From Squalus acanthias (Eukaryota), in the NCBI GenBank assembly GCA_030390025.1, contig CM059432.1, positions 80,230,001 to 80,294,000 of the forward strand: a stretch of DNA of 64,000 nt, given 5' to 3'. Shown piece after piece: positions 1 through 64,000 of this stretch. Below the pieces are notes generated by a model. The model was given only the letters and a program-made list of their open reading frames with translations, ran no database searches and was not told the DNA's origin. Within the stretch, counting starts at the first letter, position 1. Each line of letters opens with the position of its first letter. The position numbers were made by a program, and so were the translations under genes.

Positions 1-95
1 TATGAAGGCCAACATACCATTTGCCTTCTTAACCGCCTGCTGCACCTGCATGCTTACCTTCAATGACTGGTGCACAAGGACTCCCAGGTCTCGTA
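1..95 (-). mobile_element. CR1 LINE RT fragment (cut by window edge)
   Basis: Reverse complement reads DLGVLVHQSLKVSMQVQQAVKKANGMLAF, as in other CR1 copies here. Confidence 0.8.
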
Positions 96-183
96 CATAC
101 AAATGCTCATCAATGTGAGAGTGTGAATGAACAATCAATCATTCAGCTAGGTTGTATTAAGAGGATTTACTATATGAGGTTCC

Positions 184-872
184 CCAGGACCTCAAACCTG
201 GCACCAAGCTCATGGTCTACAGAACAGTAGTGATTCCTGCCCTCCTGTATGCTTCAAAGACATGGACCATGTACAGCAGGCACCTCAAAGCACTGGAGAG
301 GTAACACCAACGCTGCCTCCGCAAGATCCTGCAAATCCATTGGCAGGATAGGCGCACCAACGTCAGTGTTCTCGCTCAGGCCAACATCCTCAGCATCGAA
401 GCTTTGACCACGCTCAATCAGCTCCGATGGACGGGCCACATCGTCCGCATGCCCAATACGAGACTCCCAAAACAAGCGCTCGACTCGGAGCTCCGACACG
501 GGAAGAGAGCCCCAGGTAGGCAGAGGAAATGCTTCAAGGACACCCTCAAAGCCTCCTTGTAAAAGTGCAACATCCCCATCAACACCTGGGAACCCCTGGC
601 GCAAGACCGCTCAAAGTGGAGGAGAAGCATCTGGGAAGGCGCCGAACACCTCGAGTCTCTTCGCCGGGAGCAAGCGGAAGCCAAGTGCAAACAGCGGAAG
701 GAGCGCACGTCAACCCAAGCACCCCACCCACCCGCCCCTTCAACCACCGTCTGCTCCACCTGTGACAGAGACTGTCGGTCCCGCATTGGACTCATCAGTC
801 ACCTGAGAACTCATTTTTAGTGTGGAAGCAAGTCATCCTCGGTTCCGAGGGACTGCCTAAGAAGAAAAAGAA
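184..872 (+). mobile_element. RTE-clade LINE, 5'-truncated 3' end
   Basis: QLRWTGHIVRMP.TRLPKQ RT C-terminus, C-terminal zinc-finger-like segment, GAA-rich tail; same family as 30859-31680. Confidence 0.85.
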
Positions 873-1149
873 TATGATGTTCCTTTAAGATATCAGTATA
901 ACAGATTCAGATGTAAGCTGCAGTTTGGATCTGTGGCCTTCTGCAACATGACTACGTGTGGTAAGCGTTCAAAAGGGCTGCAAGGTTGTACGATTGTATT
1001 GAATGGGGCAGCAGTAAAAGTATTAACAGGTTATAAAGAAACATTTTGTGGGATGCGTACTTGGGGAAGCTACTTGGCATAGAAAACTGTTGGGTAAAAC
1101 AATGACAGCTTTCTTCAGGCCTACCACCTTCTTTTGCCTCTGTAGTCAG

Positions 1150-2258
1150 ATTGTCTGGGCGTTGTTGGCTAAGTGACAGAAAACAGAGAGTAGTGGTGAA
1201 TGGTTGTTTTGTGGACTGAAGGAAGGTATACAGTGGTGTTCCTCAGGATCCAGTACTAGGACCACTGCTTTTCTTGATGTATATTAATGACTTGGGACTT
1301 GAGAGTACAGGGCACAATTTCAAAATTTGCAGATGACACAAAACTTGGAAGTATAGTGAACAGTGAGGAGGATTGAGATAGACTTCAAGAAGACATAGAT
1401 AGGCTGATGAAATAGGCAGACAAGTGGCAGATGAAATTTAATGCAGAAAAGTGAGAAGTGATACATTTTGGTAGGAAGAATGAGGAAAGGCAATATAAAC
1501 TAAAGGATACAATCCTAAAGGGGGTGCATGAACAGAGAGACCTGGGGGTACAAATCATTGAAGGTGGCAGGGCAGGTTGAGAAAGCGGTTAAAAAAGCAT
1601 ACGGGATCCTGGGCTTTATAAATAGAGTCATAGAGTACATAAGCAAAGAAGTTATGATGAACCTTTATAAAACACTGGTTCGGCCTCAACTGGAGTATTG
1701 TGTCCAATTCTGGGCACCGCACTTTAGGAAGGATGTGAAGGCCTGAGAGAGGGTGCAAAAAAGATTTATGAGAATGGTTCCAGGGATGAGGGACTTCAGT
1801 TACGTGGACAGACTGGAGAAGCTGGGGTTGTTCTCCTTGGAGCAGAGAAGGTTGAGCGGAGATTTGATAGAGGTGTTCAAAATCATGATGGGTCTAGACA
1901 GAGTGGACAGAGAGAAACTGTTCCCGTTGGCGGAAGGGTCGAGAACCAGAGTACACAGATTTAAGGTGATTGGCAAAAAAACCAAAGGTGACATGTGGTA
2001 AAACTTTTTTACGCAGCAAGTGGTTAGGATCTGGAATGCACTGCCTGAAAGGGTGGTGGAGGTAGACTCAATCGTGGCTTTCAAAAGGGAATTGAATAAG
2101 TACCCTGGATAAGTACCTGAAAGAAAAAAAAATTGCAGGGTTACGGGGAAAAGGTGGAGGAGTGGGACTAGCTTAAGTGCTCTTGCAGAGGGCAGGCATG
2201 GGCTCGACAGGCAGAATGGCCTCCTTCTGTGCTGTAACCATTGTATGATTCTATGATT
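1150..2258 (+). mobile_element. CR1 LINE 3' fragment (degenerate)
   Basis: [17 protein letters not shown] and [13 protein letters not shown] motifs with stops; ATTCTATG-type tail. Confidence 0.9.
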
Positions 2259-2646
2259 GTTGACACTATTCGCCCCGTCTATTGCTAGGCTTATTGGACC
2301 ACTCCTTTCTGTGGAGGGTGTCCTTTAGTGCCTCAACTCATTCAGTAGGACTTCAAATACATCTCCAATCTATAAAAAATATTACATCTGGGAGCAATCG
2401 CTGCAAGGCAGTATAGCGACAGTGTGGGAGTCGATTTCAAAGTCCCTGTGATGATCCGACAAGATCAGCAAAATTGAGTTCATCATCAATTTTGGCTTGA
2501 GTGTGACCACAATTAATAACACAGGACAAGTCTGGCTGCTCAGAGTGTATTGGGGTCAGCTTCACATTTTGTGTTGGCCAATTTCTAGAGTACACAGTTC
2601 AGGGAGTTAACTTTCTTTTTCAGTTCTTGATGTGCTCTGTAAATAT

Positions 2647-3325
2647 CATCATAGGAACAGGAGTCGGCTAACCAGCTCCTCAAGCCTGTGAACCATTCAG
2701 TTAGATCATGGCTGATCTGTATCTTAACTCCATTTACTCGCCTTGGTTCCATAACCCTTAAAACCCCTGCCTAACAAAAATCTGTCCATTGCAGTTTTGA
2801 CATTTTCAATTGACTTAGCCTCCAAAGCTTTTTGGGGGAAGAGTTCCAGATTTCCACTCCCCTTTGTGTGAAGAAGTGCTTCCTGACATCACCGCTGAAC
2901 TGCCTAACACGAATCTTAAGGTAAAAGCAAAATACTGCGGATGCTGGAAATCTGAAAACATTTAATCGACATGAACCGTTAACTCTGTTTCTCTCTCCAC
3001 AGATGCTGCCTGACCTGCTGAGTGTTTCCAGCATTTTCTACTTTCATTTCTAATTTTAAGGTTATGCCCCCTTGTTCTGGATTCCCCCACAGAGGAAACA
3101 GTTTCCCTCTATCTACCTTATCAAATCCTTTAATCTTCTATATTCAAGGGAATACAAGCCTAGTCTCTGCAACCTGTCCTCATCATTCTGGTGAATTTGC
3201 GATGCAACCCCTCCAAGGTCAATATATCCTTCCTGAGGCACGGTGCCCAGAATTAAACAGTTTGCAGGATGAGGTACAACCAGACCTTTATATAACTGTA
3301 ACATAATTTCCACCTCTTTGTATTT
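2647..3325 (-). mobile_element. CR1 LINE 3' fragment
   Basis: CR1 3'UTR and RT C-terminus on the minus strand, interrupted at 2922-3050. Confidence 0.8.
2922..3050. mobile_element. Penelope-like pLTR fragment with inverted 5' piece, inserted in CR1
   Basis: Inverted and direct pieces of the pLTR seen at 33620-33757; flanked by AATCTTAAGGT / AATTTTAAGGT. Confidence 0.7.
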
Positions 3326-4779
3326 TGTGCTCCATTATAAATTCGTATGTCCATATTTATAATGGAAACTGCCAATGTAAGCTTGTCACATTGTAATTAC
3401 ACTCTCCCTCCAACGGTGATGCTATGGAGCCTCAGTTTTGCATCTTTCAGCCTGTACTGCAGAGAAACTCCTATGCTCTAACGAACTCTACTTATCTGCT
3501 TCCCAAATTTCCATATGGTTTGATATTTAAAGATAAATCTATTATAGATTAAAACAGTAGATGGGTCACATCATTCCATTTCAAAATGCATGGAAAACCT
3601 TTATGCGAACTGTCTTTATAGTATTTTTCTAATATTACCTACAATATCAGTTTACCTGTAGGTGGTGCTGCGATGGGAGTTTTCAATGTTAAATCTTAGC
3701 TAACATTAGTAACACTGCTAAATCAGTTAGAGGACAGGATTAAGAAAACATCTGGTCAACCTGCATGCAGGTGTAGGATCTGGTCAATGGGTGTTGCTGT
3801 GAAACAGCCTAAGTTTTTCAGCCTCAGTGGTGTCAGCTGTGTTGATAAAGGTAAGAAAAAAGACAAGGAGGAAATTGTACAATTAGTTTCAAATCTATTT
3901 GAACTTTTAAATTTATATTTTAATTGTATAAATATCACTAACCTTTCTCATTTTCTTCTCCAGATAGTGTGCTGTTGTGTCTATGGGCTCTGTGATTCTT
4001 GCCCCATTATCTGTGAGCCTGGCTTGGATATGGCTGTTGCAGCCAATATTACTCACCTCCTGTTCAGCTAGCTGTTTCTTCCCTAGGACTGGTTTGGCTG
4101 GGTAGACAATCCCCCTCCTCCTACCCCGTGCTGTTGTTAGCTGCGGTGCTTGTGCCTGAAGTGGCGAGAGTTGGAACGACTTCTCTATCACCCTCCCCTT
4201 CTGCTTCTCATTGTTCTCCCTCACTCTCTCCCATCCCTTCTTGCCCCCATTTCTCTTCCTTGCCCATTACCCTCTTTTTCCTTGCTTCTCTTTCCTCCCC
4301 CTCCCCATTCCTCTGCCTTGTTGCAATTATCCCCCATCAACCTCTAACCCTTCTTGACCTGAAAATAGCACTTGCTCTCAGCCATGAGATTGATTAATAA
4401 AATTAATATCTAAAAATAAAAACAGAATGTAGAACTTCAAAATGGGGACTGAATTGCGATTGTGCCTCCTGTACCAATTATCCCCCGTCCTCTAACCCTG
4501 CTTCACTACACTTGGTCTCAACTCCGTGTGTGCGGCACCATAAATGATGGACTAGCATTTCTAATTTTATATTTATTACTTTTTCTTTATTTTAAATCTT
4601 GTTAGAGTATATATTTATGTGCATAAGATGAAGTCCTCTTTATTACCATGCACTATCGTCAAATCTATCTCTTAGCCAATTATGCAAAATCAATGTTAGA
4701 AGCACAATACCAACATTGAAAGATTTTTTTTTCCTCTTAAGGATTTAGTAATAAAAAGTATGAAAAATTAGCTACCTAC

Positions 4780-4855
4780 CTTGACCTGTTCATTGATGTT
4801 CTTTAATGCTTCCACTTCCTGTTCAGTCTTTGGAACTAATCGAATTACTTGATCT
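4780..4855 (-). CDS. CPA6: Carboxypeptidase A6, coding exon 2 (prodomain)
   Basis: 76-nt exon bounded by TAG and GTAGGT. It encodes (G)DQVIRLVPKTEQEVEALKNINEQVK, compared with recalled human [26 protein letters not shown]. The phase fits exon 1 (GG+A=Gly). Confidence 0.92.
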
Positions 4856-5017
4856 CTAGTTTTTTTTTTAAAAAAAGCAAATTTATTTTTGTTGTAAATT
4901 TCTCTTCAAACATGCAGCATAACAAGACTTTGCTAAACATGCTTTATCTTTCAAACTATATTTTGACTTATCATTTTTATTGTCACTAAATCTATGGTAG
5001 ATAGTAATTTAAATATT

Positions 5018-5781
5018 GGCCCAAAAATTAGTGTTGCTACGCAAGAGTACGCACTGTGTACTCTCACGTATTCTGTCTCCAATTGCCGGTTTTCTGCATG
5101 CACTGCGCATGCGCTGAAAACCGGCACTTGGTGATTTCAAAAGGGGGCGGTTCCTAGGTGAACCGCGTGCGCGCTACAGGCTGCGCGCACGCAGTGCACT
5201 TAGTGCTTTGAACGCGCAGGTAAGTATGGAAGATTTTGCACATAAAGAAAGGAGGCGCAAGACCCTCTTTTAACAAGGTAAGTAGTTAATTAAGTATTAT
5301 TTTGAATTTTTTTCAACAGGTATATCTTTTTTAGAGACTTTAAAGAAAGGTAAGTTTATGTTTATAACTTTTTAAAAGATTTTAAATTCTTTTTAAAAGA
5401 TTTTAAATTTTTTCAAAAATTTAATTTTTTGTTTAAAATGGTTAATTTATTTAACTATACTTATTTTATTAATGTGATGGTTTTTAAAAAAATTTAATTG
5501 AGGTTTAGCTGTTCTTTTAGGGGGGTATAGATTCATAGCTTTCACAGCACTTGTTGTGAAAGCTATGAATGAAAGATGGTGTGCTGCCATTGGCTCTAAC
5601 TGAGTCACGTGATCCCACAGCTCGCACGAATTAACTGCGCCTGTGGGATACGGAAGCCCTGCACAGCTGCTGTCCAGAACATCAAGTTTGTGCGAGCTGG
5701 GAATGAAAAAGCCAGCGCGCAGTGAGAGATCGCGGGGAAGCCTTACCCTCGCACGAAGGCTCCCTCACTAATTTTTGGGCC
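5018..5781 (+). mobile_element. Harbinger-type MITE, family A copy 1
   Basis: Perfect 16-bp TIR GGCCCAAAAATTAGTG / CACTAATTTTTGGGCC with a 3-bp TSD ATT; homologous to 14518, 19919 and 56372. Confidence 0.9.
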
Positions 5782-6369
5782 ATTGTACTTTTACAAAAAA
5801 TAATATTCCTGTAGAATATATCTGTTTCCCACAATGTGTTTATTTATTTTAATCATCCAGAATGTGGACCATTTCTGGAGATTATGACATCAAATTCAGT
5901 TTGGCCCCTATTTTCTGCTTCATTACACCTCATAAATTACTGCAATCAGGGAGTAATGGGGTGTAAATATGGGCACAGATCACTTGTACTTGATTTCTGC
6001 CTATAACGACCATTTCCATTGAGCATTATGACAAGTGCAGGAAGCTCCTGCCAGAAAGAGACCATCACTTCCTTACAATAAATGCAGCAGAGGTGATGTC
6101 ATTTTGACGTCCGCGTTGTTTCCCAGCATTTACACTGGATTATCAATATGCCCGTGCAAAATGGGCATCCAGGATTACGAGGATACAGAAGCTTTGATTT
6201 AAAGGGACAGAGGAAGGGAAAATACAATCTTTGAAGGATACTTTGTAAACGTTCTTATGTAAAAAAATGTTTCCAATTGTTGCCCAGTTAGTCGTTCAGA
6301 TGCCTTTGTGAAAAGCTTTGTGCAGTTGCCGTATTTTGCTTGTATCGTCATAAATTTGGACAATGGGTT

Positions 6370-6660
6370 TTCCTATGGGTTAAATTCCTGGAAGAGCAGC
6401 AGCAACAACAGAGGAATATCAGGCAGGTAAGGTTGCACCACAGGAGAGCTGTACCCACCCACTGTTGCCCACTCACTCACAAACACAAAAGAAGTACACG
6501 TAAATTGATTTGTCCCAAGAACTCTATGTCCAAAGGCTCTGATTTATAAAAGGAGGCACTGGCAAAGTTATGCAGCCTTCTGTAATCTGACTGGCATCCA
6601 AGTTCCAATACAAGTGTGGCATTGCCAGTGGCTGTGAAAGGCATGTGAGCCTTACATTTT
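6370..6660 (+). pseudogene. Degenerate Harbinger (HARBI1-like) transposase N-terminal remnant
   Basis: About 6507-6640 translates as DLSQELYVQRL*FIK/EALAKLCSLL*SDWHPSSNTSVALPVAVK, resembling the RLRF.K....LC.LL..DL.P......ALPV.VK motif. Confidence 0.65.
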
Positions 6661-7329
6661 AAACCTCAGGCTTATTCAAGACATGTCTCAAAGCTATCCT
6701 ATGGAGAGTGCATCCTGGAGTGCCAAACAGGGCAACTCTCCTTACACCTGCCTCGTGCATTATAATATCCACTTTATCAACCATGAAACATGGGGTTAGG
6801 TGCTTAGCTGCTCTGTTATTTACCCATAGATTATGTTTCAAGACTCCACATTAGGTTTCTATTTACTTCATTTTTGCCTGGTATTTCTTTCCCCCTTCAT
6901 TCTGGGCAAAGAATTCCAACAAGTTTAATTGTCTTTTGAGCATGTCAAAAGGCTGCAAGAATTTTTGCTTTCTTTGCGGCCGCTTACCTTTAAGTTTCTA
7001 AATTGTGATTAGATGTGACAAGTAAAATTTTGCATTTGAAATGTTGCATTGATTATTTTTTATGTTCTGCCTAATTGGAGCAGTTGAACCTCTTTTACTT
7101 ATGTGTACCTGCGTGCAACTGAGATAAAACACTAAAATAAGAACATAAGGGAAAGGATTAAATTAAAGGAGGGAAATCTTGAAAGACTATCATCTTTCAA
7201 GTAAGGAGGGGAAACCTGGATTTAAAAAGTCCTGATTTTAGACAAGGTATACAAGAGAAGCTCTTTGGTAATGATACTATCGCAGAGATGTTTGAAAAGG
7301 AAAAGTGCAAGTCATATAAACTCCACAAT

Positions 7330-7770
7330 AATTTGCATTTATATAGCACCTTTAATGTAGTAAAACATCCCAAGGCACTTCACAGCAACGTTAGAAAACA
7401 TAATTTGACACCAAGCCACATAAGGCGATATTAGGGCAGACTTGGTCAAAGAGGTAGGTTTTAAGGAACATCTTAAAAGGAGGAAAGAGAGGTAGAGAGG
7501 CGGAGAGGTTTAGGGAGGGAATTCCAGAACTTAGGGCCTTGGCAGCTGAAGGAACGGCCACCAATGGTGGAGCAATTATTATCAGGGATGCTCAAGAGGC
7601 CAGAATTAGAGGAGCGCAGATATCTCGGGGGGCTTATGGGGCTGGAAGAAATTGCAGAGAGGGGTGAGGCCATGCATGGATTTGAAAACAAGGATGAGAA
7701 TTTTAAAATCGAGGAGTTGCTTAACTGGGAGCCAATGTAGGTCAGCAAGCAGAGGGGTGATGGGTGAACT
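7330..7770 (-). mobile_element. L2 LINE 3' end
   Basis: LRSSNSGLLSIP...TIGGRSFSCQGPKFWNSLP; 3' tail GCTATATAAATGCAA shared with the Deu-SINE tail. Confidence 0.8.
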
Positions 7771-7876
7771 CAAGAGAACTGAGTTAAAATTTTAGTGATT
7801 GCAACTGTTTCAAAAAGAGCAGTTCTCATTTATGGATTCATCGATTTTAATGCTACAAATAATTATTGAAATGAGT

Positions 7877-8400
7877 GATCATAGAAATTACAGCAGAGAT
7901 GAAGGCCCTTTGTCCCACTGCGCAGGTGCTGGTTCTAGCTCTTCAGCTGGAGATCTCTCATTTCCCTAATCTTTCCCCATATTCCTTTTATATACTTTTC
8001 CCCCAAATATTTAACCAATTCCCTACTACTTTTGGTACAGCATTCCGGTCTCGTGGTCCACTGTATCAAAAGCTTTCTTCTAACTTCCCTCTTTGTTCTT
8101 CTAGTGATAACCCCGGGAGTGTCCCACTGGTTCACCAACCAGTGGAAACAATCTTTCACTATTTGCCCTCTCAACATCTTATATAATTTTGAAAAACTCT
8201 TAGATCTCCCTTAACTTTCTCTGTTCCAGTGAAAATGCCCCAATCATTCAAACTTTTCTTCATAAATGCAACTTGTCATTTCTGATATAATTCTGGTGAA
8301 TCTTCACTGTACCCTTTCCATGTGTCTGATATCCCTGCTCAAAACTGCACACAATACTCCAACTGTGGCCTAACCAAATTCAGTATCACTTCCTTTCTAC
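7877..8400 (-). mobile_element. Old CR1 3' fragment
   Basis: Degenerate [12 protein letters not shown] and CR1 3'UTR on the minus strand. Confidence 0.6.
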
Positions 8401-8418
8401 TTCATTCAGTACCACTAT

Positions 8419-9150
8419 GGCCCATAATTTGCAGTCAGCAGCGATGCGACGGCGATCGCTGCTGAGCTCGAAGAAAGCTGCCCAGAGATCGCGAAAGTTA
8501 GGTTTCTCGACGTGTAATTGATTGTAGTGCTGTGAAAAAGGGATTCCTAGCGTAGTGCAGCAGTGACATCATCAAGTTGTCTAAGCAGCCAGTCACATTG
8601 AACAATTCTCACAGCAGCAAACCAGGAAATGAAAAGCACTGATTATCTGCACTTTTTAAAAATGTTAGAGAGCGAAATAAAGATTGGGACATACACATGG
8701 GGTTAAGGTAGAAGCTGAAATATCAAGAACAAACTTAAAAAAATTATTTTTAAATTGTAATTTTTATCATAATGGAGATATTTGACATTCCACAAATATA
8801 AAAATTAGTTTTTCAGGGCCAGAACGGTTGTTTAGCAGTCAATATGCTGTTAAAACCCCTATTACACCTATTCCAACCAGGTTTAACATTTAATGGGGTA
8901 ATTAACAACGATATTAGCGCGGAAAAGCTAACGTTTTCGTTAATTCCACTGATTTTACTGATTGCCGGTTATGGGAGGTGGGAGTTCCACAGCGCAGCCT
9001 GTGTCGGAGCAGTGACTGACTGACCGCAACTTCAGGATTTACGCGTTTAGATGCGCATTGGCTAAATCCTAAAGTTACGGTCAGTTTCAGAGGGGTAATG
9101 ACGGCGAACGCTTACATTTCGCCGACATTACCCATCGCAATATGCAGGCC
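8419..9150 (+). mobile_element. Harbinger-type MITE, family B copy 1
   Basis: Imperfect TIR GGCCCATAATTTGC / GCAATATGCAGGCC, TSD TAT; homologous to 20702, 40589 and 52637. Confidence 0.8.
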
Positions 9151-9254
9151 TATATATCTATAAAACCCACAATCCTACTCTCAACTAACATTTTTAGTCC
9201 CCTTCAGATAAAATTGATTTGGAATTGTGTTGCATTCTTCTTCCAAGTAAGGTG

Positions 9255-9725
9255 TCATCCTTGGCTCAGTGTTAGCACTCTTTCCTCTGATTCAGACTGT
9301 CATAGGTTCAAACCCCATTCCAGGGTTTTGAGCACATAATCTAGTCTGAAGCTTCAGTGTAGTACTGAGGTAGTGCTGCACTCTCGGAGGTGTCACCTTT
9401 CAGATGAGCTGTCAAATCGAGGAAGCCCTGTCTACCCTTTCAGGTGGATGTAAAAAAAAAGCCCTTGGCACTATTTAAAGAAGAGCAGGGAGTTCTTCTG
9501 GTTTCTTGGACAATATTTATCACTCAACCAACATCACTAAAACAGTATTTATCATTGGTATTGATCTCATTGCTGTCTGTGGGACCTTGCTATGCATAAA
9601 TTGACTGCCGCGTTTCCTTGCATTACAACCATAACTACACTTCAAAAAAGTATTTCATTGGCTGTAAAGTGCTTTGGGATGTCTGGAGGTTGTGATAGGC
9701 GCTATATAAATGTTAATCTTTCTTT
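9255..9725 (+). mobile_element. tRNA-derived Deu-domain SINE (SacSINE1/AmnSINE1-like)
   Basis: A box TGGCTCAGTG, B box GGTTCAAACCC, Deu-like core (GCACTATTTAAAGAAGAGCAGGGGAGTTC) and L2-type tail. Confidence 0.8.
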
Positions 9726-12700
9726 GTTAAGCGGTACTTTTATTTTGAGGAATCAATTCCACTTGAATTTTATTAGTGAACCAAATCTCAGTGTGGTCCA
9801 AAAATGAACTGAGTCATTGAGAAAGAGTTTTTTTAATGTAGCATGTAAACAACATTATATCACTGGGAAGTCACAGCACAACACTGAAGTTGCTGATAGT
9901 GAAAAGGACTGAGTAAGGATTCCAATTCTTATACCAGTTTTTGTTACCAACTTTGTCTCACACAGGTCAAATGTGACTATGAAACCAAGAAGCTGAATTC
10001 CTTGAAGATAATTTGCAATCCCTGGAGAACTAAGTCAGCAACTTCACAGTTGTTTCATCATTTGCTATTCAAAGGCACGACAAATGCGCTGAGCATCGAA
10101 AGAAACACTCCGTTTGAGTTATGATACTGAAAGTGTCACAAATCAACTGTTTGCTTTGAAACCAAATTAGCAATCAGTTTTTCATCCATTATGGTTTTTA
10201 CAAGCTTTAACACAATTAGCATGGGGGATATTAATAATTATCAGGGTAGATTTTAACACTTGGCTGGCTGACCAGCCGGAGGGAGGCCAGGTCTATTTTG
10301 ACGGATGGGCCTCATTACCTCGTGCAGCTCGCGAGCAGGAAGGTGGGTCCAGGGTGGGAGGAGCACTCCTGCTCCTCAAAAATAATTTCCCACTTACCTT
10401 TTTTGGGACCTCTTCCTCTTCACTGCCCGGCACAAACAGTTGAGAAGCCTGCACAGCACAGCTGGTGCCCAGTGTCAAGCAAAACTGCACTGGTGTACAC
10501 AGGACCCTGATTTGCATGCACTAAGAACGTAAGAAATAGGAGCAGGAGTAGGCCATTCGGCCCCTCGAGCCTGCTCTGCCATTCAATACGATCATGGCTG
10601 ATCTTCTACCTCAACTCCACTTTTCTGCATTATCCTCACATCCCTTGATTCCCTTAATATTCAAAAATCTATCGATCTCTGTCTTGAATATACTCAGTGA
10701 CTGAGCCTCCACAGCCCTCTGGGGTACAGAATACCAAAAATTCATCACCCTCTGAGTGAAGAAATTTCTCCTCATCTCAGTCCTAAATGGCCGACCCCTT
10801 ATTCTGAGACTGTGACCCCTGGTTCTAGTCTCCCCAGCCAGTGGAAACATCCTCCCTGCATCTACCCTGCCAAGTCTTCTAAGAATTTTGTATGTTTCAA
10901 TGAGATCACCTATCACTCTTCTAAACTCTAGAGAATATAGGCCTAGTCTACTCAATCTCTCCTCATAGGACAATCCCCATCATTGATATAGATTGTGAAT
11001 AGTTGAGGCCCAAGCACTGATCCTTGCGGTACCTCACTAGTTACAGCCTGCCAACCCGAAAATGACCCATTTATTCCTACTGTTTTCTATCCGTTAACCA
11101 ATCCTCAATCCACGCTACTATATTACCCCCAATCCCATGAGCCCTCATTTTGTTTAATAACCTCTTGTGTAGCACCTTATCGAATGCCTTCTGAAAATGC
11201 AAATACACCATATTCACTGGTTCCCCCTTATCTATTCTGCTAGTTACAACCTTTAAAAAACTCCAACAGATTTGTCAAACACGATTTCCCTTTCATACAT
11301 CCGTGTTGACTCTGCCCAATCCTATTATTATTTTCTAAGTGCCCTGTTACCACATCCTTAATAACAAACTCTAGCATTTTCCCTACTATTAATGTCAAGC
11401 TAACTGGTCTGTAGTTCCCTGTTTTCTCTCCCTCCTTTCTTAAATAGTGGGGTTACATTTATTACCTTCCAATCCACGGGAACCGTTCTAGAATCTATAG
11501 AATTTTGGAAGATGACAACCAATGCATCCATTATCTCTATAGCAACCTCTTTGAAAGCCCTAGGATGTAGGCCATCAGGTCCAGGGGATTTATCGGCTTT
11601 CAGTCTCATTAATTTCTCCAATACTATTTTTTTTTTTACTAATGCTAATTTCAGTTCCTCATTCTCCACTATTTCTGGGAAGTTTTTTGCGTCTTCTTCC
11701 GTGAAGACAGTCACAAAGTATTTGTTTAATTTCTCTGCCATTTCCTTATTCCCCATTATAATTTCCCCTGTCTCAGCCTGTAAGGGACCCACGTTTACCT
11801 TCGCTAATCTTTTCCTTTCTACATACCTATAGAAGCTTTAACAGTCTGTTTTTATGTCTCTCGCTAGTTTACTCTCATTCTATTTTCCCTTTCTTTATCA
11901 ATGTCTTGGTCCTCCTTTGCTGAATTCTAAAATCCTCCCAATCCTCAGGCTTACTACTCTTTCTGGCAAAAAATATAAGCCTCTTCCTTTGATCGAATAC
12001 TATCTTTAACTTCTCTTATTAGCCACGGTTGGACTACTTTTGCTGTGGGGTTTTTGTGCCTTAAAAGGAATGGATATTTGTTGTAAATTATGTATTAATT
12101 CTTTAAATGATAGCCATTGCTGGTCTACCGTCATACCTTTTAATGTAGTTTCCCAATCTACCTTAGCCAACTCACCTCTCATACCTACGTAGTTTGCTTT
12201 GTTTAGATTTAAGACCCAAGTTTCGGATTTGACTAAATCACTTTCAAACTCAATATAAAATGTTATCATATTATGGCCACTCTTCCCTAAAGGCCCCTTT
12301 ACTACAAGGTTATTAATTAACCCTTTCTCATTGCACAATACTAGATCTAAAATAACCGGTTCCCTAGTCGGTTCCTCAACATACTGATTTAGAAAACTAT
12401 CTTGCATACATTCCATGAATTCGTCCTCCACACTATTGCTGCAAATTTGGTTTGCCCAGTCTATATGTAGATTAATGTCCCCCACGATGCCTATAATTTC
12501 CTGATTTATACTCTTTCCTACATTACAACTATTGTTTGGGGGCCTATAAACAACTCCCACCAATGTTTTCTGCCCCTTGCTGTTTCTTACCACCATCCAA
12601 ACTGATTCTACTACTTGATTTTTGGAGCGAAGATACTTTCTCTCTACTGTCTTTCTCCCATCCTTTATCAGGGCTACCCCTCCTCCTTTTCCATTTTGCC

Positions 12701-13440
12701 TATCTCCAAGAGTTAAGTATCCTGGAATATTTAGTTCCCAACCTTGGCCTCTTTGCAACCACGTCTCCGTATCGGCTATTAGATCAAACCTATTAATTTC
12801 TATCTGTGCTATTAATTCATCTATTTTGTTGCGAATGCTTTGCGCACTCAGATATAGTGCCTTTAGCTTTGACTTTTTTCTATTTTTCCCTGATGTCACC
12901 TTAATCACTGATGCCTTATTACCTTTGTTACTCTCTCGGTTCCTTCCTGACCCACTCTGCTTATTTTTACCCAAAACTCTACTCTGCTCTAGAGCCTTGA
13001 CATTTCTCTCGCTGCTTTTAAATTTACACTTTCCTGAATCCTCCCACCCACCGCCCCCCCCTTCATTAGTTTAATGCCCTCTCTATTGCCCTAGTTATTC
13101 GATTCGCAGGACACTGGTCCCAGCCCGGTTTAAGTGGTGCCCGTCCCATCGGAACAGCTCCCTCTTTCCCCAGTACTGGGGCCAGTGTCCCATGAACCAA
13201 AACCCCTTCCTCCCACACCACTCTGAGCCACGCATTTAAACCTCAAATCTGTTTGTTCCTATGCCAGGTAACAATCCAGAGATGATTACCCTTGAGGTTC
13301 TGCTTTTTAATTTAGACCGTAGCTCCTCAAACTCCCTCAGCAGAACCTCATTCCTAGTTCTACCTATGTCGTTGGTTCCTATGTGGACAACGACAACTGG
13401 ATCCCTCCCCCTCCCACAAGTTCTTCTCCAGCCGCGAGGA

Positions 13441-16400
13441 GCTAGGGGCTAAATTAAAAAGCAGAACCTCAAGGGTAATGTCTGTATTATTACCTGAGCC
13501 ACGAGCAAATTGGCATTGGGTAAATAAAATTATAGAGATGTATGCATGGCTCAAAGACTGGTGTGGGAGAAATGGGTTTCGATTCCTGTGGCATTGGCAC
13601 CAGTACTGGGGAAAGTGGGATCTGTATCGTTGGGACGGTCTTCACCTGAATAGTGCTGGGACCAGTGTCCTGGCGAGTCATATAACTAGGGCGATAGAGA
13701 GGGCTTTAAACTAAATAGTGGGGGTAAGGAATAACATTTGGGTAAATCAAAGAGTAGAGACAAGGCAAGAGAGAAAGATATTAATATGGGAAATGATAAA
13801 CACACCATGACAGATTTGTACTCTCTATCCCTTCCTAATAGTAAATCAACAGATAAGGCTAGAGGTTACAAAAATAATAAAAAGACAAAACTAAGGGCTC
13901 TGCATCTGAATGCACGTAGCATTCAAAACAAAACAGATAAACTGATAGGGTAAATAGAAATAAATAAGTACGATCTGATAGCCATCACAGAAACATAGCT
14001 GCAGGATGACATAGAACATGGGACCTGAATATTGAAGGGTACAAGACATTTAGGAAGGGCAGGAAGCTAGGAAAAGGTGGAGGGGTGGCTCTGTTAATTA
14101 ATGATGGTATTAACACAATAGAGGGATGACCTAAGTTCAGGAAACCAGGATGTAGAAACGGTTTGGGTAGAGATGAGAAATGATAAAGGCAAGAAGTCAC
14201 TTGTGGGAGTGGGGTACAGGCCCCCTAACAGTAACCACACGGTAGGATGGAGTATAAAGGAAGAAATAACGGGAGCTTGTCAGAAAGGTACGGCAATAAT
14301 CATGGGGGATTTTAATCTACATATAAACTGGAAAAATCAGAGGGACAAAGGTAGCCTAGATGAGGAGTTTATAGAATGTTTTCGGGATAGTTTCTTACAG
14401 CAGCACATTCTGGAGCCAACCAGAGAGCATGCTATACTTGACCTGGTATTGTGCAACGAGATAGGATTAATTAATGACCTCATAGTGAAGGCGCCCCTAG
14501 GTAGCAGCGATCATAATGGCCCAGAAATTAAACATGGATGCTTCCCGCGGGGGTAAGGATTCCCCGCGATATCGCACTCCGCGCCTACCTTTTTGCTCCG
14601 GGCCCACACGAACTTTAGTTTCAAAGGCTCTCTCTGTTGGAACCGTGCAGTGCTTGCATGACCCAGAGGCGCAATTAGTTCGTGCAAGCTCTGGGATCAC
14701 GTGATTCAGTTAGAGCCAATGGCAGCACACCATCTTTCATTCATAGTTTTGACGGCAAGAGCTGTCAAAGCTATGAATACTACAAACCCCCAAAAGAACA
14801 GCTAAACCTCAATTAAATTTTTTAAAAAGCCATCACATTAATAAAATAAGTATAGTTAAATAAATTAACCACTTTAAACAAAAAATTAAATTTTTGAAAA
14901 ATTTTAAATTTTTTAAAAGTTATAAAAATAAACTTACCTTTCTTTAAAGTCTCTAAAAAAGATAAACCTGTTGAAAAATTTTTAAAACACTTAATTAACT
15001 ACTTACCTTGTTAAAAGGGGGTCCTACGCCTGCTTTCTTTGTGTGTAAAATCTTTACCACTTACCTGCGCGTTCAAAGCTGAAAAAAAACCTAAGTGCAC
15101 TGCGTGCGCACAGCCTGTAGTGCGCACGCGGTTCACTTAGGAACCGCCCCCTTTTCAATTCACGAAGTGCCGGTTTCCCGCGCATGCGCAGTGCATGCAG
15201 GAAACCGGCAATTCGGAATCTAATACGCGAGAGTACACAGTGCGTACTCTCGCGTATTAGGTTTAATTTTCGGGCCATTATGATTGAATTTTACATTCAG
15301 TTTGCGGGAGAGAAGAGTGGGTCCAAGACTAGTATTTTAAACTTAAATAAGGGCAATTAATTGGGCATGAAAGCAGAGCTAGCTAAAGTGAACTGGCAAA
15401 TTAGGTTAACGGATAGGTCAACAGAGTTGCAGTGGCAGACATTTAAGAGGATATTTCAGAATACACAGAATATATACATTCCAACAAGAAAGAAAAATTC
15501 CAAAGGGAGGACCCACCATCCATGGTTAACTAAAAAAGTTAAAGATAGTATCAAACTTAAAGAAAAAGCATATAATTGCGCAAAGATGGGTGGCAGGTCA
15601 GAAGATTGGACAGAATGTAAAAAACAGCAAAGAATGACTAAAAGATTAATAAGGAGAGAAAAATTAGAGTACGAGAGAAAGCTAGCTAGAAATATAAAAA
15701 CATCTAGCAAGAGTTTCTATAGATATTTTAAAAAGAAAAGTTAACAAAGTGAGCATTGGTCCTATAGAAAGTGAGTCTGGGGAATTAATAATGGAAAATA
15801 AGGAGATGGCAGTTGAATTGAACAGGTATTTTGCATCGGTCTTCACTATAGAGGATACAAGTAACATCCCAGAAATAGCTGTAAATCAGGAAATGGAAGG
15901 GAGGGAGGGAGGAACTCAAGAAAATTATAAATCACTAGGGAAGTGGTACTGAGCAAATTGTTGGAGCTGCGGGCTGACAAGTCCCCGGGTCCTGATGGAC
16001 ATCATCCTAGGGTCTTAAAAGAAGTGGCTAGTGAGATAGTTGATGCGTTGGTTTTAATTTTCCAAAATTCCCTAGATTCGGGGAGGGTTCCATTAGATTG
16101 TAAAATAGCAAATGTAACTCCTTTATTCAAAAAGGGAGGGAGACAGAAAGCAGAAAACTACAGGTCAGTTAGCTTAACATCTGTCATAGGGAAAATGTTA
16201 GAAACTATTATTAAAGACGTTATAGCAGGGCACTTAGAAAAGTTCAAGGTAATCAGGCAGAGTCAACATAGTTTTGTGAAAGGGAAATCATGTTTAACCA
16301 ATTTATTGGAGTTCTTTGAGGAAGTAACATGTGCTGTGGATAAAGGGGAACCGGTGGATGTACTGTCCAGAAGGCATTGGATAAGGTGCCACATCAAAGG

Positions 16401-17527
16401 TTATTGCGGAAAATAAAAGCTCAGTGTAGGGGGTAACATATTGGCATGGATAGACGATTGGCTAGCTAACAGGAAACAGAGAGTAGGCATAAATGGGTCA
16501 TTTTCTGGTTGGCAAGATGTTACGAGTGGTGTGCCACAGGGATCAGTGCTGGGGCCTCAACTTTTTACAATTTATATAAATGACTTGGATGAAGGGACCA
16601 AAGGTATGGTTGTTAAATTTGCTGATGACACAAAGATAGGTAGGAAAGTAAATTGTGAAGAGCACATAAGGAGGCTACAAAGGGATATAGATTGATTAAG
16701 TGAGTGGGCAAAGATCTGGCAAATGGAGTATAATGTGGGAAAATGTGAAATTGTCCATTTTGGCAGGAAGAATAAAAAAAGCATATTATCTAAATGGTGA
16801 GAGATTGCAGAGCTCCGAGATGCAGAAGGATCTGGGTGTCCTAGTGCATGAATCGCAAAAGGTTAGTATGCAGGTACAGCAAGTAATTAGGAAAGCTAAT
16901 AGAATGTTATCGTTTATTGCGAGGGGAATTGAATACAAAAGTAGGGAGGTTATGCTTCAGTTATACAGGGCATTGGTGAGACCACATCTGGAGTACTGTG
17001 TACAGTATTGGTCTCCTTATTTAAGGAAGGATGTAAATGCGTTAGAAGCAGTTCAGAGAAGGTTTACTAGACTAATACCTGGAATGGGAGGGTTGTCTTA
17101 TGAGGAAAGGTTGGACAGGCTAGGCTTGTATCCGCTGGAGTTTAGAAGAGTAAGAGGTGACTTGATTGAAACATACAAGATCCTGAGGGGTCTGGACAGG
17201 GTAGATGTTCCCTCTTGTGGGAGAATCTAGAACTAGGGGTCACGGTTTAAAAATAAGGGGTGCCCATTTAAGACAGAGATGAGGAGAAATTTTTTCTCAG
17301 AGGGTCGTGAGTCTTTGGAACTCTCTTCCTCAGAGGGCGGTGGAAGCAGAGTCTTTGAATATTTTTAAGGCAGAGGTAGATAGATTCTTCATAAGCAAGG
17401 GGGTGAAAAGTTATCGGGGGTAGGCGGGAATGTGGAGTAATCAGATCAGCCATGATCTTATTGAATGGCAGAACAGGCTCGAGGGGCTGAGTGGCCTACT
17501 CCTGCTCCTAATTCGTATGTTCGTATG
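13441..17527 (+). mobile_element. CR1 LINE (end of ORF1 plus frameshifted ORF2) nested in ORF1 of the minus-strand CR1
   Basis: WDGLHLN esterase end, LNARSI / MGDFN / SDHN APE motifs, [10 protein letters not shown] and FADD; tail ATTCGTATGTTCGTATG. Confidence 0.9.
14518..15276 (-). mobile_element. Harbinger-type MITE, family A copy 2
   Basis: TIR GGCCCAGAAATTAAAC / GTTTAATTTTCGGGCC. It interrupts the CR1 SDHN|MIEF motif and leaves 3 extra nt (AAT/ATT). Confidence 0.9.
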
Positions 17528-19918
17528 ATCCTCCCCCTCCCACTCCAAGTTCTTCTCCAGCCACGAGGATATATCCTTAACCCTGGCACCGGGCAGGCAA
17601 CACAGCCTTTGGTACTCCCTGTCGCGGCTGCAGAGAACAGTATCTATCCCCCTCACTCTACTGTCGCCTACCATATTCCTTTTTACTCCCCCTACTTGAA
17701 AGGCCTCCTGCACCACGGTGCCATGGTCAGTTTGCTCATCCTCCCTGCAGTCCTTGTTCTCATCCAAAATAAGCAGCAAGTACTGCGTACCTGTTGGACA
17801 AAGTCAAGGGCTGAGGCTCCTCCATCACTATATCCTGGGTCCCCATACCTTCTTGACTCGCAGTCACACCCTCTTGTCCCTGACCATTGACTAACTCTGA
17901 AGTACTGCTTAACCTAAGGGGTGTGACTGCCTCCTGGAACAAAGTGTCCAGGTAACTCTCCCCTTCCCTGAAGCATCGTAATGTCTGCAGCTCGGACTCC
18001 AGCCCAACAACTCTGAGCCGAAGTTCCTCGAGCAGCAGGCACTTACCACAGATGTGGTTGCTCGGGATCTCGTTGGTCTCCAACTCCCACATGCTGCAGT
18101 TATGACACACCACTGCACTGCCATCTCTATCTAACCTTATTTTATTTATATAATTAGTTACAGTATTTACTCAAATGATTATTTTTACTTTTAATTTTTA
18201 GTTTTAGTTAGTTCATTTAGTTTAAGTTATTAATTTAATAAAGTTGTAGTTGACACTCTCCCAGTTCTGAATTTAATCCACTTACCTAACCTAGAGAGCA
18301 AAAGAGCTGTAATACTCACCAACCAATCACCTACCTGCTGTCCTGTGACGCCACTCTTTTTTTAAAGTCGCCGCTCAGCTCCCTTTATGCCACCGCCTTC
18401 GCTGCTCCCACTCAGATACGCGCTGTGTCCTGGGCCTTCTCCGGTGCTCCCTTTCAGTCGCCGCCTCCGCTCCTGGTCAGGTCTGTGCTGTGTCCTGGGC
18501 CTTTTCCGGTGTTCCCTCCGCTCCTCATAACGAGGTTCTCACCTTATTTAAGCAGGCACTTGCGCCCCAGTAAATGTGGAGGTGGAGCGGAAATAGGGCG
18601 GTTAGGTTCACCACGGTGATTATAACTCTGCTATCTCTCCATTCTGCCAGGCGAGACAAATTAAAATCAGCCCCATCATGTCTACCTTGAATCCCTTCTT
18701 GAGAATAGGTGGGATGTTTGCTGCTTTTCATTCAGATTGAAAATTAGTGCTACCATAAATGTATGCACTATACAACCAGTACCTAATAGTTGCCACGCTG
18801 ATCAATAGTCTGTTTATACTGGGGCCATTTATTCACTGAATCTTAACCATCCCACAGTAAATTTAACTAATAATCAAGTGTAAATAGAGCATATGATGCC
18901 AATTTCAGCTCGTCTCAATTGAAAAATGCACGCATTTATTTCTTAACGAATTTGGATCAAGCTTATGTAACATATAATCCAAATTCATTCTAAAATTATT
19001 CCATAACATAATAAATACAGCCTTTTGTGCTATATAGAACAGAAATGTAGAACCGCCAAAACTAAAGTTTCCAGAGCATAACTATCAGCAGCCGACAGTC
19101 AGTCAGTTAATTCTGATCTTGTTGATCTGACCTTTCCTGTGTAAGCCACTTTAGCATAAATGGATTCAAAATTTCTGTTTTTGTTTCTTCAAAGTTTCTC
19201 GCTTCATATATGTCAGACCTTTATGTATTCTATGCACCCAATCGAGACACAGTGCAGTACAGCGAACCCCAGTTACTTTAAGACATTTGCAGCACTGTAA
19301 AACTGAAAATGCTGGAAATACACAGCAGGCCAATTAGCATTTGTAAAGAGAAAAGACAGATTACAGGCATTTTGGGTGTGTAACTTTATATTATGCACCC
19401 AAAGTGCCAATGACCTGTCTTTTCTAAGATGTTGACTAACTTGGTTTGTATTTCCATCATTTTCTGTTTTTCTTTCAGCTTTCCAGCATTCATGTTTTTT
19501 TTCCTTTGTAAGCAACTTATTTTTTCTGAAAATTCTCCTTTCAATTTCTTTGTTTGCAAAACATCTTACATGTTGAGATACTGGAAAAGAAACTCTTTTT
19601 TGGTTGGGAGTAAGAAAGTAGAAAAAACTTGCATTTATATAATGCCTTCCACATCCCCAAAATGTCCCAAAGTCCTTCACAGTCAATGAATTACTTTTGA
19701 AGTATAGTCACTATTTTTTGTAGGTATATGCGGCAGACAATTTGTACACAAGGGCCCACAAACAGCAAATGAGATAAATGACCAATTAATCTATTTTGAC
19801 GTTGGTCGATGGCGAAATTTTAGTAGGGCACTGACAGAGCTTCCTTCTTCTTCAAATAATGAAATGGGATCTTTTACTTCCATCTGAACAAGCTGATGGA
19901 GTTTTGGCTTAACATCTT

Positions 19919-20635
19919 GGGCCAAAAATTCGGCACTTGCCGGGTGAGTACGCGCTGTGTACTCACCCGTAAGGCCTCCTGAAATGCCGGTTTCCTGCAT
20001 GCGCGGAAAACCGGAACTTCCGGTCTCGTGAAGGGAGCAGTTCACAGGTGAACCGCGTGCGCGGTAGAGGCTGCGCACACGCAGTAAACTTAGGTTTTTT
20101 TTTCAGGTTTCTCCGGGAGGGCAAGCATTGAAGAAGCTGCGCTTTTAAAAAGGAGGCGTAAGACCCGTTTTCAACAAGGTAAGTGGTTAATTAATTACAA
20201 TTTAAAAAATGATCAGGTTTATCTTTTTTAGATACTTTAAAGAAAGTTAAATTTATTTTTAGCACTATTAAAAAGTATTTTAATTTTTTCAAAAATTAAA
20301 ATTTTTGTTTCAAGTAGTTAATTTAAAAATGTGATGGTTTTTTTTTTATTTGAAGTTTAGGTGTTGTTTTGGGGCCGATTTCAATTCATAGATTTGATGT
20401 CAAATCTATGAATGAAAGACGGTCTGCTGCCATTGGCTCTCCATGGCCCACGTGATCCCAGGGGACGCATCGCACTAACTGCGCCCCTGGGACACGCAAG
20501 CACTGCGCGCCGGCAGTTGGGGGAGGCCCAGGAGCTGAAGTCCCCGTGGGCCCAGAGGTCAACGGCAGGCGCGGTAGGTAGGTGCGCGCGGGATCCTTGC
20601 ACCCGCGGGAAGCCAGGGAGCCGAATTTCTGGGCC
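19919..20635 (+). mobile_element. Harbinger-type MITE, family A copy 3 (diverged subfamily)
   Basis: TIR GGGCCAAAAATTCGGC / GCCGAATTTCTGGGCC, TSD CTT. Confidence 0.85.
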
Positions 20636-20701
20636 CTTATCTGAAAGATGGCACCATGCAATACTTTCTCAGTACTGCACTGAAGTGTTCGCCTAGATCA
20701 T

Positions 20702-22254
20702 AGCCCGGATTTTGCGGTGGTAATGACAGTGAAACTATCAGCATTTGGCATCATTCACCCTCTGAAACTGACCGCAACTTCAGGATTTAGTGTATGCGCA
20801 GATAAATGCGGAAATCCTGAAGTTGCGGTCAGTCATTCACTGCTCCGCCATAGGTTGTGCTGTGGAACTCCCCAGAGCCAGCAATCAGTTGAAATCCCAA
20901 ACAAGGGCAAAAACTTTCCCTTTTACAATGGAATATCACTGTTTAAAAAAACCCTAAAACTTTAAGGGGGAGAAATTCGGCATCGCCCCATTTGGGGCGC
21001 AATTATCAGCCGGGTGCAAAGTTTAGTGCCTGGCGCTAATTACCGCCTCCGACTGCAAACCTGACTTCTATCGCCGGAGGTGATTGGAGCGCTAAATCAG
21101 GCGCTACACACCTCTAAGGCGCCAACGCCGAGGAGCGAGGTGCTACCTCAAGAGCGCTGGCGAAACTCATGTGATATCAGTCAGCAATGGAACACAGACA
21201 CACTGGCGCCGGCCAGTTCTTAAAGGGGAGGGTCGATCTTGCTCTCCATCCATACCCTGCTCATTGCAGCCTTGAATCTCGGCCTGGAGAGACCTGTACA
21301 TCAAATCTGCTGGAAAGGCCCAGGGAAAGAGTTCACAGTGCAACCCCCATAGTCTCTTCTAAATCGATGCAAGAAAGGTCAAATCAATATGAACCTGCAA
21401 AGTGCTGCTCAGTACCCAAAACTCCTTCACACAGCATTGAATCTCTCCAGAAGTCTCTCTCAGAATGCGTGGTGCAAAAATGTCGCCGACAAAAAAAGGC
21501 ACGAAGCAGTCGCCTTTAAATAGCGCTCCCCCAGTCCCTTCCCGACTGCAAAACGCTCCCCTAAACCTGTTGCTGATAGCGGCAGGGGGCGGCACTCAAT
21601 ATCCGGTCCAGGGCGCTACCGGGGCGTTCCACGCTCGACTGACATCATGATCTGCAGGAGATCGTGGCGGTAGTGTTTAGCGCCACTGCAAAATGTCTGG
21701 TCCATCTCCGCGCCCGGGCGCTAGTTGCTTTGCACCCCATTAGCGCCCTCTTAGGACGCTAACGGGAGGCGCAAAGCAACTGAATTTTGCCCCCTAAGCC
21801 TTGTTGAGAGTTGTAACCCATTCTCGCCCTGAAAAATGAACTTTATATTTATGGAATGTCAAATTTGTCCATTAATATGATTAATTACAACTTTTTAATT
21901 TTTTTTAAAGTTTGTTTATGATATTTCAGCTTCTACCTTAATCATATGTATGTCCCAATTTTTATTTCGCTCTATAAAATGTATAAAAAAGTAAATTAGA
22001 ATCTGTGCATTTTACTTCCTAGTTTGCTGTCTGAGAATTTTTCAATGTGATTGGCTGCTTAGCCAGCTTGATGACATCACTGCTGCTGGATGGTTCGGAT
22101 TTGTTTGATTTGGCGACAGATTCAGCGTCAGATTCCAACAAAGGTCGGGACAGATGAAATTCATGCCACAGAGATCGCTAGATCTTTGTGGACAGCTTTC
22201 TTCGAGGTCAACGGCGAGCAGCATCACTCCGCCACTGACGGCAAATTCCGGGCT
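20702..22254 (-). mobile_element. Harbinger-type MITE, family B copy 2 (contains family C insertion)
   Basis: TIR AGCCCGGATTTTGC / GCAAATTCCGGGCT; reverse-complement homology to 8419-9150. TSD degraded. Confidence 0.8.
20966..21793 (+). mobile_element. Harbinger-type MITE, family C copy 1 (GC-rich)
   Basis: Ends GGGGGAGAAATTC / GAATTTTGCCCC, TSD TAA; termini homologous to 41475-42203. Confidence 0.85.
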
Positions 22255-23249
22255 TGTGTGTCAGAGAGGGCGTGAACCCACAACCTTCGGACTCAGATGA
22301 CAGTGCTACGACTGAGCCAAGCTGATACTATTTAATGCTACTGCTATTCAATAGAGGAATGGAGGAGGGAAACTTGATATCAAAGCAGGAAGTGTTGTAT
22401 GGTAACACTAACATAAGACTAGAAATAACTGTTGGCAATCATTAATCCTTAAATGTGGATGATATAATGAATGAAATCTCAATGAAACCCACCAACAGCT
22501 TGCACTTGTATGTGCCCTTATTGTAGGAAAACATTCAAAGGTACTTCACCTTGGTTGGGGGGGGGGGGGGGGGGGGGGGGGCGGTGGCAGGGGGATGGCA
22601 AATACTGAGAAGAATTTGGGGAGATGACAGAAGAGGTAGTCAAACGATAGATTTTAAGGACTTTTTTAAGGACGTTTTTGAAGATTAGAAGAGATTTATC
22701 AATGTTGTGGGGTTTGCAAACAGAATTACAAATTAAGTGCTAAACCTACTGACGTCTCTGTTTTAGCACCTTGAGGCAAGTTCAAATTATGGTAAATTAG
22801 GACCAAAATTGCGTGCCAAAACCAGACTTTCAAACAGGTGTGTCTTATTAACACAGCACCCATTTTGGGCCTGTTTTCACTCTTTAAACAAAATAACCCT
22901 CTATGTGTCTTGCTGTATGACAATGATGTCAGTCTTTAACAATGGCTTGCCAATTGCTTAGCAATTATGAAACACAGGACCATCTGTATCCAACAGTTGA
23001 AGCCCCAAAGTATTTACATCTGTCTGTAAATTTATATACAGTACATCTTTTAAACCTCTTTTCTGCCACCAGAGGTTATTTATCTGAATTAATTCCTGAA
23101 CAAATGTGTTTCTTTTTTCAGACTGGCCATCTACTGCCTATCATTTTGAAACTTAAGTGACGAGAGAGCAAACTACATTCTAACCTTAATTATTTTAAAT
23201 TATACCAGTTAAATGCCAAAATTCCTCTATTTATCCACAAAGCAGGATA

Positions 23250-26200
23250 GAACGGTAGCATAGTGGTTATGTTACTGGACTAATGATCCAGAGACGTGAA
23301 TTCAAATCCCACCACGGCAGCTGGGGACTTTAAATTCAGTTAATTAAATAAATCTGGAATAAAAAGCTAGTATCAGTAATGGTGACCATGAAACTATCGA
23401 ATTGTCGTAAAAACCCATCTGGTTCATGAATGTCCTTTAGGGAAGGAAATCTGCCGTCCTTACCTGGTCTGGCCTATATGTGACTCCAGACCCACAGCAA
23501 TGTGGTTGACTCTTAACTGCCCTCTGAAATGGCCTAGCAAGCCACACAGTTGTAAAAAACAGCTACAAAAAACAAGAATAATAAAACCGGACGGACCACC
23601 CGGCATCGACCTCGGTACCGGCTACGGACACGACAACAGCACTCCCAGCCCAGTCGACCCTGCAACATCTGGGGACTTGTGCCAAAATTGGGAGAGCTGT
23701 CCCACAGACTAGTCAAGCAACAGCCTGACATAGTCATACTCACAGAAGCATAGCTTTCAGCCAATGTCCCAAACTCCTCCATCACCATCCTGGGTATGTC
23801 CTGTTCCACCGGCAGGGGTGGCTGCACAGTGGTATACAGTCAGGAAGGAGGGGCCCTGGGAGTCCTCAACATTGACTCCAGATCCCATGAAGTCCCATGG
23901 CTTCAGGTCAAGCATAGGCAAGGTAACCTACCGCCCTCCTTGGAAGAAGCACTGAGAGTAGCAAGGGCACAGAATGTACTCCGGGTGGGGGACTTCAATG
24001 TCCATCACCAAGAGTGGCTCGGTAGCACACTACTGACTGAGCCCTGAAGGACATAGCTGCCAATCTGGGCTTGCGACAGGTGGAGAGAGAACCAACACGA
24101 AGGAAAAACCTACTTGACCTCGTCCTCACAAATCTACCTGTCGCAGATGCATCTGTCCATGGTAGCAGTGACCACCGCAGTGTCATTGTGGAGACGAAGT
24201 CCCGTCTTCACACCCTCCATCGTGTTGTATGGCATTACTGCTAGATCTGTTCTGAATCTACCTCATTTAGCACCACTGATAGATTCAGAACAGATCTAGC
24301 AGCTCAAAACTGCGCTGTGGGCTATCAGCAGCAGCAGGATTGTATTCCACCACAATCTGTAACCTCATGGCCTGGCATATCCCTCACTCCACCATTACCA
24401 TCAAGGCAGGGGACCAACCCTGGTTCAATAAGGAGTGTAGTAGCAGGCGTACCTAAAAATGCAGAGCCAACCTGGGGAAGCTGCAACACAGGACAACATG
24501 CATGCTAAAAAGTGGAAACAGCATGCTATAGACAGAGCTAGGCAATCGCACAATCAACGGATCAGATCAAAGCTCTGCAGTCCTGCCACATCCAGTCATG
24601 AATGGTGGTGGTGGATCATTAAACAACTAACGGGAGGAGGAGGCTCCATGAATATCCCCATCCTCAATGATGGTGGAGCCCAGCACGTGAGTGCAAAAGA
24701 CAAAGCTGAAGCGTTTGCAACCTCTTCAGCCAGAAGTGCCGAGTGGATGATCCATATCGGCCTCCTCCCGAGGTTCCCACCACCACAGAAGCCAGTCTTC
24801 AGCCAATTCGATTCACTCCACGTGATACCAAGAAACGGAGGAGCGCACTGGATAGAACAAAGGCTGTGGGCCCCGACAACATCCTGGCTGCCGTGCTGAA
24901 GACTTGTGCTCCAGAACTAGCCACGCCTCCAGCCAAGCTGTTCCAGTACAGCTACAACACTAGCATCTATTCAACAATGTGGAAAACTGCCCAGGTATGT
25001 CCTGTCCACAAAAAGGACAAATCCAATCCGGCCAATTTCCACCCCATCAGTCGACTTTCAATCATCAGCAAAGTGATGGAAGGTGTCGTCAACAGTGCTA
25101 TCAAGCAGCACTTACTCACCAATAACCTGCTCACTGATGCCCAGTTTGGGTTCTGCCAGGACCACTTGGCTCCAGACCTCATTACAGCCTTGGTCCAAAC
25201 ATGGACAAAAGAGCTGAATTCCAGAGGTGAGGTGAGAGTGACTGCCCTTGACATCAAGGCAGCATTTGACAGAGTGTGGCATCAAAGAGCCCTAATAAAA
25301 CTGAAGTCAATGGGAATCGGGGGGAAAACTCTCCACTGGCTGGAGTCATACCTAGCACAAATGAAGATGGTGGTGGTTGGAGGTCAATCATCATAGCCCC
25401 AGGATATCGCTGCAGGAGTTCCTCAGGGCAGTGTCCGAGGCCCAACCATCTTCAGCTGCTTCATCAATGACCTACCCTCCATCATAAGGTCAGAAATGGT
25501 GACGTTCGCTGATGACTGCAGAGTGTTCAATTCCATTCACAACTCCTCAGATAATGAAGCAGTCCATGCCCGCCTGCAGCAAGACCTGGACGACATTCAG
25601 GCTTGGGCTGATAAGTGGCAGGCAACATTCGTGCCACAGAAGTGCCAGGCAATGACCATCTCCAACAAGCGAGCATCTAACCGCCACCCCTTGACATTCG
25701 ACAGCATGACTATCGCCAAATCCCCCACCATCAATATCCTGGGGGTCACCATTGACCAGAAACTTAACTGGACCAGCCACATAAATACTGTGGCAACAAG
25801 AGCAGGTCAGAGGCTAGGTATTCTGCAGAGAGTGTCTCACCTCCTGACTCCCCAAAGCCTTTCCACCATCTACAAGGCACAAGTCAGGAGTGTGATGGAA
25901 TACTCTCCACTTGCCTATGAGTGCAGCTCCAACAACACTCAAGAAGCTCGACACCATCCAAGACAAAACAACCCGCTTGATGGTACCCCATCCACCACCT
26001 TAAACATTCACTCCCTCCACCACCAGCGTACCGTGGCTGCAATGTCTACCATCTACAAGATGCACTGCAGCAACTCACCAAGGCTTCTTTGGCAGCACCT
26101 CCCAAACCCGCAACCTCTACCACCTAGAAGGACAAGGGCAGCAGGAGCATGGGAACACCACCACCTCCAAGTTCCCCTCCAAGTCACACACCATCCTGAC

Positions 26201-26396
26201 TTAGAAGTATATCGCCGTTCCTTCATCGTCGCTGGGTCAAAATCCTGGAACTCCCTCCCTAACAGCACTGTGGGAGTACCTTCACCACACGGTTCAAGGC
26301 GACGGCTCAATACCACCTTTTCAAAGGCAGCTACGGATGGGCAATAAATGCTGGCCTTGCCAGCAACGCCCACATCCCATGAACGAATAAAGAAAA
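23250..26396 (+). mobile_element. tRNA-headed single-ORF LINE (APE-RT, CR1/Jockey-group RT), copy 1, degenerate
   Basis: A box TAGCATAGTGG (23256-23266) and B box ATTCAAATCC (~23300). APE motifs NIWGLVPK..PDIVILTE and VGDFN; RT motifs ALDIKAAFDRVWH, GVPQGSV.GP and FADD; A-rich end. Confidence 0.9.
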
Positions 26397-26399
26397 CAA

Positions 26400-26830
26400 T
26401 GCAGGTGACAGGTGGAGTCTGTGTAGGGTGGAACTTGTGAAGATGGCTTTGGAGAAGTTGAGTTTAAAGGTCACAAAGATGTGGCTGAGTTTTGGTGGCA
26501 GTGAGGTGAGGGGCGGACAGAGGAGGTAATCTGATGGAGATGGAAATTGGCAGATTTGATGATTGTTAGAATGTGAAGTTTGAAACTCCGCTCAGGGTCA
26601 AAAAAGACAATGAGGTGTTACACTAGTTTAGCCTGGGTGAGTAGCTAGAAAAAGGATGGAATTAGGGACTATAACACAACGTTTCTCACAGGAGCCCTAT
26701 AGGATGGTTTTTATTTTGCCATTGTTAAGTTAGAAAAAGTTTTGACTCATCCACACTTTATGTCAATCAAGCAGTCAGACAGCACAGAAAGACCATGGGG
26801 TTGAGGTAAAGTTGGTTATCAACACATATG
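26400..26830 (-). mobile_element. Old L2 RT fragment
   Basis: Minus strand WMSQNFF*LNNGK...FDPE.SF..HI motifs. Confidence 0.6.
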
Positions 26831-27439
26831 GGACTTGACCCTGTGTTTACGGATAATGTACCACCAAGAGGCACCTTGTAGACAAGTGTAAATTGATTAA
26901 ATCTGCTCTCACTAATTACACAATAAAATATAAAGACTTGCTTCTCTGTGGCCATTACACATGAAATTATCAGTTTCAATTGTTACACATACAAGGTCTG
27001 CCAAACTAGCACCTGACTGAAGCAAATATAATTTACAAAATCTTTCTTAAATAGAGAAAAAAAGTCAGTTCTTTCCTGTTGGCTTCTTGTGACTTTGATT
27101 ACCTAACCTCTCACCAAAAAGGGATGACCTGGGGATTCACAAACAGCTACCTATCTACACAAACTTCACTCATCAGCAATTAGTCCCTAACTGGCCTAAG
27201 GATGTGTCTAATTACAAGAAATTAGGCTGCTGCCTTAAAGGGGCAGATCAAGTTAAACATAGCTCCACTTGAGCAACAGACACCTTTCCTCAATGCAGTC
27301 CCTTTATGCCTTATTACATATTGTGTATTGTTATAACAGGTTGTTATGTAATGTGCACGTTATAAAATAATGAATCCTCCGATTTACTATAAGCATCATC
27401 ATGGAAGATCCACGAATATAAGGAAAGGAGCAGCGACTT

Positions 27440-27680
27440 TGTGAAAACACCATCACCTCCATGTTTCCGCCATCCTGATTTAGAAATATATCACCGTTAC
27501 TTCATCGTCGATTGGTTAATATCCTGGAATTCCCTACCTATTGCCATTGTGGAAACACCATCACAAGCACTGCAGTAATTCCAGGAGAAGGCCCACCACT
27601 ACCTATTAAGGAAAAGTAGGGATGGGCAATAAAGGAGGCCCTGCCAGTGTTGCCACACACCAAGAACATTTTTTTAAATA
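27440..27680 (+). mobile_element. Diverged 3' fragment of the tRNA-headed LINE family
   Basis: Homologous to 26150-26390 (SWNSLP, GGATGGGCAATAAA); ends in T7. Confidence 0.7.
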
Positions 27681-28942
27681 CCAAAATCAGAGATACATGG
27701 GGATGATTTCAACGTACTAGTATCATCTTTGGGATGGAAGTTATCAATTTTTTGAGCTTTGCTCAGTTTATGACCACATCTAAAAATCTCAAGGAAATCA
27801 GTGTCTCTATTATCCACTGTATCCATTATTCTCTGTTTATGTTTAATCTTCAGAACATGTAATACATTTAATCCACAACCACAGTTCCACTAAAGATAAT
27901 CATACATTTTATAAGTCTAATTTCTTTTGTATAAAATCTTATTTTTTTGTTAAGTGTTTTGTTATTTATGTTTAGATTAAATTTTTGAAATAATCTTAAG
28001 TAGACTGGGGTGCAAAGATTTGAAATAAGCTATTTTACTCACAATTTACAGAAATTGTGATCAAGCATAATATTTCTTGGCTAAATAGTCAAATTAGCCT
28101 AAGCATAGGGCTAATAAAATATTAACTGTTTTTCAGACTATATTATATATTAAGGCCCACTTGGGTCAATAATGCTTTCAGTTATATTTGGCCATAGTTG
28201 TTTACCTCATGATCTCAACTGCAGTCAATATTGTGCAATAAAGTGCACATTTATTGGATCCATGTTCTTATAAACTTGGAAAATATAAATGTTAAGCATT
28301 TTTTTCAATTTTATATATTTTCTAATAGTTATTAATAACAAACTAAAATTTACTTGCATTATTGTATCCCTCTCACTGCTCCACATTATTACGCAAGATG
28401 TTCAAATGTTTTGCTGTTGAACAGGTTGGAAGCACAACTTGCTTAATGTTTCCATTTTTTTGTTGCAGTGTAAATAACATGACTGGGGCACACTTGTGCC
28501 ATCCCTCAATTATTAAATTAATGAATTCCACAAAGATGCAGGAGTTACAAAACATCCACAGCTTCCCTACGAATAAGTATTTTGCACATATTTATTGTTG
28601 GCACAATCCCAAACCGAGTAAAACGGCTCCATAATGCTAACTATATAAAGATAATCTAGATTTTAAGCCAATAATACAATCGAAGTTCTGAAGAGAGTTA
28701 GAAACCTCTATGGCGTCGTTCTCAACTCACGACAGCATCCAAACTCCGAGATTAAATTACCATCATAATCACTTCCAGGTATTCACAATGTTTAAATTAC
28801 AGAAACTAATTTACATTTCCATCAATTGTCGACGCATGCTTTCAGAAAGTTGTCACACACATCAGAAAACTCACCACCTGTGAGCTACCAAAGAAAGCTG
28901 AACCACAACTTTAACCGCAAACTCCGATAATAAAATACTTAC

Positions 28943-29052
28943 CCGTCATACCGATTATTATAAAGCAAGGTTTGCGCGACACTTCGTAAACTCAAGAAAT
29001 TCACGGAAGCGAATATTAGAGTAGCTGCTACAATTCGTGCACTTCCCTCCAT
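28943..29052 (-). CDS. CPA6: Carboxypeptidase A6, coding exon 1 (signal peptide and start of prodomain)
   Basis: The minus strand reads MEGSARIVAATLIFASVNFLSLRSVAQTLLYNNRYD+GG followed by a GTAAGT donor (110 nt, phase 2). It has a hydrophobic signal peptide, and LYNNRYxG matches recalled vertebrate CPA6 (HLYNNRYAG). Confidence 0.92.
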
Positions 29053-29480
29053 GTGGATGGGAAGATGGGGGCAAGGTATGTTTGAATATAAATGTTGATC
29101 GTCCTAATATTTAGTTTTCAACGGGTTTTTTTCTCCCACTTGGATTCTAGAGTTAATTTTCCAGCAGGGCAAATCTGCAACAGCAGAAAGCAGCACGACA
29201 AAGAATTTCTTCAGCAATGAGAGCTGCAACTCATGGTCTCCAACCTGGCAGCAAAGTGTGAAAGTCGGGGGTGTGTTTGCAAGACTGCGGCTTGGACTGG
29301 CGGCGCAGCACGTGACCCAGGGCTGCGGCTCCGGCTCCAGCCGCCCAACCTGCGCAGAGGGGGAGTCTGAGGGGAGAAGGGGGAGTCTGAGGGAGGGAAG
29401 GGGGAGTCTGAGGGAGGGAAGGGGGAGTCTGAGGGAGGGAAGGGGGAGTCTGAGGGAGGGAAGGGGGAGTCTGAGGGAGG
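29053..29480 (-). promoter_or_regulatory. Probable CPA6 5'UTR/proximal promoter, CpG-rich
   Basis: Directly upstream of the CPA6 ATG; locally CpG-rich (29280-29356) with a CACGTG E-box and a CCGCCC GC box. The TSS cannot be determined. Confidence 0.55.
29359..29480 (+). repeat. 21-bp G-rich minisatellite (GGGGGAGTCTGAGGGAGGGAA)n
   Basis: About 6 visible tandem units, running into the N gap. Confidence 0.95.
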
Positions 29481-29680
29481 NNNNNNNNNNNNNNNNNNNN
29501 NNNNNNNNNNNNNNNNNNNNNNNNNNNNNNNNNNNNNNNNNNNNNNNNNNNNNNNNNNNNNNNNNNNNNNNNNNNNNNNNNNNNNNNNNNNNNNNNNNNN
29601 NNNNNNNNNNNNNNNNNNNNNNNNNNNNNNNNNNNNNNNNNNNNNNNNNNNNNNNNNNNNNNNNNNNNNNNNNNNNNNNN
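29481..29680. other. Assembly gap (200 N)
   Basis: Run of N. Confidence 1.
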
Positions 29681-30374
29681 GGAGGGGGGTTGGGAGGGGA
29701 GGGGGGAGGCTCCTGCGAGCCTCGACATGCAATAAATCTACTGCAGGCATATATTCCGCAACCTCCGTCACCAGTAACGATGTTGCACTTATTGACCAAC
29801 TTCAGTCACTGTGGGGAGGTTTGTTACTTGAAGCCCAGCTCTAGCTGTGCTGCCGCATCAGGGGGCAGTAGCATTGCAAGGATGGGAGTAAATGTAGGGT
29901 TACAGACTATATCTCCCAACGCCGACTCAGACGCGATATATAAATTATAAAAGTTTTTTTAATACATTCCGTCATTTCTGTTGGGAAATATAATCTGAAG
30001 AATGCACTTGAAGTAAAAGTGGCCCGATTCTTAGTTGAAAGCAATTGTACTAAATTACATAGCTGCCTTTGAATGTTGAACGTAAAAAAAACTTTATAAC
30101 ATCTTTCTAATAAATATTTAGCTCTTAGGTCATATTATGTTGAGTGAAAATTTGCCCACGGACACATCACGTGATTTTGTGAAATTCCCTTGTGCTAAAG
30201 GAGGTGTTAATCGATTTAATTTGAATTGGCTAACTCTTCCCAAAAATGTGGACAAAGCAATTTCACACAAATACATTGGTATGTTAACATTTCCATGTGT
30301 AATTTCAAAAGCTTGTCCCCTATTAATTCTCTTTTTAACATAGTTCCTTTTCAGTTTTTACCTTTCCTATAGTT

Positions 30375-32445
30375 CAGATAGTGGCAGATGGAGTTCAGTG
30401 TAGGGAAGTGTGAGGTCATTCACTTTGGACCTAAGAAAGACAGATGAGAGTATTTTCTAAATGGTAATAAATTAGGAACTGTGGAGGAGTGGAGAGATTT
30501 AGGGATCCAAGTCCAGAAATTACTAAAATCTAGTGGACAGGCACAACAAAGAATTTCAATGGCTAATGGAATGTTGGCCTTTATCACAAGAGGACTGGAA
30601 TACAAAGGGGTGGAATTTATGTTACAGTTATATAGAGCTCTGGTTAGACCCCATTTAGAGTACGACGTTCAGTTCTGGGCACTGCATCTCAGGAAGGATA
30701 TATTGGCCTTGGAGGGGGTGCAGCGCAGATTCATCAGAATGATACCTGGGCTAAAAGGGTTCAATTATGAGGACAGGTTGCATATACTGCGCTTGTTTTC
30801 CCTTGAATGTAGAAGATTAAAGGGTGATCTAATTGAGGTGTTTTAAGATGATTAAGGATGCACAACACTGCTCCCCGACTATCAAGATCAATTACGAGGC
30901 CTTGGACAGCTTAAACCACTTTCCATACCTCGGGAGCCTTCTGTCAGCGAGGGCGGGCATCGATGGCAAAATCCAACGCCGCCTTCAGTGTGCCAGTGCA
31001 GCCTTCGGCCGCCTGAGGAAAACAGTGTTTGAAGACCAAGACCTCAAACCCAGCACCAAGCTCATGGTCTACAGAGGAGCAGTGATACCCGCCCTCCTGT
31101 ATGCATCAGGGACAACGTATCTCCAACGCTGCCTCCGCACAATCCTACAAATCTATTGGCAGGACAGGCGTACCAATGTCAGTGTTCTCTCTCAGGCCAA
31201 CATCCCCAGCATTGAGGCATTGATCACGCTCAATCAGCTCCGATGGACGGCCCACATCATCCGCATGCCTGATACAAGACTCCCGAAACAAGCACTCTAC
31301 TCCAAGCTCCGTCACGGCAAGCAATTTCCAGGAGGGCAGAGAAAACGCTTCAAGGACGTCCTCAAAGCCCCCTTGAAAAAATGTAACATCCTCATCGACT
31401 CTTGGGAATCCCTGGCCCAAGACCGCTCAAATTGGAGGAGAAGCATTCGAGAAGGCGCCGAACACTTTGGGTTTCTTCGCACGCGGAGGCCAAGTACAAA
31501 CAGCGGAAGGAGCGTATGACGAACTAAGCACTCCACCCACTCGTCCCTTCAACCACTATCTGCCCCACCTTTGGCAGAGTCTGTCGATCCCGCATAGGAC
31601 TCATTAGTCACATTAGAACCCACAATATTGGAGTGGAAGCAAGTCATCCTCGACTCTAGGGGACTGCCTGAGAAGAAAGATAGATGAGAGTATTTTCTAA
31701 ATGGTAATAAATTAGGAACTGTGGAGGAGCGGAGAGGTTTAGGGGTCCAACTATAGAAATTACTAAAATCTAGTGGACAGGCACAACAAAGAATTTCAAT
31801 GGCTAATGGAATGTTGGCCTTTATCTCAAGGGGGCTGGAATACAAAGGGGTGGAAATCATGTTACAGTTATATAGAGCTCTGGTTAGACCCCATTTAAAG
31901 TACTGTGTTCAGTTCTGGGCACCGCACCTCAGGAAGGATATATTGGCTTTGGAGGGGGTGCAGCGCAGATTCATCAGAATGATACCTGGGCTAAAAGGGT
32001 TCAATTATGAGGACAGGTTGCATATACTGCGCTTGTTTTCCCTTGAATGTAGAAGATTAAAGGGTGATCTAATTGAGGTGTTTAAGATGATCAAGGAAGT
32101 TGATAGGGTGGATATCGAGAGAGAAGCTATTTCCTCTGGTGGAGGAGTCCAGAACAAAAGGGCATAACCTTAAAATTAGAGCTAGGCTGTGAAGGGGTGA
32201 TGTCAGGAAACACTTCTTCGCACAGAGGGTAGTGGAAATCTGGAACTCTCTTACCCTCAAAAGCTGCTGAGGCTAGGTCAATTAAAAATGTCAAAACTGA
32301 GATTGATAGAATTTTGTTAGGCAGGGGTATTAAGGGTTACAGAACCCAGGTAGGTAGATGGAGTTAAGTTACAGATCAGCCATGATCTAATTGAATGGCG
32401 GAACAGACTCTCGGGGATGAATGGCCTCCTCCTGTTCTATGTTCC
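30375..32445 (+). mobile_element. CR1 3' fragment with internal ~426-bp duplication around an RTE insertion
   Basis: 30433-30858 is repeated at 31673-32097; CR1 3'UTR runs to ~32445. Confidence 0.85.
30859..31680 (+). mobile_element. RTE-clade LINE 5'-truncated copy
   Basis: FPYLGS, ASAAFGRL, QLRWTAHIIRMPDTRLPKQ; same 3' end as 184-872. Confidence 0.9.
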
Positions 32446-32489
32446 TCCCCTTAGGTGCTGACCGTGTGGGGCTCAGTAATGGTTTTGCG

Positions 32490-32822
32490 TGTACTGGTCA
32501 GCCTTCAGTCCCTTCAGCCAGGTGGCCATTGTTCATATGTGAGCCCAGAGATTTGAGTGTTGTAGCTATTGGACGGTAGGGAACATCACACTGAGTCCCA
32601 TGCTGTCTTCACCTGCTCACTTTCCAGCAGCAGCCATTGGATAACAATCACCATCAGGAACCTTGACTCATATTTTTCTCTTCTGTAGCTTTGGGGCACT
32701 GAGTGCAATTGTAATGCCCTTACTGGCTGCCTGGCAGAGTAGGGATTGAACCAGGAGTTTCTTTGTCTGTTTTTCTGAGCTCTAATATAGGCTTTGCACT
32801 TATTAACTGAACCATCAGGGGG
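32490..32822 (-). mobile_element. Old tRNA-derived SINE (family unassigned)
   Basis: B-box-like GGTTCAATCCC and A-box-like TGGTTCAGTT on the minus strand; related pieces at about 34850-35040 (+) and 45680-45950 (-). Confidence 0.5.
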
Positions 32823-33344
32823 AGCAATATTTCTGCTTCAGATGCACAAACTAATAACTAAGATCGTCAGTTTTCCTTTTTTTTTTAGAAATGTCAATGT
32901 TTTAGCCAATTTTGGTTGCATTAAATCCTGGTTTAACCATTATTTTAAGTTTCTCTTTTATCAATAACAGGCCATTTTTGCTGAATGGCCTACTCCTGCT
33001 TATATTGATCAATGTGGAGCATTGCTGTTTCAGCCTTGATCTGGCAGCTTCAGTGTTATTTAGCAGGTAGCTTGAATACTTCCTCTGCATCACTGTTCAG
33101 CTAAGTAAAATAACATATTTATTCCAGAGAAAGCACTATTATCAAAATCTTACAAAAAAAATGTAGCTGAATTTTATTTTACCTTTTTTTCCTTATTTGT
33201 TCAGATTAGCAAATTGAACACCAAATTTAAAAAAAAATTCCATTGGGGGATTTTATTGGTTTAAACCTAAAAGCTAATAATACCCTGGTTATATAACGTA
33301 AAAACATAACAAATACGAGCAGGAGTAGGCCATTCAGCAAAAAT

Positions 33345-33757
33345 GGTTCAATAATTTCAGATCACAACCTCTGCCCCCATTTTTTCGGATGGCATCTGTT
33401 GATGATTCTGCTATTCCCATTTACACCTCTTCCAGATCTATCTTTTGTTTCTTTACTTGTCCCATTACCATCTCATTTTGCCTTGCACCATCATCCCTTT
33501 AGTCATTTAATCTCTCCTGCCTTCCACCCTATCACAGACCTTCCCTTTTGTTCTTTCCTCCCCTCCCCCCATTCCCTGCCTCTGCACTTGCTTAAAACCT
33601 GTTACATCTCCAACTTTTTCCAGTTCTGACAAAAAGTAATCGATCTGAAACGTTAACTCTGTTTCTCTCTCCACAGATGCTGCCTGACCTGCTGAGTATT
33701 TCCAGAATTTTCTGTTTTTATTCCAGATTTCCAGCATCCGCAGTATTTTGTTTTTGT
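33345..33757 (+). mobile_element. Penelope-like element 3' end / pLTR
   Basis: Starts at the FNNF end of the GIY-YIG tail seen at 36250-36412 and continues into the hammerhead-bearing pLTR. Confidence 0.8.
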
Positions 33758-34529
33758 ACAGAATCATGCATATGAATTTCATTCATTTTATACAAATCCA
33801 GGCTGCCACATTTATTTCAGGGTAATAAAGACTGGATAAATGGCATCTAGGGGGACCTAGGCTATCGCTGCAGCAATAGCTGCTTATCATATTGAGGCAC
33901 CCAAGGAGAAAACGTGAAGAGCAGTCTAAGTGCATACTGCTACCTTGGTCACATAAAACTTTGAAAAGCGCTCTCTATCAATACAGCTGATCTTTTGGGA
34001 GGTAGAACCTGATGGTTAGGGGGCTCTGGAAATTTTTAACAAAAAGAAATGCAAACTACGTGAGAAGCAAAATGTCATTGACCTGAAAGGTTAACTCTAG
34101 CTTAATTTTTCTACAGACGCTGCTGATCTATTGGGTATTTCCAGAATGTATTATTTTTATTCTACATAGAAGAAGTTTGAGTACTTACTAGGCATAGATC
34201 TACAGTTAGTCACGAATTAGAATTGAATTAGCAGTCTCACTCAGACTGGTCATAGAAATGACTGGTTTGAGAAATTGAAAAATTAATGTTGCTGAAGTGA
34301 AGACATGGGGAAAGTAAAGTTATAATACTCTGTCTTATTTTAACAGTTTACTTGCTACCAGTGGGAATCTGATACCAAATGTTTCTTCCATATTTGTGTT
34401 GTATGTTACTGTGGAAACAGAAAGAACAACTTCTGCTGTTAAGTAGGAATCAATACCATATAACAATTTGGAAGTATCCTGAGGTACAGATATGTATGTG
34501 ACAGACTGGAAACTTATAGAAATATCAGT

Positions 34530-34700
34530 TATACTTCAGAACGTATAGTAGAAATCGCACTGACACTGCAGAAGATGGAGATGAAGCAGCAAATATACCA
34601 GTTGTATGTCTTACTTAAGACGGTGAAGGAGATCATCATAGCAGACACATTGAGTAGAGCATATGTGAACTATGCAAAGGAAATTCAAGAGCAAATGGAA
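34530..34700 (+). mobile_element. Gypsy LTR-retrotransposon RNase H remnant
   Basis: KEIIIADTLSRAY motif. Confidence 0.55.
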
Positions 34701-35080
34701 GAAATGAAGACTACCAGGTTATCACAAGAGGGTACAGAAACTACAAGAAGCGACTATACCTCAAAATTTAAAAGCAGCATCAATGGTGGTCTTGTGTATT
34801 AAAAAAATTCTGTGTAATATAAGCCACCTTCAAGAAAGGTAGACTGGCAGTTCCCCGAGTGCTTAGTTGGTTAAGGCAATGAGTAGCTAAGATTTAATCC
34901 CAGGTTTGTATGGAGTGAGTTGATTTTAGCTGGGTGGTGGTGGTACGGCTTGGCTTCAGTTCATCTTGAAAATTTGGCCACATTTTCATTCCCAGTGATC
35001 TAATGAGTCCTGCTGGGTGTGCGTGTGTGTACATTGGGCTTCATTGCACAATTGGGGGTTTATAATAAAGTGCAGATACC

Positions 35081-35188
35081 GTCAGTGCAGTTCTGACGAA
35101 GGGTCATCGACCTGAAACGTTAACTCTGTTTCTCTCTCTACAGATGCTGCCTGGCCTGCTGAGTGTTTCCAGCATTTTCTGTTTTTAT
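35081..35188 (+). mobile_element. 108-bp Penelope pLTR insertion with 10-bp TSD
   Basis: TGCAGATACC at 35071-35080 and 35189-35198. Confidence 0.85.
35089..35125 (+). ncRNA. Minimal type I hammerhead ribozyme motif
   Basis: AGTT-CTGACGA-A-GGGTC-ATC-GACCT-GAAAC-GTT-AACT: core CUGANGA/GAAA, helix II, palindromic AACGTT helix III, and helix I AGTT/AACT. Confidence 0.7.
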
Positions 35189-35949
35189 TGCAGATACCCT
35201 GCTTGTTATAAAACCTACCTCATTTTCATTTCCATTGAAATAAATGGAAATTAATATTAAGTGGCTTCTGTAACATTGAGTCAGTGCCTCCAAGAGAGAA
35301 AATTGGCAAGATTATCAGGTTAATTTTTCACTTTAGCACTCCTGGTGTGAAGTCATTCTGGATGGAAAATAACGGGATGTGCCTGTGTGACTGTCCACTA
35401 TGCACTCACGGTGGATGAACTGCGCTGAGAGTGCAGACGTGGAAAATTTAATCTTATATTTATTGCACATTTTAGCATAAGTTATAATGCCTCGCATGTG
35501 ATAAAAGCTTTGTTTTGTTTATCAAATATTTTTTTGATTACTTGGTTGAGGTATTTGCATTCTGGGAGATCAACAAGATCAAGTTTTACTCTGCATCATA
35601 TTTCTTCATTGCAAAATTTACAGTGAAGCTTTTAGAAACAAATCCTGTTTTCCAGAAATTCCAGTCAAGAATTTGTTTACATACTACAGCCACAGGAATT
35701 TTTTTTGCAACAGTAGCGTTTTGAGCTCTGGTCTTGCATGGATTACCAATGAATAACCAAGCAGACTTGTCTGAGTGCTGCTGAGTTCTGGAACTTACTC
35801 GGTCACAGGCCTAAGGATGTAGTCTTTCACCTGTATCAGGCACGTCCAACCTTTTGCAGCTGGCACCAACGCTTGTGTCAAAACCATTGAATGGGCCGCA
35901 GAAATAAGAGCCTCAATATACTGAAAATTCAAACACCCGCAGAGACACT

Positions 35950-36425
35950 GTGAACAAAATAGAAACAGAAAATGTTGGAGATACTCAGCATCTGTGGAGA
36001 GAGAACCAGAGTTATCTTTTAAGCAAGTGCAGAGGCAGGGAAAGGGGAGAGGGAAGAACAGAACAAAAGGGAAGATTTGTGATAGGGTGGAAAGCAGGAG
36101 TGATCAAAGGGATGATGGTGCAAGGCAAAAGTGGGTGGTAAAGGGACAATAAAAGAAACAAAAGATGGGTCTAAGAGGAGATGAAAATGACAAAAGCAGA
36201 ATCATTACCAGCAACTGCTGTCTGAAAAAATGGGGTTAGTGGTTATGATGTGAAATTGTTGAACTCAATGTTGAGTCCAGATGGCTGTAAAGTGCCTAAT
36301 CCAAAGATGGGGTGCTCTTCCTCAAGCTTCCGTTGAGCTTCATTATAATAGTGTAGGAGGCCGAAGACAGGTCAGAGTGGGAGTGGGGTGGAGAATTAAA
36401 ATGACAAGCGAATGGAAACTCAGGG
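35950..36425 (-). mobile_element. Penelope-like element fragment (GIY-YIG C-terminus plus pLTR)
   Basis: Minus strand ACHFNSPPHSH...EAQRKLEEEHPIFGLGTLQPSGLNIEFNNF. Confidence 0.85.
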
Positions 36426-37498
36426 AAGCTCATATGCAGAAAGTTACACATATATGAATGTAATTGAGCGTGTGAAAAGTAAGAAAATCATGGGTTAAAC
36501 TCATAAATGGTCCAGCAGCTTTTTGTTTAAAGCTATGCTTAAACAAGCCTTCCCTTTCTGAGGGCAGAGGTACTAACAAGCTTTGATTGAGGGCCACAGT
36601 TCAAAGCAATGGCTTGATTGGGGGTCATTCTCACAAACTAACCATGAAGCAACTCAGGCAGGAGCAGCTGGAGTGGACTTGAATCTACGTAGATTTGTCA
36701 TCTGCCTCATTCTCTCATCCCATTTCCATCATATCAGAGTTTCTCTTTTAAAATATTTTTCTCTGCCCATGTCTACTCAAGGTCTGGTTAGTGTGTTTGG
36801 GAATATCTGAAGTGAAGAAGTCAAGACTTGCCTCCAGCAACTTCCAGGTGATCACCAGCAGCCATGCTCAATGAGTTCAAAGTAAGTGAATCCTGTCTGC
36901 ATCTGGGCAGCAGGTTCAGAACCTCCATCTCCTATTTGCTTGCCGGTCCCCTTCAGTATTCCATGTGTTCAGTGTTTGAGATGCTTTGAAAATTGTCCTG
37001 TCTGGATCTTTCAACGCTCTTGAAATTCAGTGAACAGTTGCTTGCTGTTCCTATACTTGCTGCAAGTTGTCTTATCTTGGGCATGAGTGAACTCAGGCAG
37101 GAGGGCCTTAGTCAGAAGTAGATGGAAAGCATTGAGGATTCTTATTTTTTGATTACTTTAGCCACTGTTGTGACAGGAAAATGGGTCTTAATTAGATCCA
37201 GTTTAAGTGCTGCAACATATGCTTATGAGAGATCTGCGGGTCTTATAGTGAATAACTGTAGCCTAGACTGTTCATTTTATTCATCGTTATTTAAAATATG
37301 AGTTAACACCTCTTAAAATAGTGGATAGAGGAGTTTGTGCAGTCCTTTCTAGGCTTTAATTTACTGTTCATGATTGTATGATGTGTATTTATGTGCCATG
37401 AAAAGACAGTCATACAAATTTGTTGCAGTCTCCAATATCACCATTGAATTATTATTTACTCCCAAGAAAAATGCTTTTTCCACAACATCCATCTTATG

Positions 37499-38750
37499 TA
37501 CATAAGAACATAAGAAGTAAGAGCAGGAGTAGGCCATATGGCCCCTTGAGCCTGCTCCGCCATTCAATAAGATCATGGCTGATCATCGACCTCAACTCCA
37601 CTTTCCCGCCCGATCTCCATATCCCTTGATTCCCCTAGAGTCTATTTCAGCCTTGAATATACTCAATCACTCAGCATCCACAGCCCTGTGGGGCAGAGAA
37701 TTCCAAAGATTCACAACCCTCTGAGTGAAGAAATTCTTCCGCATCTCAGTCTTAAATGGCCTACCCCTTATCCTGAGACTATGCCACCTAGTTTGAGACA
37801 CTCCAGCCAGGGGAAACAACCTCTCAGCATCTACCCTATCAATCCCCTTCAGGATCTTGTATGTTTCAATGAGATCACCTCTCATTCTTCTAAACTCCAG
37901 AGAGTATAGGCCCATTCTACACAACCTATCATCATAGGACAGTCCTCTCATCCTAGGAATCAATCTAGTGAACCTTCGTTGCACCGCCTTCAAGGCAAGT
38001 ATATCCTTCCTTAGATAAGGAGACCAAAACTGTGCACAGTACTCCAGGTGTGGTCTTACCAAGGCCCTGTACAATTGTAGCAAGACTTCCTTACTCTTAT
38101 ACTCCAACCCCCTTGCAATAAAGACCAACATGCCATTTGCCTTCCTTACTGCTTGCTGTACCTGCATGCTAGCTTTCTGTGTTTCTTGCACAAGGACACC
38201 CAAATCTCTCTGAACACCAACATTTGAAAATTTCTCACCATTTAAAAAATATTCTGTTTTTCTATTCTTCCTACCAAAGTGAAAAACCTCACATTTCCCT
38301 ACATTATTCTCCATCTGCCACCTTACTGCCCACTCACTTAGTCTATCTATATCCCTTTGCAGACTCTTTGTGTTCTCCTCACAGCTTACTGTTCCACCTA
38401 GCTTTGTATCATCAGCAAACTTGGATACATTACATTCGGTCCCTTCATCTAGGTCATTAATATAGATTGTAAATAGCTGAGGCCCCAACACTGATCCTTG
38501 CGGCACCCCACTAGTTACAGCCTGCCAACCTGAAAAAGATCTGTTTATCCCTACTCTCTGTTTTCTGTCCATTTACCAATCCTCTATCCGTGCTACTATA
38601 TTACCCCCAACCCCATGAGCCTTCATCTTGTGTAATAACCTTTTATGTGGCACCTTATCGAATGCCTTTTGGAAATCCAAATATACTACATCCACTGGTT
38701 CCCCTTTATCTACCCTGCTAGTTACATCCTCAAAAATCTCTAATAAATTT
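37499..38750 (-). mobile_element. CR1 LINE 3' fragment
   Basis: 301-aa RT ORF 37667-38572 ([17 protein letters not shown]); TTCTTATG tail. Confidence 0.92.
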
Positions 38751-38994
38751 GTACACAGAATACATGCTCTGTAATCAGAAGAACAATCTATTTATCTTTC
38801 CCTTTGGACTTTTATTTTGTCCCATGTGGCAAAAGCAAAAAGCATTCACTATTGTCTCCATTTATGGCTCAGTTGAGATGAAGAGTAATTATCCTGCTGC
38901 CACCTTCAGATCCATTGACACATTAACAGCCCTCCACAGACAAAATCAGGTTCCATCATCACACACACAAATCACTAATGTTTTAATTCATTTT

Positions 38995-40425
38995 AATTGG
39001 ATAAATTGGTGGAAGTGGAGAATGTCACAGTTGGGGAGCATCTAGGGAATGGTGATCAAAGCATCAGAAGGTTTAGATTAGTTATGGAGAAGGACAAGGA
39101 GCAATCTAGAATAAAAATATTTAACTGGAGGAGGGCTAATTTCAGCGAATTGAGGAGGGATCTAGCCCGGGTAAATTGGAGTCAAAGACTGGCAGGCAGA
39201 AATGTAATGAAGAAATAGGCGGCCTTTAAAGAGGAGGTGGTTCGGGTATAGTCGAGGTACATTCCCACAAGGGGGAAAGGGGGTGCAACCAAAGCCAGAG
39301 CCCCCTGGATGCTGAAAAAGTTTGAGAGTAAGATGAAGCAGAAAAAGGAGACGAATGACAGATGTGAGCTTGATAATACAAGGGAGAATCAGAATATAAA
39401 AAGTACAGAGGAGAAGTGCAAAAGGAAATAAGAGGAGCAAAGAGACAGTGTGAGAATAGTTTGGTGGCTAAGATAAAAGGGAATCAAAAGGTCTTCTATA
39501 AGCATATTAACAGTAAAAGGGTTGTCAGAGGAGCGTTGGGGCTGATTTGGAAGTGCAGTAAACAGTGAGGAAGATAATTAGACTTCAACAAACACAGACA
39601 GGCTGGTGGAATGGGCGGACACATGGCAGATGAAATTCAATGCAGAAAAGTGTGAAGTGATACATTTTGGTAGGAAGAATGAGGAGAGACAATACATGCT
39701 AAATGGTACAATTTTAAAGGGGTGAAGAAGAGTGAGATCTGGGAGTGTTTGTACACAAATCTTTGAAGGTGGCAGGGCAGGTTAACAAAGCAGTTAATAA
39801 AGCATATGGATCCTGGGCTTTTTAAATAGAGACACAGAGTACAAAAGCCAGGAAGTTATGCTAAACCTTTATAAAACACTAGTTCGGCCCCAGCTGGAGT
39901 ATTGTGTCCAATTCTGGGCACCATACTTTAGGAAGGACCAGAAGATTTAGAAGAGATTTACTGGCATGGTTCCAGGGATGAGGGATTACAGTTACGTGGA
40001 TACACTGGAGAAGCTGGGGTTGTTCTCCTTGGAGCAGAGAAGGTTAAAAGAAAATTTGATAGAGGTATTTTAAATCATGAAGGGTTTAGATAGAGTAAAT
40101 AAAGAAAAACTGTTTCCAATGGCTGAAGGGTCAATAATCAGAGGGCACAGATTTAAGGTGATTGGCAAAAGAACCAGAGGCGACATGAGGAAAAACTTTT
40201 TTACGCAACGGGTGTTTAGGTTTTGGAATGCACTGCCTGATAGGGCGGTGGATACAGATTTAATAGTAACCTTCAAAAGGGAATTGGATAAATACTTGAA
40301 AGAGAAAAATTGTAGGGATATGGGGAAAGAGTGGAGGAGTGGGACTAACTGGATTGCTCTTCAAAAGAGCTGGCGCAGACTTGACGGGCCGAATGGCCTC
40401 CTTCTGTGCTGTACTATGATTCTAA
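38995..40425 (+). mobile_element. CR1 LINE ORF2 fragment with large internal deletion
   Basis: End of APE (HLGNGD), then a jump near 39550 to the RT C-terminus and 3'UTR. Confidence 0.8.
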
Positions 40426-40588
40426 ATAGAATATCTTATACTATGAAACATATTTTCAGCTTCTCAAAGCCTAAGTTTTGAGATTTGTCTCCCACCTCTA
40501 ACATGGACATTAGGATCCAGGAGGCAGAGGAAAATCAGTAAGCAAAGTGTTTAGAACTTTTTTTTAACGCAATTTTATAGAATATATT

Positions 40589-41373
40589 GGCCCGGATATT
40601 ATGGTCAGTGGCAAAGGGACAGCTCTCGCTGCTGACCTTGAAAAAAGCTGCTCACAAAAATTTAGCAGGCTCTAGAGCGTTGATTTCCGATTTCCCCTAT
40701 TCCGACATGACTTTGAATTTGGCGCCATCTATAGGGGATCTGTGGTGTCCAGTAACAGCGAAGTCATCAAGCAGGCTCATCAGCCAAGCAGATTGAAGAA
40801 TTCTCACAGTCAGCAAACCAGGAAGTAAAAAGCACGGATTATAATTCACTTATTAATCGTTTTACAGAAAGTGAAATAAAGATTGGGACATACACATGGA
40901 ATTAAGGTAGAAACTGAAATATCATAAACAAACTTTAAAAGAATAAAATAAAAATTATTTTTTATTATTTTAAAAATCATGGATTTTTGAAATGTTATTC
41001 TGAGAGAATGACGCTCCACACATATGTAATTAGCTTTTCAGGGCCAGAGAGGTTGTTCAGGAGTAATTATGACTTAGTACGCTGTTAAAAACTCAGTTGC
41101 ACCTCATCCAACAAGCTTTAACATTTTCAATGCTTTTTACAGCGTGAATAGTGTGTAAAAAATTGACGTTCATGTGAAATCACAGATTCTGTGTTGATTG
41201 CATCTGCAAAGACTGCAACAGCGCACCCTGTGGAGGAGCAGGGTATCACTGACAGCAACTTCCAATTTCTGCGTTTAACTGCGGATGTGTGGATGCCAGA
41301 AGTTGCTGTCAGTTTTTCACAATAATGGTGACGCTGACAGATTCACCGTCATTACAACTGCAAATTCTGGACT
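40589..41373 (+). mobile_element. Harbinger-type MITE, family B copy 3
   Basis: Ends GGCCCGGATATT / GCAAATTCTGGACT, flanks ATT/GTT; colinear with 8419-9150. Confidence 0.75.
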
Positions 41374-41474
41374 GTTAAGATTAGATAGAACTAATAAATG
41401 TTGAAGTAACTTGTACAATGGGGATAAGAGAATGGGGAAAATGGGAAAACGGTGTAAAGGATGTAAACTTTTTT

Positions 41475-42203
41475 GGGGAAAAATTCAGCTGCTTGCGCCT
41501 CCCGTTAGCGCCTTAAGAGGGCGCTAATGGGGCGTAAAGCAGCTAACGCCCGGGCGCAGCGCCGCCCACGCCTCCCGAAAAATTTAGTGGGAGGTTAGCG
41601 GCGGCGGCAGCCGGTAGCGCCCTGTGGCGCTGCGCCGCCGGCGATGATGTCATCGCCGTGCGCAGCACCCCGCTTGCGCCCGGCCGTGATCTTCAGTCGC
41701 GCCCCCTGATTTACCGCCAGACGCTATGTCCGACGGGTTCAGGGAGGCGTACGTGCGGCCGGGGCGGCGATATTTAAAGCGGAGGTGGCAGGCGGCCATT
41801 TTTGTTGCTGGCCGCCTGCCAGCACCTGTCCCCGGCCCCCGTGAAGCCCCCCCACCGTGAAGTGCCGGCTGCGCTCCAAGAGCCCGGCACTTCTCTTGAG
41901 TGCCGGGCTCTTTTGCCGGCACTCCCGATCCCTGGGGGCCCAGCTGGGCCCCGGTTCGCGCTGCGCAGGGTCCCTCCCCTTTAAGAAGGGGAGGAAGACC
42001 TGCAATACCGCGGCACGTAGCGCCAGGATATTCACTCGCAGCGCCCCAAGAGGGATGCGGGGTGCTTCCAGTTGCGCCCCGCTTCCCTCTTGGGGCGCAA
42101 CCACTGAAGTTCCGGTGCGGGGCCGCTAATTTTTTCGGGGCGCTAAAAGTCGCGCCCCGGCGAGGTTAGCGCCCCAAATGGGGCGCGACTCAATTTTTAC
42201 CCC
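41475..42203 (-). mobile_element. Harbinger-type MITE, family C copy 2 (CpG-rich, different interior)
   Basis: Ends GGGGAAAAATTCAG / CAATTTTTACCCC, TSD TTT. Confidence 0.85.
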
Positions 42204-42289
42204 TTTATCTTTATTCAAAATTGTCTTTAAGTGTTCATTTTAGCGGTTAAGTTTTCCATCAGGCCTGACTTGTACCATATGACCTCAGG

Positions 42290-43500
42290 GAGGCTGTGGA
42301 ACAGGACTAGAGAAAAACAACATTATCTCAAAGGTTGATCTAAGTAGCACCTGTAGTATTGTTGCCAAAAACTGATAAGTCCGTACAGATCTATGGGGAT
42401 TACAAAGTGAGAGTAAACCAGAGTGCAGAGGATAATCCTTACCTTTTACCACTATTAAGGATTTCTTTACAATAGTACTCAGAGGCACCAGAGTGAACTA
42501 CATTTGTCAAATGCTTACTAAGAGCTGGAGATAGTGATATCTCCAAGCAATATTTGGTCATCAGTACTCACTGGGGGACTCCATCAATATGGCAAATGGA
42601 ATATAATGTGGAGAAATGTGAAGTTATCCACTTTGGTAGGAAAAATAGAAAAGCAGAGTATTTTCTAAATGGTGAGAGATTGGGAAATGTTGGTGTTCAG
42701 AGGGACCTGGGTGTCCTTGTACACGAATCACAGAAAGTTAACATGCAGGTACAGCAAGCAATTAGGAAAGCAAATGGTATGTTGGCCTTTATTACAAGAG
42801 GATTTGAGTATAAGAGTAAAGATGTTTTAGTGCAATTATATAGGGCCCTGGTGAGACCACACCTGGAGTATTGTGTACAGTTTTGGTCTCCTTACCTAAG
42901 GAAGGATATACTTGACATAGAGCGAGTGGAACGAAGGTTCACCAGACTGGTTCCTGGGATGGGAGGATTGTCCTATGAGGAGAGATTGAGTAGACTAGGC
43001 CTATATTCTCTAGAGTTTAGAAGAATGAGAGGTGATCTCATTGAAACATACAAAATTCTTACAGGGCTTGACAGGGTAGATGCAAGGAGGATGTTTCCCC
43101 TGGCTGGGGAGTCTAGAACCAGGGGTCACAGTCTCAGAATAAGGGGTCGGCCATTTAGGACTGAGATGAGGAGAAATTTCTTCATTCAGAGGGTGGTGAA
43201 TCTTTGGAATTCTCTACCCCAGAGGACTGTGGAGGCTCAGTCACTGAGTATATTCAAGACAAAGATCGATAGATTTTTGGATATTAAGGGAATCAAGGGA
43301 TATGGGGATAGTGCAGGAAAGTGGAGATGAGGTAGAAGATCAGCCATGATCTTATTGAATGGCGGAGCAGGCTCAAAGGGCCAAATGGCCTACTCCTGCT
43401 CCTATTTCTTATGTTCTTATACCATATTCTGTTGTATGGAGTCTTGAGTGCGCCAGTAACATTTCAAACAGCCATGAATCAAATATTATAAGGTCTTAAC
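42290..43500 (+). mobile_element. Gypsy RT remnant split by a CR1
   Basis: PKTDKSVQIYGDYKVRVN...YLVISTHWG before the CR1 and YGVLSAPVTFQTAMNQIL after it. Confidence 0.7.
42588..43420 (+). mobile_element. CR1 LINE 3' fragment
   Basis: Open RT C-terminal ORF to 43330, 3'UTR and TTCTTATG tail. Confidence 0.92.
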
Positions 43501-44074
43501 CAAACGGTGTCTTTTCTCACTTACACTTAGTTTACAGCTATGGTTTAATATTGTACTTGCTTTTAGTTCAGTTTAAGCTCACTACTATCAGTATAGGGTT
43601 ACATCAATCAACATATTAAAACAATTTTGCAAAACCATCATGCAAGTCTGTCCACCACACGTGGCTAGTGGATTCCTTCACCCACGCTGCTATCTGTAGT
43701 GTTCTGCTTGGCATGGTTCCCAATGCTTGCACCAATGCCTGATGCTTAGAAAGCATCCTTTACTTTTAAAAGAGAAAAGTCTGCGAGATCCAAATCCCAG
43801 GCTCCTCCCTTCCTCATGTTGTGTCAGTGCACTCCCCTCTAGCTCTGTGGGATTGATAAATTTAAACAGGTTTTTGGGAGAGAGAGGCAGAGAGACAAAC
43901 AGAGACAGGGTGTGCTGTAAAGTGCCAGCATGACCAGACTTGGTGGGGCCTGGCTGGGTTTCCCGTGGCATCTAAAGAAAGAGACGAGGAACACAGATTC
44001 ATTTCCGATGAATGCCAGTGCTACTTACAGTGCTGATAGAGCACCCACCACAGGTGGAGGGGGGGTGGGGGGGA

Positions 44075-44212
44075 GGCAAGACGCCACAGTGGAGGGGTGG
44101 GGGCAAGACGCCGCAGCGTAAGTGTGCTGGGGAGGGGGGTGCAAGACGCCGCAGCGTAAGTGTTCAGGGGTGGGGGGGGGGGGGGGGTGCAAGACGCCGC
44201 AGCTTAAGTGTG
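44075..44212 (+). repeat. Imperfect tandem repeat GCAAGACGCCGCAGCGTAAGTG separated by G runs (4 units)
   Basis: Direct reading of the sequence. Confidence 0.85.
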
Positions 44213-45996
44213 CCTGCAGAAATGTAACAGCAGCTGTAAGTTTTTTTTTAAATGCCCACTTCCTGATTCTGCTAATTCTAGTAATGCAGTTAATTGTCAT
44301 GTGCTCAATTGCATTGCCAAAACCAGCTCTTTAAATTTTAATTCACCCCAAGGCCCCTTTGCACCTCAAGACCTCAGGGCGCACAGGCACCTCTTGTGCC
44401 CAGCTTTGCTAGGGTGGAAATAATGGGAAATATGTTGTGTGATGTATTTGCTTAATTTACAAGGCATCCTATCCTCTCCATTCTGGCAGAATTTTTGACA
44501 GGCTGTGAAAGGGACAGGGACTTGGCCTAACTGGACCCTGCTCCAAATTCTACCGCTGCCTATCCAGATGACTTCGTTTTCCATCCCCAGCCCCTGGATT
44601 TTGGGGACTTGGTTTTCACAGCAAAATGGACCGAATTGCAGAATGTGGTCTCCAAAACATTGGTAAAACTCCTGGAATCCCAGGTGAGGAAAATGGAGTT
44701 TAAATTACTCAGTCAGCTCTCAGTACCAGGTACTTCTCCCAAGCATTATGGTGTGCAGCAAAACTCATGATAAAATGTGTAAGCACCTTCTTCCTGACCA
44801 CAACATGAGCCCGTGCTATACCCCATCGAACACTGGTTCCACCAGAAGGAGGTGTGGAGCTTCAGCAGTAGTTTCTTGCATCTCTGTTACACATTTGCAT
44901 ATATGCAGTGAACCATGGATATGTGAGCATGTGTTGACATACCTAGCTTCCACATAACACTTTATACCATCTGTTATCTCAAGCAGCAGAACTTAACCTG
45001 TTATATGATGGACACATGCCTTCTGTAGATGGAAGGACCAATGTAGCTTCTAATGTACCAGCACCATAATGATCTAGATGACCAAGTTCAGTGTTCTGTA
45101 TCAGGCTTAGTTGCCACCAATTACTTACTGCAGGTCCTCATGCTTTGGCAAAGATACCTGCCTGTCATGAGGCTGGCTTCCCTTGAGGGTGTTGGTTGAC
45201 AGGTTAGTGTAAGCCAGAGCCCTTTTTCCCTGCAACTGTTTTGTCACAAATTAGCCTTACAGCATGCTCCTGGATCTAAAACATGGTCTGAAGGAAACCC
45301 TTCTGTTACATGCCTGGGAGCATCAAACCGTGAAGGAGAAATCTTTAGATATACATATGCTACAGGTGTAACCTTTATTGAGTCATTGAAGACAAGAGTG
45401 CCCTTTGCCCCTTCTAAGCATGATTCTGGAAGAACTATGTCCAAGCCAAAATTGCCCAGGTATTGATATGAAATGACAATGCCATGCAGAGACATAGCAC
45501 CTCACTCGGAGACACTTACTATTATATTCTAATGCTTAGTGGTATGTTCAAATACCAATACACTGTACTGTATAACAATTTTTTTTGTTGTTGAAAAAGT
45601 ATATATATCTTGGGGACATTATTATGCGATGGAGCAGGTGTGTGATGAAGCAAAGTTGATTGGCACTATCCAACCTATATTAATATCTAGCATTCTAATC
45701 TTTCTCCCAATATTTTTGCTGCTTCTCACCTCATCTCTCAAAATTGATGATTCATGTTGGAGTATATTTCACAGGCACCAGCAGCCCTCCAATACCTTCC
45801 CTAAGTAGTCATTCTTTAATGTATGAGTACAGATTAGAAGGCAGAAGCCTAATTAACGATGAGGTGGATGGGGCAACATAGCCAACTGATCCCATCTTCA
45901 TACTTGCGTTTTGCAATAAGGTGACTGAAAAATGATCAGATTTAGCTTATTTTATTTCCCTTAGTCTTTGGAGCACCCTTACCATTATCCTACCTG

Positions 45997-46102
45997 TTCG
46001 TCAGAACTGATGAAAGGTCATCGACCTGAAACATTAACTCTGTTTCTCTCTCCACAGATGCTGCCTGACCTGCTGAGTATTTCCAGCATTTTCTGTTTTT
46101 AT
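45997..46102 (+). mobile_element. Penelope pLTR fragment with hammerhead core
   Basis: CTGATGA..GGTCATCGACC.GAAAC; begins with the inverted piece TTCGTCAGAACT. Confidence 0.75.
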
Positions 46103-47383
46103 TTAGGACTTTCTATGCACTGGTCTGTATTTACCCATAGAGCCATCAATCCTCTAACAGACTGCTATTGCTGTTGCTATTGTTAATGTTAAATAAGTGA
46201 AGGATGTTTGCAAAATTAGGAGAAAACTATATTAAATGTGTATGAAAGAAAATTAAATGGGAGATATGAGAGCAAATAACTTACCAACCAAAAATATGTA
46301 AATGCAAATAAAAATCAGTAAGAGCAGTCAAGAGAGGAGATTAGATATGGAAAAAATATAATGCATTGTAGCATAGAGGGAAATTTTAACATTGAGGAGG
46401 GTGTGGATTTAGATGTGGGTGGGAGGTTAAAGTCGTGGAAAATGTCAGCACGTCTGGAATCTGGCTCCAACGCTCTGACTTCCGGGTTTAACTCGTGCGC
46501 ATTCGACAGCATGTGTGTAACCCCCACCGGAGAGGTGGGTTAGTGATTTGAATATTTAAATCAGTGAACTGCAGCGATATTTTAACCGGCATTTAAATTT
46601 AACCCCACATGGGTTTCCTGGGCTTCCTGAAACTCATCATTGAAACCAAGACGAGAAGAGAACGCAATTCATGGGGCTCCTTAAAAGTCAGGCAAATACA
46701 GTAATAAATAATCAGTGCTCGCAGATGTTTTCTTACCTCCCACTGGGAAAGGTTTTGTTTAGAGTATTTGTGGTGGGAGGCTAATTTCTGCCTTAGCTGA
46801 ATGGCACACTTTTCTTGAAGATGGTTGTAATATCTGAGAAACAGTAAATAGATGCTGGGGCATCCAGGTTGAGGTGATCCTCTGCTATAAAGGTGTTTCT
46901 CAATGACGTCAACAGCCATGGTTGCAGAGGACGACCCTATTCTCCTAAGAGCCATCCATCAAGGTTTCTTCTAATAATGCGGGTACCTTGGAGTGCCTCA
47001 CAATGAAGGCATCATGGCTGCTAGATGTGCACAATGATGTTTTGGTGGTCAGATGCCATTTGAACAGTGAGTGCAAACTCATTCTATTCACGAAAGCCAT
47101 CAGACTGATTTGAAGAGCCCTGTTATTTATATGGGTATCATGTGCAACACTTTACACTCAAGGACTAGAGTCCTGGCGGATCATATAACTAGGGCTGTAG
47201 AGAGGGCTTCAAACTAACTAGTGGAGGGGAGGTTCCTAGAGAGCAAATAATAAAAATGACAACAGAGAAGGTCATAGACTTAGGTAGCAGTGGGGAAATT
47301 AAAAACCAGAGTGTGTCAGGAAGGGGCAGAAGGTATGGAGTAAAAGGTAAAGTAATAAAAAGGGCAAAAGCAGGAACTAAAGT

Positions 47384-47876
47384 TCTTAAAGGGGATGGTT
47401 AATCTTGCTTTCCATCCACATCCTGTTCATTGCAGCCTTGAATCTCGGCCTGGAGAGACTTGCACATCAAATGTGCTGGAAAGAACAATGGAGAGTACCA
47501 GGCAAAGAGCTCAGAGTGCAGCTCCCACAGTCTCTGCTAAATCGATACAAGGAATGGCAAATCAAAATGAACCTGCAAAGTGCTGCTCAGTACCCAACAC
47601 TCCTTCACACAATGTTGAATCTCTCCAGAAGTCTCTCCCTCTCTCTCTCAGAATGCGTAGTTCAAAAATGCCACCAACAATAAAAGACAGGAAGAGGCCC
47701 CCTTTAAATAGCGCCCCCCCCAGCCCCACAGTGATTGATAGCGTTCCAGTCTTCTGGTCGTTGGATGCGCCAGGCGGTAAGGCAGGGGGCGCCACTCAAT
47801 TTCCGCTCCGGGGCGCCACAAGGGCGTTGCACCATGGAATGATGTCACAATCTGCGCGCGCAGGTGGTCGCAGCGG
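47384..47876 (+). mobile_element. TIR-less internal segment of MITE family C inserted in CR1
   Basis: Colinear with about 21218-21672; flanked by TAAAGT on both sides. Confidence 0.8.
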
Positions 47877-48906
47877 TAAAGTGTCACAAAACATATTTGA
47901 AAGTTCTCTATCTGAATGCACGTAGCATTCGTAACAAAATAGACGAGTTAATGGCACAAATAACTACATATGGGTATGATCTTGTGGCCATTACAGAAAC
48001 ATGGCTGCAGGGTGACAATGCCTGGGAATTAAACATACCAGGTTATTTAACGATCAGGAAGGACAGGCAGGAAGGAAGGGGAGGTGGGGTGGCTATGTTA
48101 ATAAAGGAAGGAATCACTGTAATACAGAGAAATGATATTGGGTCAAAAGATCAGGATAATGAAACAGTTTGGGTGGAGATAAGGAATAATAAGGGGGAAA
48201 AAAAACGAGTGGGTGTAGTCTATAGGCCTCTGAACAGTTGCAACTCTGTTGGACGGAGTATCAATCAGGAAATAGTTGAGGCTTGTAATAAGGGAACAGC
48301 TATAATTATGGGGGATTTTAACTATCATATTAATTGGACAAATCAAATTGGGCAGGGCTGCCTTGAGGATGAGTTCATTGAGTGTGTTAGGGAAGGGTTT
48401 CTTGAGCAGTATGTAACTGAACCGACCAGGGGGCAAGCAACCTTACATCTGGTCCTGTGTAACGAGACAGGATTAATTAAAAATGTCCTAGTAAAGGATC
48501 CCCTTGGAATGAGTGACCATAACATGGTTGAATTCCATATTCAATTAGAGGGTGAGAAGGTTGGATCTCAAACAAGCGTGCTAAGCTTGAATAAAGGAGA
48601 CTATGAAGGTATGCGAGCAGAATTGAGTAGAGTGGATTGGGAAAATAGATTAAAGGGTAAGACGATACATGATCAGTGGTGTACATTTAAGGAGTTATTT
48701 TACAACTTCCAAAAAAAAAATATTCCACTGAGAAGAAAAGGGTGTAAAAGAAAAGACAGTCATCTGTGGCTAAGTAAAGAAATTAAGGATAGTATTCGAC
48801 TAAAAACAAGATTTATAAGGTAGCCAAATCTAGTGGGAGGATAGAGGATTGGGAAAACTTTAAAAGACAGCAAAAAATAACAAAAAGATTGATTAAGAAA
48901 GGGAAG

Positions 48907-49717
48907 TGATTAAGAAGGCAAATGGAATGTTGGCTTTCATTGCTAGGGGGATAGAATATAAAAATAGGGAGGTATTGCTTCAGTTGTACAAGGTACAAGG
49001 TATTGGTGAGACCGCACCTGGAATACTGCATACAGTTTTGGTGTCCTTACTTAAGGAAAGACATCCTTGCTCTCGAGGCAGTGCAAAAAAGGTTCACTCG
49101 GTTAATCCCGGGGATGAGGGGGTGGTCATATGAGGAGAGGTTGGGTAGATTGGGACTCTACTCATTGGAGTTCAGAAGAATGAGAGGCGATCTTATTGAA
49201 ACATATAAGATTGTGAAGGGGTTGGATCGGGTGGATGCGGGGAGGATGTTCCCGATGACGGGTGAGACGAGAACTAGGGGACATAGTCTTAGAATAAGGG
49301 GCTGCTCTTTCAAAACTGAGATGAGGAGGAACTACTTCACTCAGAGGGTGGTAGGTCCATGGAATATGCTGCCACAAAAAGCTGTAGAAGCTACAACATT
49401 AATTAAATTTAAAACAGAAATAGACAGTTTCCTAGAAGTAAAGGGCATTAAGGGTTACGGGGAGCGGGCAGGAATTTGGACATGAGTCTAGGTTCGGTTC
49501 GGTCATGGCCCTGTGGGTAGTGGAGCGGGCCCAGGGACTGTGTAGCCTGATTCTGCTCCTATTTCGTGTGTGCAATTCTGTTAGATGCAGGAGATGGTTC
49601 TGTGATAGATAGTAGATTGGCGGTTAGGATCAGATCAGCCATGATCTTATTGAATGGCGGAGCAGGCTCGAGGGGCCGATTGGCCTACTCCTGCTCCTAT
49701 TTCTTATGTTCTTATGT
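48907..49717 (+). mobile_element. CR1 3' fragment nested in a copy of its own subfamily
   Basis: Near-identical to 50939-51737; host ORF2 resumes at 49718 (YESKLA). Confidence 0.9.
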
Positions 49718-49788
49718 TATGAAAGTAAATTAGCAAAAAATATAAAAACAGATAGTAAGAGTTTTATAGTTATATAAAAAGAAAAAGG

Positions 49789-51510
49789 GTGGCTAAAGTA
49801 AATGTTGGTCCCTTAGAGGATGAGACCGGGAAATTAATGGTGGGAAATATGGAGATGGCAAATACACTGAATGAATATTTTGTATCAGTCTTTACAGTAG
49901 AGGACACCAAGAATATCCCAACACTGGACAAACAGGGGGCTATAGGGGGGGAGGAGCTAAACACAATCAAAATCACTAAGGAAGTGGTACTCGGTAAAAT
50001 AATGGGACTCAAGGCGGATAAATCACCTGGACCTGATGGCTTACATCCTAGGGTCTTGAGGGAAGTGGCGGTAGGGATTGTGGATGCATTGGTAATAATT
50101 TTCCAAAACTCCCTGGACTCAGCAAAGATCCCGGCAGACTGGAAAACTGCTAATGTAACACCCTTATTTAAAAAGGGCAGTAGACAGAAGGCTGGAAACT
50201 ATAGACCGGTTAGCCTAACATCTGTGGTAGGTAAAATTTTGGAGTCCATTATTAAGGAGACAGTAATGGGACATTTGGATAATCATAATTTAATAGGACA
50301 AAGTCAGCATGGTTTTATGAAGGGGAAGTCATGTTTGACAAATTTGCTGGAGTTCTTTGAGGAAGTAACATACAGGGTGGATAAAGGGGAACCAGTGGAT
50401 GTGGTGTATTTAGACTTCCAAAAGGCATTTGACAAGGTGCCACACAAAAGATTATTGCTTAAGATAAAAAATCACGGGATTGGAGGTAATATTCTGGCAT
50501 GGATAGAGGATTGGCTATCTAACAGAAGGCAGAGAGTTGGGATAAATGGTTCATTCTCAGACTGGCAATCAGTAACTAGTGGTGTTCCGCAGGGGTCAGT
50601 GCTGGGTCCCCAACTCTTTACAATCTATATTAACGATTTGGAGGAGGGGACCGAGTGTAACATATCAAAGTTTGCAGATGATACTAAGATGGGAGGGAAA
50701 GTAGTGAGTGAGGAGGACATAACAAATCTGCAAGGGGACATAGACAGGCTAAGTAAGTGGGCAGAGATTTGGCAGATGGAATACAATACTGGAAAGTGTG
50801 AGGTTATGCACTTTGGCAGGAAAAATAGTAGAGCAAGTTATTATCTTAATGGCAAGAAACTGGAAAGTACTGAAGTACAAAGGGATCTGGGGGTCCTGGT
50901 GCACGAAACTCAAAAGGTTAGTATGCAGGTGCAGCAAGTGATTAAGAAGGCCAATGGAATGTTGGCTTTCATTGCTAGGGGGATAGAATATAAAAATAGG
51001 GAGGTATTGCTTCAGTTGTACAAGGTATTGGTGAGACCGCACCTGGAATACTGCATACAGTTTTGGTGTCCATACTTAAGAAAAGATATACTTGCTCTCG
51101 AGTCAGTACAGAGAAGGTTCACTCGGTTAATCCCGGGGATGAGGGGATGGACATATGAGGAGAGGTTGGGTAGATTGGGACTCTACTCATTGGAGTTCAG
51201 AAGAATGAGAGGCGATCTTATTGAAACATATAAGATTGTGAAGGGGTTGGATCGGGTGGATGCGGGGAGGATGTTCCCGATGATGGGTGAAACTAGAACT
51301 AGGGGGCATAGTCTTAGAATAAGGGGCTGCTCTTTCAAAACTGAGATGAGAAGGAACTACTTCACTCAGAGGGTGGTAGGTCCATGGAATATGCTGCCCC
51401 AAAAAGCTGTAGAAGCTACATCATTACATAAATTTAAAACAGAAATAGACAGTTTCCTAGAAGTAAAGGGAATTAAGGGTTACGGGGAGCGAACAGGAAT
51501 TTGGACATGA
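49789..51510 (+). CDS. CR1 ORF2 reverse-transcriptase portion (uninterrupted, 573 aa, N-terminally disconnected)
   Basis: [43 protein letters not shown]. Confidence 0.85.
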   Translation: MAKVNVGPLEDETGKLMVGNMEMANTLNEYFVSVFTVEDTKNIPTLDKQGAIGGEELNTIKITKEVVLGKIMGLKADKSPGPDGLHPRVLREVAVGIVDALVIIFQNSLDSAKIPADWKTANVTPLFKKGSRQKAGNYRPVSLTSVVGKILESIIKETVMGHLDNHNLIGQSQHGFMKGKSCLTNLLEFFEEVTYRVDKGEPVDVVYLDFQKAFDKVPHKRLLLKIKNHGIGGNILAWIEDWLSNRRQRVGINGSFSDWQSVTSGVPQGSVLGPQLFTIYINDLEEGTECNISKFADDTKMGGKVVSEEDITNLQGDIDRLSKWAEIWQMEYNTGKCEVMHFGRKNSRASYYLNGKKLESTEVQRDLGVLVHETQKVSMQVQQVIKKANGMLAFIARGIEYKNREVLLQLYKVLVRPHLEYCIQFWCPYLRKDILALESVQRRFTRLIPGMRGWTYEERLGRLGLYSLEFRRMRGDLIETYKIVKGLDRVDAGRMFPMMGETRTRGHSLRIRGCSFKTEMRRNYFTQRVVGPWNMLPQKAVEATSLHKFKTEIDSFLEVKGIKGYGERTGIWT

Positions 51511-52379
51511 GTCTAGGTTCGGATCGGTCATGGCCCTGTGGGTAGCGTAGCGGGCCCAGGGGCCGTGTAGCCTGATCCTGCTCCTATTTCGTGTGTCCAA
51601 TTCTGTTAGGTTCAGGAGATGGTTCTGTGATAGTAGATTGGCGGTTAGGATCAGATCAGCCATGATCTTATTGAATGGCGGAGCAGGCTCGAGGGGCCAA
51701 TTGGCCTACTCCTGCTCCTATTTCTTATGTTCTTATGTAAGGAAACCCTGCCACTGGGTGAAAGCTGTACACTCTGTCCAGCTGATGCCTCCTTTCTGCA
51801 AACATAGTGGTTGTCATTTGCTTGATATATGTGTGCACTGTGGACTGCTTGACTCTGGCAGATGTCCCTGGGGTGACATGGAAGGATCCAGAAGCACAAA
51901 AGTTTCATATTGTGGAAACTTTCACTTCTGCAGGAAGAACCATCTCTGATCCAGATGTGTGCAGGTGATTATGCAGCAAATGGTACAACTGTGGCAGCCT
52001 GTCTTGTGAGGTGAAGACTGGTCTCGTTTGACATGTTCAGATACATGTGGAGGAGTCTATAAACATGAGCCCTAGGGTAGTGATGTGCATGACCAAACTG
52101 CCTCATGTTTGTCCCCAACTGTTTCAATTCAGCAGCACGTTTGGAACCCCTCTTAGCTGCTTGCTTTGACATCATGCCTTGCAAACAAGAATAATTAAGC
52201 AAAGTATTGATGGGGAATGGAGAATTGTGGGCAGTGCGTGCCTGAATTTCTGGTATGTGATCCCAGTGAATGAGACACTCAATCAGCAGCATTTCCACTG
52301 TAGTTTGAATAGCTGGGGTGGTGGTGGGCAGTAAATCCAGTGAGATGGCTCTTAAAGGGCTTTCTTGCTGGTAAGGTCA

Positions 52380-52617
52380 ATGGAAGCAAGGAGGAACGCA
52401 GGGAAAACTTTCCCTTTTGAGGGTGATACATTGGTCCAGCTGCAAAATGTGCTTCAAAGGATGGTAACTGTTTGGAGGGAAGGTCACACTCCTGTCAAAA
52501 GCAGGGGTTAAAGCTGCTTGGATGGAGGTAAGTGCGAGAATGAATGGAGTTTTCCAGTGCTGTTGGACCTGCGAACAAATGAGAGACATGTTTTTTCGTA
52601 TCAGAAGGAGTACCAAG
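52380..52617 (+). pseudogene. Harbinger Myb/SANT-like DNA-binding ORF, first exon remnant
   Basis: KAAWMEVSARMNGVFQCCWTCEQMRDMFFRIRRSTK followed by GT; head-to-head with the transposase. Confidence 0.65.
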
Positions 52618-52636
52618 GTTTCATTGGTTTAGTGGT

Positions 52637-53112
52637 GGGGCATAATTCACATGGCACAAGCCAAAATTGTGAACTGCAACACACCCAGGGAGGTAGTATG
52701 CAAAACATGGGTACAAACTTTTCTCCTCTTCAACATGCCCTAACGTGAGCTGCTGTGACATCAACAAGCTGTCTAAGCAACCAATCACAATGCAGAATTC
52801 TCACAGAACGAGAACCAGGAAGTGAGTAAGCTCCTTTGATTCTAACTTTTTAAAAATGTTACAGGGAGCAAAACAAATGATTGGGACTGTCACCTGGGGA
52901 AAAGGTAAACCTGAAATAAAGATGAACAAACTTTTTTAAAAAACTATAAAAATGTTTTTTAAGTTTCTTAAAAATTGTAATTTTTATTAAAATGGATAAA
53001 TTTGACACTCCACAAAATTAAAATTAGTTTTTCAGGGCTATAACGTTTGTTTAGCAGTCAATACGCAGTTAAAACCCCAATTACACATAATCCAACAAGG
53101 TTTAACATCTAA
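52637..53112 (+). mobile_element. Harbinger-type MITE, family B copy 4 (truncated)
   Basis: GGGGCATAATTC start and colinear with 8550-8895; right half not found. Confidence 0.65.
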
Positions 53113-53411
53113 TGAGTCTGGGTGGGGTAGAAGAACAAAGGGATCTCAGAGTACAAATACACAAATCACTAAAAGTTGCGACAAAGGTCTTAAAGCAAGG
53201 CCATAAAAAAAAGCAAACCAAGCACTCGGGTTTACTTCTAGAGGTAGAGAATTGAACAGTAGGGAAGTTATGCTAAACCTGTATCGAACCTTGGTTAGAC
53301 CACACTTCGAGTACTACGTACAGTTCTGGTCACCATATTATAAAAAGGATATAGAGGTACGGGAGAGGGTGCAGAGAAGATTTACAAGGATGATACCAGA
53401 AATGCGAGGGT

Positions 53412-56400
53412 ATTTTTTTAAAATTCGTTTATGGGATGTGGGCGTCGCTGGCAAGGCCAGCATTTATTGCCTATCCCTAATGGCCCTTGAGAAGGTGGTG
53501 GTGAGCCGCCGCCTTGAACCGCTGCAGTCCGTGTGGTGAAGGTACTCCCACAGTGCTGTTAGGTAGGGAGTTCCAGGATTTTGACCCAGCGACGATGAAG
53601 ATTCGGCGATATACTTCTAAGTCAGGATGGTGTGTGACTTGGAGGGGAACTTGGAGGTGGTGGTGTTCCCATGCTCCTGCTGCCCTTGTCCTTCTAGGTG
53701 GAAGAGGTCGTGGGTTTGGGAGGTGCTGCCGAAGAAGCCTTGGCAAGTTGCTGCAGTGTATCTTGTAGATGGTACACACTGCAGCTACAGTACGCCAGTG
53801 GTGGAGGGAGTGAATGTTTAAGGTGGTGGATGGGGTGCCAATCAAGCGGCTGCTTTGTCCTGGATGGTGTCGAGCTTCTTGAGTGTTGTTGGAGCTGCAC
53901 TCATCCAGGCAAGTGGAGAGTATTCAATCACACTCCTTACTTGTGCCTTGTAGATGGTGGAAAGGCTTTGGGGAGTCAGGAGGTGAGACTCTTTGCAGAA
54001 TACCTAGCCTCTGACCTGCTCTTGTTGCCACAGTATTTATGTGGCTGGTCCAATTAAGTTTCTGGTCAATGGTGACCCCCCAGGATGTTGATGGTGGGGG
54101 ATTCAGCGATGGTAATGCCGTTGAATGTCAAGGGGAGGTGGTTAGACTCTCGCTTGTCGGAGATAGTCATTGCCTGGCACTTCTGTGGCGCGAATGTTAC
54201 CTGCCACTTATCAGCCCAAGTCTGAACGTCATCCAGGTCTTGTTGCATGCGGTCATGGACTGCTTCATTATCTGAGGGGTTGTGAATGGCGCTGAACACT
54301 GTGCAGTCATCAGCAAACATTTCCATTTCTGACCTTCTGTTGGAGGGAAGGTCATTGATGAAGCAGCTGAAGATGGTTGGGCCTAGGACACTGCCCATAG
54401 GAACTCCTGCAGCGATGTCCTGGGGCTATGATGATTGACCTTCAACCACCACAACCGTCTTCCTTTGTGCTAGGTATGACTCCAGCCAGGGGAGCGTTTC
54501 CCCCCCCGCCCCCCCCGATTCCCATTGACTTCAGTTTTACGAGGGCTCCTTGATGCCACACTCGGTCAAATGCTGCCTTGATGTCAAGGGCAGTTACTCT
54601 CACCTCACCTCTGGAATTCAGCTCCTTTGTCCATGTTTGGACCAAGGCTGTAATGAGGTCGGGAGCCAAGTGGTCTTGGCGGAACCCAAACTTGGCATCA
54701 GTGAGCAGGTTTTTGGTGAGTAAGTGCCACTTGATAGCACTGTCGATGACACCTTCCATCACTTTGCTGATGATTGAGAGTAGACTGATGGGGCGGTAAT
54801 TGGCCGGGTTGGATTTGTCCTGCTTTTTATGGACAGGACATACCTGGGCAATTTTCCACATTGTTGGATAGATGCCAGTGTTGTAGCTGTACTGGAACAG
54901 CTTGGCTAGAGGCGCGGCTAGTTCTGGAGCACAAGTCTTCAGCACGATAGCCAGGTTGCTGTCGGGGCCCATAGCCTTTGCTGTATCCAGTGCGCTCAGC
55001 CGTTTCTTGATATCACGTGGAGTGAATCGAATTGTCTGAAGACTGGCTTCTGTGATGGTGGGACCTCAGGAGTAGGCCGATATGGATCATCCACTCGGCA
55101 TTTCTGGCTGAAGGTGGTTGCAAATGCTTCAGCCTTGTCTTTTGCACTCGTGCTGGGCTCCACCATCATTGAGGATGGGGATATTCATGGAGCCTTCTCC
55201 TCCCGTTAGTTGTTTAATGGTCCACCACCATTCACGACTGGATGTGGCAGGACTGCAGTGCTTTGATCTGATCCGTTGCTTGTGGGATCACTTAGCCCTG
55301 TCTATAGCATGCTGCTTCCGCTTTTTAGCACGCATGTAGTCCTGTGTTGCAGCTTCCCCAGGTTGACACCTCATTTTTAGGTATGCCTGGTGCTGCTCCT
55401 GCATGCTCTTCTACCCTCCTTATTGAAACAGGGTTGGTCCCCTGGCTTGGTGGTAATGGTAGAGTGAGGGATATGCCGGGCCATGAGGTTACAGATTGTG
55501 GTGGAATACAATTCTGCTGCTGCTGATGGCCCACAGCGCCTCATGATGCCCAGTTATGAGCTGCTAGATCTGTTCTGAATCTATCCCATTTAGCACGGTG
55601 GTAGTGCCACACAACACGATGGAGGGTGTCCTCAGTGTGAAGACGGGACTTCGTCTCCACAATGACTGTGCGGTGGTCACTTCTACCAATACTGTCATGG
55701 ACAGATGCATCTGCGACAGGTAGATTGGTGAGGACGAGGTCAAGTAGGTTTTTCCCTCGTGTTGGTTCTCTCACCACCTGTCGCAGGCCCAGACTGGCAG
55801 TTATGTCCTTCAGGACTCGGCCAGTAGTGGTGCTACCGAGCCACTCCTGGTGATGGACATTGAAATCCCCCACCCAGAGTACATTCTGTGCCCTTGCTAC
55901 TCTCAGTGCTTCTTCCAAGTGGTGTTCAACATGGAGGAGTACTGATTCATCAGCTGAGGGAGGGCGGTAGGTGGTAATCAGCAGGAGGTTTCCTTGCCCA
56001 TGCTTGACCTGCAGCCATGAAACTTCATGGGGTCTGGAGTCAATGTTGAGGACTCCCAGGGCCACTCCTTCCCGACTGCATACCACTGTGCCGCCACCCC
56101 AGGTGGGTCTGTCATGCCGGTGGGACAGGACATACCCAGGGATGGTGATGGAGGAGTTTGGGACATTGGCTGAAAGGTATAATTCTGTGAGTATGACTAT
56201 GTCAGGCTGTTGCTTGACTAGTCTGTGGGACAGCTCTCCCAATTTTGGCACAAGTCCCCAGATGTTGGTGAGGAGGACTTTGCAGGGTCGACTGGGCTGG
56301 GTATGCCGTTGCCGTGTCCGTAGCCGGTGCTGAGGTTGATGCCAGGTGGTCCGTCCGGTTTCACTCTTAATAGCCCGGATTTTCCGATTGGAGGCTTCCT

Positions 56401-57422
56401 GCGTGCGGATGCCTCCGATCGGGAAAAATCTACGAATTTACCTGCTGGCTCTGCAGGTCCCGACACTTATGCTCCTGGGCCTCTCCTGGTCGCGCGCGCA
56501 GAGGCCCAGGTATCCCAGGGGCGCAGGCAGTTCGCAAGCGTTCCTGGGATCACGTGGGCCATAGGGAACCAATCAAAGAAGGGAATCCCCTTCACACTTT
56601 TGATAGGTTTCTCTGCATATATCTGTCAAAAGTATGAATGGGGATCACTCAAAAAACAGTTAAATATTAAATAATTTTTTTTCAAATCACGTATTTAAAA
56701 TTAGTTAAAATGACATTAAATTATAAATTTTAAACAAAAATTTAATTTTTTGAAAAAAATAATTAAAGTTTTTTCTGGGGCTAAAAATAAACATAATTTT
56801 TTTTCACTTATTTATAATTTAAAAATATTTTTTTAACTTTTTTAAACTCTTTTGCTGGTAAAAGCAGGCATAAGATTTTTAAAGGTTTTCAGGGGCGGAG
56901 ATTGTGCAGAAAGTGGAACTCTCTGTCCGCGGAGGCCCATCTCCCGGCAGGTGGAGGATCTGCCAAGAGAATTCTTGACAGATTCGAAGTGCCGGTTTTC
57001 AGTGCATGTGCTTTGCATGCCTGAAACCGACACTTGCAAGGCCCCTACAGGTGTGTACACAGCTTGTACGTGGTGGTCGGAAAATACAGGCCACGATGTT
57101 TCGTAGCGGTTAGTTACAACTGAGTGACTTGCTAGGCCATTTCAGAGGGCAGTTAAGAGTCAACCACATCGCTGTGGGTCTGGAGTCACAGATAGGCCAG
57201 GCGGCAGATTTTCTTCCCTAAAGGACATTAGTGAACCAGATGGGTTTTTACGACAATCTGATAGTTTCATGGTTACAATTACTGATACTGGCTTTTTATT
57301 CCAGATTTATTTAATTAACTGAATTTAAATTCCCCAGCTGCTGTGGTGGGATTTGAACTCACCTGAATCATTAGTCCAGAATGGATTACTAGCCCAGTGA
57401 CATTACCACTACGCTGCCGTTC
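53412..57422 (-). mobile_element. tRNA-headed single-ORF LINE, copy 2 (contains family A MITE)
   Basis: Same GAACGG start, A box CAGCGTAGTGG, B box GTTCAAATCC, APE ORF 55541-56251, RT ORFs, and the same 3' end as copy 1. Confidence 0.9.
56372..57092 (-). mobile_element. Harbinger-type MITE, family A copy 4 (diverged subfamily)
   Basis: TIR AGCCCGGATTTTCCGA / TCGGAAAATACAGGCC; shared internal hairpins; TSD not clean. Confidence 0.75.
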
Positions 57423-57579
57423 ATATCAGGAAAGGTCTCTTTTCTCTTGAAAAAAGAAGGCTGAGGGGTGACCTAACAGAGGTCTTTAAAATTATGAAAA
57501 ATTTTGATAGAGTGATAGAGAGAGAATAGAGTTATACAGCACAGAAAGAGGCCCTTCGGCCCATCGTGTCCGCGCCGGC

Positions 57580-60179
57580 TAGGGTTGCAAAATTCCAGGA
57601 ATTTTTAAAAGAGGAAACTTTCCATGGGAATTTTCAGGAATTTATGGGAATTTTGGGAATTTATGGGAATTTATGGGAATTTTGAGGTTTTTTGCACACT
57701 GATGGTTCTTGTCTCTGACCCTTATATTATCTTTGTCATCAAAATAGACATACTGTTCCATACAAATAAAAACAGGCTTTCAGAACTTTATTTAGGTTAT
57801 AATTTTCGAACTTTATTGAACCCCCACAAAAAAGACCCATCTAAAATAAAATAAAAAGAGCGTCAGCATATTTAGCCTGTAATTTGTTCTTATTTTGTCC
57901 CTTTGAGTCTTCTACTCATCATTGCTCCTCCTGATTCTCTGACTCTGGCTCTGACGTGTCCATTTCCTCCTCTGTGTCACTGTCTAGCTGTGTGATGGAC
58001 ACTTCTGTATCTGGCTCAATAAGTTGTAGGTTCGCCCGGATAGCCACCAGTTTCTCCACTCTCTTGTTAGTCAAACTGTTGCACACCTTTGTATGCGTAT
58101 TCCCAAAAAATGACCAGTTTCGTTCAGAGGCCGCTGATGAAGGTGGGATTTGGAGTATCACCGATGCAATGGGTGACAGGGCCTCAGATGCACAAAGTCC
58201 CTTCCACCAGGTATGTGCACTGATATGCTTGCATGATTCCCATATTCCGTCCCCATTCCAAAGACCTTGCTTGGTAGAGAACTTTGCCAGACTTCCCAGA
58301 ACTTTGCCCACGTCCAGATTGAGGTGGCGTGAGAGGGTAGAAATCACACTGTAAGCGCTGTTGATCTGTTCTCCAGAAAGTATTGGTCTCCCAACATGCT
58401 TTGGGTCCAGCATATATGCAGCAGCATGAATCGGCTTGACACAAAATTCTTGACGCATCTGTATGAATTGAACAATTGCCTTCTCCTCTGCTTTGAGCAG
58501 TAGGGATGTGGGTAGGGCAATGCTGATTTGTTCTTTTAAATCAGCAAAAAGCCTGAGAACATCTGACAAGACAGCTTCATCTCCTTCAATCTGAGCAATT
58601 GCAGATGCTGCTGGTGAGAGTAGTTTAAGGCTGCTAACCACTCTCTCCCAAAACACATCATCTAGCAGTATTTTCTTGATGGTGGTTTCCATATCCCCAG
58701 ACTGGGATATTGCCATTTCTTGCAGTGACTCCTTACCCTCCAGAAGGTTGTTGTACATTATGACAACGCCACCCCATCTAGTGTTGCTGGGCAGCTTCAG
58801 TGTGGTGTTCTTGTTCTTTGTTGTTTGCTTGGAGTTGTAGGTTGCTGCAACTACCTGTTTTCCCCTGATAGACTTAACAACTTGCTTGGCTCTCTTGTAC
58901 AGTGTTTCCATGGTTCTCAAACCCATGATGTCCTTGAGGAGCAGGTTGAGCCCATGAGCTGCGCACCCAATGGATGTAATATGAGGGTAGGCCTCCTCCA
59001 CTTGAGCCCAAGCAGCCTTCATATTCGCAGCATTGTCAGTAACTACTGCAAAGACCTTTTGTGATCCAAGATCGTAGATGACCGCTTTCAGCTCATCAGC
59101 AATGTATGTGCCTGTGTGTCTGTTGTCCTTCGTGTCTGTGCTCTTGAAGAACACTGGGAGAGGAGTGGAGACGATGTAGTTTATGATGCCCTCCCCTCGT
59201 ACATTTGACCACCCATCTGAGATAACTGCAACACAGTCTGCCATCTCTATTGTTTCTCTGAGCTTTCCTTGGACTCTGTTATACTCAGCCTCCAGCAAAT
59301 AAGTAGACAAAGCATATCTGGTGGGAGGACAGTATGCAGGGCGAATAACATTGAAAAATCTCTTCCAGTACACATTGGCTGTGAGCATGAGGGGTGAGCC
59401 TGTCGCATATACAGCTCGAGCAAGGCACTCATTTGCATTCTTCTGGCTATGGTTATCCATTGTATCAAAGAACCTTCCAAGTGGGCCAGGATAAGGAGCC
59501 TGATGCTGAATGTGAACCATCATCTTCTTGAATGGAAGCAGAGGAACTCTGGGCTGACTGCTGTGAGCTTTGAGTGAAGTTGTTGCATTTGGATAAATGC
59601 TGCTGCATCTTTGTGGCATTCTTTACATATGGCTTTGTACAGTGTTTGCACATGTACACAGTCTTTCCATCTTTAATGCCTGGGGTAAAATGCTTCCACA
59701 CATGCGACGGTAAACGTGGCATTGTTCTATGCAGAGAAATAAAGAGCATTCGTCTCTGTGTCGAACTGCGGTCGATCAGCACGATTGCAACAGGCCAGGG
59801 TGAGTAAATTTTTCTTGATGCTCCATGTGATGGAAGCATGACCTGTGCACGCACGACGCTACATCACCAATAGAGGGAGCTAATCGCTCATCCACTCATC
59901 CAACCAATCAGGACACATTTGTTCACAGTCACACACAAAACTTGTAATTATTAAAACAAGCCAAGTAAGAAGATAAACATATATTGATTAAGAAATTCCT
60001 TAATAATTAAGATTCCATCTCTGTTAGTAATTTTAAGAGAGGACCTGTGAAAAAAAAAGAAAGACAAAAAAAACCAATATTATGTTAGCATGTGCTTTTT
60101 TGGGCAAAATTCCCAAAATTCCCAAGCTAAACTTCCCGTGGAAAATTTCCGGAAATTTCCCGGAAACTTTGCAACCCTA
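57580..60179 (-). mobile_element. Full-length hAT DNA transposon (2,600 bp)
   Basis: TIR TAGGGTTGCAAA at both ends; 8-bp TSD GCGCCGGC / GTGCCGGC; subterminal GGGAATTTAT-type repeats at 57625-57682. Confidence 0.95.
57919..59722 (-). pseudogene. hAT transposase (BED finger, DDE core, dimerisation domain) with a single frameshift
   Basis: BED finger VWKHF..CKHC..HLSKC from the ATG at 59722; SDGWS, VTDNAANM, CAAH and SAASERNWS in another frame. The 1804-nt span equals 3n+1. Confidence 0.88.
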
Positions 60180-62386
60180 GTGCCGGCCATCAAGCCCTGT
60201 CTATTCTAATCCCATTTTCCAGCACTTGGTCCGTAGCCTTGTATGCTATGGCGTTTCAAGTGCTCATCTAAATGCTTCTTGAATGTTGTGAGGGTTCCTG
60301 CCTCTACCACCCTTTCAGGCAGTGAGTTCCAGATTCCAACCACCCTCTGGGTGAAAAAGTTTTTCCTCAAATCCCCTCTAAACCTCCTGCCCCTTACCTT
60401 GAAACTATGCCCCCTGGTTATTGACCCCTCTACTAAGGGGAAAAGTTCCTTTCTATCTACCCTATCTATGCCCCTCATAATTTTGTACACCTCAATCAGG
60501 TCCCCCCTCAGCCGTCTCTGCTCTAAGGAAAACAACCCCAGTCTTTCTCATAGCTGACGCGCTCCAGCCCAGGTAACATCCTGGTGAATCTCCTCTGCAC
60601 CCTCTCCAATGCAATCACATCCTTCCTATAGTGTGGCGACCAGAACTGCACACAGAATATTTCCACTTGTGGGGAAGAGCATAACAAGAGGCCATCAATA
60701 TAAGATAGTCACCAAGAAATCCAATAGGGAATTCAGAAGAAACTTCTTTACCCAGAGAGTGGTGAGAATGTGGAACTCGCTATCACAGGGAGTGGCTGAA
60801 GCAAATAGTATAGATGCATTCAAGGGGAGGCTAGACAAGCATATGAGGGAGAAGGGAATAGAGGGTTATGCTGATAGATTTAGATGAGGAAAGACAGGAG
60901 GAGGCTTGTGTGTGGCATAAACGTCGGCATGGACTGGTTGGGCCGAATGGCCTGTTTCTGTGCCGTATATCCTATGTAATCCTATGTAATTTTAGTTCCG
61001 TGTCTGCACTTCAAAAGTACTTAATTGGCTGTAAGCGCTTTGGGACGTCCTGATGTTGTGAAAGGCGCTATATAAATGCAAGTCTTTCTTCTTTGTCTTT
61101 CAGTTACAGTTGGAGGAAAATCGTGTAAAAAATAAAAATATTGCTATACAAAATCATTAGCCTCCACTAATGCTAATGCAGGGAACAAAATGTAACTAAA
61201 CATCAATGCGCTTTTCTAAAAAGCAAATTTAGTATTAGCTTCCAACAGAAACCTAGATTTAAGAATCCAAGGCCAGTGGATTAATTTATGTGCCCATTTT
61301 ATATGGAGGATCTGGAGGGAGAGTTCGTCCAAAGAACGTGAAAGTTGGCATGGTATCTGAGTACCATTGTTAACATATTACAATGGGGGTGGTGCAGACC
61401 ACCAGAACTGCTTTCCTTTGCATTATATTTTTCTTCAGTGTAAAATTCTGTGTGCTGCAATCAGGAGGTGTGAGCTTATGTACCCTATTTCACAACCTGT
61501 GCTCGACTTAGCAAAAGCTCACAAAAATCAAAGTTTTAATGCATAGAAGATTGTGACTACCCTGGCAGCACACCATAGATAATATCCTTGACAATTCCTG
61601 TCATGTAATTAGATTGTAGTACAGACTGTAGCAGAGTGTTCTGGTTTCTTTGTTACTTTCCTTCTAAAGAGTCACAATTGAAGACTCGTCCATCAGTTAT
61701 ACTGCAATTTTACAGTGGCACCATACTTTAATTTTTAAAGCTTCAAAAACATTTATAATGATAGAAGAGAATTGGTTATCCTGCCATAAGCAGTTGGGAT
61801 GAGGAATGAGTGCTGTTTGAGTAATCATGTGTGGAGCGATGCCTTCCTTCACTAAAATGGGTGCAGAGAAAACACCTCTGATTTGGTGAACTTAATAAAA
61901 ATGTCAAGAAGGTGGTTTGAAAGAGAATCAAATATTTGACTGCAGTACAGAGAAAAGAAGTAGGGTTACATTCTGGAGCTCTTTTCATCCCACCAGAGTT
62001 TAGTGTTGATAGATATCCACAGGAGGGCGATAGAGTTACTTTCTGTAATGCCAATTGTGGTGCGTTAAATTCCTCACAATTTCCACCTTTTCATCATTGT
62101 TTATAATTAACCAAAGTAAAATGAAAGATTGATAGCTTTACGAGGAGCATACAATTCCTATTCCATATTCATAGTGAATAAACCTTCTGATCAAATGTTT
62201 TAAATATTCAAACTAAGTTTTTGAATCTCACCCTCCCTGTGACATTATTCCCAAATGATGTTCATTCTTAAATTACCACCCAGATAAATAGGTTACTCCT
62301 AACAAAATAGATCCTATCTATCAAATGAAATAGTGTATTCTGACAGCTTAAATTTTTCAGTCCTTGTAACTTGTATCTCATTTCTC

Positions 62387-62521
62387 TGTTCTGACGAAGG
62401 GTCATCGACCTGAAACGTTGACTCTGTTTCTCTCTCCACAGATGCTGGCTGACCTGCTGAGTATTTCTAGCATTTTCTGTTTTTATTTCAGATTTCCAGT
62501 ATCCACAGTATTTTGCTTTTG
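62387..62521 (+). mobile_element. Penelope pLTR fragment with hammerhead motif (62387-62423)
   Basis: GTT-CTGACGA-AGGGTCATCGACCT-GAAACGTT-GAC followed by the pLTR tail. Confidence 0.8.
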
Positions 62522-62639
62522 TATCTCGTTTCTCTCCCTACTTCCCCCATCCCATTTGGAGAATGGTTCAGGTAAAGTGAGGAGAGGAAATCCAAACAAT
62601 TCAACTGAATAAAAAGACATTTTATTGTTCTTGTTTCAT

Positions 62640-62945
62640 TTACCAGATCTGCCTGGACCACATTAAGTGCTATCAGGCCTCACTTTCCTCTGCCAACCTT
62701 GCCTACTTACTCCAGGATCACCTTGGAGAGCAATGATAATCCTCGGCTTGTTTTCGACACTAGCAACCATATCCTGACATCTTTCTGCCCCATCCCTTAT
62801 ACCCTCACTTTCAATAACAAGTGCAAGGAGCTCATGGACATCTTTGTCACTAAGATCGAGGTTATCCATACAGCTGCTTCTGCTGCTTCCTCACTTCCTC
62901 TTGCCCACCAAGCCAAACTTCCCACCAGGTTCCCCCTGCCCTAGC
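62640..62945 (+). mobile_element. L2 ORF2 fragment
   Basis: YSRITLESNDNPRLVF..N...C.E.MD.FVTKIE.I, an L2 linker-like segment. Confidence 0.55.
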
Positions 62946-63446
62946 CCTGTTCCTGTGTTGAGGGAGGGAAGTCCTCCCTCATGTTACCTTGTAATAATGT
63001 GTAGAGAGAGAAAGAGACCCTGTTGAGGGGGAGAGAGAGAGCAATTTTGTTGACTGGGTCTGCGAGATGAAAGAGGGAAAAAAGTCCTATTGCGGGAGGG
63101 GGTGTGAAGGAGAGGGATAGGACTTGGCTACTTCTCGGTCAGGGTTTAGTGGATCCATGTTATAAAACACTATGGTGTAGATTTTCCTATGGGGTAGATT
63201 TACTGTCAAAATAGCACCAAAAATGTACTTACTCCTATCAGTGTAACTCCAATGAGACGCAGCTCAATTTTCATCAGTACACTCTTCTTAGGAGAATTTA
63301 ACTTTTCTTTTTCATTTTCTTCCATTAAACTATTCAATCTGGAGGTTTGTAAGCAATTACTATACCTGTGAATACATCAGTTACTGTTGCTTATCATGCT
63401 GATTAATAAAATAATGTGTAGTGTGATATATTTTATTTGAAAAAAT

Positions 63447-63800
63447 GGGCAGGAATTTTCTGGGGTGGTAGCGGGCACGATCGGAGGCGGGTCAGATGGG
63501 AAAGTTGTTATTTTTGGGAGCAGGTTGGGAACCCACTGTCATTCTGCTTCCATGCGCCTTTCTCCCAGGCATGTCTGTCAGTGCGGACCCGACCCGACTG
63601 GCAGAGGCGGGCGACCCAATTTAAATTATTAATAGTTTGTTGTCAAACCCTTAAGAGTGGTTTTAACCTTACCTTTTAAATTTAACTGGATGGAAACATG
63701 CTGCTTGGGAACCATGTCTGTCAACCTGAGGGTGGGAGCTCAGTGGCCATTGCCCCAGCTGATTAGTTGACGGCATCAAATGTACTATAAAAGCTCCCAC
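63447..63800. mobile_element. Probable Harbinger-type element terminus
   Basis: GGGCAGGAATTTTC start and GC-rich subterminal region resembling 46376 and 10243; other end not identified. Confidence 0.4.
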
Positions 63801-64000
63801 CTGCCAGATGATCACTTTCTTCAGCAGAAGCTGTTTCTCATGGCATTCTCAGCACAGATTCTGCAGGCTGCAGTCTTTCCAGCAAAGTCTCCATCCAGTG
63901 TCTTTGACGGCACCTGCGATACGCACATAGCAGTCCCAAACACTCTAAGAGAGTGCAGGGCTGATCAATCGCGGGCTGGAAAAAAATCAAAATACAGCAC

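Follow-up and report, generated by a model that had tools for sequence, protein, structure and literature searches.

By the usual division, LINEs are coding units transcribed by RNA polymerase II (Pol II), and SINEs are non-coding units transcribed by Pol III. The tRNA-derived SINEs with LINE tails (SINE2) consist of a head with A and B boxes, a body and a LINE tail, and polyadenylated SINEs of the B2, Dip and Ves types carry AATAAA and a T-run of variable length before the A tail, which can lengthen after insertion (PMC8466645). Partner LINEs have been named for some SINEs, L2 for other shark SINEs (PMC5499810) and CR1-Zenon for SINEs of bivalves (PMC11481361), where CR1-Zenon averages 5.2 kb (PMC10294476). 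Lepidopteran Zenon, with its derivative Persaeus, has a length of ~3.3 kb (Table 1 in PMC6740152), a poly(A)-type end and short forms that arise by internal deletion, and Persaeus is described in that paper as having neither tRNA homology nor a Pol III promoter. By eye, several of the Zenon 5’ ends in its supplement open with an A-box-like word; the paper states no Pol III promoter.

Pol III promoters and tRNA-like sequences have also been described in retrotransposons other than SINEs. The TRIMp3 elements Cassandra, Helenus and Ajax carry Pol III promoters derived from small RNAs, but they are non-autonomous LTR elements of up to ~1.3 kb, whose autonomous partners are argued to need Pol II (PMC10886601). 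RTE-1_DAn and related elements are LINEs of another clade that contain a tRNA-like sequence (PMC5786205). RTE-1_DAn may be an undescribed precedent for the element reported here; we found no further description of its tRNA-like part in the literature.

Here we describe an abundant LINE family of the shark Squalus acanthias, a 3.3-kb non-LTR element with a single APE-RT ORF and a tRNA-type head at its 5’ end. Like Zenon it is ~3.3 kb long, has a poly(A)-type end and forms short elements by internal deletion, and like the TRIMp3 elements it carries a candidate Pol III promoter outside the SINEs; unlike Persaeus, it has a tRNA-derived head. The short derivatives share the SINE2 layout and are short and non-coding, whereas the main form is 3.3 kb long and encoded an APE-RT under selection.

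Copies in the window and the 5’ end of the element

The window (the whole 64,000-nt stretch of DNA analysed) holds two near full-length copies on opposite strands and an older fragment (Table 1). Copy 1 (23250-26391, +) is 89% identical to the family majority sequence (nt 1-3303) and copy 2 (53423-57422, -) 96%. The first-pass annotation had described two copies with tRNA-type A and B boxes and a common GAACGG start, and the sequence and the alignment to the family bear out both copies and both pairs of boxes, except that the B box of copy 1 lacks a conserved G. Of the duplicated pair of anticodon-like arms, copy 1 also retains just one. Both copies do start at GAACGG, but full-length copies begin GGGAACGG, so those of the window lack ~2 nt. 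The APE frame of copy 2 is open over 298 aa with a Pfam match. The T7-ended sequence noted earlier as a third fragment is an old 3’ end of the same family (27453-27647 is 75% identical to family nt 3075-3275). The single TTTT (T4) run reported for copy 1 (26318-26321) was confirmed, as was the single T4 of copy 2 outside its insertion (53420-53423); the insertion itself has 11 runs of T4 or longer.

Table 1. Positions of the LINE copies and their parts in the window.
Feature	Positions	Strand	Remarks
Copy 1, near full-length headed LINE	23250..26396	+	Decayed (frameshifts, stops); tblastn, several frames
tRNA-derived head, copy 1	23250..23319	+	One anticodon-like arm here; family majority has two
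A box, copy 1	23256..23266	+	From sequence, by what we take to be the consensus
B box, copy 1	23298..23309	+	Conserved G is A here, judged against family columns
5’ UTR body	23320..23528	+	Several upstream AUGs
Predicted hairpin just 5’ of ORF	23524..23549	+	7-nt loop; pair probability 0.83-0.88
Start region, copy 1	23529..23567	+	In-frame ATG 23529, TAG 23535, TAA 23553, then GCT, putative first codon
Single APE-RT ORF, remains	23565..26334	+	Pfam Exo_endo_phos_2 and RVT_1
3’ tail	26335..26396	+	Stem-loop (fold), AATAAA, A-rich end; common to short derivatives
Old 3’ fragment of same family	27453..27675	+	Ends T7 then A; 75% identity
Copy 2, near full-length headed LINE	53412..57422	-	T4 and A tail at 3’ end
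Copy 2 boxes and ACG	A box 57416-57406, B box 57360-57349, ACG 57104-57102	-	
Later MITE-like insertion	56373..57091	.	Between ACG and APE region of copy 2; 15-nt inverted ends

The 15-nt inverted ends of the insertion are 87% complementary, and similar pieces of this AT-rich MITE-like family lie at 5009-5784, 14513-15281 and 19909-20640. The window also holds a 567-aa open frame for a hAT transposase with DUF659 and hAT dimerisation domains (57919-59622, -), 10-bp tandem repeats just upstream of copy 2 (57624-57684), and a G-rich 21-bp tandem repeat (29358-29680) that runs into a 200-base N gap.

The head proved to be integral to the LINE and not a SINE that lies next to it by chance. Exact head-to-ORF junctions number 3,261 in this shark genome, against 0 for a reversed control. 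A query with the body gave 25,079 candidates, 40 of which were scored to yield 30 loci; of the 12 other loci extending to the ORF start, 11 have the head and one stops at the junction. With APE alone as the query, 24 of 29 other loci run on into the head (two pairs among them being duplicates), 16 of these reaching its tRNA part, and the remaining five end at nt 322-348 in five different, unrelated flanks. No alternative 5’ end was seen among these 29 copies, and upstream of the ORF there is only a 330-nt leader, with no ORF1 as in the two-ORF CR1 layout (longest other frames 98-120 codons), in agreement with the first-pass annotation. When the head alone was used, 24 of 29 other loci went on into the ORF and five jumped to the 3’ tail. 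Among 83 distinct full heads the GGG start is sharp, with G at the three positions preceding AACGG in 66-78% and random sequence further upstream.

As expected of a LINE, copies are dispersed and 5’-truncated, with a fixed 3’ end and an A-rich tail. Their flanks are unrelated, indicating that the head is not a target site: no target sequence was found after the 3’ end or before truncated copies, and the 5’-truncated copies have no head in front of them. Target-site duplications were short or absent in 19 full-length copies. One headed copy (L315, 180-285) sits within a very abundant tandem repeat.

The closest named protein matches are shark gene models. A horn shark model (XP_067869966.1) matches nt 257-439 with E 1e-9, a stretch that begins in the head body and crosses to the start of the ORF, and whale shark models contain pieces of the ORF, so the link between body and ORF is not limited to this lineage; these models cover the head body and the ORF, and the joined tRNA part was seen in the S. 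acanthias copies. Contigs from four sequencing runs of other organisms cover all 30 bins of the element, head included, and two show head-to-tail joints; no piece bridging head and ORF was among the contig pieces listed from these runs, for which the reference copy had deletions in the head. Pieces of the LINE also occur in the shark gene models P0106, P0218 and P0220 (aldo-keto reductase-like, RGM-like and Ig V-like), possibly as annotation artefacts.

As in SINE2 elements, the head is tRNA-derived with A and B boxes. Sister copies reach 16.5-21.4 bits with the Rfam tRNA model, whose gathering score is 29; ARAGORN called a tRNA in one of 16 loci. A D arm, an anticodon arm (doubled in most copies) and a T arm are recognisable, in contrast to a poor acceptor stem. 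A tRNA-Gln-like gene of the genome (L123) has a matching anticodon stem and T arm. Conservation of the two boxes above background was not demonstrated, and there was no excess of misincorporation at T-loop A58 (one of 83 heads). Processing of the head by RNase P is not favoured, because the acceptor stem is poorly paired in a relaxed ARAGORN fold.

Selection on the ORF and avoidance of T-runs

The majority sequence of 27 copies has a single stop-free frame of 972 codons that encodes both APE and RT (Pfam Exo_endo_phos_2 and RVT_1; best solved-structure matches L1 ORF2p and R2). None of the copies seen is intact; the longest natural frame runs to 815 codons, and the median non-CpG divergence of copies is 3.4%. 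After removal of duplicates (203 of 251 loci kept) we analysed 53 headed near-full copies with CpG sites left out. Variants at a frequency of at least 10% had a dN/dS of 0.24-0.38 and no stops, against 1.0-1.1 and 74 stops for singletons. An older subfamily (12 copies) with the same head differs by 44 synonymous and 28 non-synonymous changes and no stops. Variants in head and body 2 kb apart are linked, though imperfectly (r2 up to 0.68-0.79 in 26 copies). This purifying selection in headed masters shows that the family was autonomous, as had been suggested. No separate, distant head-less sister family was found in the genome; old fragments are ~75% identical to the young family.

In a quick RT tree (83 rows, midpoint root) the family falls into a 67-row clade with SH-aLRT 100 that includes the lepidopteran proteins P0081 and P0113 as well as sponge and brittle-star proteins, with five CR1-type shark ORFs apart. 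From their motifs we take the lepidopteran proteins to be Zenon. The tree, a step proposed earlier, contains no named Zenon reference; the family would be a Zenon-like LINE of the Zenon/CR1 group, a label that rests on these motifs and on published descriptions. A whale shark preprint names a ‘CR1-Zenon like LINE’ (10.1101/443036), which suggests that the family is probably already within repeat libraries. A description of its head was not found in the literature, in a search that did not extend to the Repbase/Dfam libraries.

The first-pass annotation had remarked on the near lack of T4 and proposed a comparison with codon-preserving shuffles. The majority sequence has no T4, with A4, C4 and G4 as expected, and the majority sequence of the older subfamily is T4-free too. 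Zero T4 is significant against base shuffles (P=0.013) but not beyond chance under synonymous shuffles (0 vs 1.8-1.9, P=0.10-0.12) or Markov models (P=0.2-0.6). TTT runs, thought at first to be common, are in fact scarce (7, where base shuffles give 20). Depletion is clearer for TT across codon junctions (8 vs 24.8 in synonymous shuffles, P<0.0005), for T3 (5 vs 11.3, P=0.003) and for T4 or broken T-runs (T3VT, TVT3) counted together (0 vs 4.4, P=0.003), out of about ten T statistics tried. Human Pol III can terminate at broken T-runs (PMC3141230). A-runs, which are the T-runs of the other strand, are not depleted.

This avoidance is particular to the family. Two sets of controls were used. 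Of 25 other LINE ORFs of the shark, 14 remained after 3 family fragments and 8 under 220 aa were dropped, and their ratios were 0.83-0.93; ratios were 0.80-0.93 in 10 relatives (of 59, selected by low T or by their place in the clade, a set without DNA from the nearest protein relatives). The junction-TT ratio is 0.32 in this family and below 0.71 in no control, some of the controls being individually significant. At 19% T the ORF is poor in this base, and the majority of controls have more of it. Decayed family frames have 0.23 T4 per kb, compared to 2.65 in 25 other LINE ORFs, and phenylalanine makes up 1.9% of the protein against a mean of 4.1% across 104 homologues, four of which are as low. 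Shared mutations that would create T4 fall at just five silent sites and gave no power. Remnants of CR1-type and other LINE ORFs in the window (49759-51510, +; 47843-48823, +; 12006-13070, -; 37667-38572, -) served as T-run controls. Four relatives, P0012, P0016, P0017 and P0018, form a clade that is equally Phe-poor (1.6-1.8%).

Unlike the shark family, its relatives mostly start with Met and are T4-rich, with at least 3 T4 in all 59 long relative ORFs from metagenomes. None of seven in-clade metagenome relatives has a B box upstream. Since the relatives lack this box and are rich in T4, the head and the T avoidance look like gains of the shark lineage. Relaxed tRNA calls upstream of relatives were noise (17 real vs 27 in shuffles).

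Start of translation and short derivatives

The ORF opens poorly to scanning for an AUG. The first 330 nt of the majority sequence contain eight ATGs, and the open frame has no Met before codon 286. The first-pass annotation saw no in-frame ATG in the ~100 nt before the APE motif; in copy 1 one lies 135 nt upstream of the motif, closed by a TAG and a TAA. This ATG, 36 nt 5’ of the putative start, is kept in 91 of 94 copies and can be read into the ORF in two. Genome-wide, among junctions where the second stop is absent, the first stop TAG is present at 476 and open at 144, so that both stops are open at 144 junctions. The first base of this TAG (family nt 307, window 23535) is tri-allelic, T in 84, C in 20 and G in 19 of 124 copies, in old and young subfamilies alike. 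Most copies therefore lack a usable AUG, as had been proposed, with the in-frame ATG shut by stops and ACG, ACA or AGG at the start position. The putative first codon, after GCT, was tallied in 69 copies (ACG 34, ACA 18, ATG 8), and the spread has the pattern of CpG decay of ACG. It is ACA in copy 1 and ACG in the family majority, and the junctions listed show subfamilies with ACA or AGG. Given the closed ATG and these codons, initiation would be non-AUG in most masters, or the protein would come from a minority of transcripts. The leader read from the closed ATG resembles the N-terminus of the homologue P0004 (P=0.001 by shuffling, the best among 14 tried), suggesting that the closed ATG may be the ancestral start. 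A 75-codon uORF was considered as a frameshift entry and rejected, being stopped in a subfamily with CTAA at the junction.

AUG-independent translation has been discussed for non-LTR elements, and the dicistrovirus IGR IRES has a non-AUG start (PMC3894237), as is proposed here; the putative first codon varies between shark subfamilies. Across 124 copies, one stem pair of the predicted hairpin just 5’ of the ORF occurs as G-C (91 copies) or as G-U (27 copies), a variant that keeps the pairing; no compensatory two-sided change in the stem was seen in the 124. As a lead only, its modelled loop might pair with the GCT before the first codon, as in the dicistrovirus IRES. Unlike that IRES, the hairpin has no Rfam match and no compensatory changes, and the pairing of 3-4 bp could arise by chance. 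A search of four copies for IRES or ribozyme families gave no Rfam match at E up to 5-10, a search that unfamiliar folds could escape.

At least 2,032 exact head-to-tail junctions mark SINE-like deletion derivatives of the element (control 0); the pattern differs in stringency from that for head-to-ORF junctions, and the ratio of the two counts is therefore rough. The short forms have many breakpoints, some of them recurring, which fits repeated internal deletion. With five of 29 head-selected loci also of this kind, the LINE is the parent of SINE-like elements with the same head and tail, a possibility that had been raised at the outset.

The polymerase and what it would mean

From the head, the coding strand and the ORF, we judge it probable that this is an autonomous, ORF1-less Zenon-like LINE transcribed by Pol III. 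A tRNA-derived internal promoter would have been taken over by a LINE in an early shark; TFIIIC would bind the A and B boxes, and Pol III would copy the whole 3.3 kb and stop at a T-run in the element’s end or in the flank. Under such transcription the coding strand would have shed its T-runs. The weaker step is translation: because the in-frame ATG is closed by stops, we propose that ribosomes would enter the uncapped RNA internally near nt 335 and begin at ACG or with no initiator codon. Elements of this group insert their RNA through target-primed reverse transcription by the APE-RT, which binds the 3’ stem-loop. Deletions within the element that spare its head and tail would make ready-made SINEs in one step. 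The whole scheme, in which Pol III transcription from end to end, codons reshaped against terminators, uncapped AUG-less translation by internal entry, persistence across shark orders and SINE formation by deletion together make a living LINE-SINE intermediate, is tentative, with not quite an even prospect of holding in full. The 3’ ends weigh on both sides: among 119 of 146 that could be classified, 22 have T4 or more before the A tail and 26 have T2-3, resembling polyadenylated SINEs, and 71 carry one T only, which weighs against Pol III. So do the lack of significance of zero T4 under codon and Markov models, the T-richness of most controls and the unremarkable A58. A further point against it is the weak processivity described for Pol III, whose SINE products measure 100-700 bp (PMC10886601).

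Would a Pol II transcript do as well? The family could be an autonomous LINE driven by an internal or read-through Pol II promoter, with the SINE-derived head as a captured 5’ UTR and the T poverty caused otherwise, for example by avoidance of U-rich polyadenylation or splice signals. Published accounts have LINEs transcribed by Pol II (PMC10886601, PMC5786205), the absence of T4 taken by itself lacks significance, translation would be easier with a cap, and the extra 5’ Gs could be a copied cap. We nevertheless find this unlikely, as the other LINEs of the genome, presumably Pol II-transcribed, show little T-run depletion, the eight upstream AUGs and the closed in-frame ATG fit scanning badly, and the 5’ end lies exactly at the tRNA head. 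Alternatively the life cycle may be split: Pol III would make the template RNA, and the protein would be supplied by capped read-through transcripts of Pol II, which are rarer, or by those few copies whose ATG is usable. The head, the T avoidance and the missing start would then be accounted for jointly; the junctions with both stops open and the ATG gained by CpG decay could supply such messengers, and the protein, as the short derivatives show, acts in trans. Such a division seems quite unlikely, however, because the ORF of stop-bearing headed lineages is under purifying selection, which points to protein and template from the same masters, and because TAG outnumbers the open state even where the second stop is missing.

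Template switching is known to produce SINE-LINE chimeras (PMC5786205), and the head might have been acquired in that way by a non-autonomous element, have come to lie there by chance, or have been a SINE used by the LINE as its insertion site. These readings are largely refuted and in our view very improbable: the APE-selected copies have no other 5’ end, the ORF of headed copies is under selection, the 3’ flanks are unrelated and truncated copies are not preceded by the head, and the junction recurs in the horn shark gene model.

Even if Pol II transcribes the element, we did not find in the literature searched any autonomous LINE to which a SINE head is fixed across shark orders. If the Pol III reading is true, a coding Pol III LINE would break the division between Pol II LINEs and Pol III SINEs, and SINEs that carry the head and tail of their LINE would have a one-step origin by deletion and not by addition of a head. 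In this family a vertebrate would also have a natural Pol III messenger of 3.3 kb, with which the range of Pol III and the translation of uncapped, AUG-less RNA become testable.
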